Virus record (IMG/VR): IMGVR_UViG_3300042261_001430
Coordinates: 6,589-70,588 of that record
Source of the DNA: a virus
Length of the DNA: 64,000 bases
Direction: 5' to 3' (one strand)
Shown: piece by piece, positions 1-64,000 of the stretch
Numbering within the stretch: position 1 is the first letter of the stretch
Layout: every line of letters begins with the position of its first letter
The notes under the pieces: model-generated
Seen by the model: only the letters and a program-made list of their open reading frames with translations
Databases searched by the model: none
What the model was told of the DNA's origin: nothing
Position numbers and translations under genes: made by a program

Positions 1-4
1 CATT

Positions 5-415
5 TTGGCCCTTGTGTTGAGCATGGGAGATGGTATGGGAGAAGTAAGCATGATTAGTAGTAATGGAAGCGCGGTAGACTCGATTGATATCGTAACGACA
101 TCGGCAGAAGCGGGGTTCAGAGTATCGTTAGTTGTATATGATACAATGGGGCACCCAATGGCTGATAATGGTACACTGAAAATCGAAGTATATGATGACC
201 AAGGAATGAACGATTTAGTTGGGACAGAAGAGCTAGAAATAAAGCAGTCCGCTTTCTTCTGGTCAAATGGGTGGTCGAAACTATGGGGCAGTCCAAGGAT
301 ATACTTTGATGAATACAAAGGTGGAGAACCAAGAGACTTGTATTGCCGTGCAACTTACACATCAAGCAATGGTAAAGTTGTAGAGCACGAGTTTACTCCT
401 TATATCAACAGATAA
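5..415 (+). CDS. hypothetical protein (possibly 5'-truncated, possibly exported)
   Basis: 136-aa ORF at the window edge with a hydrophobic start; converges on the 431..769 gene. Confidence 0.55.
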   Translation: MALVLSMGDGMGEVSMISSNGSAVDSIDIVTTSAEAGFRVSLVVYDTMGHPMADNGTLKIEVYDDQGMNDLVGTEELEIKQSAFFWSNGWSKLWGSPRIYFDEYKGGEPRDLYCRATYTSSNGKVVEHEFTPYINR

Positions 416-430
416 AAAATATATACTTTT

Positions 431-769
431 TTATAATTCTTCTATTTTTATACATAATGATTTCGATAGCCAATCTGCCACAATATGTCTATGGCAGAAG
501 TCTGGCAACTTTTCATGACACATCAGAATAGCATTCTCTCCCAGCTCATCATAGACTTTCGCGGGGTTTAAGTTGTCAAGGCATTCCTCGCGATACAATT
601 CAATGAAACCCTCTTTTGTAATTATCCCACCTTTATACTGAAATAGGATCTCTTTTGAAGGAGCGAGATCGCGATACACCTTTCCGCTATACCAAGCAGG
701 TGGGTATTGACATATTGCTACAAAAAGAGGATTATTTTTCCTCGTCTTGTTAAAATATGATGTAAACAT
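431..769 (-). CDS. DUF488-family protein
   Basis: LAPSKEIL...F..LY.E...L.CHEK..FCHRHIVADWL motif pattern typical of DUF488. Confidence 0.75.
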   Translation of the reverse strand: MFTSYFNKTRKNNPLFVAICQYPPAWYSGKVYRDLAPSKEILFQYKGGIITKEGFIELYREECLDNLNPAKVYDELGENAILMCHEKLPDFCHRHIVADWLSKSLCIKIEEL

Positions 770-771
770 GA

Positions 772-981
772 TTATAGCTCCATCAAATCATGCATCTTCT
801 CTCTTCTCTCCTTTTCCATGTGACAAGGCTTATTGCTTTCATAATGAAATATCTTCCAACAAAAGTAGAAAAGACTTTTTGCTTCTAGCCTACAGGCAGT
901 ATGAACCACGTTTCCTGATTGATGGATCATGAAAAATGGGCATGATATATCACACTTCAAAACTCGATTATCCTCTGACAT
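772..981 (-). CDS. hypothetical Cys-containing protein
   Basis: Abuts its neighbours in a 3-gene minus-strand operon. Confidence 0.5.
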   Translation of the reverse strand: MSEDNRVLKCDISCPFFMIHQSGNVVHTACRLEAKSLFYFCWKIFHYESNKPCHMEKERREKMHDLMEL

Positions 982-1242
982 CTAAATCCACTTCCAGCCA
1001 ATGTTAACAAGGGACTCAATTGTTTTGATCATATCATCTTGTTTTGGGAACTTTACGTATCCTGTAACACGTCCACTTACCGCAGTAACTATAATCGCGT
1101 TCGGAATATTTCGCACTTCTCTTATCGCGAGCATTATATCGCCCCGACAGCGTACTATTATTTTCATGCACGCATCTTCGATATATACCATTTTTTCCAT
1201 ATCATCAGATGATAACGTTTTTTTCTCCATGATTTTCACCAA
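982..1242 (-). CDS. hypothetical protein
   Basis: First gene of the minus-strand operon; stop abuts the next start. Confidence 0.55.
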   Translation of the reverse strand: MVKIMEKKTLSSDDMEKMVYIEDACMKIIVRCRGDIMLAIREVRNIPNAIIVTAVSGRVTGYVKFPKQDDMIKTIESLVNIGWKWI

Positions 1243-1486
1243 GTAGGAGTATTAGGCATCGTGATATATGAAGATTTTGGTCTTTCTAATCGAAAAGGTT
1301 ATATACTGTAGTTGCTATGTAGTTGCTACCCCCAAAAACAAAACTAGAGGGGCTAGGTCAATTCCTAGTTCCTCTTTTACAGTTATTCGATACCGGTTTT
1401 TTGTGGGTGTGATTATCATATCAAATATTGGATATATTGTCATTTATAGAAATGGATTTTAATAAATTCTATTGAATGATAGTGAT

Positions 1487-1503
1487 CCGAAATGTTTATA
1501 TAG
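1487..1503 (+). promoter_or_regulatory. archaeal BRE+TATA promoter
   Basis: CCGAAATG-TTTATATA; predicted start near G1525. Confidence 0.7.
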
Positions 1504-1699
1504 AAGGGCGATGTACTAGGATATGTCGCGAAGCAAACCATACAGGTTTCCGCTGTGTTCTTGTTTTAAAAGATTAGCAACGAACTCTTTTTTAACACGG
1601 CTTCGCGACGCTTCCTCTGCATTGCGGTTTTGAGATAGCATCTTTGCTATTTGAAAATAACGCGATAGAGAGAAAAATTAAAAAGTTGGAGAATAAAAT

Positions 1700-2473
1700 A
1701 TGGCAACAATCGATGGATTTAACACCAAAATGGTATTTGGTGCAGCAAAACTTGTAGACGGTAGACAGTACAAAGTAGTTCTTGAGGATCTCAAGATTAA
1801 GACAAAGATCGTTTCTTATCGAAAGGAATGGGAAGGTAAGAAGGGATTGTCTGGTGTTGAATATGACAAGTTGACACCGGAGAATAAGGAAATCGTAGAC
1901 AATGCCCCAATCGAGTATTGGGAACCAAAGGACGGCAAAGAGGCTCAGCCAAAAGCGAAGTTCGAGGATCGTATAACATTCCAATTTAGAGAACCGGAAG
2001 AGGATGAAAAGCGTATTTACCTTCAATTCAAAATGAAGGAGGGCGGCTGGCCTACGCAAAAGCTCAGAGAGTTCGTTACAAAGGCAACTGCTATGCAGAT
2101 TGATGGTAGCGAGGGTTTCATGTGGGGCGACATCTTCAAGAAGGGAGATGAATTTGTTGGTATTGTTAAGGCCAATGGAAACATGTACACACTTGAACCA
2201 GATAGTGTTGTAAAGGCAGAGTTAGCACCGCCTATCGTCAAGGGTGATATCACAACTTTGTCTGAGAATGCCCAGAAGCTGTATGCTTTCATCAAGGACA
2301 ATCTAAATGGCTCACCAAGAAGTGAGATTGCCAAGAGCCTGAAGACCGGTGCAAACGGTACAATTGGCCCTGAAAACGATGAAAAGGCAAGGTACAATGC
2401 CACCTTTGCCGCATGGACAGAGATTCGCAGATCAGGCATCATCCCAGATGGCGAAATAATTAAGATTGAGTAG
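1700..2473 (+). CDS. hypothetical protein, candidate ssDNA-binding/recombination protein
   Basis: 257 aa, beta-rich N-terminal half; GGAG RBS; sits before an ATPase and an ERCC4 nuclease. Function inferred from context only. Confidence 0.4.
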   Translation: MATIDGFNTKMVFGAAKLVDGRQYKVVLEDLKIKTKIVSYRKEWEGKKGLSGVEYDKLTPENKEIVDNAPIEYWEPKDGKEAQPKAKFEDRITFQFREPEEDEKRIYLQFKMKEGGWPTQKLREFVTKATAMQIDGSEGFMWGDIFKKGDEFVGIVKANGNMYTLEPDSVVKAELAPPIVKGDITTLSENAQKLYAFIKDNLNGSPRSEIAKSLKTGANGTIGPENDEKARYNATFAAWTEIRRSGIIPDGEIIKIE

Positions 2474-2545
2474 AAACCGTTCAAACAAGTTGTGGATGTG
2501 GGTTGATTACCCACGCCACTCCAACATCATATTAAATGTGATGTT

Positions 2546-2710
2546 ATGACAGCCGATATATTAATACCATGTAATGCAACTGAGTTTAACTACATAAAAC
2601 GATTTTTGTGCCCGAATGGTGAAAAGGTTTCAGATGTTATCAAGAAATTAGTAATGGATGAGTGCAAAAATCGTCAGTTGTTTGAAGACTTAGTACCTAA
2701 AATCAAATAA
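2546..2710 (+). CDS. small protein, possible ribbon-helix-helix regulator
   Basis: 54-aa ORF not in the track (MTADILIPCN...KVSDVIKKLVMDE), with a strand-helix-helix pattern. Confidence 0.4.
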   Translation: MTADILIPCNATEFNYIKRFLCPNGEKVSDVIKKLVMDECKNRQLFEDLVPKIK

Positions 2711-2729
2711 TATTTTTTGTGGTGTTATA

Positions 2730-3554
2730 ATGACATTAGACAATATTAGTAATAAAATAAGTGGTGAAATGGTTGGGTTGCCTGCGTGCGAAGTAGTATA
2801 CCCGTTATTGATTTCACTTCATGGAGAAACAAAACGAGGCAAAACTTTCTTTGCATCATCGTTTCCCAATGCGTTTCTGATTGATTTCCCTCCAATAAAA
2901 ATGAAGTTTGGGAAGGTAGAAATTGACAAAGCAGCATTAACGCGAACAGTTGGCGAAGGATTTAGAAGTCTTTTCATGCCCATTGTAGAGAATGGAGAAA
3001 TATCTTGGATTCCAAAGATAGGTGGATTTAATTACCAGATTCAGTACAACTTTGTAAAGTCTTGGGATATGTTCCAAGAGACGGTTGAGAAGGCTAAGAT
3101 GTTTGCCGAATCACTTGACCCAAAAGATGGTAGAGTTTGGGTTGTAATTGATGACACTTATAGATGGAGAGGGCTTGAAGTTCTAAATTGGCAAGCAAAA
3201 AACAATAACAAATGGCCCGCTGCTCAGCAATTTGGACAAATCACTCAATTCATGCAAGGGGAACTCACAGCCATTCAAGAATTTGCCAATGTGGTGCTTG
3301 TAAATCGTATGGTAAAGAATTTCGAAACTGGAGAATATGGTGCTCAAATTTATCCTACAGGCTCTGATTATTTGGCAGATGCATCATTAGAAATAACCGA
3401 GGAAGTTAGGGACAATAAGCTGGTCCAATTGGTTAAAGTATGTTCAAATGGCCATGATAAGTCTTGGATAAGTCAGGATTATTGCTACGAGGTTTTAAAT
3501 CCGACACCAACGACAGTGTTAGAGAAGTTGAAAATTCCAAAGGTGTTGTGGTAA
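2730..3554 (+). CDS. P-loop ATPase, AAA_24/Sak4-like recombination protein
   Basis: Walker A GETKRGKT, Walker B WVVIDD. Confidence 0.65.
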   Translation: MTLDNISNKISGEMVGLPACEVVYPLLISLHGETKRGKTFFASSFPNAFLIDFPPIKMKFGKVEIDKAALTRTVGEGFRSLFMPIVENGEISWIPKIGGFNYQIQYNFVKSWDMFQETVEKAKMFAESLDPKDGRVWVVIDDTYRWRGLEVLNWQAKNNNKWPAAQQFGQITQFMQGELTAIQEFANVVLVNRMVKNFETGEYGAQIYPTGSDYLADASLEITEEVRDNKLVQLVKVCSNGHDKSWISQDYCYEVLNPTPTTVLEKLKIPKVLW

Positions 3555-3556
3555 AA

Positions 3557-4141
3557 ATGTCCATTAATTCTACGTATTATAAATGCCCGTGTTGTGAAAA
3601 TGTTCTTTGTTCATATGACGATAGTGGGTATGGAATTGTAATAAAAAAGCCCAAATTCAAGTGTAATGAATGTGGATTTGAATCTGATTACGTTTCTGCA
3701 AAAATTGATCGGGTAGTCGCTATAAGCATCCGCGATTTGATAGTAGAAGAACTGAAGATGTATTCTGGTATAGTCGAGATTGGAGACCTTACTAGAAACG
3801 TTGCCAAGAATCTTGAATATCCTGGCAGCATATCAGTTGATTATGAATCAAAGCTATTCGATGGTGTGTTGAAGACAATGATTGACATTACAAAAAACGT
3901 CTCTTTGATAAAGACACACGAAGGGAAAACGTGGGTTGTTTTAACCAAAGATATCAAGAAAGAAAAATTATCAAAATTTCTTGAGGTAACCATTGAATTC
4001 GATACCGATTTGGAAGAGTCTTGCATGTCCTCTGGTTATCATATTCCCATAGAATTAACGAAAGAAGAACAAGATGAACTTCGAAATGATATTTTCAATT
4101 ATGCAGCGCAAAGGGCAGAACAGGTGTCACGTAAGAAATGA
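3557..4141 (+). CDS. Zn-ribbon hypothetical protein
   Basis: CPCC...CNECG; likely start is MSINST after the upstream stop. Confidence 0.55.
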   Translation: MSINSTYYKCPCCENVLCSYDDSGYGIVIKKPKFKCNECGFESDYVSAKIDRVVAISIRDLIVEELKMYSGIVEIGDLTRNVAKNLEYPGSISVDYESKLFDGVLKTMIDITKNVSLIKTHEGKTWVVLTKDIKKEKLSKFLEVTIEFDTDLEESCMSSGYHIPIELTKEEQDELRNDIFNYAAQRAEQVSRKK

Positions 4142-4764
4142 GTATTGTATGTGACACGCGGGAAAAGAATATTGAGAGAATCCAAACTCTCATTTTAGAT
4201 TTGCCCGATGTGTATTTAGATAGGTGTCCTCAATTTGAGTTCAAGTGTCTTGGGCTCAACTTGGGGGACTATTTAATTGAGAATGAAGGATCTCAAATTT
4301 GTATCGAGCGGAAATCAATTGGCGATTTTGCTGCAACCTACACGAATTTAAAAGACCGGCTTCATAAAATGCGAATGGAATATGATAGGGTTGGTCTTTT
4401 GTTGGAGGGAACCTATAAGGTTATAAATGGACAAGTTTATCTATTGGAAGGTAGTGATTTTGTGCCAAGAATGAAGTATTCCACATATTCAAATTTCTTG
4501 ACACATCAAGCAGAACTTGGGACTCACATCTATTATACCATGAACTTTGATGAGTCTTTTTATCGACTAATCGAGATTCACGACTATCTTCCAAAGTTAG
4601 AGACACCAACAACACTAAAATGTAAATCACCTTTGGAATGGCTTATGATGCTTCCTGGTATTGGAAAAGTTGCAATCCAAAAAATGAAAGCTGATTATGC
4701 TAGTCCTTTGGAGGCAATAAATAACTTACCCAAAAAAGCAAAAGAAATGATTTCGAAATGGTGA
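4138..4764 (+). CDS. ERCC4/XPF-family nuclease
   Basis: DTRE, GDY, IERKS motifs and a C-terminal HhH (LPGIGK). Confidence 0.85.
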   Translation: MSIVCDTREKNIERIQTLILDLPDVYLDRCPQFEFKCLGLNLGDYLIENEGSQICIERKSIGDFAATYTNLKDRLHKMRMEYDRVGLLLEGTYKVINGQVYLLEGSDFVPRMKYSTYSNFLTHQAELGTHIYYTMNFDESFYRLIEIHDYLPKLETPTTLKCKSPLEWLMMLPGIGKVAIQKMKADYASPLEAINNLPKKAKEMISKW

Positions 4765-4770
4765 GATAAT

Positions 4771-4971
4771 ATGGAAGACACGGAATATTTGAAGGGTGAT
4801 ACTGTGATTATGAACGGTATCAGTGGAACGGTTACGGGTCACGGCGAGTTCGGAGGACTTTGGATTCGTCTCGGAGAAAGCCATTATTCCCAATTGCATA
4901 GAGATGGATATGATTTTGTATGTCACGCTCCACCGCCTATTAAACCATGTGGGTGCGGTGGCTGTGATTGA
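4771..4971 (+). CDS. hypothetical protein
   Basis: GGTGA RBS; C-terminal CGCGGC. Confidence 0.5.
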   Translation: MEDTEYLKGDTVIMNGISGTVTGHGEFGGLWIRLGESHYSQLHRDGYDFVCHAPPPIKPCGCGGCD

Positions 4972-4974
4972 ACC

Positions 4975-5069
4975 GGTAAAGTCGGGACTACAGGTAATAT
5001 ATTCTCGACCAGTTTAGGGGAGGGAGGAAGAGGAATTTTTGCCTTCACTTGGGGAAGGGCAAAAATTCG
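4975..5069. repeat. dispersed ~95-bp intergenic element, copy 1
   Basis: ACTACAGG...GTTTAGGGGAGGGAGG...GAATTTTTGCCTTC...GGGCAAAAATTCG; second copy at 49093-49186. Confidence 0.7.
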
Positions 5070-5082
5070 GATTTCCGACATT

Positions 5083-5313
5083 ATGGAAATAGTAAAAGAT
5101 GAAAAACTATCAGAATGGGACGAAAAATCTGGATTAATGATGCATGGGTGCGGATCGCTTGCTTATATGGATATGATGATGGAGGACCATCTAGTTACCC
5201 TCAGCAATGGGGCGCATGTTCATGTTGGAATGCTACCAAATCAGAGTCCAACGATGGATGATGTTATAGCTCAGCTTATTAAAAGAGGAGAATATATAAC
5301 ATATGATAGATGA
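5083..5313 (+). CDS. hypothetical protein
   Basis: 76-aa ORF in operon orientation. Confidence 0.45.
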   Translation: MEIVKDEKLSEWDEKSGLMMHGCGSLAYMDMMMEDHLVTLSNGAHVHVGMLPNQSPTMDDVIAQLIKRGEYITYDR

Positions 5314-5462
5314 TGAAACGTGGACATGCACGATCGAGCTTATTCTCGGATATTTATATCTTAGGTTTTATGGATAGTGATAAATATGGGTTTTAATATA
5401 TTGATTGATATGATCGTTATGGTTGTGTTATTGGTCTTTTTATATCTCGCGTTTGGCGGTGA

Positions 5463-6134
5463 GTGTCAATGATTGGTAAATTTAATATAACATTTGTTGA
5501 TATAGATCCTAAAGTCCATATGGCATTTGATGATATGTTTCAGGAGTATCCAAACATAAACGCGGAGCTTATCAATGATTTTAGTGACATAGAGACACCT
5601 TTTGATGTTATAATAACTGCCGGAAATTCTTATGGTATGATGGATGGTGGGTTTGACGATGCTGTGCGAAGGTATTTCGCGCAAAACGATGATGGGACAT
5701 ATGTTATAGAGAGAGCTGTGCAGAGTCATATTCAAGAAGAATATAATGGTTTTTTGCCAGTTGGATCAGCCACAGTAGTTGGATATAGAGATGATACGGT
5801 TGGAGAGAAATATGTTTGTTATGCCCCTACTATGGAGGTGCCTAAGATAGTACCCCCTAGAAATGCGTATAATGCCTTTTACGGTGCTTTAACCGCACTT
5901 TCGCAGTGGTGGTGGGGATGGGGCGAAACATCCGATATAAACGCTATATGCTCAGCATTTTGTACCCATACGGGCAAGGTAGATCCAATGGTTTCTGCCA
6001 GACAAATGAAACTTGCATATGATCACTTTATGAAGCCATTGAATCCTTATGGATGGACGGGTATTGTTCGACGCGAATTTGAAATAAACGCTGTCAATAG
6101 CTCTAGTTTGGTATTGGAAAGGTTCCGAGAATAG
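5463..6134 (+). CDS. macrodomain protein (ADP-ribose binding/hydrolase)
   Basis: DVIITAGNSYGMMDGGFDDAV and YAPTM motifs of phage-type macrodomains. Confidence 0.85.
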   Translation: MSMIGKFNITFVDIDPKVHMAFDDMFQEYPNINAELINDFSDIETPFDVIITAGNSYGMMDGGFDDAVRRYFAQNDDGTYVIERAVQSHIQEEYNGFLPVGSATVVGYRDDTVGEKYVCYAPTMEVPKIVPPRNAYNAFYGALTALSQWWWGWGETSDINAICSAFCTHTGKVDPMVSARQMKLAYDHFMKPLNPYGWTGIVRREFEINAVNSSSLVLERFRE

Positions 6135-6257
6135 AGACCATCGATAGGTTTAAATACTTTCGAGTTTTACGTTTATCCTATCTTGCTATGTCGAGGACAT
6201 ATGCCTTCTTTTAGTGGAAATTATAGCCACTGATATATAAAAATAAGAGTGGATGCT

Positions 6258-6680
6258 ATGCTATTTAGATGTGCCGGAATTACCGATTCTATGATTGATG
6301 TACCTGGGAAAATAGCCCTCGCGGTTTTCTTTCAAGGATGTTCGTTTGGTTGTGATGAGTGTCAAAATCCTGAACTACAAGACTTCAATGGTGGGTTTAG
6401 TAAGGATACAAACGATATAATAGATTTAATGGAGAGTCATGGTGATTTTTATGAGGCCCTATGCTTAACAGGTGGAGATCCACTTTTTCAAAAAGATGCG
6501 GTTAGAGATTTAGTCGGGAAGTCAAAATTTTATAATGTGTTATATACAGGGCATTATTATAATGATATACCATATGATATCATATCGCTATTTGATATGG
6601 TTGTGGATGGCCCTTATGTCAAAGAATTAAGGTCAGGTGGCTTTCCAGCATCGTCTAATCAGAAAATATACTATAGGTGA
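6258..6680 (+). CDS. nrdG: anaerobic ribonucleotide reductase activase (radical SAM)
   Basis: GCSFGCDECQNP, LTGGDP, VDGPY...SSNQ; two genes upstream of nrdD. Confidence 0.9.
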   Translation: MLFRCAGITDSMIDVPGKIALAVFFQGCSFGCDECQNPELQDFNGGFSKDTNDIIDLMESHGDFYEALCLTGGDPLFQKDAVRDLVGKSKFYNVLYTGHYYNDIPYDIISLFDMVVDGPYVKELRSGGFPASSNQKIYYR

Positions 6681-6687
6681 ATAAAAA

Positions 6688-7215
6688 ATGCTACTGACAG
6701 GAAAACAAATTATAGAAGATAAAATAGTTTCGGATTGTATTGACAATGATAAGCAAGAGCAGATGAGTGGTGTCGATCTCACTGTAAATAAAATAGAAAA
6801 GTTTATTGGTCCTGGAACTATTGATTTTGATAACGCTGCTCGTATGTTGCCAACGACCGAGCTTGTGACTGATTTTAGTGCAGATCCAAGCAAGCTTTTA
6901 TCGGAAGGAAATTATTTAATTACATTTAATGAAACAGTGAGCATTCCGGATGATTGTATGGGATTCGCGGTGCCTAGATCAACGCTTTTGAGAATGGGTG
7001 CAACGATGGAAACCGCGTTCTGGGATGCTGGTTATACTGGAAAATCAAAGGCATTATTAGTTGTTTATAATACTCATGGAATATTAGTACATGAGAATGC
7101 AAAGTTAGCACAAATCGCCTTTATTAAGATTGGCAAAAAGGCTGAAAAGCTTTACAGGGGTGCCTACCAAAATGAAGGGGAATTATTGTCAAAAGCCATT
7201 TTTAGAAAGGACTGA
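6688..7215 (+). CDS. dut: archaeal-type dUTPase/dCTP deaminase family
   Basis: GVDLTV, PRSTLLRMG, WDAGYTGKS, AQIAF, YRGAYQNE. Confidence 0.85.
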   Translation: MLLTGKQIIEDKIVSDCIDNDKQEQMSGVDLTVNKIEKFIGPGTIDFDNAARMLPTTELVTDFSADPSKLLSEGNYLITFNETVSIPDDCMGFAVPRSTLLRMGATMETAFWDAGYTGKSKALLVVYNTHGILVHENAKLAQIAFIKIGKKAEKLYRGAYQNEGELLSKAIFRKD

Positions 7216-7224
7216 GGAGATGGT

Positions 7225-9120
7225 TTGGTGCGCGTTGAAAATACATTTTCTGAGCCTTTTGATGATTGGTATAACAATTTAAATCAGAGTGAAAAAACTA
7301 GAAGCCTTCTTGATATAGAAGGCATCTCCCGAAGATGTCTTGATGTCGGTGATATGTCCCATGCTTACTTTACTAAACGGTTCACTGATGTGACTATTGA
7401 CAGCAATGCAAATTCTGGAGAAGAAATCAGTCCAAATAATTATGGAGCTGAGATAGTAAAAGGCATTCAGAAGTTGGAAGGGTTTTATTTGCTTCATCGA
7501 TATGCAACAAAAAGATTCGGTGAAGACAAGGCAGCAAACCTATTAAATTCTATTGTTAAAGGTGATATTTACTTCCATGACTCTTCAGGTGTTGGCATCC
7601 AAGAAGTTTATTGTACAAGTGTTAGTACGATGCCAATTATGACAGAAGGCCGTCCGTATGGCCCACTTCATAGCTTGCCACCAAAAAGAGCTGATAGTTT
7701 TATGGCACAGTGCATAGAATTTTGCATGGATCTTTCGCAACAGTTCGCGGGTGCCGTGGCTCTTGCTGACTTGTTTATAAATTATGCGTGGTATGCCAAA
7801 AATGAGGGGCTTTCTGATAGCGTTATTATAAATGACTGCCAAAAATTTGTTCATGTGACTAATAATACTTTTAGGGTTGGATCTCAGTCACCCTTCTCGA
7901 ATCTGAGTATTTTTGATATGCCCAATTTGAAAAAGGTATTTGAACATCATGTATATCCGGATGGCACGCATGTAGACTTTGAATATGTGATGCACATACA
8001 GAAATTATTTGCAGAATGGTTTGCAAAAGGAGATCCTAGCAGCGGCTTGCCATACCGGTTTCCAGTTGTAACAATGAATATATATTGTGATGAAAATAAA
8101 AACATTGTTGATAAGGAGTTCCTAGATTTTGTTGCAAAAGTGAATACTGAAAAGGGATGCTTCAATATTTATGTTAATAGCGGTGAAAAGATTGCTAGCT
8201 GTTGTCGATTGGTAAACGATCGCGAGAGAATGCAATTTAAGGTTGATACATTTGGAAATGGCGGTATGAATCTTGGATCGCATAGAGTCGTAACAATAAA
8301 TCTACCAAGGATAGCAATCAGGGCTAATGGTGATAAGGAGAAATTCACGAAACTATTACAAGAACGTCTTGAAGATGTTCGCGATTTGCTTTTGATTCAT
8401 AGAGAGAATATTGTAAAAAAGAGAATCGAGTCAGGGTTTTTGAAGTTCTTTAATCCGCTGAAGTGGCTTAATTTAAATCGGTATTTTTCAACCATTGGAA
8501 TAATTGGAATACATGAGATGAATTATTTCATGGGATTCGATATTAGATCAGAAGAAGGAACGAAATTTACTGTAGACACGTTAAATTACATCGAGGACTT
8601 TGCGAAAAAGACCAGTGTTGAAAACAAATATTCTTATAATGTAGAAGAGATACCTGGTGAAAGTGTAGCATCAAAGCTTTGTCAGAAAGATAAGGTTGTT
8701 TTTGGTGATGATGCAGTACCCTTTGAGTTGTATTCGAATCAATATATCCCATTAACTGAGGATGTTCCATTGCCAGAAAGGATCATAACTACTGGAAAAT
8801 TCATGGAAATACTTAGTGGTGGAGGCATCTTACATCTAAATGTAAAAGAAAGGATCACCGATTTTGAAGTAATGAAAAAGTTGATATTGTACTCGGTTAA
8901 GAATGGTGTCAGTCATCTTGCTGTGAACTATGGATTTGGCACATGCGCAGATGGACATACTAGCGTGTGCGGGAATTCGAATATTTGTCCAATATGCAGC
9001 AAGCCAATAGTTGATTTTGTTACAAGGGTGATTGGGTATTTCAGTCATGTTTCAAATTGGGGAAAGACAAGAAGGGAGTACGAATTTCCAAGAAGGATTT
9101 TCAATGGGGAAGAGGTTTAA
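7225..9120 (+). CDS. nrdD: class III (anaerobic) ribonucleoside-triphosphate reductase
   Basis: IYFHD, FPVVT, SCCRL, VVTINLPR, EEIPGES, C-terminal CxxxH/CPIC and glycyl-radical TRVIGYF; no ATP cone. Confidence 0.95.
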   Translation: MVRVENTFSEPFDDWYNNLNQSEKTRSLLDIEGISRRCLDVGDMSHAYFTKRFTDVTIDSNANSGEEISPNNYGAEIVKGIQKLEGFYLLHRYATKRFGEDKAANLLNSIVKGDIYFHDSSGVGIQEVYCTSVSTMPIMTEGRPYGPLHSLPPKRADSFMAQCIEFCMDLSQQFAGAVALADLFINYAWYAKNEGLSDSVIINDCQKFVHVTNNTFRVGSQSPFSNLSIFDMPNLKKVFEHHVYPDGTHVDFEYVMHIQKLFAEWFAKGDPSSGLPYRFPVVTMNIYCDENKNIVDKEFLDFVAKVNTEKGCFNIYVNSGEKIASCCRLVNDRERMQFKVDTFGNGGMNLGSHRVVTINLPRIAIRANGDKEKFTKLLQERLEDVRDLLLIHRENIVKKRIESGFLKFFNPLKWLNLNRYFSTIGIIGIHEMNYFMGFDIRSEEGTKFTVDTLNYIEDFAKKTSVENKYSYNVEEIPGESVASKLCQKDKVVFGDDAVPFELYSNQYIPLTEDVPLPERIITTGKFMEILSGGGILHLNVKERITDFEVMKKLILYSVKNGVSHLAVNYGFGTCADGHTSVCGNSNICPICSKPIVDFVTRVIGYFSHVSNWGKTRREYEFPRRIFNGEEV

Positions 9121-9148
9121 CTCTACCTTATTTTTTTGGTGATTTGCT

Positions 9149-9412
9149 ATGATTAGAAGACCAAATTATGACCATATCAAGGAAATGGAAAGTGCTATTC
9201 GAATCCATGAAATTAACATGAGAGCAGGGAAAGAAAAGGGGTCTATTAAAGCTAGCCCGCGTACAGGAACAGTAACAATTAGCAAATGCTGTGGATATAA
9301 CACGGGATATCTTGAATATACATTTTGCCCCAGTGATCACTTTGCATGGTATAATGAGTATGGTGTAGGATCAGCGAAACCTATAAATAGGGTAAGGGGA
9401 GAAAAGCTTTAA
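9149..9412 (+). CDS. hypothetical protein with N-terminal P[ND]Y..I..[LM]E motif
   Basis: MIRRPNYDHIKEMES; GGTGA RBS. Confidence 0.6.
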   Translation: MIRRPNYDHIKEMESAIRIHEINMRAGKEKGSIKASPRTGTVTISKCCGYNTGYLEYTFCPSDHFAWYNEYGVGSAKPINRVRGEKL

Positions 9413-9425
9413 AGTCGGTGTTTTT

Positions 9426-9689
9426 ATGATTTCGGCAGACAAAATTTCAGACAGTGGATTCACATTCATTTGTGATAATCAGCGACCGTTTAATGGAATG
9501 CTACCAATTACTCAGGAAGAGGCCGATTTGCTGATGGCAGAACTCCAGTTGGTATTGGAAAGATGGGGATTTGACATTGCTATGGTCGGGGAAAACGTCG
9601 AGGTCATGCGATTACAAGGGCGCATGATGTTTAATAAATTTTACAAAATGATGGACGAAATGTTTGTTAATCAGAGCGGTGAACAATGA
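9426..9689 (+). CDS. hypothetical protein
   Basis: Stop overlaps the next start. Confidence 0.5.
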   Translation: MISADKISDSGFTFICDNQRPFNGMLPITQEEADLLMAELQLVLERWGFDIAMVGENVEVMRLQGRMMFNKFYKMMDEMFVNQSGEQ

Positions 9690-9946
9690 TGATAAATAAA
9701 GAGGATATTCAAGATGAAAAACTCTTGAAAGATACAATGAATTGGTTTGATAATCACGATTCTATTGAGAACATCAGATGTGCTCATTGTGGAAGCGATG
9801 ATGTTTTTGGAAGAAGTGAATCCAGTTATCATAATCATGGTATTCATGGAATGCATTTAGATGAGATCTATGAATGCGGGACTTGTGGAAAATATACTAA
9901 AACTGTTTGGAAATTAGCTAAGGTGGTTGCTCTCAATGAAGGATAA
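9686..9946 (+). CDS. Zn-ribbon hypothetical protein
   Basis: CAHCGS...CGTCGK. Confidence 0.55.
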   Translation: MMINKEDIQDEKLLKDTMNWFDNHDSIENIRCAHCGSDDVFGRSESSYHNHGIHGMHLDEIYECGTCGKYTKTVWKLAKVVALNEG

Positions 9947-10328
9947 CTGTGGATGGAAGGAAGGGTGTGGATGCTTAAGCCTTTTCCAATCAAAATATTG
10001 CGCGCGAGATACTGGAAATCCAGATGTTTGTTCCGAGAATTGTAAGAAAATTTCAAGGGAGAAAATGGAGGAACTGTCAGATTTTATTCATGACATGTGG
10101 ACTCGTTGGATGACGGTCCTGTTTCAGAGATGTACTAAAAAGACAGAAGATGGCGAGGTAATGTCCCTGATAAACGATGATGGTACCGTTACGATTCCAA
10201 AGTGGGCGGTTGACCGTTGGATGAGGCAGATGTATACTGATTATGAGAACTTGCCTGAATGTGAAAAGGACACGGATCGAATTGAGGCAAAAAGAATTAT
10301 GAAAATCATGAATTTTCGGGAGTGGTAG
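9927..10328 (+). CDS. hypothetical viral protein
   Basis: HDMWTRWM...RWMRQMYTDYENLPECEKDTDR. Confidence 0.6.
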   Translation: MLSMKDNCGWKEGCGCLSLFQSKYCARDTGNPDVCSENCKKISREKMEELSDFIHDMWTRWMTVLFQRCTKKTEDGEVMSLINDDGTVTIPKWAVDRWMRQMYTDYENLPECEKDTDRIEAKRIMKIMNFREW

Positions 10329-10329
10329 T

Positions 10330-10773
10330 TTGTCAAGAAATTATATTAGCAAAGCAAAAGAAGTTGGAGAGTTGGTCACAAAGAAGCAAATTCAGTACGG
10401 CGATTCATTTGGGAATGCTCACCATGTATTGAAGGTTTTATATCCTGACGGAGTTAAACCAGAACAGTACAAAGATTTTCTTACCGTTACACGGGTGATC
10501 GATAAGTTATTTCGGATAGCAAATGGAGATCAGGGTGGAGAGTCGGCATGGTCAGATATATGTGGATATAGTCTCTTGGCAATTACTCCTGAAGAAGAAT
10601 CAAAGAAGTTCAAAGTCTCTGACCTGAAGGCACAAATTAAGATTGTTTGTAATAATGATGATGAATGCAGTTTGGATAAAGCATGTGAGCGTGAAATTAT
10701 ACGCATGGTTGACAATCACATAAGGAAGCAAGTTGCATTTCACGATCATAAGGATTATAGTTTAGGAAATTAA
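10330..10773 (+). CDS. DUF1599/Nmad1-like nucleotide-modification-associated domain protein
   Basis: KKQIQYGDSF...RVIDKLFRIA...ESAWSDICGYSLL pattern. Confidence 0.6.
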   Translation: MSRNYISKAKEVGELVTKKQIQYGDSFGNAHHVLKVLYPDGVKPEQYKDFLTVTRVIDKLFRIANGDQGGESAWSDICGYSLLAITPEEESKKFKVSDLKAQIKIVCNNDDECSLDKACEREIIRMVDNHIRKQVAFHDHKDYSLGN

Positions 10774-10792
10774 TGATTTTTGGTGAATATTA

Positions 10793-11314
10793 ATGAGCAA
10801 GAGAAAAAGTGAGGATGCTTCCGAGGATATTGAACCGGTAGTGAATAGTATATCAAAATCAAAAATGGGAATATCTGACATAATAGGTGACATTGTAAAA
10901 AACAAACCGGAAAAGATCATAAAAAAGGGCATCAATTATGATACAATTATTTCTAATGGTGGGTGCAGTGGTACAACACGATTAGAGGACGTTATTCGTT
11001 CTAAATCCATTGAAAGAACGCATGGTAAGTGGGTATCTTCTCAACGTATTTATGATGATGTATTGATGGCTGTTCAGAAACTCGATATGAACGATGCATT
11101 TCCAAGTAAATTAATTGTCAGTCGTAATACGTTAAAGATAATTAATAAGATAAAGTATCCATTGGGTCTCCCTTATTGGTGGGTTTTAGGTGCAATTTTT
11201 GGCAAGTCGTTATCAGATCCAAAACTTAGTGAATTTATTGTAGTTACCGATATTCCTGATAGCATAGCAGTTGTGTCTGGTGGGAATGATTTTGTTGTTA
11301 TCGAGATAGACTAA
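10793..11314 (+). CDS. hypothetical protein; C-terminal half resembles an HK97-fold capsid/encapsulin A-domain
   Basis: W....IYDDVLMAVQKL..FPSKLIVS...IVVTDIPDSIAVV (by-eye similarity only). Confidence 0.4.
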   Translation: MSKRKSEDASEDIEPVVNSISKSKMGISDIIGDIVKNKPEKIIKKGINYDTIISNGGCSGTTRLEDVIRSKSIERTHGKWVSSQRIYDDVLMAVQKLDMNDAFPSKLIVSRNTLKIINKIKYPLGLPYWWVLGAIFGKSLSDPKLSEFIVVTDIPDSIAVVSGGNDFVVIEID

Positions 11315-11355
11315 ATAGGAAAAACCTTATAAAAATAATTTTTGGTGGAATAATA

Positions 11356-12741
11356 TTGTACGAAGATATTGAAAGTGAAATTGAAGTTGAAGGATGCAGT
11401 ATTGAGATTGATAATATTGAAGAGTGTCTTGTAAAAGCCCAACGAGGAAAGGGAATAGTAAGTGTCAATGCTCAGAAATTTGCAGATAAGTTTTTAAGAA
11501 GGCATCCTACAATTTGTGTAATTGAATCAAAAGAAATACTAACTTATGTTAATGGAAAATATATAGCAAACGGGAAAGAACTTATCCACCAATCTTTAGT
11601 TGCTTCGCTAGCGCCTTATGAAAAAGTTGATGGTGAAGCTGCATATAGTACATATCTATTTAGAGAAGTGTTGGATATTATAAAGGGTATGACATATATA
11701 CATGCAAGCGATATTGATGCTGATTTGAATGTTATAAATGTACAAAATGGATTGTTAAATTGGAGAACGTTGGAACTGATCCCACACTCACCATATTATT
11801 ACAGTCGCATTCAACATCCCATAATGTATGATCCTAAAGCTGAGTGTCCGTCAATTGAAAAAATATTTAATACTGTCTTGCGGAGCGAGGATTATTTTAA
11901 GGCTCTTGAATTTATTGCTTACTGTTTATATCGGGCGTATCCCATTCAAAAGGCGTTCATTTTGCTTGGTCCTGGTGGTACAGGAAAAACTCAGTTCATT
12001 GATATTGTTTGTAGGTTGCTGGGTGCTGAAAATGTATCGTCAACTTCGATGCACGACTTAGAGACAGATAGGTTTGCAACAAGTGATTTATTTAATAAGT
12101 GCCTGAATCAGTTTGGTGATATGGAACAGACGGTTTTACCGAACGTGAACATATTAAAAATGTTGACATCTGGTAAGGATAGGGTTAGGGCACAACGAAA
12201 GCGGGAGCACCCATTTGACTTTGTGAATTTTGCCAAGTTTTTGATGGCTACCAATAAGCTTCCATATGTTAAGGACGATACGACTGGATTCTATCGTAGA
12301 ATAGAAATTTTACCATTTGATCATGTCTTTACTGAAGCTGAGAAGGATCAGGCCCTTCTTGATGCAGCTACATCAAGTGAAGAGCTTAGCGGTTTATTGA
12401 ACATGGTGATTCCACATTTGGATGTCTTAATAAGCAGGGGGAACTTTTCAAACTCGTTCACTGTTACCGATGCCAAAATGAAGTACAAGGCGGCATCTGA
12501 CCCAATAGGAACCTTTGTAGAGGAGCATATTGAAGAGGTTGCTGGCGAAATGGCATCAAAAGACGATGTGTATGAAGCGTATCGCGCATTTTGCATCCAA
12601 CATGAGATTCAAGATCCATTATGTAAGTCATGGTTTGGTAGGCAGTTCGCGAAGCAAATAGCATACTGGAAAAAAGATGGTATTCGAAATGTCAATGGAG
12701 AATTAAAAACCGTTTGGCTAAATATGCGATTACTTGCATAA
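11356..12741 (+). CDS. D5/P4-family SF3 helicase (no primase domain)
   Basis: D5_N-like INVQNGLL, Walker A GPGGTGKT, ATNKLP, GFYRRI, C-terminal wHTH. Confidence 0.9.
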   Translation: MYEDIESEIEVEGCSIEIDNIEECLVKAQRGKGIVSVNAQKFADKFLRRHPTICVIESKEILTYVNGKYIANGKELIHQSLVASLAPYEKVDGEAAYSTYLFREVLDIIKGMTYIHASDIDADLNVINVQNGLLNWRTLELIPHSPYYYSRIQHPIMYDPKAECPSIEKIFNTVLRSEDYFKALEFIAYCLYRAYPIQKAFILLGPGGTGKTQFIDIVCRLLGAENVSSTSMHDLETDRFATSDLFNKCLNQFGDMEQTVLPNVNILKMLTSGKDRVRAQRKREHPFDFVNFAKFLMATNKLPYVKDDTTGFYRRIEILPFDHVFTEAEKDQALLDAATSSEELSGLLNMVIPHLDVLISRGNFSNSFTVTDAKMKYKAASDPIGTFVEEHIEEVAGEMASKDDVYEAYRAFCIQHEIQDPLCKSWFGRQFAKQIAYWKKDGIRNVNGELKTVWLNMRLLA

Positions 12742-13145
12742 TATTTTTTTCAAGTAGGGGGACTATTTTGAAAGAGTATATTAAGACGACCAGAAGCGAT
12801 TCTGAAAAATATTCGAATTGTAATAATATTGAATGGAATGGCTTTACATCATTTTTTCCTCATGTTCAATCCCGCATGACCATAGTATCTGCCTTATATA
12901 GCATTTATGACACTGTTAGATATTTATCAATCTTCTCTGATGATTATGATGAGATAATTAATATAATAAATCTTGAATATGGAGATCTGGGAAACCAGCT
13001 TGGAAAAATATGGATGAAGATTGGATATAATAAGGTTGATAATGCTGTAATTGATATCTCAAGTAGCACCAAGATTGTACTGGCGAGCAATGCCGGTTTT
13101 ATAAAAAACATGAGGGAAAGATTCAGCGCACCGCAAGCTATTTAA
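12714..13145 (+). CDS. hypothetical protein
   Basis: 143-aa ORF; start uncertain. Confidence 0.45.
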   Translation: MAKYAITCIIFFSSRGTILKEYIKTTRSDSEKYSNCNNIEWNGFTSFFPHVQSRMTIVSALYSIYDTVRYLSIFSDDYDEIINIINLEYGDLGNQLGKIWMKIGYNKVDNAVIDISSSTKIVLASNAGFIKNMRERFSAPQAI

Positions 13146-13169
13146 CCTACTAGATCTATATTGTGATGT

Positions 13170-13787
13170 ATGGAAAAGATATTGTGTAGAACGGTCACAG
13201 GGTCTCATATGTGGGGAGATGAGAAACCCACGTCGGATCTTGATATTTCGGAGGTCTATGTGGTTCCTACAAAGACAATTTTGGAAGGAAGGCCATATGA
13301 TAAGACAAGACCACAGACAAAGAGTATAATCGCAGTACGCGATGTCGAAACAACATATTGGGAAGTGGGGCACCTTGTTGGCCAGCTTCTGAAAGGCAAT
13401 CAGAATGCTATTTGGGCGGTATGCAGTCCAAAAGTACTATGGACATGCCCCGAACATCGAGTGTTGGATGTCATCGTTCGTGAGAATGTAGCTAAGTGTA
13501 CATATCATTCAATCAAGGGGATGGCTACTTCGCAGTGGAAGGATGCCACCAAGAGGGGCCTTGGCATAAAGGGAATACGGTCCGCTTGGAGAACTGCTAA
13601 TTTCGGGTGCGACCTTCTCACGTTTGGTACTGTTGCATTTAATCGTACACCTGATTGGGTCGATGAGGAAGCACTTACCAAAAAGATGTATTTGCTGGAT
13701 CAAGCGTATGAGTCGAGTATGTTGCCTGAAAAACCAAACCCAGAACCGTTCTATGAGTTCATGTACAATCTTAGGTTAAATAGGTGA
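13170..13787 (+). CDS. Pol-beta superfamily nucleotidyltransferase (Nuc-transf/RlaP-like)
   Basis: TGSHMWG...SDLDISEVYV, WEVGHLVGQLLKGNQNA. Confidence 0.75.
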   Translation: MEKILCRTVTGSHMWGDEKPTSDLDISEVYVVPTKTILEGRPYDKTRPQTKSIIAVRDVETTYWEVGHLVGQLLKGNQNAIWAVCSPKVLWTCPEHRVLDVIVRENVAKCTYHSIKGMATSQWKDATKRGLGIKGIRSAWRTANFGCDLLTFGTVAFNRTPDWVDEEALTKKMYLLDQAYESSMLPEKPNPEPFYEFMYNLRLNR

Positions 13788-13793
13788 ATTTGA

Positions 13794-14087
13794 ATGAGAT
13801 GTTTAATGGCGATTGCCGCGATATTTATACTTTCGTGTGGTATTGGGATATGTGCGATTAGCCCTGATGTAAGTCTTGTCGCGAAAAACGTTACGATATT
13901 GCAACCGACATTCACTATGGGCACGTATCACGATTTTTTAGTGATTAGTGATGCTGTTGTTGTTAATGAGACTGAAAACTTCGTGCTCGTCAAATATTCC
14001 TTCATAGAATATGGAATTACCCATGATGATGTCATACACCGTGAAAAGTGGATTGGTAAAGGCTGGATATATTCTATAGACAGCTAA
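13794..14087 (+). CDS. small exported protein
   Basis: N-terminal signal-like hydrophobic stretch; followed by an oligo-T terminator. Confidence 0.5.
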   Translation: MRCLMAIAAIFILSCGIGICAISPDVSLVAKNVTILQPTFTMGTYHDFLVISDAVVVNETENFVLVKYSFIEYGITHDDVIHREKWIGKGWIYSIDS

Positions 14088-14152
14088 TTTTCTCTTTTTT
14101 TGTTCTTTTTTCAGGCAAAACCTTTATATGCTTTGAAAGCCTATAGTGTTTT

Positions 14153-14398
14153 ATGTTATACCTATCTGAGCAGTCTTTGAGATTGTTCTTGGCGTATGCT
14201 GAGGATGCCGAAAATTGGGCCGGAACACCTTTAGTTGATGGAAATGTCAGAGGATCAAAGGAAGGTCGGGGAAATCTCACTGACTTAAAAAAGAAGGGAT
14301 TGATTACCACATTTCAACACAACAAAGAGATGTTTGTTGAGTTCACTGATGCTGGAATAGAACTTGCGAAGGAACATGGTATTATAATTGAGGAGTGA
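14153..14398 (+). CDS. small winged-helix-like protein (probably leaderless)
   Basis: LTDLKKKGLI...FTDAGIELA; ATG 30 nt after the TATA box. Confidence 0.6.
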   Translation: MLYLSEQSLRLFLAYAEDAENWAGTPLVDGNVRGSKEGRGNLTDLKKKGLITTFQHNKEMFVEFTDAGIELAKEHGIIIEE

Positions 14399-15579
14399 AA
14401 AATATGATGAAGATTAAGGAAACTGGAAAGCTGCCCATATATTCTTGGGCGTCTTATATTGAGGATGGGGCTGAGGCGCAGGCCATGAATCTAGCCTTAC
14501 ATCCTTTTACTGTTAATCACGTTGCCCTGATGCCGGACTGCCATTCGGGCTACGGGATGCCTATTGGTGGGGTAATTGCCACTAAGGGTGTAATTATCCC
14601 CAATGCTGTAGGTGTCGATATTGGATGTGGGATGCGCGCGGTACGCACTAATCTGAGGGAGCTTGATGTTTCGACCATTATCAAGATAGTGGAAAAGATA
14701 CAGGAGACCATTCCAGTTGGACATAATCACAACAAGGATGCTTTCCCCTTGATGATGCCTGAGAGGCCCAAGGGTGAGCTTGAAGTTGTCGAGAAGGAAT
14801 ATGATTCCGCGTGTCATCAGATAGGCACCTTGGGCGGTGGGAATCACTTTATAGAGCTTCAGAAGAGTTCTTTAGGTGATATTTGGATAATGGTCCATTC
14901 CGGAAGCCGGAATATAGGAAAGAAGGTTGCTGACCACTATCAGACCATCGCGAGGAAGTATACCGAGGAGTCTGATAATCCAATCCCAAAGGCGTGGGAG
15001 CTGGACTTTCTGCCTATGACCAGCATTGGTGATGTAGAGAGTCTTGGATTTAAGTACAAGAAGGAGATGCAATATTGTTTGGCATTCGCGAAGGCAAATA
15101 GACAGTTCATGATGCTCAGGATTCAAAACATCTTCCGTGAGATGGTGCCTGATGTTGAATTTGTTTGGGAGCATGACATTCATCACAATTATGCAGAGTG
15201 GGACCATATCGATGGAAAGTCCGTGTACATCCACAGGAAGGGTGCTACCTCCGCAAAGAAGGATCAGATGGGCATCATCCCTGGTTCGCAGGGGACTGCT
15301 TCGTATATTGTAGAGGGTCGTGGAAATCCGCAGTCTTTCCAGTCTTGTTCTCATGGTAGCGGGCGCAAGATGGGGAGAAATGAGGCAAAGAGGAAGCTGA
15401 GCCTTGATGAGCAGATGGCAATTCTCGATGAAAAGGGGATTGTTCATGGAATGAAGTCCGTCGCGAAGTTGGATGAAGCTCCAGGAGCTTACAAGGATAT
15501 TGAGGAAGTAATGGAGAATCAGGCAGACTTGGTAAAGAAGATCGTGAGATTGGAACCGATAGCAGTAATCAAGGGATGA
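14395..15579 (+). CDS. rtcB: RtcB RNA ligase (bacterial-type)
   Basis: MPDCHSGYG, VGVDIGCG, GTLGGGNHFIE, HSGSR, HHNY, HRKGAT, IPGSQG, SHGSGR, DEAPGAYK. Confidence 0.97.
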   Translation: MKNMMKIKETGKLPIYSWASYIEDGAEAQAMNLALHPFTVNHVALMPDCHSGYGMPIGGVIATKGVIIPNAVGVDIGCGMRAVRTNLRELDVSTIIKIVEKIQETIPVGHNHNKDAFPLMMPERPKGELEVVEKEYDSACHQIGTLGGGNHFIELQKSSLGDIWIMVHSGSRNIGKKVADHYQTIARKYTEESDNPIPKAWELDFLPMTSIGDVESLGFKYKKEMQYCLAFAKANRQFMMLRIQNIFREMVPDVEFVWEHDIHHNYAEWDHIDGKSVYIHRKGATSAKKDQMGIIPGSQGTASYIVEGRGNPQSFQSCSHGSGRKMGRNEAKRKLSLDEQMAILDEKGIVHGMKSVAKLDEAPGAYKDIEEVMENQADLVKKIVRLEPIAVIKG

Positions 15580-15638
15580 GGCTATGCTTCCTGAAAAATG
15601 CCCAGCCTGCGGATCTTATTTTTTTGGCCGAATAGGTC

Positions 15639-15974
15639 ATGATATGGTATGCTTGTCGTGTAACGTGGTTTTGGAGGATTTTGATGAAGAAGAAAGAACT
15701 TGTTGAACAGGATGTATATTATTGTGATATTTGCGGTAAAAAAATCAAACACTACCATAAATGTGATTATTGTGGTAAAGAGGTATGCAGTGAGCACAGC
15801 GGTCTCTCTTTTAGTGAGGAGGAAGATACTTGCCTAGAGTGTTGCAAGTTGTCATATACTCAGCGCCAAAAGAAGTATCAACAACAACACTGCAAGCATA
15901 ATCATATAGAGCGTTCCGGTGGCAAATTTACTTGTACTGATTGCGGAATGTTGATCATGGATATGCGGGAGTAG
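15639..15974 (+). CDS. Cys-rich Zn-finger protein
   Basis: CDICG..CDYCGKEVCSEH..CLEC..CTDCG. Confidence 0.55.
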   Translation: MIWYACRVTWFWRILMKKKELVEQDVYYCDICGKKIKHYHKCDYCGKEVCSEHSGLSFSEEEDTCLECCKLSYTQRQKKYQQQHCKHNHIERSGGKFTCTDCGMLIMDMRE

Positions 15975-16110
15975 ATTAAATAACATATTGTTGTGGCATA
16001 AATCCATGTGGGGGACTTTATATTTTTCCCAATGAGTTCCATGATGTTAGAGATCCTAGATTTTTGCCTGCGGCTGTTTTTGATTGTAGAATAGAAGGTT
16101 GTAAAGGAAA

Positions 16111-16467
16111 ATGTTGTATGAGCGAGGTATTTTTATGAAGAGAGTGGTTGTTTCAAATGATGCAAAAGAATTTGAGTATGTTGATGATGTTGATTATGAT
16201 AATAAGTTTGTTTTTATTCTATTAGGTGATGATATCGGTCGGCTCGATTTCAGGGGAGATTCACGAAAATATTACATGTACTGTATCACACGGGTAAGGT
16301 CTTATCCTTGGAACATTCAGTTTTACGATACGGCACGAGAATGTGTGAATATCGCAATCAATAGAGGTGCTACAGTATTTAGCTTCGATACATCCCAAGA
16401 AGCAATTGCGTGGATGTATGAAACATCGAAACTCTTAAATATCAAGAAAGGCAAGTATATGATATGA
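16111..16467 (+). CDS. hypothetical protein
   Basis: Stop overlaps the CCA start (ATGA). Confidence 0.55.
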   Translation: MLYERGIFMKRVVVSNDAKEFEYVDDVDYDNKFVFILLGDDIGRLDFRGDSRKYYMYCITRVRSYPWNIQFYDTARECVNIAINRGATVFSFDTSQEAIAWMYETSKLLNIKKGKYMI

Positions 16468-17819
16468 GTGTAGAACTTGCAAGAAAGATTGCCGCTGAAG
16501 TTGATAAGGTGGGCGGTAGTTCATACTTTACGGGTGGGTTTGCCCGTGATAAAATAATGGGAAAGTCCAATAAGGATATCGATATCGAGGTATACGGTCT
16601 TTGGCCGGAGGAACTTCGGGATCTTCTTAAGGGATTTGGTAAAAAGGTTGTTCTCGTTGGGGAATCCTTTGGTGTGTTCAAGATTGACGACCTCGATGTT
16701 GCAATTCCGAGGAAGGAAAAATCAACAGGCAGAAGCCACACTTCAATAGAGGTAGATTCAGATCCGTTCCTTGAACCAGAAGTCGCCGCGAGGAGAAGAG
16801 ACTTTACCAGAAATGCGATCATGATAAATGTGCTCACTGGTGATGTTCTTGATTTCTTTGGTGGCATACAAGACATCAGGGATAATATGGTCAGGATGAT
16901 CGACGAAAAGACATTTGTGGAAGATCCACTTAGATTTATCAGAGCTGCCAAGTTTGCCGCGAGGGATAATCTTATCATAAGCCATAAGACCGTACAGGCC
17001 ATCCAGAGGAACCGGATGGATGTAAAGAACCTTCCTATTGAAAGGGTGTTTGGTGAGGTTAGCGCGGTTCTTATGGACTCTCCGAAGCCTTCCTATGGCT
17101 TCTCTGTTATGGATCATCTCAGAGTCATGGAGCTTCTGCTTCCTGAGCTTTGGGTACTGGATTCCGTCGAGCAAAACCCGAAGTTCCATCCAGAAGGCAA
17201 CGTTGGAAACCATTGGCGAAAGACAATCGATTGGTCTCCTGTTGGCCAGAGGACACTGGTTGAGCAGCTTGCTAGGATGTGGCATGATGTAGGCAAGCTG
17301 TACGGTACAAAGAGACATGAAATGATCTCTGTTGATATCATTAAGGAGGCTTTCCCTCTTAGGCTGACCAATAATGCAGAGATCATAGATGAGGTTGTCA
17401 AAATCGTGGGCAACCACATGAAGCTCTACAATGGAAACGTTACGAGGGCGCGGGTAAAAAGGCTTGCATCTAAAGTTGATGTCTACAAAATTGTTGACAT
17501 GTACAGGGCCGATAAATTTAGTCGGGGCCTTGATCCTGAAGGACTTAAAGAAGATGAGGAACACCTTGCTAAAGTAATTAAGACCTTTGAAGATATCAAG
17601 AACGAAGTTGATCCGTTCATATTTGGAAGGGATATTATCGAGATGCGTCCCGACATCAAACCCGGTGAAGTATTTGGAAAAGTACTTAAGAGGGTTTACA
17701 AGGCACAACTTGATGATGAATTTACTGATGTAGATGGTGCCAAAATCTTCCTTAAGAATGTACTCGATGGGCTGCGAAAAGAGGCAGGAAAGTGGGTCAT
17801 GGATGAGGTGGATGAGTGA
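16464..17819 (+). CDS. cca: class II CCA-adding/poly(A) polymerase-family nucleotidyltransferase with HD domain
   Basis: GGFARD..DIDIEV, RRDFTRNA, EDPLRFIRAAKF, ERVFGE, HPEG, WHDVGK, C-terminal KPG..FG..L..AQLD. Confidence 0.9.
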   Translation: MSVELARKIAAEVDKVGGSSYFTGGFARDKIMGKSNKDIDIEVYGLWPEELRDLLKGFGKKVVLVGESFGVFKIDDLDVAIPRKEKSTGRSHTSIEVDSDPFLEPEVAARRRDFTRNAIMINVLTGDVLDFFGGIQDIRDNMVRMIDEKTFVEDPLRFIRAAKFAARDNLIISHKTVQAIQRNRMDVKNLPIERVFGEVSAVLMDSPKPSYGFSVMDHLRVMELLLPELWVLDSVEQNPKFHPEGNVGNHWRKTIDWSPVGQRTLVEQLARMWHDVGKLYGTKRHEMISVDIIKEAFPLRLTNNAEIIDEVVKIVGNHMKLYNGNVTRARVKRLASKVDVYKIVDMYRADKFSRGLDPEGLKEDEEHLAKVIKTFEDIKNEVDPFIFGRDIIEMRPDIKPGEVFGKVLKRVYKAQLDDEFTDVDGAKIFLKNVLDGLRKEAGKWVMDEVDE

Positions 17820-18214
17820 GTAAATTGGCACCATTTGCCAATATTTTTGGCAACACTGTGAAAGCCAGAATTGTCGAGGAATTGATGGCTGATCCCTCCC
17901 AGAAAATCGATATTGGGTTCATTGGGCAATTGTGTTCTTGCTCAAGAAAAACCGTAAGAAAGTATATCAAAGAGCTTGAAAAAGACGGTCTTATCTACTA
18001 TTGTGATGAACACAAAGCCTATGAAGTTGACTTTGAAAAGAAATCGTGGGCGGCTCTTACGTTGTTAGCATTTGCTTTAAACGATGATATCCGTTCGCCA
18101 GAAGAGGAGGATGATGGGTTTTCGTGCTCTTTTGATCGCGGCGTATACGAATATACATCAGGAAGGCCAAGTATCTTTATGCCATTTGTTGTTGAAAGGT
18201 GGGGAAAAGAATGA
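17816..18214 (+). CDS. archaeal-type winged-helix transcription regulator
   Basis: IFGNTVKARIVEEL...CSRKTVRKYIKELEKDGLI. Confidence 0.7.
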   Translation: MSKLAPFANIFGNTVKARIVEELMADPSQKIDIGFIGQLCSCSRKTVRKYIKELEKDGLIYYCDEHKAYEVDFEKKSWAALTLLAFALNDDIRSPEEEDDGFSCSFDRGVYEYTSGRPSIFMPFVVERWGKE

Positions 18215-18621
18215 TAGTGAATACGGAAAAGGTTAAGTACATGATCAGCACTGCCAAGAAGCATCCAAAAATGGTGATAGTAGCACCCTTCAAATGGAGT
18301 CGGGGCGGTAATATCTTCAGCGATGTGTGCAAAGCGATATCCAGAATGAATACGAATAGACACGTAAGCGCGATAGTTATAAATCCCGAAAACATTGAGA
18401 CGTTTTGGATTGGCATCAATGCGAAATGTAGCTCATCGTATGAAGCTCTCAGTAAGTTTGCATTTTTATTCTACCGAGAGAATATAAACGATAGGTCGTG
18501 GCTCGTATACAGCAATGAAGTCCCTGTAGATGCCGCTCTTATCGTGTCGAGCCCGAATGGTGTATATGATACGGACTATCCAGAATACGACGATGCCGCG
18601 ATGATTATAGGAATAACATAA
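18211..18621 (+). CDS. hypothetical protein resembling an HK97-fold capsid A-domain fragment
   Basis: W...NIFSDVCKAISRM..AIVINP...YSNEVPVDAALIV...AAMIIGIT (by eye). Confidence 0.4.
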   Translation: MIVNTEKVKYMISTAKKHPKMVIVAPFKWSRGGNIFSDVCKAISRMNTNRHVSAIVINPENIETFWIGINAKCSSSYEALSKFAFLFYRENINDRSWLVYSNEVPVDAALIVSSPNGVYDTDYPEYDDAAMIIGIT

Positions 18622-18639
18622 AAATTTGGTGATTGAAAA

Positions 18640-18840
18640 GTGATTAGTGAAATTGTTGGCACGGGCTTCCTCTTGGTAGCTCTTATAGCACTGGTATTTA
18701 TGATTAATATAGGGAGGAGTGTTTATAATAATAAAAGCCGTTCCCGTATTATAAATGGAATAGTGTTCATGGTAATGGAGTTTGTGATAGCGATATATAG
18801 CATTGTTATGTCGTGTATCTATTTTGGATTTATAAAGTAG
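18640..18840 (+). CDS. small membrane protein
   Basis: Two hydrophobic segments. Confidence 0.5.
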   Translation: MISEIVGTGFLLVALIALVFMINIGRSVYNNKSRSRIINGIVFMVMEFVIAIYSIVMSCIYFGFIK

Positions 18841-18855
18841 TGGTGTTGATACACT

Positions 18856-19494
18856 GTGACAAAAAAATTCGACTTTAATCCTTTCGTCTGGAGTCCTGAT
18901 GATATCCATAAGTTGGGTAGTGTTGGATCATGGTTTTATGGTATTGTTCGCGATAGTGATGGAAAGCTATCAATCCAAGAAATATATCCAGGGTTGGGGC
19001 ACTCTAATTGTGAAATTGACTTAGACGACGGCGATTTTAAGCCTGTTGATATAAGGGATCAGTTAGCAGATATCGCATCTGATATCATGTATTGGAGTCC
19101 TAAAACATATGAGGCGGATCATCAGAACGAAGAGAAACACGATTTAAGTTATCTTGAAAGTGAAGAAAGCCTTGAAGAATACATCAGTTCGTGCCCTCGC
19201 GAATCAATTGTTGATATATTTGAGGATAATCGTAGTCTATTGTTAAAGCTTCTTGACATGCGATACCTAATCGATTTCTTCATGGATAATAAAGCATTTT
19301 CGTATACCCTTGAAGAAGTAAAAGAGTATATCGACTACATAGGAATCGAGAATGAGTTAGAAAAGCTTATATACTTGGATATTATATGCTTAATGGATAG
19401 TGGCAAGTACAAATTAAATCCACAGAATGAGATCGTTATTGCTCTTCAGAGTATCGATAGACTGATGTCTAAAAGATCAATGGAGATGGTATAG
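18856..19494 (+). CDS. hypothetical protein with C-terminal wHTH-like region
   Basis: LIDFFMDN..SYTLEEV...LEKLIYLDII...KYKLNPQNEIVIAL. Confidence 0.55.
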   Translation: MTKKFDFNPFVWSPDDIHKLGSVGSWFYGIVRDSDGKLSIQEIYPGLGHSNCEIDLDDGDFKPVDIRDQLADIASDIMYWSPKTYEADHQNEEKHDLSYLESEESLEEYISSCPRESIVDIFEDNRSLLLKLLDMRYLIDFFMDNKAFSYTLEEVKEYIDYIGIENELEKLIYLDIICLMDSGKYKLNPQNEIVIALQSIDRLMSKRSMEMV

Positions 19495-19862
19495 TGGTAT
19501 TTACACAAGAAGAAATGCGAATAGGAGAGGCTATATTCCAGAGTATTCAAGCCAATGCCAGTGCAGGCTATGATATATTAGTTTTGGGAACACGAATTGA
19601 CGCTGTTTTGTCAATTATTGTGTTGATAGTAGCTATGATATCTGGTTTTGCGTTCTGGAGGATGGGAAAGAAGCATGTACGGTTAAACAGTGGTAACTAT
19701 TGCTCATCAGACCGTACATTAATTCCTATATGCGGCGGAGCACTTGGTGCTGTAATTACTGGAATTTTCCTCAACTGGATAGCCCATTATGCATTACTGG
19801 CGATAATTCCTGAGTATAGTGTGGTAAGTGACTTCATTAATATTGTAAGTAGGTGTAACTAA
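19494..19862 (+). CDS. membrane protein
   Basis: Two transmembrane-like segments. Confidence 0.55.
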   Translation: MVFTQEEMRIGEAIFQSIQANASAGYDILVLGTRIDAVLSIIVLIVAMISGFAFWRMGKKHVRLNSGNYCSSDRTLIPICGGALGAVITGIFLNWIAHYALLAIIPEYSVVSDFINIVSRCN

Positions 19863-20789
19863 ATGATATCTGTAGGATTCTTTCATAAAAGTGACATAGA
19901 TGGTCATTGCAGCGGAGCAATTTTGAAGTATTGCATTCCGAATATTGAGTTGATCGCGATCGAACATGGCGACGATTTTCCGTGGGAAAAAATAAAGGAT
20001 GCCGATGAAGTATACATGGTCGATTTTAGCCTTCCGTTGGACGACATGATCAAACTTGCTCAAAAAATTTATGCAAATGGTGGTGAGTTCATTTGGATTG
20101 ATCACCACAAGTCGGCTATCGAAAGATTTGAGGCCAATCGTGATAAGTTTCCAAAAATTAAGGGCTTTAGGTCTGTCGATTTTGCGGCATGTGAGCTGAC
20201 TTGGAGACATCTTGTACCAGATAGGGATGTTCCCAGAGCGGTAGAATTGCTCGGAAAGTATGATACTTGGAGAAAGGGGAACTTGGTTGAGTGGCGGGAA
20301 GGCGTTGTGCCATATGAATACGGTATGCTTACTCGCGAAACAAACCCATCCAGAAATATGGAAATATGGTACGAAATATTTGACAAAAAACCGTTCGCCT
20401 TTATGGACAATCTTGAAATTGGACGTATCATTGACATTGGAAAAAATGTGATGGCGTATTTAGAGAGGCATGATGAAAAGAATGCAAGGCGTGGTGCTTA
20501 TCTCGTAGATATTGACGGGCTTAGAGGAATTGCAATTAATTCGGATACTCATTCTAGCAATGTATTGGAGTCGGTGTATAAGCCTACAGTACATGATGTC
20601 ATGGTAGTATATAGTCATACTCAGGATCAAGATTGGTATGTGTCTCTATATTCTACCAAAGATAGTGTTGATTGCTCTGCGATTGCCTCTAAGTTGGCTG
20701 AACAACAAAAGGGTATTGGTGGTGGCCACAAGGGGGCGGCGGGAATGACCGTGAAAAAGCTACCATTTGAAAAAGTTAAGGAGATATAG
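19863..20789 (+). CDS. DHH/DHHA1 phosphoesterase
   Basis: HKSDIDG, VDFS, IDHHKS, GGGHKGAAG. Confidence 0.9.
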   Translation: MISVGFFHKSDIDGHCSGAILKYCIPNIELIAIEHGDDFPWEKIKDADEVYMVDFSLPLDDMIKLAQKIYANGGEFIWIDHHKSAIERFEANRDKFPKIKGFRSVDFAACELTWRHLVPDRDVPRAVELLGKYDTWRKGNLVEWREGVVPYEYGMLTRETNPSRNMEIWYEIFDKKPFAFMDNLEIGRIIDIGKNVMAYLERHDEKNARRGAYLVDIDGLRGIAINSDTHSSNVLESVYKPTVHDVMVVYSHTQDQDWYVSLYSTKDSVDCSAIASKLAEQQKGIGGGHKGAAGMTVKKLPFEKVKEI

Positions 20790-20791
20790 TA

Positions 20792-21148
20792 GTGGGTGTG
20801 AATTTAAATAAAAATTGTAATACAAAATGTGGTGGGGTTGGATTTATCATCCCCATCATAGCATCGTTAATAACACTTGCGTTGACACATGATATTTATG
20901 TTTCAGCGGCAATTCTTGGTATAGGTATAATATTTAACATATTGATGTGGTTTTCTATCATTCCTGTACTTGGGTTGCTCTTGCAATATTGGGGAGCACA
21001 TAGCCTCTATAATTATGCTATTACTTCTGCCATGATTTCACCAGATGCCATTATCGTACTGGATTCGGTGTATTGGATATTTATCGCAATTGGATTCATT
21101 ATCAACGCATTTGTAACTATTGGTATTCTGTTGGCAGTTAAAAAATAG
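20792..21148 (+). CDS. membrane protein
   Basis: 3-4 hydrophobic helices. Confidence 0.6.
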   Translation: MGVNLNKNCNTKCGGVGFIIPIIASLITLALTHDIYVSAAILGIGIIFNILMWFSIIPVLGLLLQYWGAHSLYNYAITSAMISPDAIIVLDSVYWIFIAIGFIINAFVTIGILLAVKK

Positions 21149-21342
21149 GATAGATGATCATGGAAATTATAGATAAGAGAATCGTACGTATGAAAAGTGG
21201 TGATTATAGGTGCCCATTTAATGATGGCGGTTTTTGCATTCCGTCTTGTCGGGCATTTAGCGAAAGTCTCTCTACGAAATGTTTGGTCCTAGAGGCTGCT
21301 TTTGTTTTCGTAAGTATGAATAAATCTTTGTGAGGATGGACA

Positions 21343-22374
21343 ATGATAGTTAAAAGAAAACTTGCTTCGATTCAAATAGTTAGTGATGTTCAGCCTATTG
21401 ATGGAGCTGATAGAATAGAGGTAGCGCGCGTGCTTAATTGGAATGTAGTCGTTGGAAAGGGAGAGTTCAAGGCCGGTGACAAGTGCGTCTATTGTGAAAT
21501 TGATTCTGTGCTACCAGATTTTGCTGAATATGAATTTCTTAGGAAATCCTGCTATATTGATAAGAACGGGTTCAGAGGGTTTTTGATCAAGACTAAAAAA
21601 ATGAGGGGTATTATCTCACAGGGGTTGGTTTTACCGCTAACCGTTGAATACGGGATCGATGAACTTGCAGTAGGGACTGATGTCACTGACATTCTTGGGA
21701 TTGTGAAATACGACCCACCCCTTCCAGAATGCCTTGGTGGACTTGCTAAGGGCAATTTCCCATCTTGGATACCTTCTACCGATGAACTGCGGATTCAGGG
21801 CACCACGGGCGTATTACAGCGTCACAAAGGCAAGGTCTTCTATGTGACTGAGAAGATTGATGGGGTTTCAGCTACGTACTATCTTAAGGATGGAGAGTTC
21901 GGGGTTTGCTCCCGCAATTTAGAACTCAAAGAAACCGAGTCAAATACTTATTGGCATATCGCTAGAGTGCTGGATATAGAAGGGAAACTAAGACATTTTG
22001 GTATGAATATCGCGATTCAAGGAGAGATCTATGGAAAAGGCATCCAAAGAAATTACGGTCTACCAAATCAGCATTTTAGGGTATACAGTGTTTATGACTT
22101 GGAGAAAAATGAGTATCTTGGGTTCAGGGATGCACTCAGGTTAGTTGAAATGTTAGGTCTTGATTTTGTTCCTATCATTTATGATGTTTTAATCCTGGAT
22201 GAAGATATAAATGTGCTCCTTAAAATGGCATCTGAGTTTCCAAGTGCCATAAATGATGAGTTCGACATGGAAGGAATCGTTGTTAGGTCATACGAAGAGT
22301 CTACTGATATCGAATTAGGTAGATTGAGCTTCAAAGTCATTTCAAACGAAGATTTGATAAAGCGAAAGATATAA
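21343..22374 (+). CDS. ATP-dependent RNA ligase, DRB0094 family
   Basis: N-terminal RKLASIQ..PIDGADRIE..CEIDS..SQGL domain; ligase motifs TEKIDG, QGEIYG, EGIV, FKVIS. Confidence 0.92.
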   Translation: MIVKRKLASIQIVSDVQPIDGADRIEVARVLNWNVVVGKGEFKAGDKCVYCEIDSVLPDFAEYEFLRKSCYIDKNGFRGFLIKTKKMRGIISQGLVLPLTVEYGIDELAVGTDVTDILGIVKYDPPLPECLGGLAKGNFPSWIPSTDELRIQGTTGVLQRHKGKVFYVTEKIDGVSATYYLKDGEFGVCSRNLELKETESNTYWHIARVLDIEGKLRHFGMNIAIQGEIYGKGIQRNYGLPNQHFRVYSVYDLEKNEYLGFRDALRLVEMLGLDFVPIIYDVLILDEDINVLLKMASEFPSAINDEFDMEGIVVRSYEESTDIELGRLSFKVISNEDLIKRKI

Positions 22375-22656
22375 ATGTTAGAATATTTTAAACTAAGTGA
22401 CATTATCCTAGACATAAAATCCCGTCCTGGATATTGGATTACAATGCTCCTTGCTCTAACAGGAGCATATCTTTCTTCTGACTCCTTGGCAGCAATGAGA
22501 GGTTTGGGATTTTTTGTATGGCTATTCTCTAATGGATACCTAGTGCTCCATTTCGATAGGGAAAAAAATGCTCCTATGGTCTTGCAATTTTTCTTGTATG
22601 AGGTATTCAATTTGAGGGGCCTTATCAATAATTGGTTCCCTCAGTACAGTTGGTGA
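22375..22656 (+). CDS. small membrane protein
   Basis: Three hydrophobic segments. Confidence 0.55.
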   Translation: MLEYFKLSDIILDIKSRPGYWITMLLALTGAYLSSDSLAAMRGLGFFVWLFSNGYLVLHFDREKNAPMVLQFFLYEVFNLRGLINNWFPQYSW

Positions 22657-23500
22657 AAAATATGGATGAAGAGAATTATGTAATAGTGTTGCGTGGATGT
22701 GATGATAGTACACACATTCCAATTTATTTAAAAGAGTCCGAAGTTGCTCTTGTTGAACTGATCTGTAAAAAGTCAAGAGAATTTTCAGAATATGCGTGCA
22801 TGCCAATAATGGATTTAGAAACAAAGGCAGAATATGATGGACTACGGAGGTCTTCAAGATGACGATCGTAATTAAAATAACTGATGATTATGGTGTATGT
22901 CATAGTGATATTGGCTATGAAGAAGACGAAATTTATGCAAGAGGTCTTTATCTTGAAGGGAATCAGAAAGATGCGCTCATAAAACTAATTAATAGTGTTA
23001 TTGATCTAATTGATGCCAGTGAATATCCAAAAACGACTGGTGATGAGGATTATACATACAAAGATATTGCAGGGTGTAAATGAATGAGTGAAAAATTTTT
23101 ATGTAAAGACTGTGGAAATCAATATCCTTCAGAAGATGTAATATGTGTTGGATCAAGTATGATAAAGTTACCAGAGCCTAATATGTACATGCATGGCAAA
23201 AATTATTATGTCTGTAAGGAATGCTGGATGAAATCCACTGTAAAAAGCTTATTTCCAAAAAGCAAAATCAGGATAGTGGTCTAGATGGAGAAATTAGAAG
23301 TTAGGTGGCACGATGGATATCTTGAACGATTTCATGATGTGGAGAACTGGAGATGTGGATATTCAACACTGTGGATAAAACATATTACAGGTGAGGAAGA
23401 ATGGATACCACTTGTTTCTGTTAGAAGGTTTTCTTTTTCCAAAGAACACCCATAGATTCGATCGAAAAGTTTAAATAGTATAGTTCCTATACTCTTTTTT

Positions 23501-23875
23501 ATGTATGATTTACTTTTAGGGCACTGGATTGGGGATTATATTCTTCAAACCCATGAAATTGCAACCAATAAGTCCAAGCCCGATGCCAAAGGATTTTGGG
23601 CATGTACCATACACTGTATTTTATATACTATCAGCGTTATGATATGTCTGCTCCCGCTATTTACTAGCAGTACGGTATTTTTGGCTTCAATAGCACTCGT
23701 ATATATAAGCCATTACTTCATAGATAGATATTCAGTTGCATATAAAATTATGGAGATGAAGGGTGGACCTGCCATATCAGAACCATTTGCACCATCTATT
23801 TATATAATTATAGATAACGGTATGCATATAGTACTAATGTATGTAATGTTAACATTAATTGGTGTTACGTTATAA
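23501..23875 (+). CDS. DUF3307-family membrane protein (probably leaderless)
   Basis: LLGHWIGDYILQT...K...HCILY...SHYFID...DNGMH; ATG 31 nt after TTTAAATA. Confidence 0.8.
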   Translation: MYDLLLGHWIGDYILQTHEIATNKSKPDAKGFWACTIHCILYTISVMICLLPLFTSSTVFLASIALVYISHYFIDRYSVAYKIMEMKGGPAISEPFAPSIYIIIDNGMHIVLMYVMLTLIGVTL

Positions 23876-23893
23876 ATAAATGGAGGATAAAAT

Positions 23894-24379
23894 ATGAAGG
23901 CGTTATTTGCAGGGTCTTTTGACCCATTTTCGATTGAGCATAAGTACATTGCAGAATCAGAAGCAGAAGTATTCGAAACTTTATATGTATTGGTAGCAAA
24001 CAATCGCAAAAAGAATAGAATGTTTAGCGATGAAAACCGACTGAAAATCGCTTCGGCGTCTTGTGCTGATATTGAAAATGTCGTTGTGCTATGTGATAAT
24101 AGGCTCGCATTTGAGGTCGCGCATGAAGTCGGAGCTAAGCGCCTTGTTCGTGGGCTGAGATATACAACTGAATATGAAGGTGAGATGCGATTAGCAACCG
24201 GCAACCTGCTAATTGGGGGAATAAAAACAATTGGAGAGTTTTCAAGGACACTTTCAGTTTCATCTACTGATATTAGAGAGCTGATAGCTCACAATCATGC
24301 TGGATGGGAGGCATATGTAGATCCAAAGGCTGTACCAATTATCAAAGATTTGATACTAAGGGGGGAAATCAACCTATGA
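23894..24379 (+). CDS. coaD: CoaD-like phosphopantetheine adenylyltransferase (cytidylyltransferase superfamily)
   Basis: ALFAGSFDPF..EH, LVRGLR...YEGEM, VSSTDIREL. Confidence 0.7.
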   Translation: MKALFAGSFDPFSIEHKYIAESEAEVFETLYVLVANNRKKNRMFSDENRLKIASASCADIENVVVLCDNRLAFEVAHEVGAKRLVRGLRYTTEYEGEMRLATGNLLIGGIKTIGEFSRTLSVSSTDIRELIAHNHAGWEAYVDPKAVPIIKDLILRGEINL

Positions 24380-24781
24380 CCCCTCCCGTTTGTAAGGACT
24401 GTGCATGGTATAGAAAATATAGACTTTTTTGGATCTACCATATGCCACAATTCGATCATTGTGCTTATCCTGCCCTTTCTGATAATATGACTGGTTATGA
24501 ATTAGGTGTCACAACTTGTTACGATTGCCGACATCAGGATTACAATTGCGGGTATAAAGGAAGATGGTTTAGAGATAAGGATGCGAAAAGCCTATGAAAT
24601 TGATGAGAGATGCTGTATACACTTTCAGTAGTAAGGAAAGCCTTGACAAGTTCGTTTCTGAATATGTCGGTTTTATGACAGTTGTTGCTGATAGTGATTG
24701 TTGGTTTGGTGGTGGAAGATGGAATATCCATAGCAAAACGATAAGAGAGATAAAGAAAATTATGACAAGTGGTGATGAAAT

Positions 24782-25162
24782 ATGAAAGTTAGAACTAGAT
24801 TTGTGAGCAATTCAAGCTCGTCTTCGTTCTATTGTCCGATATGCGGTGAAACCGATGAGCGGTATGGAGACGTTAGTATTCAGGAAAACGATATGTATAG
24901 GTGTGAACAAGGACACTCGTTTCATATCGATTGTCTAACAGATGGTCAGAAAATAACATTGGAAGAATTTGCAGATGCTAGGGAATTTTCCCTTGAGAAT
25001 ATACCTAGAGAGCTGTGTCCAATATGTAGTCTAGAAATCATCCCAAAGACATATATGGATGCATATATAAGAAAGACTGTATATATACCTCTGTATGAAG
25101 AGGAAATCCGCGAAGCATTCAAGAACATTGATGAGCTGTACGATTTTATATGGGGAGATTAA
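24782..25162 (+). CDS. conserved viral protein with MKxRxxFVSNSSSSSF N-terminus
   Basis: Characteristic N-terminal motif followed by Cys clusters. Confidence 0.65.
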   Translation: MKVRTRFVSNSSSSSFYCPICGETDERYGDVSIQENDMYRCEQGHSFHIDCLTDGQKITLEEFADAREFSLENIPRELCPICSLEIIPKTYMDAYIRKTVYIPLYEEEIREAFKNIDELYDFIWGD

Positions 25163-26299
25163 ATGAAATCATTTTTTGTCGCGGGCACGTTTGGATCAAA
25201 TCCTAAGAGTTCTAAAATAGCCGAGGAATTTTATAATGGAATTGGAATAGAATTTGATGTCAAGCTCAACGGCGGAGAGTTCAAAGAGTTGATAGAGATA
25301 GCGAACAGAATTAATGATGAAAAACCGGATTTGGTAATTTGGATAGCAAATGTTCCGGAGGATCATGAAAAATTGGTGTTGGGCCTCAAAAAACTGTCTC
25401 CTAAAACTATCTTGGTTACTTCAAAGTTAAATGATAGTGGTAAGTATTCATTCCAAGATATAATTTATCATGGATTAAATATCAAGAGCAATCTTATCGT
25501 TGAAATTCACAAACCAGATGAAAGGTATTATGGCAGGGTTCTTGATCCACTTGGTAATGTTTTTACTGATACAAGTGACTTTTTCGCAATCGGAAAGACA
25601 GTTCAAAAGAGGGTTTTTGACATCATGGAATTTACTAGGGTTCCAAGTAAGTCGATTGGAAATGAAAAATCAGTTGCAGTCGATCGAGATTTCATTCAAT
25701 TAATCAAGGATCGTGCAGTAACTTTCCACGATTGTATACATCCAAACCCAGAGGCAGTGAACCGATTTTTTGGGAATGCATCATTTCGATGTGAGCTTGG
25801 CTTCCCATCATTCAAAAAGGATAAGATGATCTACGTTACGAAACGGAACATAGATAAGCGTTATATTGATCAGGAATGCTTTGTCGCTGTTGACTCATCT
25901 CATGTACACCTCGATAAATGGGATAAAGACGATGATTGCTTTGAGGTAAGATATTATGGGAAACATAAACCATCAGTGGACACCCCAATACAATTATTAC
26001 TGTATCAATATTATAAGAATGCAAAGTATATGATACATTCGCATGCGTATATACTTGGCTGCGATTTTACCAGTGATATAATTCCTTGTGGAAGTTTAGA
26101 AGAGGCTTCCGAGGTATTTAGAGTGGTTCCTGGAAGAAACATGGTAAACTTTGGAATAAATTTAAATGGACATGGATCAATTGTGGTTGCTGACAACGTA
26201 GAGTTTATGAAAAATGTCAAGTATGTCGCAAGGTCTATACCTGAATATCAAGGTGGATATCTGTGGTATCCTAAGAAGGTAGGCAACGAGGTGGCATAA
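25163..26299 (+). CDS. class II aldolase/adducin-domain protein
   Basis: GNASFR, KPSVDTPIQ..LY...IHSH, GHGSIV. Confidence 0.7.
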   Translation: MKSFFVAGTFGSNPKSSKIAEEFYNGIGIEFDVKLNGGEFKELIEIANRINDEKPDLVIWIANVPEDHEKLVLGLKKLSPKTILVTSKLNDSGKYSFQDIIYHGLNIKSNLIVEIHKPDERYYGRVLDPLGNVFTDTSDFFAIGKTVQKRVFDIMEFTRVPSKSIGNEKSVAVDRDFIQLIKDRAVTFHDCIHPNPEAVNRFFGNASFRCELGFPSFKKDKMIYVTKRNIDKRYIDQECFVAVDSSHVHLDKWDKDDDCFEVRYYGKHKPSVDTPIQLLLYQYYKNAKYMIHSHAYILGCDFTSDIIPCGSLEEASEVFRVVPGRNMVNFGINLNGHGSIVVADNVEFMKNVKYVARSIPEYQGGYLWYPKKVGNEVA

Positions 26300-26507
26300 A
26301 ACATGGTAAATGATCTTAAGCCAAATGCTGTCAAGTTTATAGCAAAGGAATCGGAGTCTAGAGAACAGTTGGAATATAACCTTGGAAGAATACAGCTTGA
26401 AATCGTTGGTTATTCAGAAGATGACTTTCACAAGAATTTTTATCCAAACCACTCTAAAGAGCGTCTAGCTGAACTATCAAAACGATTCTCCGAGATGGTG
26501 ACAAAAT

Positions 26508-26870
26508 ATGAAACAAGAGCTGATTAAAGGTCTTGGGATCATGATTCATAACTGTGATTTTCCCGATTGTAAAAATCGGGTGCGCAGTGAAGGAACATGG
26601 CATCAAACCTGTTTTTTATGTCATCGAGATTTTTGTGATGAACATGGGAAAAAATTTACAATAGATAGCGGTGGTGTGTGGGACGATCCTACACAACTGT
26701 TCTTATGCTGTGAGTGCCTTGCAGCACCCAACGAAGATATGAAGGAATTTTTGAAGGCACACGAAGAATATGTTTGGATAAATAATGATCGCATATTTGA
26801 GTTAGAAGAAATTATGTCAAAGTACTTTATAAAGTATAGAAAGGAGATAGGAAATAATGGGACTTATTGA
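26508..26870 (+). CDS. Cys-rich Zn-finger protein
   Basis: CDFPDC..CFLCHRDFCDEH..CCEC. Confidence 0.55.
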   Translation: MKQELIKGLGIMIHNCDFPDCKNRVRSEGTWHQTCFLCHRDFCDEHGKKFTIDSGGVWDDPTQLFLCCECLAAPNEDMKEFLKAHEEYVWINNDRIFELEEIMSKYFIKYRKEIGNNGTY

Positions 26871-27380
26871 AACAACTATAGATGTATTTATTTGGTTAAT
26901 AACGGCAATAATATCATTAGTTTTATATATAATGGCTGCGATTGGATTCGGGGCTCTAATACATATTGGCTGGAATCTTGTAGGATAGGAAGCCAATATT
27001 TTTTTTTCTTGGTTACGTTAACTATTAATCATTAATGTGTATATCAATAATTATAATTAATTGATGATCATGATATATGTTGCTACACTTTTTAAAAATA
27101 GTATTAAAAATGCATGGGATGTCCTAATGTCTTTGGATGCCATGAAACGATATCAACAGACTGAAAATGGTGGGGTTAAGGGCATTTTTTCCCACTTCCC
27201 ACTATATAGAAAATGGGGGTGTTATATTTAGATACCGTAGTAAATGCCCTTATGCCGTATACTGATATTGATAATAGCATATAGCTATGCTATATATGAG
27301 CTATAGTTATAAATCATGATATAATGTAGAATAGAAGGGAAGGGAAAGTTATAAATAAGAATAAGGATTGGATACTATCA

Positions 27381-27686
27381 ATGACTGATATCTTTGAGTA
27401 TTTGGAAGCGTGTGGGTATCCAAGAGACACTTTAAATGGGGACCACGAAAAGGCGGTTAAAATTCTAATGGATTCTCATGCAAAACAAAGGGCCATCATA
27501 CAAGCGAATACGGATACAGTAAAAGATAAGTTGATAGCAGAGCTTAAGGCAGATCTCGAATTCGCCAGAAAAGATAGGGACAATATATATGACAAGTATG
27601 AGAGTGCCTTGGATACATTCCTTTCCGCCCTTGAAATAAAGGAGGAAAAGATAAAAATTCTTCAAGGAGGCAGTTGCCTTGATTGA
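27381..27686 (+). CDS. coiled-coil hypothetical protein (probably leaderless)
   Basis: ATG 32 nt after TTATAAATA. Confidence 0.6.
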   Translation: MTDIFEYLEACGYPRDTLNGDHEKAVKILMDSHAKQRAIIQANTDTVKDKLIAELKADLEFARKDRDNIYDKYESALDTFLSALEIKEEKIKILQGGSCLD

Positions 27687-27946
27687 AGAAATTCTAATCC
27701 CTTATTGCGATTTCAATGATTGGAGGCAGTTAGTGGTTTATCGTGATTTTAGAGAGGGTTATGCCGACGAATTTATCTTAATTCGCGATACGGTATTAGA
27801 TGACAGTGAATACCCAATCGATTCTAGGATCGAGGTGGTTACCAGTATCGGTATTAGCACTGGAACAGGAGACTCAATAACGGTTGAGATGAAGAGCACG
27901 GTATTTTGACACCACGACCGAAGGATTGATATACTGACATAGCATA

Positions 27947-28642
27947 TTGTGTATTGGGTTGAAGTACATGGAAAACGAAAATTATGAGAAGATCGGAAAA
28001 GAGATGTATATCAACTTAGATATCTGCCCAATATGTCACACATTAATATACAATTATCGCACAAAAAACAATGCAGATATGTGGGTCACTGTATATGATG
28101 ACATGAGCTTCCATAGATTTGGAAATCACAACAATTACGTAGCATGGCATGATTGCGTAGTTGATAAGAGAGAGTCTGAAATCAGAACCAGAAAGCACAT
28201 CAACTGTATTAAGGTAGGTGAAAATATAAAGGAGATGACACCGAATCTCCTTCAGCAACAGGCATTGATGGTTGCATTAGGATATGGAAGGGTCCGGTCC
28301 ACATTTAAGAAAGCGATGAAAACTCAGGCGTATGATTACATGAATGGTAATGGTAAGTATGCCAATCCATTTAGCCATCTTCAAGCCATATACATAGTAT
28401 TAGGAAATGTATTTGGCACTGATTATAACGAGCATGTTGAAGTGCAGAACGCCGAAAGTCAGGAAAAGGCAAGAATAGTAATCATGACAAAGATAAACGA
28501 GTTAACTGATCGAATGGAAGATTATAGAAGCCTTGCAAACGAACCATTACTTTCTAACATATTGCGAGAGGATTACCAACGAAGAGCAGAGAAGACAAAA
28601 AACGAGATAGATATACTAGAATCGGAATTGAATCACATTTAA
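27947..28642 (+). CDS. hypothetical protein
   Basis: 231 aa; CPIC and a C-terminal coiled coil. Confidence 0.6.
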   Translation: MCIGLKYMENENYEKIGKEMYINLDICPICHTLIYNYRTKNNADMWVTVYDDMSFHRFGNHNNYVAWHDCVVDKRESEIRTRKHINCIKVGENIKEMTPNLLQQQALMVALGYGRVRSTFKKAMKTQAYDYMNGNGKYANPFSHLQAIYIVLGNVFGTDYNEHVEVQNAESQEKARIVIMTKINELTDRMEDYRSLANEPLLSNILREDYQRRAEKTKNEIDILESELNHI

Positions 28643-28681
28643 CCGAAATCTATTTATAGTATCGTGATGAGAGTATGGTGT

Positions 28682-29020
28682 ATGAAATGCTTGAAATGTG
28701 GTCACTGCTGCAAGTTTTATTCCGTGGTTATTGTTCTTGATCCTGATAAGATCAAGGGCAATTCCATAGGTGAAGAGGATGTAGACAACTTTGCTGTCCA
28801 TGATGGAATGGGTGTGCCATGTCCACATCTGAGGGGCAACGAGGCAGGGAAATATTCCTGCGCAATACACGACAAACCGTGGTACGGGGAAACGCCATGC
28901 GCGCAGTTTGGACAAATTGAGTCCTCACCCGATGAGGATTGCCGTGTAGGTCGATATATTATGGAAAAGATGGGCGTGATTATCAATGATGAGCATATTA
29001 GTCATATCCATGCTCCTTAA
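28682..29020 (+). CDS. YkgJ-family CxxCxxCC Zn/Fe-chelating protein
   Basis: CLKCGHCC...CPHL...CAIH; ATG 31 nt after TATTTATA. Confidence 0.75.
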   Translation: MKCLKCGHCCKFYSVVIVLDPDKIKGNSIGEEDVDNFAVHDGMGVPCPHLRGNEAGKYSCAIHDKPWYGETPCAQFGQIESSPDEDCRVGRYIMEKMGVIINDEHISHIHAP

Positions 29021-29246
29021 TTCGACAGCAAGTGGGATAGGTACCATCTCCCAAGATGTATCGGATGGGGATAATGATGCCATCCTAAACCTGAGCGGTC
29101 TTAATGCCGTTCTGAGCGAACATAGGATTGACTTGGAGCATGGGATAGTGCCGGAGGGATTCGCGTCTACCAAAAAGAGGAACAATGCCACACATATAAT
29201 TAAGTTTAAATTGAACTAATTATTTTTGGAAGGAGTTAATTAAATT

Positions 29247-30866
29247 ATGAATCATTGTTTTGACTATTATAATCCGTATCCATCATTTCGTACTGGACAA
29301 TCGGAACAAATCAATAATGTTATTGATGCCTATAATAGTGGATATAAGGCATGCACATTGAAAGTGCCAACCGCTGGAGGAAAATCACTAACTGGTTATA
29401 TACTTATGAACAAATTTGCCGAGGGGTATCTTGCTGAATACGATTTTAAGTCTAAATACGATAAGGATGCGCAGCTTCAGAGAGCTTTGTATACAACCCC
29501 ACAAATAAATTTGGTTGAGCAACTTCGCGGGAATACTCTATTCAAGATGCCAGTTATTATTGGAAAGAGCAATTATGAGTGCTCAGTCTTTCATGGATAT
29601 AATGCTGACGATTGTCCATATGAAAATTCAAAGTCGCCTCATGCTAAATGCAAATCATGTGTATACAAAATGGATAAGTATCTATTCAATAATAGTTGTA
29701 TAGGAGCAGAGACATTCGATAGGTTCTATTTGGATGCTAATACACGGGCTAATACAAAGTTCCTATTTATCGATGAATCAGCAACACTGTTTGATTGTTT
29801 AGTTAGTAAAAGCGAGTTAAGACTCCCAGAAATAATAGTAGGTGAAGACGGTCTTTTCCAAGAACTAAACAAGTATTTCAAATTGATTGTTGAACGCACA
29901 ATTTCTCTCAAAGAGACCTATGATAAGGCAAGAAAAGCTCTTGGAGATAGTACAGACAAGAAGCTAGCAAATGATGCAAAGCAGGCAAAGAGGGCATACA
30001 ATGCCTCATATAATGAACAAAAACGAGTTGCAAACGTATTGAATTATTTAAATCGTTCGATACCATATGTTATATATGACAAGGAAGATATAATTTTTGA
30101 TCGGAGCACAAAAGAAAAAACAAGCATCGTGAGAAAATATTTTAAATTATTGGATGCCAAGTATATATTTGAAGATATGATCACTGGAATGGATTTTGTA
30201 GTTTTAGCTAGCGGAACACCATCAAGTGAGTTGGTTGTACCAAATAAAATTAGGCATTGCTATATAAATATGCCTCACCCGATCGATGTCAGTCAAAGAC
30301 TTGTATATTACCATAAGAATGTTGGTTCTGGTAAGGCAGCGTCTAGAAAAATTTCCGCACCAAATGCCGCATACAAGATCATGGAATTGCACAATAAATA
30401 TAATAAACATACGATAGTCCACTGTGGGACATACGAATATGCTCAACTTATTTATAACGAGCTGACAGACTTGCATCCTAATGTGGTCTTGCAGAAAGAG
30501 GGACATCGAGAGGAATGTCTGAGCATGTGGCAGTCTATTCCAGACTCTATATTCCTTTCTGTGAAATTTACTGATGGTTTGGATTTAGCAGGGCCTGAAT
30601 ATCCAATTGGAATAATTGCGGGTCTTAATTTTCCAAATATTGGGGATGCTTGGATCTCAAAAAGGAACAAGCTTGACAATTCACAGTGGTACAATATACA
30701 AGTGGCAAATAGTATTATTCAAGCATGTGGACGTAACACAAGAAATGAAAAGGATTTTGGCGAAGTCCATATAATTGATAACAGTTTTGGAAGGCATTAT
30801 GGACAGCATAAGAACTCTTACTATAATTATGACTGGTTCAAAGAGGCAATCAGGTATGTTCAATGA
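29247..30866 (+). CDS. XPD/DinG-family SF2 helicase
   Basis: Q motif FRTGQ, PTAGGKS, FeS-type Cys cluster, FIDES, ASGT, DGLD, QACGRNTR. Confidence 0.88.
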   Translation: MNHCFDYYNPYPSFRTGQSEQINNVIDAYNSGYKACTLKVPTAGGKSLTGYILMNKFAEGYLAEYDFKSKYDKDAQLQRALYTTPQINLVEQLRGNTLFKMPVIIGKSNYECSVFHGYNADDCPYENSKSPHAKCKSCVYKMDKYLFNNSCIGAETFDRFYLDANTRANTKFLFIDESATLFDCLVSKSELRLPEIIVGEDGLFQELNKYFKLIVERTISLKETYDKARKALGDSTDKKLANDAKQAKRAYNASYNEQKRVANVLNYLNRSIPYVIYDKEDIIFDRSTKEKTSIVRKYFKLLDAKYIFEDMITGMDFVVLASGTPSSELVVPNKIRHCYINMPHPIDVSQRLVYYHKNVGSGKAASRKISAPNAAYKIMELHNKYNKHTIVHCGTYEYAQLIYNELTDLHPNVVLQKEGHREECLSMWQSIPDSIFLSVKFTDGLDLAGPEYPIGIIAGLNFPNIGDAWISKRNKLDNSQWYNIQVANSIIQACGRNTRNEKDFGEVHIIDNSFGRHYGQHKNSYYNYDWFKEAIRYVQ

Positions 30867-31026
30867 GAGAACAAAGAACAAGACCTTATTTTTTGAGGAT
30901 TATTATGATACCTCGATTGATGAATTTGATACTACAGAAGAAGTTGATCAGTTTATTGAAAGTAAGACAGGAAAAAAACTAAAAGTGGTAAGAATTAAAA
31001 CAAATATATTATAAATTGGTGATATT

Positions 31027-31386
31027 ATGAATAAGGATGAAGTTGTATCGATGAGTAGATATGGATATGATGGGCTGACAATTCTCAAGCCCAATGAACA
31101 AATAATTAATTCAATAATAGCCATTTCAAATGGTAGAGGAAGGCTCCATGATTCTGGTTTTCCATACATACAGGTTTATGGAGAAACCGAGGATAAGGCC
31201 CTTGTAGATCTTGGGGTTCATGATCATATATGGTTTTATGAATGCGAGGATGTAAACATAGATAGTCTTGGAAAGAACATATTCAGATATTTTAGTCATC
31301 AGTGGAATGGAATGATGAAAATATGTTCCAAATTTATTCCATGTAGCACACTTATGATCGATGCAAAAAATATGCATATTAGGTAA
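31027..31386 (+). CDS. hypothetical protein
   Basis: GGTGA RBS; HDSG motif. Confidence 0.55.
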   Translation: MNKDEVVSMSRYGYDGLTILKPNEQIINSIIAISNGRGRLHDSGFPYIQVYGETEDKALVDLGVHDHIWFYECEDVNIDSLGKNIFRYFSHQWNGMMKICSKFIPCSTLMIDAKNMHIR

Positions 31387-31402
31387 GGAGAGATATAAAA
31401 AC

Positions 31403-31846
31403 ATGAAAGATATTATCCAAAACAGTTGCTCGGAGCTGCTATGCGATACGAGCATACATAATGTTGATAAGGCATTAGATCACTTTACAAAAATGTTTAA
31501 GAAGTATGGCTTTACATCGGAACCTGAACTTTCTAAAGATATGTTACAGGAATTGAAGTATGGCACCCTATTTTATGAAATGGGATATGCCGATTATAAA
31601 GAAAGGGAAGATCTAATCCCAGAAGTTACTGTATATGATATAGACGGCAATCGCGCCTCATTAGAATATGGAAGCAATGGATATCTACATACTGGATTTA
31701 GGGCAGACACTAACTGTGATCAGAGTGATTCTAGATGTTTCCCGATTTTAAATGCATTTGAAAAAGAAGGCGGGGAAATCATTGCCTGTGATGGTGGTTC
31801 TACGGATTGCTATGACGATTGGAAGCAAAATGGTGATAAAGCATGA
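31403..31846 (+). CDS. hypothetical protein
   Basis: AGGAG RBS; stop overlaps the radical SAM start. Confidence 0.55.
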   Translation: MKDIIQNSCSELLCDTSIHNVDKALDHFTKMFKKYGFTSEPELSKDMLQELKYGTLFYEMGYADYKEREDLIPEVTVYDIDGNRASLEYGSNGYLHTGFRADTNCDQSDSRCFPILNAFEKEGGEIIACDGGSTDCYDDWKQNGDKA

Positions 31847-32565
31847 CATTAAAAATGATCGCTGTCTCATTATCTAATAAGTGCATTCGAGAGCCTAGAT
31901 GTGAGTTTTGTTATGCAAAAAACGAACCGAAACGTGATGATTGGCAGTTAAAGTGGAAAATTAGGGATCTTGTTAAAGAAAACCCAAATGCTACGGTTTG
32001 TTTTGAATATAATGGGTATGGAATAAGAACAATATTTGACCTGTCCCGATATTATTGTAATGATCATACAATGACAATGACTACCATGCCTGAATGTATA
32101 AATGCTGGCTTCGTTGGAGCAATGAAAAATAATGGAATTAGTGCCATTTCTCTAAGTTTTAGTGGTGATTATTGGTTAGATCCAAAACGATATGCCAAGG
32201 AGTTGTGTGAATGGGAAGACGCGGCAAAAATAATCGTTAGTGCGGGGTTGCCAGTAGCTTGCAACTATTTGATTGCTAAAATACCATTCCGAGTCCCTGT
32301 CATGATTCTTGAACATGCAGCACAACTGAATTTGCTCACACTAAAACCGCACTCTGGATACAACGAGAGCGAGCTAGATTTTATTAAAGGGAAGATAGAG
32401 CATTACAAATTCGCTCTTAAGGTTGCCACGGATTCATGTTTGGGCGTACAACTTGGATATCTTGATAAGTGCAAACCAAATGAAGACTTTGTGCATGTAA
32501 TGCCAAATGGGGATGTCAGTGGATGCTGTTTTGGTAATATGTGTTACATGTGGAGCAAACCCTAA
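31843..32565 (+). CDS. radical SAM protein with SPASM/twitch-like tail
   Basis: CIREPRCEFCY (CX5CX2C), C-terminal C...VMPNGDVSGCCF. Confidence 0.7.
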   Translation: MTLKMIAVSLSNKCIREPRCEFCYAKNEPKRDDWQLKWKIRDLVKENPNATVCFEYNGYGIRTIFDLSRYYCNDHTMTMTTMPECINAGFVGAMKNNGISAISLSFSGDYWLDPKRYAKELCEWEDAAKIIVSAGLPVACNYLIAKIPFRVPVMILEHAAQLNLLTLKPHSGYNESELDFIKGKIEHYKFALKVATDSCLGVQLGYLDKCKPNEDFVHVMPNGDVSGCCFGNMCYMWSKP

Positions 32566-32592
32566 ATTTATTTTTTTGAAGATGTGATCTTT

Positions 32593-33012
32593 ATGGAAAA
32601 ACCAGACTATGAAAAGATTTCTAAACTTGAAAATGATATTGGAATCATGGAGAAGAAGAGATCCACAAAAAAGAAGGCTACGGGCGTGCCTATCGTAAAA
32701 AGGTCTATGAAGAAGTTACCGCCTGAAGAAAAACCCAAAAAAGAGTATCGAGGTAATCAACTCGATGAAAAAATTGAGTCTAAGGACAGGACCATTTTAA
32801 AGGTACCAGGGTCAGTCAATTATCCAACCACAATGCGAATAATTGATGCAATTAAGCGCCGATGTATTACCAATGATTCATATCAAGAGTTAATTTCGAT
32901 CAGAAACCTTAGTGTATTTGATGTAGTTGTTATAGTTCCCGATTTCGATTTGGGTAGTATTACTGGATATGAAACAGGTATCGAAAACGGCAAACCATTC
33001 CGATATGTGTGA
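32593..33012 (+). CDS. hypothetical protein with N-terminal PDY..I..LE motif
   Basis: MEKPDYEKISKLEND. Confidence 0.6.
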   Translation: MEKPDYEKISKLENDIGIMEKKRSTKKKATGVPIVKRSMKKLPPEEKPKKEYRGNQLDEKIESKDRTILKVPGSVNYPTTMRIIDAIKRRCITNDSYQELISIRNLSVFDVVVIVPDFDLGSITGYETGIENGKPFRYV

Positions 33013-33290
33013 TCTTAATGGAGGCAGAAATCGATGACCTTAAAAGAGAGAATGAGGGTCTAAAAAACTTAATAAAACTTCTAAAAATAATTTATGTATC
33101 AGGCGAAGTCCCTGAAACCATAAAGAAAATGAAACAATTAGAAGGTTGGTTGATAGACGAAAGAATCAAAAATGGTTTATCAAGGAAAGATGCCATCGAC
33201 CAGCTTATTATAGAAAATAAACTATTAAATTGGAATGGCACTGCATGGAGCACTATCTTTTATGACAAAAATAAAGAGACCAAATTATGA
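33009..33290 (+). CDS. hypothetical protein
   Basis: Short coiled-coil ORF. Confidence 0.45.
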   Translation: MILMEAEIDDLKRENEGLKNLIKLLKIIYVSGEVPETIKKMKQLEGWLIDERIKNGLSRKDAIDQLIIENKLLNWNGTAWSTIFYDKNKETKL

Positions 33291-34074
33291 ACGAATAAAG
33301 GAGCTTGAACGGAAATTAGCTGTCTTGGATGCTGGAAAGAATTTAAGCTCTACAATCCGCAAGCAAATCGATGCAATAAGCCCAACAGTAAAAGAGATGG
33401 TCGAGTCTCCGCCTGTAAAATATCCAGTTCCAAAGGAAATAAAATCCAGCGGATCTCACGCATGTAAGTTTGGCAAAATTGCAGGACCGATCATGTACGG
33501 AAGCCCGACCGCTCTAGCAAATAACATTGTAGAGTTAGCATCTACTCCCACCCCATCGGATTTTATTTATCTTGGATTATGCAACTCAATTTCGAGATAT
33601 GAGTTCTTTGGAGAGCCGTGGGGCGATGCGTTTTACTCTAGGGTCCGCGTCCCGAAAAACGCATTTGTACCTGTCACGAGGGATGGAAAACGGATGTGGA
33701 CAAATGCCCATACTATTGAGTTTAATGGGGAGAATGCAGACGTATGGAAACCTCCAACCATTTTGATATTTAGTCATTCTGTCCGCAGTCGATATGATCC
33801 TTACCTAGAGCTGAATTATGCAACTTGCAACGAACTTTCCAAGAAATCAATATTGCCAAAGGAAATATATTTTGATGATAAATTCTACGAAAAGATATTT
33901 GGCAAACCTGAAAAAATCAAAGATGATGGAGTTTATTCGATCGAGGATTATACAAGTCTCAGGATGATGGACACCTTGTGGGATGAGGTGTCAAATGAAG
34001 AACACCATCAATATTTAAATTACCGTGGGGAAAAAGAGTCTGGAGCCATCACGTTTACATATGATGCATATTGA
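33262..34074 (+). CDS. hypothetical protein with N-terminal PNY..I..LE motif
   Basis: MTKIKRPNYERIKELERKL. Confidence 0.65.
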   Translation: MTKIKRPNYERIKELERKLAVLDAGKNLSSTIRKQIDAISPTVKEMVESPPVKYPVPKEIKSSGSHACKFGKIAGPIMYGSPTALANNIVELASTPTPSDFIYLGLCNSISRYEFFGEPWGDAFYSRVRVPKNAFVPVTRDGKRMWTNAHTIEFNGENADVWKPPTILIFSHSVRSRYDPYLELNYATCNELSKKSILPKEIYFDDKFYEKIFGKPEKIKDDGVYSIEDYTSLRMMDTLWDEVSNEEHHQYLNYRGEKESGAITFTYDAY

Positions 34075-34123
34075 TTGCGAAAGGTATTTATATTTGGTGT
34101 GTTCATAAACATTTGGGATATAC

Positions 34124-34789
34124 ATGTTTGGAAAACTAAGAGAATTCGCATCTAATATTTTTTCTGAAGAGGAAAAGGAGTTGACGCCAGTCGAAAAACT
34201 CGATTTGGCTTATGAACGACTATTAGAAATGAGATTAAAGGTTTTAGAATCACTCGATGGTTTTACTGAATCAAAGGTAAATTTAGAAAGTACAAAAAGC
34301 AGTCTCAAAGGAAAAATATTACAGCTTGAAGGGAAAGCAAAAATCGCAGTAGATACGGGAAAAGATGATGTCGCGAAGGCTTATATTGCAGATAAGTTGG
34401 TTCTGCAATCGCAAGTAAATTCAATAGATGAGTCTTTAAAAGAAATTGGGAAATGTGAGGACCGGTTTCTCATAAACGATAGTAAGATCCAAACAAAAAT
34501 TGAAGTGCTGAAGGCGAAAAAAAGTGTATTATCTGTAAAATATGATATGAGTAAGGCCAGTGTCGGAATAAACGAAAGTGTAACTGGTATAAGTGATGGC
34601 CCCGATATCAATAATGCGATTCGCGATATCGAAGCGGAGATTGAAGAGCTTGACCTTAAATCTAAAGCAATTCAAGAGTTGGTTCAGAAGGGTGTATTGG
34701 ACAATGTACTCGGAGACGTTTATGCAGCGGAAACTGCCCAAGTAACGAAGGAGTTCAACGAACTCAAATCAAAAGTAGGAGCTGAATAA
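34124..34789 (+). CDS. pspA: PspA/IM30-family protein
   Basis: MFGKL...P.EKL...LEGKAKIAVDTGKDDVAKAYI...LKAKK..L..K...KA coiled-coil pattern. Confidence 0.8.
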   Translation: MFGKLREFASNIFSEEEKELTPVEKLDLAYERLLEMRLKVLESLDGFTESKVNLESTKSSLKGKILQLEGKAKIAVDTGKDDVAKAYIADKLVLQSQVNSIDESLKEIGKCEDRFLINDSKIQTKIEVLKAKKSVLSVKYDMSKASVGINESVTGISDGPDINNAIRDIEAEIEELDLKSKAIQELVQKGVLDNVLGDVYAAETAQVTKEFNELKSKVGAE

Positions 34790-34949
34790 GAATGTCATAC
34801 TTTACGTTCGTGAATGTGGCCATTGCTACACTTTTATTATTTTTGATATATTTAATTAGTCACGCAGTATTCGTTATTGTACTTCCGTGGCAAATCCTTC
34901 TTATAGTAGGAGTTATATTAGTAGGGTTTGCATGGATGGTGACAAGAAA

Positions 34950-35396
34950 ATGACAAGACTCGATAATGCGATGTTCTTTGTAATTGATATGTTCCGTGGG
35001 GAGACCGATAAGTTAGGGACGAGCCCTAAGTCTTTTCACTCTCTAAAAGTCATGATGAGTTTAGACACGGAGCCTGAGAGGGTAGTTGGTGCTTTGCATG
35101 ACATTCCGGAAGATCTTGGTATCTCTATCAAGTTCTTGACGGATGCATTCAAGCTAAGCGAGTATGAAGCCGAGGCTCTGACCCTTCTCACACACAAAAA
35201 AGGTGAAAGATATCTTGATTATATCGCAAACATTGGGAAATCTGGAAACAGCATAGCAATAAATGTTAAATATGCGGACATCAAGCACAATAGCTCAGAG
35301 AAAAGGCTCAAAGGTCTGCCAAAGGATACTTATGACAGGCTCGTGAAAAAGTATTTAGGAGCGAGGGCAATACTCGATGCCTACAATATGAAATAA
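34950..35396 (+). CDS. HD-domain hydrolase (stand-alone RelA/SpoT-hydrolase, Mesh1-like)
   Basis: DKLG..K..HSLKV...ALHDIPED...LLTH...YLDYI...VKYADIKHN. Confidence 0.75.
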   Translation: MTRLDNAMFFVIDMFRGETDKLGTSPKSFHSLKVMMSLDTEPERVVGALHDIPEDLGISIKFLTDAFKLSEYEAEALTLLTHKKGERYLDYIANIGKSGNSIAINVKYADIKHNSSEKRLKGLPKDTYDRLVKKYLGARAILDAYNMK

Positions 35397-35415
35397 AAAA
35401 TATTTTTTTTGATTT

Positions 35416-35565
35416 TTATCTTGGTCTTGACGATATTGCCGTTTTTATATCGCAAGTTGAACAATCGCCGCGACATGCCACCAGTGGGCACCCATATCCT
35501 CGATATGCTGTAACTTCGCCTGCCATCATATCGGATACTTCAGAAAAAGGTTGTGTTAGTTCCAT
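35416..35565 (-). CDS. small Cys-containing protein
   Basis: 49-aa ORF downstream of 35570..35893 with GGAG RBS. Confidence 0.4.
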   Translation of the reverse strand: MELTQPFSEVSDMMAGEVTAYRGYGCPLVACRGDCSTCDIKTAISSRPR

Positions 35566-35569
35566 TTTA

Positions 35570-35893
35570 TTACTCCTTATTTTTATTAAAGAAGAACGAA
35601 CTTACTTGATCAATGAAGTCAGCGATAGCATTTGCTGACACCATTTTATCCAGACCATCAGTTAGTTCTCGGTGTCCCAATATTATTTCAGGGCAACCAA
35701 GATTCATATTTCGTCTGCTAATCGGGCATTGGAAACATGAATCATCCTCAGAAGCGAGTTTTTCCATGACCTCGCACACCGGACATCTCTTTGATACTTC
35801 AATGCCCTTGCCTCTTGCCCTCCAGATGTCAGATGCTTCTTTAAGGGCTTCCATTATTGGCTCTCGATTCACGTCTAAGAAAAATCTCCTCAT
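35570..35893 (-). CDS. hypothetical Cys-containing protein
   Basis: CPVCE...CFQCPI...CP. Confidence 0.55.
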   Translation of the reverse strand: MRRFFLDVNREPIMEALKEASDIWRARGKGIEVSKRCPVCEVMEKLASEDDSCFQCPISRRNMNLGCPEIILGHRELTDGLDKMVSANAIADFIDQVSSFFFNKNKE

Positions 35894-36024
35894 CTTTGAA
35901 ACACCTTCGGACTACCCATAAGGGATGGGAGTATAAAAGCTTATTGGTGATATTAACCGAAACCGTTAAATAGTACTGCTATCATATATCATTTGCTGCA
36001 TTACATGCGGCAAACTATTTTAGT

Positions 36025-36657
36025 TTGGTGATAAATTTGAAGGATAAAGAGGATATCGCAATCATCGGCATGATGGCAAGTGGAAAAACCACTATCGGGA
36101 AAAAGATCGCGAACGAATTGGGTTATACGTTTTTCGAAGAGAGCTTCGAGGGATGCCCGACATTGGAAGCCTTTTATCAAGATCCTGCGAATTGGGCGCT
36201 GGAAACAGAGGTTTGGTTTTTACTGGAGAAGGCTCGTCAACACAAACAAATTCGCGATTTTGCAGGAAGCACTATATGTGATTCCCCCATCCAAACATGT
36301 ATCGGGGTGTTCATTCCGGCCATGTATGAGGACGGATTTTTATCACTAACTGAATATAATTTGTTGAATAATTTGTACGATGAATTTATTTCACAGTTGA
36401 CACCAAAACCTGATAAGTTTATATATCTAAATTGTACAACGGAGACGTTAATGGATCGAATAAAAAAGAGAGGACGTTCCTTTGAACAAAATTGCAATGA
36501 ATCGTATCTGGATTCTGCAATAAGAAATGTTAATAATCGTATAACCGGTCGTAGTGGGCTATTTAACCCTGTGCTGATCGTCGATGGAAACCAGTCAATT
36601 GATAATGTTATATGCGACATATTGGATGGGATGAAAAGTGGCAAGAAGAGAGTATAA
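36025..36657 (+). CDS. deoxynucleoside kinase
   Basis: GMMASGKTT, L..FY.DP..W, PDKFIYL, RIKKRGRSFE. Confidence 0.9.
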   Translation: MVINLKDKEDIAIIGMMASGKTTIGKKIANELGYTFFEESFEGCPTLEAFYQDPANWALETEVWFLLEKARQHKQIRDFAGSTICDSPIQTCIGVFIPAMYEDGFLSLTEYNLLNNLYDEFISQLTPKPDKFIYLNCTTETLMDRIKKRGRSFEQNCNESYLDSAIRNVNNRITGRSGLFNPVLIVDGNQSIDNVICDILDGMKSGKKRV

Positions 36658-36922
36658 ATGTGAAAAATGTGGAAAAACAGACGTTAAATTATGGCGAGAA
36701 TATGGATGTTTCTACCCTGATATTTTATGTTTGGATTGCACGCTAGATAAGGTGAGGCGTTCCGAGGTTGAAGGTTGGCGCAGCCCGTTTGAAGAGGGAA
36801 GGAGTGATCAGATAGGTTGGCATGTCGCATGTATTCCAGATGAGGAAGGAGTTGGGTGGTGGGGATATACATCAGTCCCTGAGCATTTGGTTAGATGGTG
36901 GTGGGCACTGCCTGATAGATAG
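36638..36922 (+). CDS. Zn-finger hypothetical protein
   Basis: CEKCG...CLDC...WGYTSVP...WW.LP. Confidence 0.6.
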   Translation: MARREYKCEKCGKTDVKLWREYGCFYPDILCLDCTLDKVRRSEVEGWRSPFEEGRSDQIGWHVACIPDEEGVGWWGYTSVPEHLVRWWWALPDR

Positions 36923-36933
36923 GTGTTTTTTTC

Positions 36934-39546
36934 ATGAAGATGCAGGTATTTGACATAAACTATAAATCCGATTATGATAGAAGTCCAATCATAAACATTT
37001 TTGGATGTGATGATAGTGGTAAATCCCAAAAAGTTTCGGTGGTTGGATTCAAGCCCTATTTTTATGTTCGCCCTCATCCAGACCACTTTGATGACGTGTT
37101 TATGAGGATAATGGATAGTAGCGAGGGGTTATACCTTGAAGAGGTACTTCGATTTCAACCAATTGGGTATCAATCAGAACCTTCAAGAATGATTAAAGTT
37201 ACAGCGGTGTCTCCGAAAGACGTAAAACCGATGCGCGAAACACTGAGATTCAATCCTTATGTGCTCGATATTTATGAAGCCGATATTTTATTTAATAGTC
37301 GATTTTCAGCGGACACTGATATAACCGGCATGAGTTGGATTGATGTTCCTAAAGGCACGGTAAGAGCAGAAGAAATAAAAAAATTGGATAAGTCAGAGGA
37401 GTCCGAGTATAAAATATTGAGCATTGATATTGAATGTCTTGCACCGGAGGATGGAAGTTTCCCTATGTCTGAGAAAGATCCGATAAACTTGGTTAGTATG
37501 TCGTTTAATCGGGGATATAAAGGTATTAAAGATTTGGTTATTATCGCGAAGCCGGTAAAATGTGATCGCTCAGATGTTATTGCTGTCAATAATGAAAAAG
37601 AATTGCTAAAAACAATGCGAAATATAATCATTGATTATGATCCAGACATTGTTACAGGATTTAACATAAACGAGTTTGACTTTCCATATATTGATACAAG
37701 ACTGAGAAAAAACTTGCTCGCGTGTGATTTTGGGCGGGACCATTCAGACTGGTATATCAGAAATGTGGGCATAAAGATTGATGTTACGATAGCAGGAAGA
37801 GCTGTAGTGGATACGTTGCCAATGGTTAGGAAAAACTTCAGTCTTGACAATTATAAGTTGAAGACCATCGCTAAGGAGTTGCTGCATTTAGAAAAGCTCG
37901 ACGTTGAACCTAAAAAAATGAGGGAGTATTGGTTTGCTGAAGACGAGAGATTCACAGACTTTGTTAAATATTCGAGACGTGATGCCGTATTGGGTATGAT
38001 GCTGCTTACTGATCTTGGGATGCTGGAAAAATACATTGCATTATCAAAGATCAGTGGGATTTTATTACAGACTGTCGTTTCTGGTGGACAGTCGGTAATG
38101 CTTGAATTTATGTTATTACAGCGATACAACCGCTTAAATCGGGTAATGGCCCTTAAGCCACAACTCTCTGAAGGCGATGATGACGATGAGTCAGAATTTG
38201 AAGGGGCCTACGTTTCTCAGCCAGAGGTAGGACTTCATGATCACCTGATATTAACCGATATGCAGAGCCTATACCCATCGGTAGTCATTTCAAACAATTT
38301 GTGTCCTACTACGGTTATAATGGATGAAGAGGTGCCTGATGGAAAATATCATGTTGATCCAAATGGTGGAAAATTTGTTAACAGTGATATACTCCCTGGA
38401 ATACTTCCAAAGATGTTGGATGATGTCTTGAAGAAGAGAATCGAGACAAAAAAGCAAATGAAATTGGAAGTAGACGGGCACAAAAAACAAGTCCTTGATA
38501 GTATCCAGTATGCCTACAAAATTGTTATTAACAGCGCATACGGTTGGTGTGGATATAAAAGATCAAGGTTATTTAACCTCACTGTCGCAAGTGCGGTTAC
38601 TGCATACGGTCGTCAAACGATTGATGGTGTGAGAAATGCGATTGAAGGAATTAAAGATCTACGTGTTAACGAAAACATATATAATTTTCATGTTATATAT
38701 ACGGACACGGATTCTGCTTATGTAGAAGTTACATCAGATGGAGAAATAACTCTAGACAACATAGATAAAGTAGGAAATACAGTAGCTGAAATAGTTTCTA
38801 AGCCGATGAAATACCCAATGAAACTTAACTATGAGGGGTATGCAAGACGTGCAATGTTCCTCGCAAAAAAACGTTATGCGATGTGGCTTCTGGAGAAGGG
38901 TCGAAATGGGGAAATAAAGGATAAAGTTAAGGCGAAGGGAATCGAAACTGTGAGAAGGGATTGGTGTAGGCTCACTGGCAACACCATGAGAAAGTGTCTT
39001 GATTTGATCTTAAAAGAGGGTAAAACCTCTGAGGCTGCACAATACGTCCTTGGTGTGATCTCTCGTTTACGGGTCTTTAACATAGATCTAGACGCAGATT
39101 TACTTGATGATTTAGCCCTCACAAGAAACTATCATAAAGATTCGCAGGGCTACACGAACCTGCCCGCACACATGAGACTCATCGATAGGATGAAAAAACG
39201 GGGGGACCAGATTCCCGGATTCGGTGATAGGATATCTTATTACATTGTTAGGGGTAGAGAGGATTTTGCTGAGCGGGCAGAGACGATTGAGTTTATTAAG
39301 AAGAACAATAGGCTTATTGACACCAACTACTATATAACCAAGCAAATAATTAAGCCATTGGCGAGAATATTTAATGCGTTAGACATAAATATGATGACAG
39401 GAGAAAGGAAAAAACATGAAAGAAATGTCTTTACTTTTGCAGGGGCCTTGCCTGTCGCGAGGCCACGGCAACCAATGAAAAAGAAGGAAGAACCAAAGGG
39501 CAAGACAATTGATGACATGTTTACAATGTTTAGAAAGAAGGGATGA
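36934..39546 (+). CDS. polB: family B DNA polymerase (archaeal-type)
   Basis: Exo motifs DIEC, GFNINEFDFPYI, YSRRD; pol motifs DMQSLYPS, KIVINSAYG, YTDTDS, KKRY, KGIETVRRDWC; no intein. Confidence 0.97.
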   Translation: MKMQVFDINYKSDYDRSPIINIFGCDDSGKSQKVSVVGFKPYFYVRPHPDHFDDVFMRIMDSSEGLYLEEVLRFQPIGYQSEPSRMIKVTAVSPKDVKPMRETLRFNPYVLDIYEADILFNSRFSADTDITGMSWIDVPKGTVRAEEIKKLDKSEESEYKILSIDIECLAPEDGSFPMSEKDPINLVSMSFNRGYKGIKDLVIIAKPVKCDRSDVIAVNNEKELLKTMRNIIIDYDPDIVTGFNINEFDFPYIDTRLRKNLLACDFGRDHSDWYIRNVGIKIDVTIAGRAVVDTLPMVRKNFSLDNYKLKTIAKELLHLEKLDVEPKKMREYWFAEDERFTDFVKYSRRDAVLGMMLLTDLGMLEKYIALSKISGILLQTVVSGGQSVMLEFMLLQRYNRLNRVMALKPQLSEGDDDDESEFEGAYVSQPEVGLHDHLILTDMQSLYPSVVISNNLCPTTVIMDEEVPDGKYHVDPNGGKFVNSDILPGILPKMLDDVLKKRIETKKQMKLEVDGHKKQVLDSIQYAYKIVINSAYGWCGYKRSRLFNLTVASAVTAYGRQTIDGVRNAIEGIKDLRVNENIYNFHVIYTDTDSAYVEVTSDGEITLDNIDKVGNTVAEIVSKPMKYPMKLNYEGYARRAMFLAKKRYAMWLLEKGRNGEIKDKVKAKGIETVRRDWCRLTGNTMRKCLDLILKEGKTSEAAQYVLGVISRLRVFNIDLDADLLDDLALTRNYHKDSQGYTNLPAHMRLIDRMKKRGDQIPGFGDRISYYIVRGREDFAERAETIEFIKKNNRLIDTNYYITKQIIKPLARIFNALDINMMTGERKKHERNVFTFAGALPVARPRQPMKKKEEPKGKTIDDMFTMFRKKG

Positions 39547-39914
39547 ATATGGTATCTAAAAATATTTTTTTTATGTCAATGAAATCAAGTGACAAAGAGG
39601 ACTTCGGTGGAGATCGATGTCAATGTGGCGTGTGTTTGTATTGGGTAAAAATTTCAGGCACGGCACTTGGTCATTGTTACGAAAAGGGAAGAAAGAAGTT
39701 TGCTACAGATATAACGAACGAAAATCAATTATGTAATGAGGTGTATTAAAATGGTTAATGGAATGGTAGAAATCAAGCAGGAAACATTGGAAATTATATT
39801 GCATACGTTAGTCAGTGAACACGGGTTAATAGTAAGCGATGGGCCTGAAAATGAGAGATGGATGATTGATCATCACGAAGAGATTGATGACCTCGAAAAG
39901 GTATTGGGATATCA

Positions 39915-40385
39915 ATGAAAAAAGAAATGGAGTACAAAACTCCAATTTTTAGAAGTGAGAAGATTGGTGAAGAGACTAAAATCGGCAGTTATAACTGCTG
40001 TGATGCGTGTGAACGTCCTCTTTCCGAATATGTTGAACTCGAAAATACCATATCTTTTCATAAAGAAACCGGAAGGCGTAGTCCCGTTAATATGTTTAAT
40101 AGTTATACCACGGTTTCATATTTTGGAGGAAAATGTGCCCAATGTCATGGTATGTTTTGTGATGATTGTATAAAAAAATTGATGTCTATTAGTGAGGATT
40201 TTGGTGAGAATTGCGCTGGTTACATTTTATTGTGCAAGAATTGCATGGAAAACTTATCAGACGAATTAAAATCTATGCTCGAAAAACGCGAAAAATTGTC
40301 TAAGTTGTATGATGAGTATGGAAAACTTGAGGGAGAAATCTTGGATCAGTATCACGCCTATATAAAGTCCGGTGATGCCAAATGA
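39915..40385 (+). CDS. Cys-rich Zn-finger protein
   Basis: CDAC..CAQCHGMFCDDC..CKNC. Confidence 0.6.
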   Translation: MKKEMEYKTPIFRSEKIGEETKIGSYNCCDACERPLSEYVELENTISFHKETGRRSPVNMFNSYTTVSYFGGKCAQCHGMFCDDCIKKLMSISEDFGENCAGYILLCKNCMENLSDELKSMLEKREKLSKLYDEYGKLEGEILDQYHAYIKSGDAK

Positions 40386-40714
40386 TGAGAAAAGAGTCAA
40401 AAACCGTTGAAGAAGAGGTCACGATCTACGTTTGTGATAATTGTGGATCAGAGTCGTTGTGTTTCACAACGCCTTGCATGATTTGTGGAAAAGATGTCTG
40501 CAAGGCATGCCGCCACGGTATAGATGCATACTGTTGCGATTTGAATAATAAGTATCCATCCTATAGTGGGGACTATCCAAGCGATAGAATTTGTAAGCAG
40601 TGCTGGAATGATGGTGTTGGATACCGTTCAAAAATTCAGGCTGTGAGAGACCAAGCAGAGAAGATGGAAGAAAAACTTTGGGAAGATTGGAAGAATGAGA
40701 AAAATTGTAAGTGA
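40382..40714 (+). CDS. Cys-rich Zn-finger protein (paralog A)
   Basis: CDNCG..CMICGKDVCKAC..GDYP..ICKQCWNDG. Confidence 0.65.
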   Translation: MMRKESKTVEEEVTIYVCDNCGSESLCFTTPCMICGKDVCKACRHGIDAYCCDLNNKYPSYSGDYPSDRICKQCWNDGVGYRSKIQAVRDQAEKMEEKLWEDWKNEKNCK

Positions 40715-41021
40715 AACCAAAACAACAGAAAATGTATTCGTGACGTGCGATTTGTGTGGCTGTTGTACTACAAATTATTCACAAGGTTGTAGTATCTGTG
40801 GAAAAGATACCTGCCCAAGTTGTAGATATGGTATAGATGACAATTCTTATCTGGATGATAATTTTCCGTCATTTGATGGCGACTATCCGACATCCTACAT
40901 TTGTAAAGAATGTTGGAATGAAGGAAAAGAATTTAGGGATATGATCATGGACATTAGGTGGGAAGCTGATTCAAAAGAAAATTCGGTATGGGATGAATGG
41001 AGGAAGCGGAAAAATGAGTGA
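40695..41021 (+). CDS. Cys-rich Zn-finger protein (paralog B)
   Basis: CDLCG..CSICGKDTCPSC..GDYP..ICKECWNEG. Confidence 0.65.
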   Translation: MRKIVSETKTTENVFVTCDLCGCCTTNYSQGCSICGKDTCPSCRYGIDDNSYLDDNFPSFDGDYPTSYICKECWNEGKEFRDMIMDIRWEADSKENSVWDEWRKRKNE

Positions 41022-41784
41022 CATATTAAAGAATGCAGATGAGTTGGCATCGATTTGGAGAGAGTCGTATGCAGGCGATGCTATGATCCCGTTTGAAGAG
41101 TTTCATGCTGAGGGTATCAAAAAGAGCTTTTTTGAATTGCTCGATGAGGTTAAGAGGCTCAGGGAAGAAGTTAGTGACAAAAAGGAAGAAGTCGAGGATT
41201 GTAATGCAAGTGTTGATGCATATAAAGAAATGTTAAATAGAGTTGTTTCGTTGAAGGATCGCTATGGGATTTTGATTCGCGATCATGCTAGGGATAAGAT
41301 TAAGCTAAAGGCTGAGCGAGATGATTTTGAGAAAAAATATTTGTGGATGTGTAATAATGCGGCAAATGAAAAACTCGATGGGTACAGGAAGCTGGGACAG
41401 CGAGCGGCTGATGCCGAAAATCGGTGTGATGAACTTGAAAGATTGTATGGTATGTCAAAACGTACTATCGGTAGGCTTAGTGCTTCTCAGCAATCACTAT
41501 TAAGGGAAATTAGTTATTGGAAGGATGTCGCGACGGAGGAACACGCAAGAAGCATTCCAGCATGTTGTAAATACGATAGCATGGATGGAAAATGTGATAT
41601 TACTTCTACCGGTGGGTGGTGTAGTGATTGTTCTCAGCCCAATAAGATTCGCGAACGCGCACGAACAGAATTAATGAAGTCGTATAATGCTGGTTTTTTG
41701 GCATATATACCAAAGATGCCTTACAGACCGCCATTACCAAAACGATACTTTGCTGATATGCTAGAAGAGGAATTGGATGAGTGA
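41014..41784 (+). CDS. coiled-coil hypothetical protein
   Basis: Long heptad-rich region. Confidence 0.6.
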   Translation: MSDILKNADELASIWRESYAGDAMIPFEEFHAEGIKKSFFELLDEVKRLREEVSDKKEEVEDCNASVDAYKEMLNRVVSLKDRYGILIRDHARDKIKLKAERDDFEKKYLWMCNNAANEKLDGYRKLGQRAADAENRCDELERLYGMSKRTIGRLSASQQSLLREISYWKDVATEEHARSIPACCKYDSMDGKCDITSTGGWCSDCSQPNKIRERARTELMKSYNAGFLAYIPKMPYRPPLPKRYFADMLEEELDE

Positions 41785-41795
41785 GTGAAATAATA

Positions 41796-41811
41796 CCGAA
41801 AAGTATAAATA
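41796..41811 (+). promoter_or_regulatory. archaeal promoter for the ncRNA cluster
   Basis: CCGAAAAG-TATAAATA; hairpin GCGGTG-TGATGT-CACCGC at the predicted +1. Confidence 0.75.
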
Positions 41812-41856
41812 CTAGATGTGATATCTAGGTATTGTGCGGTGTGATGTCACCGCCTC

Positions 41857-41994
41857 GCCCAGATGGTCTAGTTAGGTCCATGACGCCAAAATTTCTGAGC
41901 TAGATATTCTCTTACATTTAATGATGTAGGTAGTGAATAGTTCAGTTACTCCTTTTTGGAAGGGGAAACTTGGGTTCAAATCCCAATCTGGGCA
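41857..41994 (+). ncRNA. tRNA-shaped Y-RNA-like RNA 1 (Gln(UUG)-like anticodon arm, ~63-nt insert after the D arm)
   Basis: Acceptor GCCCAGA/TCTGGGC+A, D arm, T arm TTGGG-TTCAAAT-CCCAA, arm CTCCT-TTTTGGA-AGGGG; shared 24-nt motif at 41929-41952. Confidence 0.8.
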
Positions 41995-41997
41995 TCG

Positions 41998-42110
41998 TCT
42001 CTAAGCAGTGAAGTTATCGGCTACTTCTGGTAAATACAACAACGCTCCCTGTAGAGGTGCAGGGACAATATATATTTAAGTGATGCTGATAGCGATTATT
42101 CTCTTTGAGA
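41998..42110 (+). ncRNA. Y-RNA-like RNA 2 (no tRNA module)
   Basis: Motif at 42004-42027; GTTATCGGC pairs with GCTGATAGC; internal hairpin TCCCTGTA/TGCAGGGA. Confidence 0.7.
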
Positions 42111-42127
42111 CACATAATTTTTGTTGT

Positions 42128-42258
42128 GGAGCAGAAGCGCGATAGGCTCAGCGCAACTAACACCGTGGCAGCAATTCTCTGATCAAATCGGTAGTGAATG
42201 CCACAGTTACTTCTTGCCGAAAAAAGAAATGGGAGAGTTCGAATCTCTCTCTGCTCCT
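42128..42258 (+). ncRNA. tRNA-shaped Y-RNA-like RNA 3
   Basis: Acceptor GGAGCAGA/TCTGCTCC, D stem GCGC/GCGC, T arm GAGAG-TTCGAAT-CTCTC, motif at 42190-42213; anticodon-like loop degenerate (8 nt). Confidence 0.78.
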
Positions 42259-42280
42259 TATTATAATATTTGAGGTTGTT

Positions 42281-42766
42281 ATGAAAGCACCGGATTATGA
42301 ACATATTAAAGAACTCGAAGTTGCGATAGATCGTATTATTAATCGTAATAATCGTATGATCATGGCGCGAAAAATGGAATCAAGTTGCGAAGCAGCGGCT
42401 AGTCTTTCTCTCACGGCTGGGATTTTAGAAACTCACGTTGGTAGATATTGTGCAATTCCTGAAATTCATAATAATGATGCGGCAGTCACAGAATCTAAAT
42501 CAGATTCAAATAGGAGTGTATCGTATGGGTTTGATTATGTTACTGGATGTCATGGTTTCTCAAGTTATGACATATGTTTCCAGCTAACAAATGACATGGA
42601 TGATATCATTAGATCTGTCCTTGCACCCAATGAATATGATTATAGTTATTGGAAATCCCATAGAATGGGATTCACGTCTCTGCCTTCATCATCAAATGAC
42701 AATGGCATGACATGGAAAAATTGTAACGAATTTAAATTCAAATCTCTTCATCGAAAGCCTAGTTAA
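42281..42766 (+). CDS. hypothetical protein with N-terminal PDY..I..LE motif
   Basis: GAGG RBS then MKAPDYEHIKELE; the track's upstream extension overlaps RNA 3. Confidence 0.6.
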   Translation: MKAPDYEHIKELEVAIDRIINRNNRMIMARKMESSCEAAASLSLTAGILETHVGRYCAIPEIHNNDAAVTESKSDSNRSVSYGFDYVTGCHGFSSYDICFQLTNDMDDIIRSVLAPNEYDYSYWKSHRMGFTSLPSSSNDNGMTWKNCNEFKFKSLHRKPS

Positions 42767-42804
42767 AACGAAATGCTTAAATAGTTGTAAGATAACAGAT
42801 GTTT

Positions 42805-42947
42805 GCTCGGTTAGCTCAGTCTGGTAGAGCGTCCGATTATGAGGCCGTATTCGAAATTTAGTTTATCCTCCTAGATTAGGTGGTATTGCAGAGTACGGAT
42901 ACTTCTTGAGGATCAGAAGGTCGCCGGTTCAAATCCGGCACCGAGCC
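42805..42947 (+). ncRNA. tRNA-shaped Y-RNA-like RNA 4 (insert within the anticodon loop)
   Basis: GCTCGGT/ACCGAGC, TAGCTCAGTCTGGTAGAGC D arm, AGGTC-GCCGG-TTCAAAT-CCGGC; motif at 42882-42905; own promoter at 42768-42783. Confidence 0.8.
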
Positions 42948-42973
42948 TTGCGGTGAAATATCCGCGATAAAAC

Positions 42974-43042
42974 GTGGGGTAGTGCAGAGAGCGAATACAT
43001 CTTTCGCTAAAAAGGACCATCGCTCTCGACTCTTCTCCTCAT
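42974..43042 (+). ncRNA. minimal Y-RNA-like RNA 5
   Basis: GTGGGG/CCTCAT closing stem, GAGAGCGA/TCGCTCTC helix, motif at 42978-43001. Confidence 0.7.
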
Positions 43043-43052
43043 GGTGATAATT

Positions 43053-44633
43053 ATGGGATACTTAAATCCGACAAAAAAGATAGAAGACACAAGCCACCTT
43101 AACTTTATGGGTGGAAGATCATACGACATCAATGATCCTGTATTGAGATTGAAAGTAGCGGCAGCTTCGTCATTCTTTGGTGAGCCAATGTATTACCATC
43201 GCGATGAGGAAGATAAGAGGAAGGTAAAGTTTAATCCAATATCGAGGCTCGACGACCGTCAGGTAGAACATCTGAGAAAAACGTTGGATGCTAAAGATCC
43301 TCGCGAGTGGCGTGGGATGACCCCAAAGACTTTGATGGAATCTGCTATCGATGCAGCTTTGAAGCACGATCCAATTGCTACACTGGAGCTTGCTATTCAA
43401 TTGAGGCATGTTGATAATATCAGAGTCACTCCTCAAGTAATTCTTGTAAGAGCTGCTAAGTTGCTGAAGGGCACCGGAGCTATCAGAGATTATGGTGCTG
43501 GAATTGTTAAGAGGTTAGACGAGCCTGCTATTGGTCTAGCGTACCAATTGAGTGAATTTGGAAAGCCAATACCAAACTCCCTAAAGAGGCTTTGGAAGGA
43601 TAAGTTAGAGGAAGCTGATGCTCCTTACCTCGCGAAATATCAGTTGGAAAACAGGTTTGTAAAAACCAAGGATGTTATCAAATTGGTTCATCCAAAATCA
43701 GATGCAGTTGATATATTCATGAAGGGTGAAGTTACCAATGATGGCAATACATGGGAAGCAATTGTTTCTAAGGGAGGATCAAATACCGAGAGTTGGACAA
43801 AAGCAGTAGGCATCATGCAACATATGGGAATATTGAGAAATTTGTCCAACCTAGTTAAGCATAAAGTGGACCCAAAATTATATGTGGATAAACTAATTGG
43901 TGGGGTAGCTGGTGGTCGTCAGTTGCCGTTCCGGTATCTTTCAGCATATAATGCAATTGAAAAGATTGCGCCGCCATCAGTCTTAGATGCCCTTGAATCA
44001 TGTATGGAGAAGGCCATTGAGAACGTGCCTACATTCGCTGGCAGAACAATGTCCCTATGTGATAACTCAGGGTCCGCTAGAAATACCACAACATCTTCAA
44101 TGGGTACCATGAGAATGTCAAAGATTGCCAATCTGAGCGCGGTAATTACTGGAAAGGTATCTGATGAAGGTTATATTGGTGTGTTTGGGGATAGGTTGGC
44201 AACTGCCGCTATTCGCAAGAAGGCATCAATATTCGATCAAGTAAAGGATGCTGATCAGGCCGGTTCCAAAGTGGGGCAATCCACTGAAAATGGTATTTGG
44301 TTGTTTTGGAAAAACGCAATCAGTAACAAGGAACATTGGGATAACGTATTCGTTTATTCTGATATGCAGGCGGGGCATGGGGGCCTATATGGTATAGATC
44401 CAAGCGAGTATCGTGACTATCAGTGGTTTGGTACACGAAATATTGACGTGCCAAAGTTAATTGCGCAGTATCGAAACAAAGTTAATTCAAATGTTAACGT
44501 GTTTTTGGTGCAGGTCGCTGGATATCAGGATACAATCATACCAGAGTTTTATAATAAGACTTATATATTGGGTGGTTGGTCCGCTGGAGTGTTGAACTTT
44601 GCTCATTCGATGATCGAGAGCAACCAACACTAA
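43053..44633 (+). CDS. Ro60/Rsr-family TROVE + vWA RNA-binding protein
   Basis: TROVE features (DPIATLELAIQLRH..NIRVTP, RLDEP, LAKYQ, KDVIKLVHPK, TWE, LRNLSNL, QLPFRYLSAY), vWA MIDAS CDNSGS, SDMQ; GGTGA RBS. Confidence 0.93.
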   Translation: MGYLNPTKKIEDTSHLNFMGGRSYDINDPVLRLKVAAASSFFGEPMYYHRDEEDKRKVKFNPISRLDDRQVEHLRKTLDAKDPREWRGMTPKTLMESAIDAALKHDPIATLELAIQLRHVDNIRVTPQVILVRAAKLLKGTGAIRDYGAGIVKRLDEPAIGLAYQLSEFGKPIPNSLKRLWKDKLEEADAPYLAKYQLENRFVKTKDVIKLVHPKSDAVDIFMKGEVTNDGNTWEAIVSKGGSNTESWTKAVGIMQHMGILRNLSNLVKHKVDPKLYVDKLIGGVAGGRQLPFRYLSAYNAIEKIAPPSVLDALESCMEKAIENVPTFAGRTMSLCDNSGSARNTTTSSMGTMRMSKIANLSAVITGKVSDEGYIGVFGDRLATAAIRKKASIFDQVKDADQAGSKVGQSTENGIWLFWKNAISNKEHWDNVFVYSDMQAGHGGLYGIDPSEYRDYQWFGTRNIDVPKLIAQYRNKVNSNVNVFLVQVAGYQDTIIPEFYNKTYILGGWSAGVLNFAHSMIESNQH

Positions 44634-44688
44634 TTTTTCTATTTTTTTCCGAAACCTTTTTATACTACTTTTTCTATATCCATTTCTC

Positions 44689-44913
44689 ATGATAATAACA
44701 TGTAGAGCATGCAATCGAATTATTTTTGTTGATACCAATTCTGTTGTAAAATCAGGAGACGTAGGACTATTTTTCAATACTTTTATGTGTCCTGCTTGTC
44801 AAAATGAGTTTGATATTCAGTGCTCGGAAGGCATTTATACTAGATACAAATTGAGAAAGATGTTTCCTGAGATGTATTGCTGGAAAAATGAAGATGGTAC
44901 CTATGATAGATAA
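44689..44913 (+). CDS. Zn-ribbon small protein (probably leaderless)
   Basis: CRAC...CPAC; ATG ~32 nt after the TATA box. Confidence 0.55.
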   Translation: MIITCRACNRIIFVDTNSVVKSGDVGLFFNTFMCPACQNEFDIQCSEGIYTRYKLRKMFPEMYCWKNEDGTYDR

Positions 44914-45016
44914 GTGTAAAATTTGTGGAAACGATACGACTATAATCGCGATTGCCGAAAGGTTTAAATAGTTTGTTTGCCTTTCGATATTGAAAATAAT
45001 ATTTTGGTGAGTAATA

Positions 45017-46231
45017 ATGGATGCGATAAATAATATAAGCAAGGAAGACATGCTAACTTTATATCATAAGTTAGGGTCGTTTGAAGAATGTGCAAAGAAG
45101 GTCAAGTGCAGTGCTCGCGCATGGGCTCAGCGTTGGGCAGTTTTGAATTGTGAAGATTTGATTGGATGTAAAGATTTTATGGACCCATGCATTAAACCAG
45201 CTCGCGGCGAGGGTCATGTAAATGCGAATTCATATCCAAAGAAAAAAGTAGCATCAGGAAAGTGCAAATGTACTAATTGCAATTGTGATAAAGAGGTTCT
45301 TATGCCGGTTTCAGACTCAGGTGGATGGGCAAATCCTGTTTCCTTGAATGGGACGTGTAATACATATTCAACCCTTATTAGCAAGTATATTAATAAAGAA
45401 AATGCCACTGTTGTACCCAAAGACGAATCAGAATGTAGAGAGTTTTGGGAGAAAGAAGCCACCCCTCTGAAGAGTGAGTATGACCCCAGCTCTGAGCGAT
45501 ATGAAATTGCCTTCATCTCAGACATGCATTTTGGTTCAACACATCAACAGTTAAATGTGTTAAATAATTTCGTTGAATTATGCTACGAAAGGGATATTAG
45601 GACACTCTTAAACGCCGGTGATATATCTGAGGGCCTGATGCCAAGGGTAGGCGCAAAAAATGATAGATTTTTGCATGTTATCGACGATTTGACCGATTAT
45701 TGCGTTGAAAATTTGCCAGATGGGTTTGATATTAATGCATTCATACTCGGAAATCATGATGATTCGATGGGTACTAGGTGTGACGGATTTGATATTGGTA
45801 AGGCAGTCGAAATGGCCCGTGGTGATTTGACATATTTGAAGTCAAATACTTTGCCGGACATGGTAAAGGTTGACGGCGGAATAAATGTTCAACTGTTTCA
45901 TGGCACGGGCGGATGTACTAAATTTAGATCAACCAGAACTCAAAATAAGACATTTGAGTTGATGGCAATGTCAAGGCAACCTGATATTATCGCATTTGGC
46001 CACTGTCATCTTACGAGCATGATCCCTAGATATTGTGGTACTTATGTCTATGGTTTGGGGTGTTTCCAATCACAAACAAAGTACCTCGCGGACAAAATGA
46101 TGGAACCTGATATCTGTGGCCTTATTGTAGGTTATAATATTAATGAGACCACGGGAAAGATGGTCAACGTTAGCTCTGAATTTGTTTATGCTGAAGAACT
46201 TGGCGGAATTCACAAAAACGATTTCATCTAA
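45017..46231 (+). CDS. calcineurin-like metallophosphoesterase with N-terminal HTH-like region
   Basis: SDMHFG, AGDISEG, GNHD, FHG, GHCH. Confidence 0.88.
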   Translation: MDAINNISKEDMLTLYHKLGSFEECAKKVKCSARAWAQRWAVLNCEDLIGCKDFMDPCIKPARGEGHVNANSYPKKKVASGKCKCTNCNCDKEVLMPVSDSGGWANPVSLNGTCNTYSTLISKYINKENATVVPKDESECREFWEKEATPLKSEYDPSSERYEIAFISDMHFGSTHQQLNVLNNFVELCYERDIRTLLNAGDISEGLMPRVGAKNDRFLHVIDDLTDYCVENLPDGFDINAFILGNHDDSMGTRCDGFDIGKAVEMARGDLTYLKSNTLPDMVKVDGGINVQLFHGTGGCTKFRSTRTQNKTFELMAMSRQPDIIAFGHCHLTSMIPRYCGTYVYGLGCFQSQTKYLADKMMEPDICGLIVGYNINETTGKMVNVSSEFVYAEELGGIHKNDFI

Positions 46232-46332
46232 CCTTTTTACTTTTTACAGCATTAGTACAATTGCTAGGAGGTTATTAAATTAAGAAGAGATCAGTACCGT
46301 TATTAGAACTAGCAAATACGACTAAAACCGAT

Positions 46333-47226
46333 ATGCTAAAGATTTATGCAAAATGTGGTGGAAAGTTTATAGATTGTGCGAAATCGATAAAGGTATCAAA
46401 GACCGCGTGGACAAAAAGGTGGTATGACATCGGTCTTAAAAAACCAGACATGTCGTTGAACTGGAAGATATCAGACGAAAATTATGATCAGGTTGCTATA
46501 ATAAGCGATCTCCACTTAGGAAATTTTTACCAACAGAGAAAATGCATAAATAATTTCATAAAAATTTGTAAAGAAAGATCGATAGATACACTGCTTTGTG
46601 GTGGGGATATAACAGATGGTATGATGAACTACCCAAGCCACGAGAAAGAGAGGTTCTTACACTCTCCATATTCTTATGAAGAGTACTGTGAGGATAATTA
46701 TCCTGATGGTTTTAAAAATAATTGTATTATATCAGGAAATCATGACAATAGCCTCACTGCATATGAAAACAGCAGTTATGATTTTTGTAGAAGTTTATCT
46801 AAGGTCAGAAAGGATCTGATCTATCATAAAGCCGGTGATGATAACGTTACCAAGGCGTTTGACGTGGCTGGCGGCGTAAAAATTTTGCTTTATCATGGAA
46901 GCAATTGCGCGAATCCTGCAATCGGGCAAAAACGCGAACCGAGGCTTCAACAAAAGACGGCAGAAATGCTATCAAACGATAGCAAATTTAACATTGCTAT
47001 CTATGGGCATTGTCATAGAAGGTGTACAACGAATTTCATGGAAAAATATATTCTTGGAGTTGGATGTTTCATTGCTGATACCCCATATCAAGTTGATCGG
47101 GGAACGCATGGAGATATATGTGGATTAATATTAAAATATGCTTCTAATAAAGGTGAGGTCACAGCAATGGAGGCCGAGTATATAACACTAGAGAGTTTGG
47201 GCGGCATTCGACGGAGGGACTTTTAA
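46333..47226 (+). CDS. calcineurin-like metallophosphoesterase (tandem paralog)
   Basis: SDLHLG, GGDITDG, GNHD, YHG, GHCH. Confidence 0.88.
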   Translation: MLKIYAKCGGKFIDCAKSIKVSKTAWTKRWYDIGLKKPDMSLNWKISDENYDQVAIISDLHLGNFYQQRKCINNFIKICKERSIDTLLCGGDITDGMMNYPSHEKERFLHSPYSYEEYCEDNYPDGFKNNCIISGNHDNSLTAYENSSYDFCRSLSKVRKDLIYHKAGDDNVTKAFDVAGGVKILLYHGSNCANPAIGQKREPRLQQKTAEMLSNDSKFNIAIYGHCHRRCTTNFMEKYILGVGCFIADTPYQVDRGTHGDICGLILKYASNKGEVTAMEAEYITLESLGGIRRRDF

Positions 47227-47324
47227 ATGATAACAATTCATCGAGAGGAAATAAAAATACCATCTGGAATATTCGAAGTTATTATTTTGGATGAAGAGTG
47301 CGAAGATTTTAGGTATGATAATAT

Positions 47325-47963
47325 ATGATAATAAGAGATTCAAATTTTTTTGGAACAAAGGAAACCGATCATGGGAGATATTACTATCTGAAGAATGATC
47401 CAAATACATTGTTTCCAAGTGTGTCAACAGTTGTTAAAGGGAGTAATAAGTCGGGTGGGTGGTGTTCACCATATGCAGCGATTGGAAGCATTGTACACTG
47501 GCGAATCTTGAAATGCTATGCTGATAGACAGTTGCCAAGGCCCACGGACCCAATATATAAGATGGCCCCAGACGAGGCCCGCAGGAGAATCGAGGCTTGC
47601 GTCGCGATGTGGGACAAACTCCAGTTGAAGATAAAACCGATATGCGTAGAAACCGCACTATTTTCCGATGATCCGAGGATTGCGGGTAGAATGGACATGT
47701 TTTGCAGACTGGATGGCAAGAGGACTCTTCTCGATATCAAGACGGGAAAGGAGTATAAAGAAAACTATACACAAACCTCAGCCTATGTACACATGTTGAA
47801 GTGGGCAGTCGATCAGGCAGCTCTCGTTTATCTAGATGCTGATTTGACTAGAAACCCTGAGCAGCTAGGAAGAGTTAAGATCATAGAAAAGGGTGAGCTG
47901 AAAGAACACTTCGATGTTTTTAGAAATAAATACCTCGACTTTGAGATGCCAGAAGCAATTTAA
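47325..47963 (+). CDS. PD-(D/E)XK exonuclease
   Basis: PSVSTV, GSIVH, VET, AGRMD, DIKTG, QTSAY. Confidence 0.8.
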   Translation: MIIRDSNFFGTKETDHGRYYYLKNDPNTLFPSVSTVVKGSNKSGGWCSPYAAIGSIVHWRILKCYADRQLPRPTDPIYKMAPDEARRRIEACVAMWDKLQLKIKPICVETALFSDDPRIAGRMDMFCRLDGKRTLLDIKTGKEYKENYTQTSAYVHMLKWAVDQAALVYLDADLTRNPEQLGRVKIIEKGELKEHFDVFRNKYLDFEMPEAI

Positions 47964-48076
47964 AACAGGTGGCAGTGATTGGGAGGGGATTGGTGTAGCA
48001 TTGACCAATCACATCACTGCCAATTACACTTATAGAACATTATTCTATTTACAGTTTTCGGTCGGAGGTAATATCA

Positions 48077-49093
48077 ATGGTAAGCAAAGACGAATTGAGA
48101 GAGTATCATAAAAAATATTATATAAAAAACAAAGAAAAACTGATGGAATATAGTAAGAAATACAATGAAGAAAACAAGGAAAAACGGGCAGCATACAAAA
48201 AAGAATACGATTTGAAAAATAAGGAAGAAATATTAATAAAGGCAAAAGAATACCGTTTGAAAAATAAGGAAAAAATATCCGCATAAAGGAAAGAACATCG
48301 TCTAGCAAATGCTGATTGTTTAGAATACAAAGAGCATCTAAAAGAGAGACAAAAAAAGTTCTATTTAAACCATAGAGAGGAGTTGCTGGAAAAGAACAAA
48401 GCATATCGTTCAAAAAACAAAGAAAAACTGGCAGAAAATTACAAGGAATACTACTTAAAAAACAAAGAAATTGTAAAAGAAAAAAATAAGAAATATTATG
48501 CTGATAACAAAGAGAAAATAAAGGATCGGAACAAGGAATCACGAAAGATATATTATAGTAATATCGAGAACAGGAATAAAAAAAAGGTATATAACGATAG
48601 GTACTATAAAGAACATTGTGGTGATATGAAAAAAAGCAAAGGTAAGTGTCCTCAATGTGGGGTTGTGTTTGATGCTTGGTCAGAGAAATCAAAATTTTGT
48701 TCTAAAGCATGCAGTAGTAAATACAGGAGTGGTTCAAAGTCTCCAAGTTGGAAAGGGGGAATATCATTTGAACCTTATTGCCCACTGTTTAACAAAAATT
48801 TAAAGATGCGTGTTAGGGAATTTTTCGATAATCAATGTGTAATTTGTTCGCGATCTAAAGAAGAAAACGATAACAAGAACCTTTCTGTGCATCATGTAGA
48901 ATACAACAAAAACGCATGTTGTGATGGCAAAAGAGTGCATTTTGCAGCACTGTGTGGAAAATGCCATTCGAAGACTAATCATGACAGGGAGCGTTGGGAA
49001 GCCATGCTGCACCGAATAATTGATGAAATTTATGATGGAAAGTCCTATTATGGGAAAGAAGAATGGGATTACATTTGTCAAGAAGTTGGGTAG
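48077..49093 (+). pseudogene. HNH-like endonuclease with K/E/Y/N-rich repeats, interrupted by one in-frame TAA (48284-48286)
   Basis: 48077..48286 and 48383..49093 share a frame, and the frame is open between them; C-terminal WKGG..CVIC..LSVHHVEYNK..LCGKCHSKTN. Confidence 0.7.
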
Positions 49094-49186
49094 GTTAAGC
49101 CAACTACAGGCAACATTTCCTTCACCATTTTCGGTTTGGGGGAGTGAGGGAATTTTTGCCTTCGCGAGAAGATGGGCAAAAATTCG
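49093..49186. repeat. dispersed ~95-bp intergenic element, copy 2
   Basis: ACTACAGG...GTTTGGGGGAGTGAGG-GAATTTTTGCCTTC...GGGCAAAAATTCG. Confidence 0.7.
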
Positions 49187-49239
49187 CGAACGACAAACTA
49201 TTTATATTATAACCATATCTTCAGGTATGGAGTGTTTTT

Positions 49240-49689
49240 ATGTGTGATTCGCAAAAGGAAGTAATCAAGTTCTACATAAGAGAGAAACCGTATGGCTTTT
49301 TAAGTAATTTCTGGAGACACCGACAATTTATCGGTGGTGTTTACTTCGATACGAATGAGCACTATTATCAGTCTCAGAAGGCCAGACGAGAGGACGTTGC
49401 TACGTGGATTAAGGATGCGCCGACACCTACCCTCGCGATGGTTGCAGGAAGGACATTATCAGAAAACGAAGTTGCTCCTAATTGGGAAACCGAGAAGAAT
49501 GATGTTATGCTACGTGGTTTGAGGGCAAAGTTTTCTGATCCCAGTCTAAAACTTATGCTGGACTGGACAGGGGACGCAATTTTGATTGAGGACTCCCCTA
49601 CGGACATGTATTGGGGCGGGGCCTTAACTGGAAGTAAGAATATGCTTGGTCAATTGTTAATGGAGGTCAGGCATGAAAACCGAATCTAA
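49240..49689 (+). CDS. NADAR (YbiA-like) family protein
   Basis: YGFLSNF, TNEHYYQSQKA, M..GLRAKF, LIEDSPTDMYWG, GSKNMLGQLLMEVR. Confidence 0.92.
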   Translation: MCDSQKEVIKFYIREKPYGFLSNFWRHRQFIGGVYFDTNEHYYQSQKARREDVATWIKDAPTPTLAMVAGRTLSENEVAPNWETEKNDVMLRGLRAKFSDPSLKLMLDWTGDAILIEDSPTDMYWGGALTGSKNMLGQLLMEVRHENRI

Positions 49690-50113
49690 TAATGAAAACA
49701 TGGTTCCTTGGTATGTATATGACTTTTTGAGGGCTATTAGAGCGCGTTTGATGATAAAATTAAGTGAGGAAGGGCATGGCCTTTCTGAATATGATCCATT
49801 TGGGAGTACTGGAAAGACGTTCAATAATGATACTTTTGAAGTTTATCCAAATGGGTTCAAGTACGATGATTTTGAAGTGTCTTGGGATGGATATTTCGGA
49901 AACAAGATGTCACAAAATCGTTTTATCGATACATACGATGCGTGCCTTATGCTCGATGACTGTATTGACTCTTTGAACATGACGCCTACTTTGTGGGTTT
50001 GTTGGTGCAACGCCTGTGGAACTACGATTTCTTATCGCGGGGCAGTGCCCGATAATTTTATTTGTGCATGTAAAAACGATAACAAGCACGAAATTAGTTA
50101 CCAAGATTGGTGA
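49673..50113 (+). CDS. hypothetical protein
   Basis: 146-aa ORF. Confidence 0.5.
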   Translation: MKTESNNENMVPWYVYDFLRAIRARLMIKLSEEGHGLSEYDPFGSTGKTFNNDTFEVYPNGFKYDDFEVSWDGYFGNKMSQNRFIDTYDACLMLDDCIDSLNMTPTLWVCWCNACGTTISYRGAVPDNFICACKNDNKHEISYQDW

Positions 50114-50187
50114 TATTTGAATATCACCGAAACCTTTTTAAACAATGCACGTATTTAGGGATATACAGTTTTTGGAGTGTTTTAGTA

Positions 50188-50928
50188 ATGAAAGTGAAAG
50201 TAAAAGAGTTGGTTGATTTCCTTAATAAAGTCACAATTAACGGGGCAATTGATGACATCTTGATGGTATTTGAGAAGGATGGACTCACGATTAATGCCAA
50301 GGATATTGCTGCTACTGGTGCTGTTCGTGGACTTCTGAAGAGAGAGGGGAATTTTCAGAGTTATCAAGAAATGGAAGTCCCTATTGGTGATACGTCGAGA
50401 TTGATTGTCATTCTTAAGATGATAGAAGGGAATGCAGAGTTATTGATTGAAAATAATGTATTTAGAGTAGTAGGACAAAACGGTGTTAGTGGACACATTA
50501 TAATGGTCGATAAGAAGTTTGTAAAATCTGCCTTTCCCGCTGAGAAGTGGCCTGATCTTGGATATGACACTGGTTTTGTTGTTGATGCTAAGATTTTTGA
50601 TAATGCGAGAAAGGCGGTCGCTGAATTGACAAAGAAAAATCCAAAGGATGAATCGGGAAAACAGATATTGGCTAGCTGCCGCGATGGGTCATTTTCGCTT
50701 ACTGTTGGGGAAAGCGCAAACAGTGACCGTATTGAAATTGGTGGTGAGAAGGCTTCGTACAAGGATGCCGTTGCTACATATGGGGCCGTTTTGTTGGAAT
50801 TTTCTGTTGTGATGAAGGGGGATCTTATGATTTCTTTCGATAATAATTATCCCATGCTGGTTGTTAGTGAGAATGAAGGTGGATTTGTTGAGTGGTTCGT
50901 GTCACCAATTCTTCCAAAGGAGGAATGA
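50188..50928 (+). CDS. pcn: PCNA-like DNA sliding clamp
   Basis: About 246 aa; F..DGL.I.A.D, repeated clamp pattern, C-terminal SFDNNYPML...FVSPI; directly upstream of RFC. Confidence 0.75.
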   Translation: MKVKVKELVDFLNKVTINGAIDDILMVFEKDGLTINAKDIAATGAVRGLLKREGNFQSYQEMEVPIGDTSRLIVILKMIEGNAELLIENNVFRVVGQNGVSGHIIMVDKKFVKSAFPAEKWPDLGYDTGFVVDAKIFDNARKAVAELTKKNPKDESGKQILASCRDGSFSLTVGESANSDRIEIGGEKASYKDAVATYGAVLLEFSVVMKGDLMISFDNNYPMLVVSENEGGFVEWFVSPILPKEE

Positions 50929-50930
50929 GA

Positions 50931-51821
50931 ATGTCTAAAAAATTATTGACAGAAGAGTATAGGCCCAAGGAAGTTAAAGATATAATTGGTCTGGGCAAGC
51001 TCAATTTTAAAATTGATCAAGAGCTTCCACATTTACTTTTGTATGGTTCCGCTGGTACCGGTAAAACGACGCTCGCGAGGATCATAATAAAGGAACTCGG
51101 TTGCGATTTTAAGGAATTGAATGCCAGCGACGAGCGGGGCATTGATACGGTAAGGTCTCAGGTAAATAAGTTCGCGACCACTCAAAGTATGGATGGAAAA
51201 ATTAAGGTTATATTTTTGGATGAGGCTGATGCACTTACACCTGATGCTCAAAACTCATTAAGAAATACAATGGAAAAGTATGTGAGTAACTGTCGGTTTA
51301 TATTAACCTGTAATGATATTTCTAAGATAATAGATCCTATTCAGTCGAGGTGCTCAAAGATCGAGTTCGGGAATAATATCAAGCCTGAAGACGTTGTGAA
51401 TCGTCTCGTATATATTTGCGAAAGTGAGAAGATTCCATTTGAAAAAGAAGCACTGATTAAAATCGCAGATATGTGCGGTAATGACGTTAGACAGTGTATT
51501 AACATTGTTCAACAAAATAAAGAGAGCGGGGTAACCCTTGATAGGCTGAAGATCGAAACACGATTGGCATCAGAAATATATGCAGAGCTGGAAAAGGGTA
51601 ACTTTGACATCGCAAGGTCTATATACTTGGAAGAGAAACCAGATAGCAAACTTCTTCTCAAAGGGTTATTTGATATTGCTATCGAGTCTAAAGAGAATAT
51701 TAATGTAAAGAGGAAGTGTGTTCATGCCATTGCAAGAGGATTGAATAACATTCGGTTTGCCGCATGGCCATATATAGAAGTTGAAGATGTGTTCTTGTAT
51801 GTCATTGAGGCGCTTGAATAA
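50931..51821 (+). CDS. rfcS: clamp loader (RFC small subunit-like AAA+)
   Basis: EEYRP, PHLLLYGSAGTGKTT, ELNASDERGIDTVR, LDEAD, AQNSLR, SRC, DVR. Confidence 0.95.
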   Translation: MSKKLLTEEYRPKEVKDIIGLGKLNFKIDQELPHLLLYGSAGTGKTTLARIIIKELGCDFKELNASDERGIDTVRSQVNKFATTQSMDGKIKVIFLDEADALTPDAQNSLRNTMEKYVSNCRFILTCNDISKIIDPIQSRCSKIEFGNNIKPEDVVNRLVYICESEKIPFEKEALIKIADMCGNDVRQCINIVQQNKESGVTLDRLKIETRLASEIYAELEKGNFDIARSIYLEEKPDSKLLLKGLFDIAIESKENINVKRKCVHAIARGLNNIRFAAWPYIEVEDVFLYVIEALE

Positions 51822-52303
51822 TGTTTAATAACTTTAAAAGTTTGCGTGCTGGAGATCTTAAAAACGTTGATGATGGGATGGCCTATCCCCTTTTGAGATG
51901 GTGTTCTGGTTCACAAATAGACTTACATTGGTGTGCGGAAGTAAATCAGTTATTCTTTGGAACTCCAAATGATGTCATATTGGGTTTACTTTACTGTGGA
52001 TTGAAAGATAGTTCCAAATATATACCATATCCAAAGGCTAAGAAAGAGAAAGAAGACAAGGTATTTGAGTTAAAAAAGTCTTTACTGATGCGGTATTATG
52101 GTTGGGGTCTGAGTGAATTTGAAAAGAACCTAAGCATTTTAGAATTCGTTGACTTTGAAGAGATCGCGATAGGTCTTGGCTGCAACGAGAAGGAAAGAAA
52201 GGCATTAGGATTGCCTATAATGAAGTTGGCTAAAATCAAGTATAAGGAAGAGCCTGATGCATCAAAACCAAAAAAGAAAACAATATTTGAATTTGGAAAG
52301 TGA
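51821..52303 (+). CDS. putative second clamp-loader subunit with C-terminal PIP-like motif
   Basis: Coupled to rfcS; ends KKKTIFEFGK. Confidence 0.5.
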   Translation: MFNNFKSLRAGDLKNVDDGMAYPLLRWCSGSQIDLHWCAEVNQLFFGTPNDVILGLLYCGLKDSSKYIPYPKAKKEKEDKVFELKKSLLMRYYGWGLSEFEKNLSILEFVDFEEIAIGLGCNEKERKALGLPIMKLAKIKYKEEPDASKPKKKTIFEFGK

Positions 52304-52309
52304 TAATTA

Positions 52310-52525
52310 ATGTACGATGATATTGAAAAAATAAGGTCGTTGCTTGATGATATTGAATACGAAATGGAAGAAAAAGAGTCGGAGATAGAAGATCTGAAAG
52401 CAGAGCTGGATGATGCTTATGGTACAATTGATGATCTTGAAGCGGAAATTGAAGAACTTCGAGACGAGTTAGATGAGTTGGACTCTGGTGAGGATAATAA
52501 TAGTATAAGTATCCGTGGTGAGTAA
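52310..52525 (+). CDS. acidic coiled-coil protein
   Basis: D/E-rich heptads. Confidence 0.55.
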   Translation: MYDDIEKIRSLLDDIEYEMEEKESEIEDLKAELDDAYGTIDDLEAEIEELRDELDELDSGEDNNSISIRGE

Positions 52526-52527
52526 AG

Positions 52528-53049
52528 GTGGATCTATCAGACGTTATTAGGGATCAGAGAAAGCTTGGAAAAAGTGCTGAGCAATTACAATCTGATATAG
52601 AGTTGATTCAAGCAGTGAAGTCCGTTCCTGAACTTGATTCTTTTAGAAAATTTGTAAATAGTCTTATTGATGAAAGGATCGCAGATGTCTTAAGTACGGT
52701 AGATATCAAGGAAGAAGTTGACTTACAACAACAGGCAGAGGTACAAGCTGCCGGAATAATTAATAGGTTTGGTGTCGTTTCTTGCGATGAAATTGCCCAC
52801 CAAATCGAGCTTGATATTAACAAGTTTAGGTGTTATGTTCCTGAGTCGAAGAACGAGGCACTTGAATTTTTTTCGGATGCCAAAAAAGAAGCATGGGCAG
52901 ACGCGATTGATATCGTTTTTGATGCTAGAATTAAAAGAGAAATGGTTGAAACTGTGTTGAATATTCTAGTAAGGAACGGAACTCTCGCAAAATGTGTTGT
53001 ACAGAAGGGTTCAAAAAATATGACATTGTATTGGATAGACGATGAGTAG
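52528..53049 (+). CDS. hypothetical protein
   Basis: GGTGA RBS. Confidence 0.55.
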   Translation: MDLSDVIRDQRKLGKSAEQLQSDIELIQAVKSVPELDSFRKFVNSLIDERIADVLSTVDIKEEVDLQQQAEVQAAGIINRFGVVSCDEIAHQIELDINKFRCYVPESKNEALEFFSDAKKEAWADAIDIVFDARIKREMVETVLNILVRNGTLAKCVVQKGSKNMTLYWIDDE

Positions 53050-53060
53050 GAAGTTTTATT

Positions 53061-53501
53061 ATGGAAAAAAAATACTATCAGTCAGATAAATTAATAGATA
53101 GGATAGACTGGAAAAATATCATGCCAATGAGTAGATATGCCGGTGGGCATGATATGCAAATGGTTGGACTTCTCGAAAATGTTAAAGTTCTTGGACATTG
53201 GAACGAGGGAGATTGGCAAGGCAGTGTTGCTACATGTGTTCAGCTAAAAGATACCGAAGAGGTCGTTATTTATAACGATTATTATGGTTCGTGTTCTGGG
53301 TGTGATGCGTGGGACGGTGCATCCGATGAAGACATTGAAAGAATGTGTAAACAACTTGCAGCGGGAGCATACATATTCAATAACTTGGACGACTGTAAGG
53401 CATTTTTGGCTGATGAGGTTGATCTAAAGACTGATTTTGATTGGGATTATGATATTCGCGAAGGGTTGCTTTTATCTATTATAAATGGTGATACTTATTG
53501 A
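53061..53501 (+). CDS. hypothetical viral protein
   Basis: GDWQG...YGSCSGCD motif. Confidence 0.6.
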   Translation: MEKKYYQSDKLIDRIDWKNIMPMSRYAGGHDMQMVGLLENVKVLGHWNEGDWQGSVATCVQLKDTEEVVIYNDYYGSCSGCDAWDGASDEDIERMCKQLAAGAYIFNNLDDCKAFLADEVDLKTDFDWDYDIREGLLLSIINGDTY

Positions 53502-54238
53502 AAATATCACCATTTAATTTTGTTGAGGACACTGATTTTCACAATGCGTGGGCATCTGCAATAAAGTTTGTTATGAAAAACAAGTTTGAAATTATATTTG
53601 GTGATAAGGAAAACCCGAAGCGAGCATACGATTCTAAGCATTTGATTATTTTAACTGGTCATGCTATCAAGCAGGTTAAAGACGGCGAAGTGCATCCGTG
53701 TTTTCCGTTTAAAATGGTCGATCAGTATTCAAATGAATTATCGTGGGAGTTTTATAATAAATATGTAAATAAGCCTGACATCGAAAAATTTGATTATCTC
53801 TATTTTGAAAGATTAGCTCTCTACGGTTTGGACATTTGTGGCAAAAATATCGATCAATTGGAATATATGCGGGAAAATCTTAAGGAACAAATTGATAGCA
53901 ATGTGATTTCGAATAGAGCAATGGCCATAACATGGAAACCTGAAATAGACTGTGATCATAGTGAGACACCATGCTTGCAAAAAATACAGGTCAGATATTG
54001 TGGAAATCAAAGGGTAGATGTCCAATTGGATTGGAGAAGCAGGGATCTCTTTGGCGCATGGCAAGTTAATATAATTGGCCTTGTTAGAATGCTTTATCGT
54101 TATGTATTGAGTCCTAACGAATGTGAGATTCATAGGTTGACTGATATCAGTTTCTCTTCACATATTTATTCGTATGATTGGGCAAATGCGCAAAACGTTG
54201 AAATTTTATCAGTGAATCCAATGTTTTTTGGCAGGTAA
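53498..54238 (+). CDS. thyA: thymidylate synthase family (archaeal-type ThyA)
   Basis: Y.Y.ERL, SNRA.AITW, catalytic PCLQ, WRSRDLFGAWQVN, SSHIY. Confidence 0.85.
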   Translation: MKISPFNFVEDTDFHNAWASAIKFVMKNKFEIIFGDKENPKRAYDSKHLIILTGHAIKQVKDGEVHPCFPFKMVDQYSNELSWEFYNKYVNKPDIEKFDYLYFERLALYGLDICGKNIDQLEYMRENLKEQIDSNVISNRAMAITWKPEIDCDHSETPCLQKIQVRYCGNQRVDVQLDWRSRDLFGAWQVNIIGLVRMLYRYVLSPNECEIHRLTDISFSSHIYSYDWANAQNVEILSVNPMFFGR

Positions 54239-55275
54239 TTAATATGATATATGATATAATTTGTGGAATATTGTATTTCATTTTGTTATTGATCGTGATG
54301 ATCTTGCATTTTGTGATAGCTATTACTGGCATTTTTTTGTGTTGTGCTGGAATCGTGATGGCGAGTAAATTTCAGTTTGGTGAATCGATTTTGTGTTTAT
54401 TAGGTGCTGGGGTTCTTGTATATGTTCAAGGTTATTTAATTAAACATGGGTGGTATTAAGTATGAAAAATGCTATTATGTTATGTTTGTTTTTTGCAGTT
54501 TCTGTGTCTCCTGTTATTGCCGTTACCGGTGGTAGTAGTGATGAAAACAGTTTCATAGGTATGGTCTCATTTGAAGAATTGCTTGGGAAGTATGTTTATT
54601 TTTATGGTGATCAATTCTATGGTGGGAAGGTTCTCGATGTAATTGGTTCATTTGTATTACTTGAACATAATTATAAAAATCGATATACTAATATTGGTTT
54701 GGATCACTCATTTGTTTTATTTAATAATTCTAGTGAATATGAGAAACAAGTGGCGCAAGATAAAACTCGTGGGTGGTACTTTTGACCGAAACCTTTTTAT
54801 AGTTGATTGACACATTAAAATTTCCAGATGTGTTATAAATTTACTGATGATATCTGGAATGATACTTACCCATTGGGTTATAAACTTTTTTTGAAATGTT
54901 ACAAGCATAGTCTACTGTCTCTGCATATGGGATTTTTAAAGAGGATGAGACGACATAAGAACTTTCCTCATAGTGGTAACTTTTTTCCTATTTTTGATTT
55001 GATTAGTGGCGATATTGTTATTGGATACCGTTTTTCCGTCATTTCTGAAAATAGTGTTCGCGCACAGTCATTTGACGGAACTAACAATAGTTATGAATAT
55101 TTTGATAGCATTGATGATTCTTGGAAATTTTTGGAATCAAAAATTGAAAAATGCGTTAAACATGTTGATTGTCGATAGCAATGTTTATATAGTAGTTGAT
55201 CGTATCTATGTATTAGTAAATAAAATTTGGGTGAAATAATGACACTGAGATAGAAATTTACGGTCGGGGATAATT

Positions 55276-55821
55276 ATGAGGCGCAGAAAATTGTATGATC
55301 GTTCGCGTTGTAGGCGATGTGGTGAAATCCTTACAAAGGAAAATGCGTATAGCCGAAAGGACACATATAATAAGTTGCATATCTATTGTAAAACGTGTTA
55401 TTTGGCGATACAAAAGGAACGTAACGAAGACATTCAAAACAAAGGAAAAAAGTATACAACTTTAGTAAGAAATGGATCATATAAAGCTGTCAGAGTTTAT
55501 TTTGATTCGATTGACGAAAAACGGGAGTTTATTCGCGGACGAAAGTCATTAGCAAAATGGTATAGAAGTAATGATAGTCCGAGCACTAATGTCGGGTGCA
55601 AGGCATCCCTCGGAGATCCAGATTTTTGTGATGAGTGCGGTGGAATAATGAGATATGATGATCGGGGCATGCTATATTGTGAAAGGTGTGGTCTGGTTGC
55701 TGATGGCGTGCCTTTCTATAGAGAAAATTTATCCAATATGCTCAAGGGAAGGCATGCATGGTTTGGAACGCAAGCCGATAGTCAAATAGTTGATATTTAT
55801 TATAATAAAGGATATAGTTAA
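55276..55821 (+). CDS. Zn-finger protein with C-terminal TFIIB-type ribbon
   Basis: CRRCG..CKTC; CDECGG...LYCERCGLV. Confidence 0.6.
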   Translation: MRRRKLYDRSRCRRCGEILTKENAYSRKDTYNKLHIYCKTCYLAIQKERNEDIQNKGKKYTTLVRNGSYKAVRVYFDSIDEKREFIRGRKSLAKWYRSNDSPSTNVGCKASLGDPDFCDECGGIMRYDDRGMLYCERCGLVADGVPFYRENLSNMLKGRHAWFGTQADSQIVDIYYNKGYS

Positions 55822-55824
55822 GGA

Positions 55825-56361
55825 TTGATAATAATGTTTAATTCAGTGGGAAAGGCAATAGGAAAGTGGATTTTTGATTCACTGAACGATCCAAGTTGTG
55901 ATAATTGTATGAATTATTGCAAGGATGAAGATGGCGAAATGGAAGAAGAGTGTGCCTGTGGATGCAATTGTGGAGAAGCTGGGCCTCATGATATTTCAGA
56001 TGACGAAAAACAGAAGATGATTGATAATTGGATACCCCCTGCAAGATATTGTGTAAGGGCCGCTGGTCAGGACTACTGGTGTGATGATGTTAAGCCAAAC
56101 CCGCTATTGGGATGGGACTTGTTTTGGACCCAAAAAATAGCTGGTAAGGATCATGGAGTGACTTGTACTATTTATGATGTGGGTGTTGCTATAGTTGATT
56201 ATGAAACTCCGACTACTAAAGAAGTATTTGCCCATATAAAGCAACAGTCATTTGAATATGCGATGGAACAAGCACAAGCAGCAAAAACTATCCAAGAGGC
56301 AAATCAGGGTTCTGGCAGTAAAAAGTTACCGGAGGATGTTAATTTTGCTAGCTACGGGTAG
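55825..56361 (+). CDS. hypothetical protein
   Basis: 178-aa ORF. Confidence 0.55.
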   Translation: MIIMFNSVGKAIGKWIFDSLNDPSCDNCMNYCKDEDGEMEEECACGCNCGEAGPHDISDDEKQKMIDNWIPPARYCVRAAGQDYWCDDVKPNPLLGWDLFWTQKIAGKDHGVTCTIYDVGVAIVDYETPTTKEVFAHIKQQSFEYAMEQAQAAKTIQEANQGSGSKKLPEDVNFASYG

Positions 56362-57576
56362 GAAAGTGAAATGTAATGTATGTATTTTTCAGAGAGTTAA
56401 CGGACAATGAGATATCGGAATTAGATCCTGATATCGATTTTGTTCTAATTCTTTGGACAGAAGAAAATTGGCAAGCCTTATTTTCTTCTGATGTCAGTTT
56501 TGAACCAATTTCAGGCATATGATTTTTTAGTGCCTATATTAAAATATTTGGAGTGTATTAAAAATGTGCAAAAGCTTAGTTACTCTAGAGGTATATGATA
56601 ATGAACGCATCGCGTTTAGTGTGTTTGAAAACCTTAAGAACGAAACCGGATTATCATGGTCAATGTATAAGAAAGCGCCTGATGAGTACGGTCACACATT
56701 ATATGAAATTTATGGAATGTTTGATTTGTGTGATGTCGAATGTGCGAGATATGCCGTTAATAATGAGACCGAGGCTTTTGGGTTGTGATTGAATGACATC
56801 TATTTATTTTTGTAAGTTATGTGATTTTGAATGTGGTCGTAATCGTGACATAGAAAACCATTTGATTTATGCTCATGGTAGTGAACTTATTGGAATATTT
56901 GAAGTGAATGATGACGAATTTGTTGTTATTCCTAAAAACAGAGAGCTTTTAGCGGAGTGAACTTTGAATGAGTGAAAGAAAATTTCCTTTATTTGTTTGT
57001 ACAATGTGTGGAAAAGATTTTGAGGAGGAAAGCACTGGAACTTTTCATATACTAGCAAACCATAATGCGCTGGTGTATTTGGAAAAGCAAAACGCAAATG
57101 CAATTCCGTACAAAGATTATCTTAGGTTAATTAGCAAGGATGTAGAACTTGATGTGCATAGTTCCAGCGGGTCTATTGAATCATAATATAGATTGGCAGA
57201 ATATCCTTGACGGGAAGTTGGTCATCACCATTCAAAATCATATCGCCGTATCCACGTTGGATGAATTTAATGAGTTAATAAAAAATGAATTTGAAAGGTG
57301 TAGAGAAAAATATGAACAGAGAAATATTTGTTGAGATATATTCAACGCAATTTTCGTCTGAAGATCCGGTTATAATGGAAGATGTAACGAGCGATGATGA
57401 AATATTGAGTATGATAGAAGCAATTCCCATCGAAGACTACATGATGCTTGATTTGTATATTGATGTTGTTGATACAACGGATTTTGCATACCAAGAAAGC
57501 TTTTCGATACAGGGATGTAGAGATTTAGAGAAACTAAAAAAATTTGTTATTAATATATGGAACAAATGTATAGTAG

Positions 57577-58134
57577 GTGAACAGTGTGGCACATCCTAAT
57601 ATAATTACTGATGAGGCAAAGGCTTACATCGTTGATAATTGCCAGTTAACATCGATACAGTTGAAAAAGGATATCAAAGAAAAATTTGGAGTTGATGTTA
57701 GTGAAGTTGCTGTTTGGGAGCACATGAAAAAGGCTAGGGATCGGGCAGAGCTTGCAACAAAAACAGTTGATACACATATCAGCAAAAGGATAGCGGAACA
57801 TGTTGATAATTTTGTTGATACCATCATGGAAAGGTACCAGAAAGAAATTATAAGGACTGGAAAAATTTTAGATGGAGAGTGTGAGGATGGTTTTGAAATC
57901 GGTCCCGATAAAGACGATGATAGCAGAAAAAGCTCTTATTGGTACAACGTCTTTGTAAAACAATTTACGACATTGGCAAAGGACTATATGGCACTTAGAC
58001 CGCAGTTTCCAACGTTAGAAATAACAGGTAAGAGTGAAGAAGAGATCAAAAAAATGTATCTCGATGCATGTGATGAGGAGACCATTGCTGTATTGGAGAA
58101 TTTGGCTAGAAAAGTAGAAGAAGTGCAAAAATGA
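57577..58134 (+). CDS. hypothetical protein with N-terminal HTH-like region (terminase small subunit candidate)
   Basis: QLKKDIKEKFGVDVSEVAVWEH; function speculative. Confidence 0.4.
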   Translation: MNSVAHPNIITDEAKAYIVDNCQLTSIQLKKDIKEKFGVDVSEVAVWEHMKKARDRAELATKTVDTHISKRIAEHVDNFVDTIMERYQKEIIRTGKILDGECEDGFEIGPDKDDDSRKSSYWYNVFVKQFTTLAKDYMALRPQFPTLEITGKSEEEIKKMYLDACDEETIAVLENLARKVEEVQK

Positions 58135-58144
58135 GGTTGAATGA

Positions 58145-58921
58145 ATGGTTATTATACGGAAAAGACTAAATACAAAGAACACCACTGTATCTATGATGGC
58201 ACAAGACATATTCAATCAGTATTTGAACTCAAACTGCCCAAAAGAAGAAAAGGTCGAAGGACCAAATCCATGTAGCGGATCTAGTGGTAGATCAGCAATA
58301 GGTGGGCAGGGAAAGCAAAAAAAGAGCTTGGATGACATCGTTAAGATGGCACTAGAAGAAAACAGGAAAGCAAGGACGCCTGAAGGGGTCGCAGCAACAA
58401 AAGCTCTCGCAATAAAAGCGGAAAAAGCATATGCGTTGATGCCAAAAAGAGCAATGTCTATTGGTAGCGATGCGGGCACAGACCTGTGGGAGCATGCCGC
58501 TGTTGATGGAGCCTCTGTACAGTCATTGCTTGACCTGAAACGCTCCATTGCAGTAAAAGATGATCTAACGGATGTCGAAATGGGAGTATTGCGTTTATTG
58601 AATGAAAAACTAGATAAAGTTGACTTTATGGGTGGTATGGAATATTATCCAAAGTCTGATGTAAACCCAAAATCTACTACAGAGAAGGCATACAAGTCCG
58701 CTCTGTTGGTAGCCACTGTTGAAGATTTGAGAACTGGCAAATCAACACCGGAAGAGTTGAAGAGCACGGTAAAAACCATAGAGGGTGTAATTCAGGCTCT
58801 TAAGAAGCACGATGGGCAAGACGGTATTACTTATTCGGATGGATTCAAGAAGGCTCGCGAAAAGGAGCTTCGTGATGTCCAACATCGCATGATAACCGCA
58901 ATTCGCAAGGCAAAAGAATAA
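58145..58921 (+). CDS. hypothetical protein, possibly virion-associated
   Basis: LNSNC...PCSG motif shared with the next gene. Confidence 0.55.
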   Translation: MVIIRKRLNTKNTTVSMMAQDIFNQYLNSNCPKEEKVEGPNPCSGSSGRSAIGGQGKQKKSLDDIVKMALEENRKARTPEGVAATKALAIKAEKAYALMPKRAMSIGSDAGTDLWEHAAVDGASVQSLLDLKRSIAVKDDLTDVEMGVLRLLNEKLDKVDFMGGMEYYPKSDVNPKSTTEKAYKSALLVATVEDLRTGKSTPEELKSTVKTIEGVIQALKKHDGQDGITYSDGFKKAREKELRDVQHRMITAIRKAKE

Positions 58922-58972
58922 TTCTTTTTTATTTACGTTTATTATAATATTGGAGAAAAAGGTGGTTATGTT

Positions 58973-60487
58973 ATGTCAGGCATTAAAAAACGATATATAA
59001 CAAGATTTATTAAAATGAATTATAAATGCCCTTTTGATGGGTCGGATTTTTCGTGCGATGGACAGGGAAAAGGGAATGCCTCGATGGGAAAGGGAACAAT
59101 GATTGAAGGATCAAATTTTGAACATGATGGAAGGGTGAGTGCCGGTTTTCAGGGTTCTGATGGTTCATATTATGTAGCTGGAATCGATAAAAAATCGAAT
59201 AAGAAGAAAGTCTATAGAATTAAGCCGAGCGGTGATCCGGCAGTTGATTCTGATGTTGCCAGATCATTCGCGGCTAAATTCGCAACTAAAAACGATGATC
59301 TTGATGGCGGTTATGATAAACTAGAAGAAATAAAGCAAAATAATAGAGGAGATGAAAACATTAATCGTAAGAATAATATAAAGAAAGTTGAACTTGTAGA
59401 ATTGGTTCAGAAAGCATTTGAGATGCATTTAAATGCTAGGTGTAAGGTGTCAGAGCAGCAAGGAACTGGTCCGGGAAGTTGTGGTGGCAAGGTTGCTGGT
59501 GAATCAGGAAAGGACTCGTTTGGTGCCGCAGTAGACAGGGCACAGTCCAAGGTAAAGTCCTTAGATGAGCGGGCAGCCGAGCATGGTAAACGTGTATTAG
59601 GAGATCTTGCCGACAGGTTTTCGAAAGCGGATAAAGCACTAAAAGATTTTAAAAAGTCAAAAGCAAATCTTGAATCCCCAAGAAACAAGGCTAAAATAAA
59701 GGAGCTTACAAAGGCCCGTGATAGCATTGGTAACCAGATGGACAGGATTCAAAAATCAGTGGATAAACTTGGCGGAAAAAAGGTCGTCGATGAGGGAATG
59801 AAACGAGCACCTGAGCGCGAGGCCGCAAGAGAGGTCAAGAAAAATGATCCAGCTAATAAGTTAAAGGGGTTGAGAGATACAATATTTAGGACTGGGAACT
59901 GGGAAGGAAATGAAGGAATGAGAGATGCGATGCTAAAAGAAGCTAATGCTGTGCTAGAAAATCCATCTTCTTCTGGAAAAGACTATAATAATGCATTAAA
60001 ACAGCTACGAGATAGGTTTAATGATCCTGCCACGAAGGCTAATTACTTCTCTTCAACGCCCAAAGACTCAAAAGCAAAATCCGTTGATGAAGAGGGTATG
60101 AAGACCCGCGAAGAGGAGAACAAGAAGGCCGCGACCAAAACAACCGCCGAAAAGAACTATGTTCATAAAGAATTTAACACAACAACAGCAAGTATCAAAG
60201 AATTGAACAATTTGGTTGGAAAGGTCTCTGATATGTATACGGAGAGTGGCAGTCCTGACGAGTTTGCATCAAAGGTTAGGGAAACTCTTGGAAAGGTTCC
60301 TATGATGGTTTATCTAGTAGCCGAAGATATGAATGGTCGGGGATTGACCAAAGCGTTGGAAGACTACGACCTTTTGGACAATGATGATTCTAAGGTATAT
60401 GATAAATTCGACAAAATTAATAACGCGGCATTTAAAAAGGATATCGAGTGGAAAGTAAATTCTGATGCTACTGCTGTATTTTCTTAA
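58973..60487 (+). CDS. Lys-rich hypothetical protein, possibly virion-associated
   Basis: Two [LM]NxxC...SCxG motifs. Confidence 0.6.
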   Translation: MSGIKKRYITRFIKMNYKCPFDGSDFSCDGQGKGNASMGKGTMIEGSNFEHDGRVSAGFQGSDGSYYVAGIDKKSNKKKVYRIKPSGDPAVDSDVARSFAAKFATKNDDLDGGYDKLEEIKQNNRGDENINRKNNIKKVELVELVQKAFEMHLNARCKVSEQQGTGPGSCGGKVAGESGKDSFGAAVDRAQSKVKSLDERAAEHGKRVLGDLADRFSKADKALKDFKKSKANLESPRNKAKIKELTKARDSIGNQMDRIQKSVDKLGGKKVVDEGMKRAPEREAAREVKKNDPANKLKGLRDTIFRTGNWEGNEGMRDAMLKEANAVLENPSSSGKDYNNALKQLRDRFNDPATKANYFSSTPKDSKAKSVDEEGMKTREEENKKAATKTTAEKNYVHKEFNTTTASIKELNNLVGKVSDMYTESGSPDEFASKVRETLGKVPMMVYLVAEDMNGRGLTKALEDYDLLDNDDSKVYDKFDKINNAAFKKDIEWKVNSDATAVFS

Positions 60488-60713
60488 CGAAACCTTTTTA
60501 TAGTATGTAAGTTGTTGGATAATCATGCGTTTATCCAACAATCTTTTTTGTTGTGATTTCAATGAGACGTTGTGAACGCTGTAATTCTAGAGTTCTGAAA
60601 GGAGAAATGTTATGTGCTGCTTGTCAGGACGATAATATCACGAAACGATATAGGAAGAGCTACAAAGGGAAATATGATGAGGATGATTATGTTCAGGAGT
60701 GTTATGATTTTTT

Positions 60714-61013
60714 ATGAGGAAAATGATTAGTGTTTTGCTCGCGGCATTGTTCGCGATGATTATGTCCGGATCTGCACAGGAAGAAGCAGACTGGTTAGGC
60801 GTTGGAGATATAACATATAGTGGTAGCTATAATCATTATTATCAGCATGGTGATATTGGATTTACATATACTTATCCATACGAGTATAGATATTTCTATA
60901 GTTATGATCCTTGGTGGACGGTAAATGTACATGGTATAAAACATTATAACTATTATTATAGTAGTTATGGATATCCAATGGTGTTTTATTATGGTGGAAC
61001 ATATTTTAGATGA
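60714..61013 (+). CDS. secreted Tyr-rich small protein
   Basis: Signal peptide MRKMISVLLAALFAMIMSGSA. Confidence 0.6.
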   Translation: MRKMISVLLAALFAMIMSGSAQEEADWLGVGDITYSGSYNHYYQHGDIGFTYTYPYEYRYFYSYDPWWTVNVHGIKHYNYYYSSYGYPMVFYYGGTYFR

Positions 61014-61023
61014 GGTATATTAA

Positions 61024-61293
61024 ATGAGAAAGATATTTGCGTTATTTGTTGTCGCGGCTTTTCTGTTTGTTGGATCGGCATTCGCGACGGAACCGTTTGT
61101 TCAATTGAACCATACTGAATATCACAATTTGATCGATTTGGAGAAGGTATCTCCTGATGTGTTTGATCATCTAACAGCGGACTCTTGGTTTTTTAACAAA
61201 ACCACAGATGGCCTCGATGGTACCGTGTTCAATGGTTTAGAAAATGATGTATCAGCGGATATGCTAAAGTGGCTACGAAGCAATGATTATTGA
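61024..61293 (+). CDS. secreted small protein
   Basis: Signal peptide MRKIFALFVVAAFLFVGSAFA. Confidence 0.6.
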   Translation: MRKIFALFVVAAFLFVGSAFATEPFVQLNHTEYHNLIDLEKVSPDVFDHLTADSWFFNKTTDGLDGTVFNGLENDVSADMLKWLRSNDY

Positions 61294-61434
61294 TGGCATT
61301 TTTTATGCCTTCGCGCACTCATGATCACTAGCAAATCCAAGTTGATGTATCGTGGACCGATATACTTAAATATTGGTAAGATATAGTAAGGGTTGTGTGC
61401 GTGCAAAGATGCGCGCGCACAACTCTAAAAATTT

Positions 61435-61516
61435 GGCAGCTTACCCAATTGGATACGGGAAGAGACTTAAGATCTCTCGCAGTAGTGCTTAAGGAGTTCG
61501 ATTCTCCTAGCTGCCA
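61435..61516 (+). tRNA. tRNA-Leu(UAA)
   Basis: GGCAGCT/AGCTGCC+A, anticodon arm AGAGA-CTTAAGA-TCTCT, long variable arm, T arm AGGAG-TTCGATT-CTCCT; CCA not encoded. Confidence 0.92.
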
Positions 61517-61646
61517 TCCCTGCAAAGCTGGAAAACGTGCAGGAAAATCCTTAAATACTAAAAGTGTATTATAAGGGATTGTGCGATGTTCAAATTCGCA
61601 ATGGTATCACGAAACGAGTGTTAGTTATCGAAAAGAGGTGTATATC

Positions 61647-62351
61647 ATGGCAGTGGATTTACAAAAGGGAGCAAAGATTTCCCTTACGAAGGGAAATGAC
61701 GGAATCCAGAACGTTAGGGCTGGATTGAAGTGGGAAAGCAGGTGTGATGTTGATGCATCAATTATCATGCTTGATGGAGACAAGAAGATGAAGGAGATTG
61801 TCTATTTCGGGAAAAAGACTTCATCGGATGGGGCAATTTTCCACCGTGGTGACGATACTACAGGAAGTAATATTCAGGGTGTCGATGGTGATAATGAGAA
61901 CATCGATATCAAGTTGAATATGATCCGTTCTGACGTTCAAGAGCTATTGGTTGTTGCCAATATTTATAATGGTCCTAGCCGTGGTCAGGACTTCTCAAAC
62001 CTAGAACATGTTAGGATCAGAATGACCGACTTGGACAAGAAGAATGTGCTTGCCACATACGATCTAGCCGGAAGGAAGGGTATTAATGCCGCTGTTGTAG
62101 CTAGAATCTATAGACGGCCAAACGGTGCTTGGAATCTTGAGGCAGTTGGTGAGGAGTACAATCTCGCAAATGGTCGCCTTGGGGATCTAACCAAGAAGTA
62201 TGAGGGTGGATCTGTGAACGAGTCCCGTGCGCAAACATCTCCTGCTAACGATTCAAGACAGGCGGTAAGGTCACAGCAACAAACCAGTGGCGGGTTCTTG
62301 GGTTCAATCGTATCAGGTGTAAGGGAAATAAGAGATATATTCTCTAGGTAA
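61647..62351 (+). CDS. TerD-family protein
   Basis: LQKGAKISL, GLKW, DVDAS, HRGDDTTG, DNENI, GQDF, WNLEAVG. Confidence 0.88.
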   Translation: MAVDLQKGAKISLTKGNDGIQNVRAGLKWESRCDVDASIIMLDGDKKMKEIVYFGKKTSSDGAIFHRGDDTTGSNIQGVDGDNENIDIKLNMIRSDVQELLVVANIYNGPSRGQDFSNLEHVRIRMTDLDKKNVLATYDLAGRKGINAAVVARIYRRPNGAWNLEAVGEEYNLANGRLGDLTKKYEGGSVNESRAQTSPANDSRQAVRSQQQTSGGFLGSIVSGVREIRDIFSR

Positions 62352-62366
62352 ATGAGGTGATAAAAA

Positions 62367-62945
62367 ATGGTCGTAAATTTGCTTAAGGGTGGAAATGTAT
62401 CGCTTGAGAAGACTGCTCCTGGAGTCAAAAAGTTTGGTGTGGGCCTTGGATGGGACGCGAGATCAACTGATGGTAAGCCATTCGATCTTGATGCCTCTGT
62501 TTTCGTCTTAAAGGGAGGCAAGGTTCGCGGTGATGAGGACTTTGTGTTCTACAACAACTTGCAGCACGTCTCTGGTGCTGTGATTCACAAGGGAGACAAT
62601 CGCACTGGCGATGGTGATGGCGATGATGAGACCATTGACGTTGATCTGTCCAAAATGCCTGCCGATGTAGATGAGATTGCGATTGTAGTAACTATTGATC
62701 AGGCGGTTGATCGTGGTCAGAACTTTGGCCAAGTATCCAATTCAGTAGTTAGGGTATATGATCAAGCAAACCCAAGTGTCAATCTCGTGATGTATGAGCT
62801 TGGTGAGGACTTCTCAACTGAGACTGCTATAATCGTCGGTAAGATTTACCGCAAGAACGGCGGAGAGTGGAAGTTTGGTGCGGTCGGTCAGGGATTTGCT
62901 GGCGGGCTGGGACCATTGGCTGCGAACTACGGTGTGAGTGTATAA
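62367..62945 (+). CDS. terD: TerD/TerE-family protein
   Basis: GLGWD..FDLDAS..FVFYNN..GDNRTGDGDGDDE..QNFGQV..EDFSTETA..WKFGAVGQG. Confidence 0.95.
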   Translation: MVVNLLKGGNVSLEKTAPGVKKFGVGLGWDARSTDGKPFDLDASVFVLKGGKVRGDEDFVFYNNLQHVSGAVIHKGDNRTGDGDGDDETIDVDLSKMPADVDEIAIVVTIDQAVDRGQNFGQVSNSVVRVYDQANPSVNLVMYELGEDFSTETAIIVGKIYRKNGGEWKFGAVGQGFAGGLGPLAANYGVSV

Positions 62946-62977
62946 ATCACTCACTCAAAATTTTGGAGAGATAAAAT

Positions 62978-63595
62978 ATGTCGGTCATTTCGTTGGATAA
63001 AGGCGAAAAGGTCAACCTTACGAAGGGAAACAGTAAGTTGACTGAGGTTGTAGTTGAGTTAGGTTGGACTGCACAGACAAGAAAGGGTCAGCCCGATTTC
63101 GATTTGGATGCATCTATTATTGCCCTTGGAGCAGATGGAATGATTTACGATCCAAAGGAACTGGAAAGAAGAACTTATAGAAATTTCGTGTTCTATAACA
63201 ACCAAGTAAATGAGGATGCCTCGATTGAGTCATTGTCTGGTGACAACCTAACCGGTGATACTGAAGGTGGGGTATGTGAGACCATCGCAGTCAGGTTTGA
63301 TAAGCTGAATAAGGTTCCTGCCATTAAGGAGCTTGTCGTTGTCGTTACAATCCATGATTATCAGACAAGAAAGCAGAACTTTGGACAGGTAACATCCAGC
63401 TTTGTGCAAATTCGTGATCCCGTTAGTGGAAACGTGTTAGTAAGACATGATCCTACTGAGGATTACAGTACAAGTACTGCTCTTATCATGGCAAGACTAT
63501 ATAAACAGGGTCAAGATTGGAAGATTGAAGCCATCGGTCAGGGTATCGAGGGTGGATTGAAGGGTATTTGTATCAAGTACGGAATACCAGTGTAA
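62978..63595 (+). CDS. TerD-family protein
   Basis: LGW..FDLDAS..FVFYNN..GDNLTG..QNFGQV..EDYS..WKIEAIGQG. Confidence 0.92.
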   Translation: MSVISLDKGEKVNLTKGNSKLTEVVVELGWTAQTRKGQPDFDLDASIIALGADGMIYDPKELERRTYRNFVFYNNQVNEDASIESLSGDNLTGDTEGGVCETIAVRFDKLNKVPAIKELVVVVTIHDYQTRKQNFGQVTSSFVQIRDPVSGNVLVRHDPTEDYSTSTALIMARLYKQGQDWKIEAIGQGIEGGLKGICIKYGIPV

Positions 63596-63617
63596 ATAAA
63601 TATAGCATAGGATTCAC

Positions 63618-64000
63618 ATGTCTGAATTACTTGCACAGTTGATAGAGCCGTTCATGGTATTCACATGGACAGCTCTTGTTACCACTTTATCAAATCCAGC
63701 AAACTATGCAATAATATTTGGATTGGTAATTAGTGAAGGGTTGTTAAGTGCGGACAATGCGATAGTGCTTGCTGTGTTAGTAAGGCACTTGCCTGATAGT
63801 CCGGAGAAGTCTTGGTTTAATCCAAGAAAAACGAATATAGGTGTTATCGATAGGATACAATGGGCAATTCATGGACACCTCGAATTATCCCAACGACAGA
63901 AAGCTCTGTTCTATGGTATAGTCGGAGCTTGGGGATTCCGAATATTAGCAATCGCGATATCGGTTTATTTGATGCAGACAGAATGGATTCAAATTGTGGG
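63618..64000 (+). CDS. terC: TerC-family membrane protein (runs off the window end)
   Basis: Not in the track; translates to ...EGLLSADNAIVLAVLVRHLP...QRQKALFYGIVGAWGFR. Confidence 0.9.
   Translation, partial: MSELLAQLIEPFMVFTWTALVTTLSNPANYAIIFGLVISEGLLSADNAIVLAVLVRHLPDSPEKSWFNPRKTNIGVIDRIQWAIHGHLELSQRQKALFYGIVGAWGFRILAIAISVYLMQTEWIQIV

What the first reader, a model, noticed from the sequence alone, without database searches (positions are those of the whole stretch)
41857..42947. Three tRNA/Y-RNA chimeras circularly permuted relative to YrlA, with free acceptor ends and an internal Ro-type stem
Seen: RNAs 1, 3 and 4 run acceptor 5' strand, D arm, partner strand of the shared helix, small hairpin, 24-nt motif, anticodon-like arm, T arm, acceptor 3' strand. 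The strand order of the shared stem is reversed relative to RNAs 2 and 5, where the motif is at the 5' end. Both permutations therefore coexist in one locus. Established: in bacterial YrlA the RNA ends form the Ro-binding stem and the tRNA-like acceptor stem is closed by a loop. Inference: these are tRNA-ended Y RNAs that could be processed by RNase P/Z, receive CCA from the viral enzyme and perhaps be charged. They may act as Ro60-tethered decoys for anticodon nucleases or as adaptors for the viral ligases, and may be an evolutionary link between tRNA and YrlA. I do not know of a description of this arrangement but could not search the literature.
Basis: partly seen in the sequence, partly recalled or inferred. 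Interest (0 to 1): 0.92.

Follow-up and report, generated by a model that had tools for sequence, protein, structure and literature searches.

The report
tRNA-shaped Y RNAs beside viral Ro60
Just upstream of its Ro60 gene this virus encodes three small RNAs built like complete tRNAs, except that the anticodon arm is replaced by the hairpin that Y RNAs probably use to dock onto Ro60; the same design recurs in many phages and bacteria, and I found no paper that describes it.

Summary
RNA1 (41857-41994), RNA3 (42129-42257) and RNA4 (42805-42947) each have a 7-bp acceptor stem formed by their own ends, a D arm, a long loop-closed hairpin, a variable arm and a T arm.

The hairpin carries the conserved core (UAUUCUC opposite G(U)AGUGA, then UUACUUC). 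In the neighbouring RNAs 2 and 5, and in canonical YrlA-order RNAs, this core lies at the RNA termini.

A covariance model built only from 20 relatives in other phage contigs and bacterial genomes hits exactly these three sites in the 64-kb window. Scores are 63-66 bits, E about 1e-12 to 1e-13, end to end.

I counted 47 distinct members: 24 viral and 23 bacterial, the latter mostly Myxococcota such as Sorangium. They lie beside or in the same record as TROVE/Ro60 genes.

RNAs 2 and 5 are YrlB-like and have no tRNA domain.

The hairpins are not archaeal-type introns: bulge-helix-bulge motifs are no more frequent than in shuffles.

Processing, CCA addition, Ro60 binding and function are inferred, not shown. 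No paper I could read describes this gene order. Burroughs & Aravind 2016, two Wolin-lab reviews and all supplements were closed.

This scan has noted the same design on other DNA (e1-5596806, e1-5486589).

The parts
41798..41814 (+). promoter-like element (A-rich stretch followed by GTATAAATA) about 45 nt upstream of RNA1
   Evidence: Sequence read. It matches the post hoc motif list. No sigma-70-like site lies on the + strand of 41600-43200. Function is inferred.
41857..41994 (+). RNA1: tRNA-order Y RNA. Acceptor 41857-41863 / 41987-41993, D arm 41866-41884 (three pairs plus U.U), Ro-type hairpin 41895-41945, V arm 41949-41965, T arm 41970-41986.
   Evidence: R1 66.2 bits, E 4e-13, model positions 1-131 of 131. 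Fold z-score -3.96. A related strain's contig carries two compensatory double changes in the hairpin tip. Coordinates.
41997..42111 (+). RNA2: YrlB-like Y RNA. Motif at the 5' end (42004-42027), partner strand at the 3' end (42094-42111), no T or D arm.
   Evidence: Fold closes the 5' and 3' ends, z-score -3.66. Motif coordinates. No R1 match.
42129..42257 (+). RNA3: tRNA-order Y RNA. Acceptor 42129-42135 / 42250-42256, D stem GCGC, hairpin 42163-42206, V arm 42211-42228 (8-nt loop), T arm 42233-42249. Only one nucleotide links acceptor and D stem.
   Evidence: R1 63.2 bits, E 2e-12, positions 1-131 of 131, with one deletion at position 8. Found by ARAGORN with introns only at the relaxed threshold -ps90.
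42281..42766 (+). 161-aa ORF inside the RNA array, no family assigned
   Evidence: 0 Pfam families at E<=0.01.
42770..42784 (+). promoter-like element (AAATGCTTAAATAGT); its TATA-like box is centred about 26 nt before the first base of RNA4
   Evidence: Sequence read. Matches the motif list. Function is inferred.
42805..42947 (+). RNA4: tRNA-order Y RNA with the most canonical tRNA body and a divergent core (UUAUCCUCC / GGUGGUAUUG). Acceptor 42805-42811 / 42940-42946, D arm 42814-42830, hairpin 42845-42898, V arm 42902-42919 (8-nt loop), T arm 42923-42939.
   Evidence: R1 66.4 bits, E 3.7e-13. Rfam tRNA 49.2 bits with a 73-nt insertion.
42973..43043 (+). RNA5: short YrlB-like stem with the motif at 42978-43001 and the partner at 43025-43038. 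It abuts the Ro60 ribosome-binding site.
   Evidence: Fold z-score -3.66 for 42948-43052. Coordinates.
43041..44633 (+). Ro60/TROVE protein gene. The more likely start is the in-frame ATG at 43053, which follows GGTGAT.
   Evidence: Pfam TROVE E 7.5e-08. 39.8% identity over 95% of its length to Bacillus phage G gp540. E 3.2e-15 to Thermus phage phiLo Ro60 structures 9KOP and 9L5Y.
16464..17819 (+). class II nucleotidyltransferase (CCA-adding / poly(A) polymerase family), the candidate supplier of the CCA that none of the three RNAs encodes
   Evidence: Pfam PolyA_pol E 6.8e-18 and PolyA_pol_RNAbd E 1.3e-08. The 3' flanks are TCG, TTA and TTG.
14395..15579 (+). RtcB RNA ligase, part of the virus's RNA-repair gene set (context)
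   Evidence: Pfam RtcB E 5.4e-108. One search also found RlaP at 13170-13787, DHH at 19863-20789 and an RNA ligase at 21343-22374.

Best explanation
RNAs 1, 3 and 4 belong to a widespread, apparently uncatalogued subclass of YrlA-type Y RNAs written in tRNA gene order. Each is a full tRNA body: a 7-bp acceptor stem made by the RNA's own ends, a D arm, a long variable arm and a T arm. The anticodon arm is replaced by a 44-54-nt loop-closed hairpin. That hairpin contains the conserved core 5'-UAUUCUC / 3'-AGUGA(U)G, a bulged helix next to an internal loop. In RNAs 2 and 5 and in canonical YrlA/YrlB-type RNAs this core sits at the RNA termini, and it corresponds to the proposed Ro60-docking site.

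Shown here: the architecture, its covariation, family membership, and linkage to Ro60 genes.

Inferred:
1. The RNAs are transcribed in two units (RNA1-RNA2-RNA3-ORF, and RNA4-RNA5-Ro60).
2. They are excised like tRNAs by RNase P and a 3' tRNA-processing nuclease. The same cuts would free the ends of the abutting RNAs 2 and 5.
3. They receive CCA from the viral nucleotidyltransferase.
4. They bind the viral Ro60 through the hairpin.
5. They present a real tRNA elbow and acceptor end to tRNA-binding partners. Candidates are the virus's RtcB or other ligases, its CCA enzyme, host PNPase, or host anticodon nucleases, so that the RNA acts as scaffold or decoy in RNA repair or counter-defence.

They cannot decode, because there is no anticodon loop.
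For: Membership:
- R1, built without any window sequence, hits only these three sites: 3 of 3 matches at E<=1 in 64 kb, 63-66 bits, full length.

Structure, on the 20 non-window members:
- 93.8% of 593 cells are paired against 68.7% in shuffles, with 0 of 500 shuffles reaching the observed value. Slid partners give 39-46%.
- Two helices were not used to select the sequences. P1 has 7 of 8 pairs with changes on both sides. The core/P2 helix has 6 of 6.
- A 151-nt contig of a related strain from a metatranscriptome run differs from RNA1 at 41914/41927 (A-U to G-C) and 41915/41926 (C-G to U-A). Both keep the hairpin pairs. A further change at 41923 turns U.G into U-A.

Same module as Y RNAs:
- Motif and partner strand recur at the termini of RNAs 2 and 5.
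- They also recur in canonical-order RNAs next to a 57%-identical Ro60 in L003.
- The layout 'motif, then YUAY, then V, then T' matches Chen 2014.

Ro60 linkage:
- The RNAs lie 0.1-1.2 kb upstream of the TROVE gene on the same strand.
- In 7 of 7 bacterial loci examined, a TROVE ORF lies next to the tRNA-order RNA on the same strand.
- 5 of 5 viral records whose short loci showed no Ro60 do encode TROVE elsewhere, against 2 of 14 control genomes.

Processing precedent:
- M. smegmatis YrlA, which has a 7-bp acceptor stem, is cut by RNase P and gains CCA in vivo (Chen 2014).
- RNA-library contigs bridge RNA1/RNA2/RNA3 (41961-42152) and RNA3/ORF (42205-42352).
- The virus encodes a CCA-family enzyme and RtcB.

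Function hints:
- A phage Ro60-like protein (Bas63 gp130) counters the ppl defence system (preprint 10.1101/2024.10.10.617714, passages).
- YrlA has been proposed as a competitive inhibitor of an anticodon nuclease (PMC7790460, passages).
Against: - No end, CCA tail, Ro60 binding or partner was observed.
- The RNA-library contigs are Logan contigs at depth 3-4. They cannot show ends or strand, and may come from DNA carried in the library.
- The core motif is RGUGA, not the published GNCGAA. Rfam's YrlA model (RF02553) gives no hit in 41700-43100 even at E<=10.
- RNA1 has a U.U in its D stem. RNA3 lacks U8 and has a 1-nt linker. Their tRNA bodies may therefore be poor substrates for tRNA enzymes.
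- RNA4's core is divergent.
- Acceptor-stem and T-stem pairing were selection criteria in my scripts, so their 100% pairing is not independent evidence.
- R1 also scores ordinary tRNAs at 38-53 bits by skipping the hairpin. The cut-off I used for counting (at least 57 bits and 115 nt) was chosen after seeing the output.
- The host is unknown.
Confidence: 0.65

Rival explanations
1. They are intron-containing tRNA genes. The hairpin would be removed by a splicing endonuclease and the halves joined by the viral RtcB, giving ordinary decoding tRNAs.
For:
- The window's promoter-like motifs resemble archaeal BRE/TATA elements, and archaea splice tRNA introns.
- The virus encodes RtcB.
Against: - Bulge-helix-bulge arrangements are no more frequent than in shuffles: 4, 1 and 3 found against means of 3.8, 1.2 and 4.2. 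None flanks the hairpin base.
- The 'intron' is the most conserved part of the family and equals the Y-RNA motif.
- The same design occurs in bacterial chromosomes, for example Sorangium, Polyangium and Anaerolineae, and in a phage contig that encodes tmRNA. [quoted passage not shown]
- The side arms of RNA3 and RNA4 have 8-nt loops, and side-arm length varies widely across the family.
Confidence: 0.05
2. The tRNA shape serves only as processing punctuation. RNase P and RNase Z cuts at these elements would release the real effectors (RNAs 2 and 5, and the mRNAs), and the excised tRNA-like RNAs would have no role of their own.
For: - RNA2 starts 3 nt after RNA1's discriminator, and RNA5's region starts directly after RNA4.
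- Y RNAs are co-transcribed with tRNAs and processed from polycistronic precursors in D. radiodurans and M. smegmatis (Chen 2014).
- Contigs from RNA libraries bridge the junctions.
Against: - A plain tRNA would do for punctuation, yet the internal hairpin with the docking core is conserved and covaries across 47 members.
- In 7 of 7 bacterial loci examined, a tRNA-order RNA lies next to a TROVE gene on the same strand. In several of them it is the only Y-type RNA I identified next to Ro60, but I did not search those loci for YrlB-type RNAs.
Confidence: 0.1
3. The hairpin docks a protein other than Ro60. This would make the RNAs akin to the predicted band-7-associated tRNA-like RNA (b7a-tRNA) of RtcB repair systems, which is said to be occasionally encoded next to Rsr.
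For: [quoted passage not shown]
- Band_7 proteins occur in 3 of 5 viral records that carry tRNA-order RNAs.
Against: - No Band_7 match in this viral record, which is only about 50% complete.
- Band_7 is common anyway, present in 13 of 14 control genomes.
- The hairpin core is shared with RNAs that flank Ro60 genes.
- I could not read Burroughs & Aravind 2016, so I cannot say what b7a-tRNA looks like.
Confidence: 0.08
4. They are decaying tRNA genes hit by insertion of a Y-RNA-like repeat and have no function.
For: RNA1 and RNA3 have imperfect D arms. Their scores on the Rfam tRNA model are below threshold (20.9 bits) or absent.
Against: - Full-length matches to a family model built from unrelated genomes.
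- Compensatory changes in a natural variant.
- 7 of 7 acceptor pairs in all three RNAs.
Confidence: 0.03

Closest known systems
YrlA (Y RNA-like A; Rfam RF02553; Chen et al. 2014, PMC4201824; Wang et al. 2018 preprint 10.1101/312249)
   Same: - Encoded near Ro60/Rsr and on the same strand.
- A purine-rich docking motif is followed by YUAY, then a V arm, then a T arm with GGUUCRAnUCC, and there is a D arm with tRNA-like conserved bases.
- The Ro stem occupies the anticodon-arm position of a tRNA-like L.
- Occurs in bacteria and phages.
   Different: - Gene order is that of a tRNA. The acceptor stem is formed by the RNA ends and is 7 bp long. The Ro stem is closed by a loop. In YrlA it is the other way round.
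- The motif is RGUGA rather than GNCGAA.
- RF02553 gives no hit here and only 16.7-21.9 bits, against a 69-bit threshold, on canonical-order relatives in L038.
RNase P-cleaved, CCA-tailed YrlA of Mycobacterium smegmatis (Chen et al. 2014)
   Same: A Y RNA with a 7-bp acceptor stem that ends up with tRNA-like free acceptor ends and CCA, while bound to Rsr.
   Different: In M. smegmatis the open acceptor arises by cutting a canonical-order transcript and yields a two-piece RNA. Here the open acceptor is written in the gene and the product would be a single chain.
Yrn1 of Deinococcus radiodurans
   Same: A Y RNA whose tRNA-like elements have a different order from YrlA. Alternative topologies therefore already exist within Ro60 partner RNAs (Chen 2014).
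   Different: As I read Chen 2014, in Yrn1 the RNA ends form the Ro helix, which then sits where a tRNA's acceptor stem would be, and an anticodon-like arm lies between the D-like and T arms. Here the Ro helix replaces the anticodon arm and the ends form a true acceptor stem.
YrlB / Yrn2-type short Y RNAs; Yrl1 and Yrl2 of Thermus phage phiLo (PMC12135203)
   Same: RNAs 2 and 5 of this locus fit this type: a 5'/3' stem with the motif, and no full tRNA domain. The phage Ro60 is related (E 3.2e-15).
   Different: RNAs 1, 3 and 4 carry a complete tRNA body.
Class II (long-variable-arm) tRNAs and intron-containing or permuted archaeal and algal tRNA genes
   Same: Acceptor, D, long V and T arms in tRNA order.
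   Different: No anticodon loop and no bulge-helix-bulge motif. The inserted part is conserved and is shared with Y RNAs.
b7a-tRNA (Burroughs & Aravind 2016; known to me only through the Discussion of Wang 2018)
   Same: A predicted tRNA-like RNA of RNA-repair loci, said to be occasionally adjacent to Rsr.
   Different: It is associated with Band-7 proteins and RtcB. Its structure could not be checked because the paper is not held. It remains possible that part of what I describe was seen there.

Membership tests
tRNA-order Y RNA class (defined here by model R1) | Full-length match to a covariance model built from members in other genomes | tested here: met
   66.4, 66.2 and 63.2 bits, each covering positions 1-131 of 131. 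These are the only 3 matches at E<=1 in the window.
tRNA-order Y RNA class (defined here by model R1) | 7-bp acceptor stem formed by the two ends, plus an internal loop-closed hairpin with the UAUUCUC / G(U)AGUGA core followed by UUACUUC | tested here: met
   7 of 7 acceptor pairs in all three RNAs. Core coordinates. RNA4's core is divergent (UUAUCCUCC / GGUGGUAUUG).
YrlA (RF02553) | Encoded within a few kb of Ro60/Rsr on the same strand | tested here: met
   The TROVE gene at 43041-44633 (+) begins 94-1047 nt after the three RNAs end.
YrlA (RF02553) | GNCGAAN0-1G motif on the strand that leads into YUAY, V arm and T arm | tested here: inconclusive
   The motif is GUAGUGAA (RNAs 1 and 3) or GGUGGUAU (RNA4), followed by UUAC/AUAC, a V arm and a T arm. 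The layout is the same, but the sequence differs at two positions by transitions.
YrlA (RF02553) | 5' and 3' ends form the Ro-binding stem; the acceptor-like stem is closed by a loop | tested here: not met
   The reverse holds: the ends form the acceptor stem and the Ro-type stem is loop-closed.
YrlA (RF02553) | Score at or above the Rfam gathering threshold (69 bits) | tested here: not met
   No RF02553 match in 41700-43100 at E<=10.
YrlA (RF02553) | Bound by Ro60/Rsr in vivo or in vitro | not testable with these tools
   Needs immunoprecipitation or a gel-shift assay.
tRNA (RF00005) | Cloverleaf at or above the 29-bit gathering score | tested here: inconclusive
   RNA4 scores 49.2 bits, but only with a 73-nt insertion. 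RNA1 scores 20.9 bits, below threshold, in a different register. RNA3 has no hit. Default ARAGORN finds 0 of 3.
tRNA (RF00005) | 5-bp anticodon stem with a 7-nt loop between D arm and variable region | tested here: not met
   That position is occupied by the 44-54-nt hairpin.
Archaeal intron-containing tRNA gene | Bulge-helix-bulge motif at the exon-intron junctions | tested here: not met
   4, 1 and 3 loose BHB arrangements against shuffle means of 3.8, 1.2 and 4.2. None lies at the base of the hairpin.
Ro60/TROVE protein (the partner gene) | TROVE domain and similarity to solved Ro60 structures | tested here: met
   PF05731 at E 7.5e-08, 32.4 bits against a 23-bit cut-off. PDB entries 9KOP and 9L5Y at E 3.2e-15.

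The most novel reading that the evidence does not exclude
The tRNA-order form would be the ancestral Y RNA: a tRNA whose anticodon arm became a Ro60 docking hairpin. Canonical YrlA would then have arisen from tandem copies by moving the transcript ends, as in the 'dimeric tRNA' model. The form would still work as a tRNA-like substrate. It would be cut by RNase P and RNase Z, CCA-tailed and possibly charged, and so would tether Ro60 to tRNA-handling enzymes or soak up host anticodon nucleases during infection.

Points in favour:
- Tandem tRNA-order copies are common: L137, L163, L190, L161, L196, L267, L331 and L301.
- Two viruses whose Ro60 proteins are 57% identical use opposite orders: this window against L003.
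Probability: 0.25. Interest if true: 0.8.

Novelty: new variant of a known kind. Interest (0 to 1): 0.62.

Why it matters
Bacterial Y RNAs are thought to derive from tRNAs. YrlA has been described as resembling a circularly permuted tRNA, with a proposed origin from dimeric tRNA transcripts (Wang 2018). A natural, widespread Y RNA that keeps tRNA gene order bears directly on that model.

It also makes several open questions testable in cultured organisms, for example Sorangium cellulosum So ce56 (locus L288):
- Is the tRNA module a substrate of RNase P, RNase Z, the CCA enzyme or aminoacyl-tRNA synthetases?
- What does the tRNA elbow recruit to Ro60?
- Why do phages with large RNA-repair gene sets carry several such RNAs?

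On the practical side, default ARAGORN finds none of the three and Rfam's tRNA model reaches threshold for only one. With introns allowed, ARAGORN reports them as intron-bearing tRNAs. Genome annotations are therefore likely to miss them or mislabel them.

Tried and rejected
**Searches that found nothing useful**
- DNA similarity of 41700-43100 to 50,697 phage records: no match.
- Rfam at gathering and at E<=10: no Y-RNA family hit in the region. This says little, because RF02553 scores even canonical-order relatives in L038 at only 16.7-21.9 bits.

**The two isolates with the closest Ro60 (about 40% identity)**
- Bacillus phage G has five YrlB-like repeats upstream of gp540. I saw no tRNA-order form by eye, and R1 gave no hit at E<=1e-9 in that locus (L223).
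- Nitratidesulfovibrio phage SRB7757 shows no UACUUC-type motif in the 2.5 kb upstream of its Ro60.

**My first classifier**
- The regex classifier accepts any 7-of-7 pairing 35-160 nt upstream. By my own estimate that arises by chance in roughly one candidate in eight. This explains the 'both?' class (17 of 148; 14 viral and 21 cellular).
- For that reason I recounted with the covariance model.
- One row (L179) was dropped before alignment A1 as doubtful. L206 was kept in A1 but left out of A3. L138, L139, L174, L188, L137b, L189b and L147a were also left out of the training alignment A3.

**Host**
- A post hoc list of BRE/TATA-like words is strand-biased: 37 overlapping hits on +, 4 on -, shuffle mean 9.3.
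- A generic pattern is not enriched: 6 on +, 3 on -, shuffle mean 6.06.
- The archaeal-host idea stays a lead only. PolB has 24% identity to haloarchaeal virus polymerases and also similar weak hits in phages.

**RNA libraries**
- No contig covers 42353-43060. That is not evidence of absence.
- Four runs of one study hold only 9-11% of the sampled words.

**Papers not held, so their content is unknown to me**
- Sim et al. 2020 (PMC10870794).
- Sim & Wolin 2018 (PMC6047535).
- Burroughs & Aravind 2016 (PMC5062991 and its DOI).
- Supplements of Chen 2014 were closed. They list the 254 species and 22 phages and may include members of this class.

**Basis for 'not in print'**
- It rests on searches.
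- It also rests on reading the whole Results and Discussion of Chen 2014 and the Discussion of Wang 2018.
Full report
**What is there**

The window is part of a 70.6-kb viral contig, about 50% complete by CheckV. At 43041-44633 (+) it encodes a Ro60/TROVE protein. The evidence:
- Pfam TROVE at E 7.5e-08.
- 39.8% identity over 95% of its length to Bacillus phage G gp540.
- E 3.2e-15 to the solved Thermus phage phiLo Ro60.

Further upstream lie RtcB, an RlaP-type nucleotidyltransferase, a CCA/poly(A)-polymerase-family enzyme, a DHH phosphoesterase and an RNA ligase. Two metallophosphoesterases and a PD-(D/E)XK nuclease follow Ro60.

The 1.2 kb before Ro60 holds five structured RNAs and one 161-aa ORF with no Pfam family.

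**The observation**

RNA1 (41857-41994), RNA3 (42129-42257) and RNA4 (42805-42947) each begin and end with seven mutually complementary bases. All three show 7 of 7 pairs.

Between these ends come, in order (coordinates):
- a D arm;
- a strand containing UAUUCUC (UUAUCCUCC in RNA4);
- a small hairpin;
- the strand G(U)AGUGAA...UUACUUC;
- a side arm;
- a T arm with the GGUUCRAAUCC signature.

How the standard tools see them:
- Default ARAGORN sees none of them.
- With introns allowed it calls RNA1 and RNA4 at its default threshold and all three at -ps90. It reads them as long-variable-arm tRNAs with 55-, 35- and 53-nt 'introns' in the anticodon arm.
- Rfam's tRNA model hits RNA4 at 49.2 bits with a 73-nt insertion. 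It hits RNA1 at only 20.9 bits in another register.

In RNA2 (41997-42111) and RNA5 (about 42973-43043) the same two strands occur in the opposite order. The motif is at the 5' end and the partner at the 3' end, and neither RNA has a T or D arm.

**What the parts correspond to**

Chen et al. 2014 describe YrlA as follows (PMC4201824, Results and Discussion read in full):
- a 5' GNCGAAN0-1G motif, thought to be the Rsr contact;
- a conserved YUAY that begins the V loop;
- a V arm, then a T arm;
- a loop-closed 'acceptor' hairpin;
- a D arm, then the 3' strand.

The window RNAs read: acceptor 5' strand, D arm, partner strand, loop, RGUGA motif, UUAC/AUAC, V arm, T arm, acceptor 3' strand. This is the same circle of elements opened at the acceptor stem instead of at the Ro stem.

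Three observations fit this reading:
- Its 5' strand is part of the conserved UUACUUC.
- Its length varies from almost nothing to about 40 nt across relatives.
- In RNA3 and RNA4 its loop has 8 nt.

RNA1's 7-nt loop reading UUG looks like coincidence within this family.

**Relatives**

Scanning IMG/VR with two motif patterns gave 115 and 118 stretches. The same pattern in one-genome-per-species contigs gave 120.

Many hits are arrays of Y-type RNAs among tRNA genes. A script sorted the RNAs that have both motif and T arm:

| Set | RNAs | YrlA order | tRNA order | tRNA order, with a weak hairpin too | Both readings | Unclear |
|---|---|---|---|---|---|---|
| Viral | 146 | 87 | 24 | 4 | 14 | 17 |
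| Cellular | 141 | 90 | 11 | 6 | 21 | 13 |

That classifier has a sizeable chance rate, so I built a covariance model, R1, from 20 tRNA-order sequences. Eleven came from viral loci and nine from bacterial loci; none came from this window.

R1 finds exactly RNA4, RNA1 and RNA3 in the window, at 66.4, 66.2 and 63.2 bits. E-values are 3.7e-13 to 2e-12, and every match is full length.

Over all 344 loci plus the window, I counted hits of at least 57 bits and 115 nt. Ordinary tRNAs reach 38-53 bits by skipping the hairpin. The results:
- 55 distinct sequences pass the cut-off.
- 47 of them have 7 of 7 acceptor pairs and the motif: 24 viral from 15 loci, and 23 cellular from 19 loci.
- 20 of the 47 are the training set.

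By record title, the cellular carriers are mostly Myxococcota: Sorangium cellulosum So ce56, two other Sorangium strains, Polyangium, and Nannocystaceae and Myxococcaceae MAGs. There are also Anaerolineae and Bacilli MAGs.

**Structure support**

On the 20 non-window members:
- 93.8% of 593 cells form standard pairs, against 68.7% in shuffles. None of 500 shuffles reached the observed value.
- With slid partners, 39-46% are paired.

Acceptor-stem and T-stem pairing were selection criteria, so the informative helices are the two inside the hairpin:
- P1 has 8 pairs, 7 with changes on both sides, 83.8% paired.
- The core/P2 helix has 6 pairs, all 6 with changes on both sides, 90.8% paired.

The core is C-U-C paired with G-(bulged U or C)-A-G, next to an internal loop of conserved UAUU opposite UGA.

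Independent support comes from a 151-nt contig of a related strain in a metatranscriptome run. It differs from RNA1 as follows:
- 41914 A>G with 41927 T>C turns an A-U pair into G-C.
- 41915 C>T with 41926 G>A turns a C-G pair into U-A.
- 41923 G>A turns U.G into U-A.
- 41931 changes the bulged U to C.

The same call shows that the spacer between RNA2 and RNA3 (42106-42125) carries many substitutions and small deletions.

**Link to Ro60**

- In 7 of 7 bacterial loci examined, a TROVE ORF lies next to the tRNA-order RNA on the same strand. The loci are L288, L246, L255, L304, L271, L275 and L301.
- A single-query tblastn found Ro60 in 9 of 22 viral tRNA-order loci. Many of those loci are short.
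- For five of the loci without a hit, the whole viral record encodes TROVE in 5 of 5 cases, against 2 of 14 control genomes.
- The nearest Ro60 relative (57% identity, L003) has two canonical-order YrlA-like RNAs and three YrlB-like RNAs with the same motif. It has no strong tRNA-order hit. The order therefore differs between fairly close relatives.
- L060, a 225-kb phage contig that also encodes tmRNA, holds both orders. Its tRNA-order copy ends in an encoded ACCA.

**Not introns**

- Loose bulge-helix-bulge arrangements are as frequent in shuffled sequences.
- The inserted part is the most conserved part of the family.
- The design is common in bacteria. Wang 2018 notes that no splicing endonuclease of the archaeal or eukaryotic kind has been reported there.

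The host of this virus is unsettled:
- There are no sigma-70-like sites on the + strand of the region.
- There is a recurrent A-rich-plus-TTTAAATA motif upstream of genes, RNA1 and RNA4.
- Only a post hoc pattern is enriched, and a generic one is not.

**How it probably works**

Shown: the architecture, the covariation and the linkage to Ro60.

Inferred: the two promoter-like elements drive RNA1-RNA2-RNA3-ORF and RNA4-RNA5-Ro60. Contigs from RNA libraries bridge RNA1/RNA2/RNA3 and RNA3/ORF. They cannot prove transcription or show ends.

RNase P and a 3' tRNA nuclease would cut at the acceptor stems, as they do for M. smegmatis YrlA, whose 7-bp acceptor stem is cleaved and CCA-tailed in vivo. 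The same cuts would free the ends of the abutting RNAs 2 and 5.

None of the three window RNAs encodes CCA; their flanks are TCG, TTA and TTG. Across the family the 3' flank starts with C in 37 of 47 members: CAA 14, CCG 7, CTT 6, CCA 4. The viral nucleotidyltransferase is the obvious supplier of CCA.

The hairpin would dock Ro60, and the tRNA elbow and acceptor end would engage tRNA-binding proteins.

Published hints on function:
- Ro60, Y RNA and PNPase form complexes (Chen 2014; phiLo paper PMC12135203, passages).
- YrlA has been suggested as a competitive inhibitor of an anticodon nuclease (PMC7790460, passages).
- A phage Ro60-like protein counters the ppl defence system (preprint, passages).

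I commit to 'Ro60-bound scaffold or decoy with a real tRNA body, matured by tRNA enzymes'. My confidence is about 0.9 for what the RNAs are and about 0.4 for the mechanism, or 0.65 taken together.

**Comparison and novelty**

The nearest family is YrlA. One defining feature, ends in the Ro stem with a closed acceptor hairpin, was tested and is not met, and RF02553 does not score these RNAs. I therefore file them as a new topological variant of the Ro60-partner RNAs, alongside YrlA and Yrn1, which already differ in topology.

The concept is close to what the Wolin laboratory has written:
- YrlA 'resemble circularly permuted tRNAs'.
- YrlA may derive from dimeric tRNA transcripts.

I found no description of a genomically tRNA-ordered form. 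This rests on searches. I could not open Burroughs & Aravind 2016, two Wolin-lab reviews or any supplement, and the b7a-tRNA 'occasionally adjacent to Rsr' could overlap with this class.

Earlier notes of this scan describe the same design on other DNA and reached the same reading (e1-5596806, e1-5486589).

Noticed in passing
window, upstream of many + strand genes, e.g. 23464, 35959, 44957, 41798, 42770: A recurrent A-rich stretch followed by a TTTAAATA-like box lies 30-60 nt before start codons and before RNA1 and RNA4, resembling archaeal BRE/TATA promoters. A post hoc word list is strand-biased (37 hits on + against 4 on -, shuffle mean 9.3). A generic pattern is not enriched (6 against 6.06). 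The host domain stays open.
   Followed up: partly
window 41839-42352: Six short contigs from four metatranscriptome runs of one study (90-99% identical) cover RNA1, RNA2, RNA3 and the first 70 nt of the ORF. Their differences cluster in the RNA1 hairpin tip, where they are compensatory, and in the RNA2-RNA3 spacer.
   Followed up: yes
3' flanks of 47 tRNA-order RNAs (loci): The base after the discriminator is C in 37 of 47 members, with CAA 14, CCG 7, CTT 6 and CCA 4. This suggests a partly encoded CCA end in many members. The three window copies lack it.
   Followed up: partly
L223 (Bacillus phage G) 2690-3380: Five tandem YrlB-like repeats (GAWGCGG...ACAGYTACTTC with a downstream partner ending ATCTCA) fill the 1-kb unannotated gap upstream of gp540, the phage's TROVE protein.
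   Followed up: no
L003 2660-3960: The virus with the closest Ro60 (57% identity) carries, upstream of that gene, an array of ordinary tRNAs, two canonical-order YrlA-like RNAs (about 3463-3600 and 3715-3860) and three YrlB-like RNAs with the same motif.
   Followed up: partly
window 42281-42766: A 161-aa ORF with no Pfam match sits inside the RNA array, between RNA3 and the RNA4 promoter-like element.
   Followed up: no
window 45017-47963: Two calcineurin-like metallophosphoesterases and a PD-(D/E)XK nuclease follow Ro60 directly. They may be RNA end-healing enzymes of the same module.
   Followed up: no
L157 8179-8354, L158 3160-3335, L185 704-879, L327 6445-6827: R1 gives 58-64-bit hits of 170-210 nt. 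They may be tRNA-order members with much longer insertions, or composites of neighbouring RNAs. I did not resolve them.
   Followed up: no
window 42948-42967: A small hairpin (UUGCGG...CCGCGA) with a GGUGAAAU loop lies between RNA4 and RNA5. It resembles a fragment of the motif.
   Followed up: no
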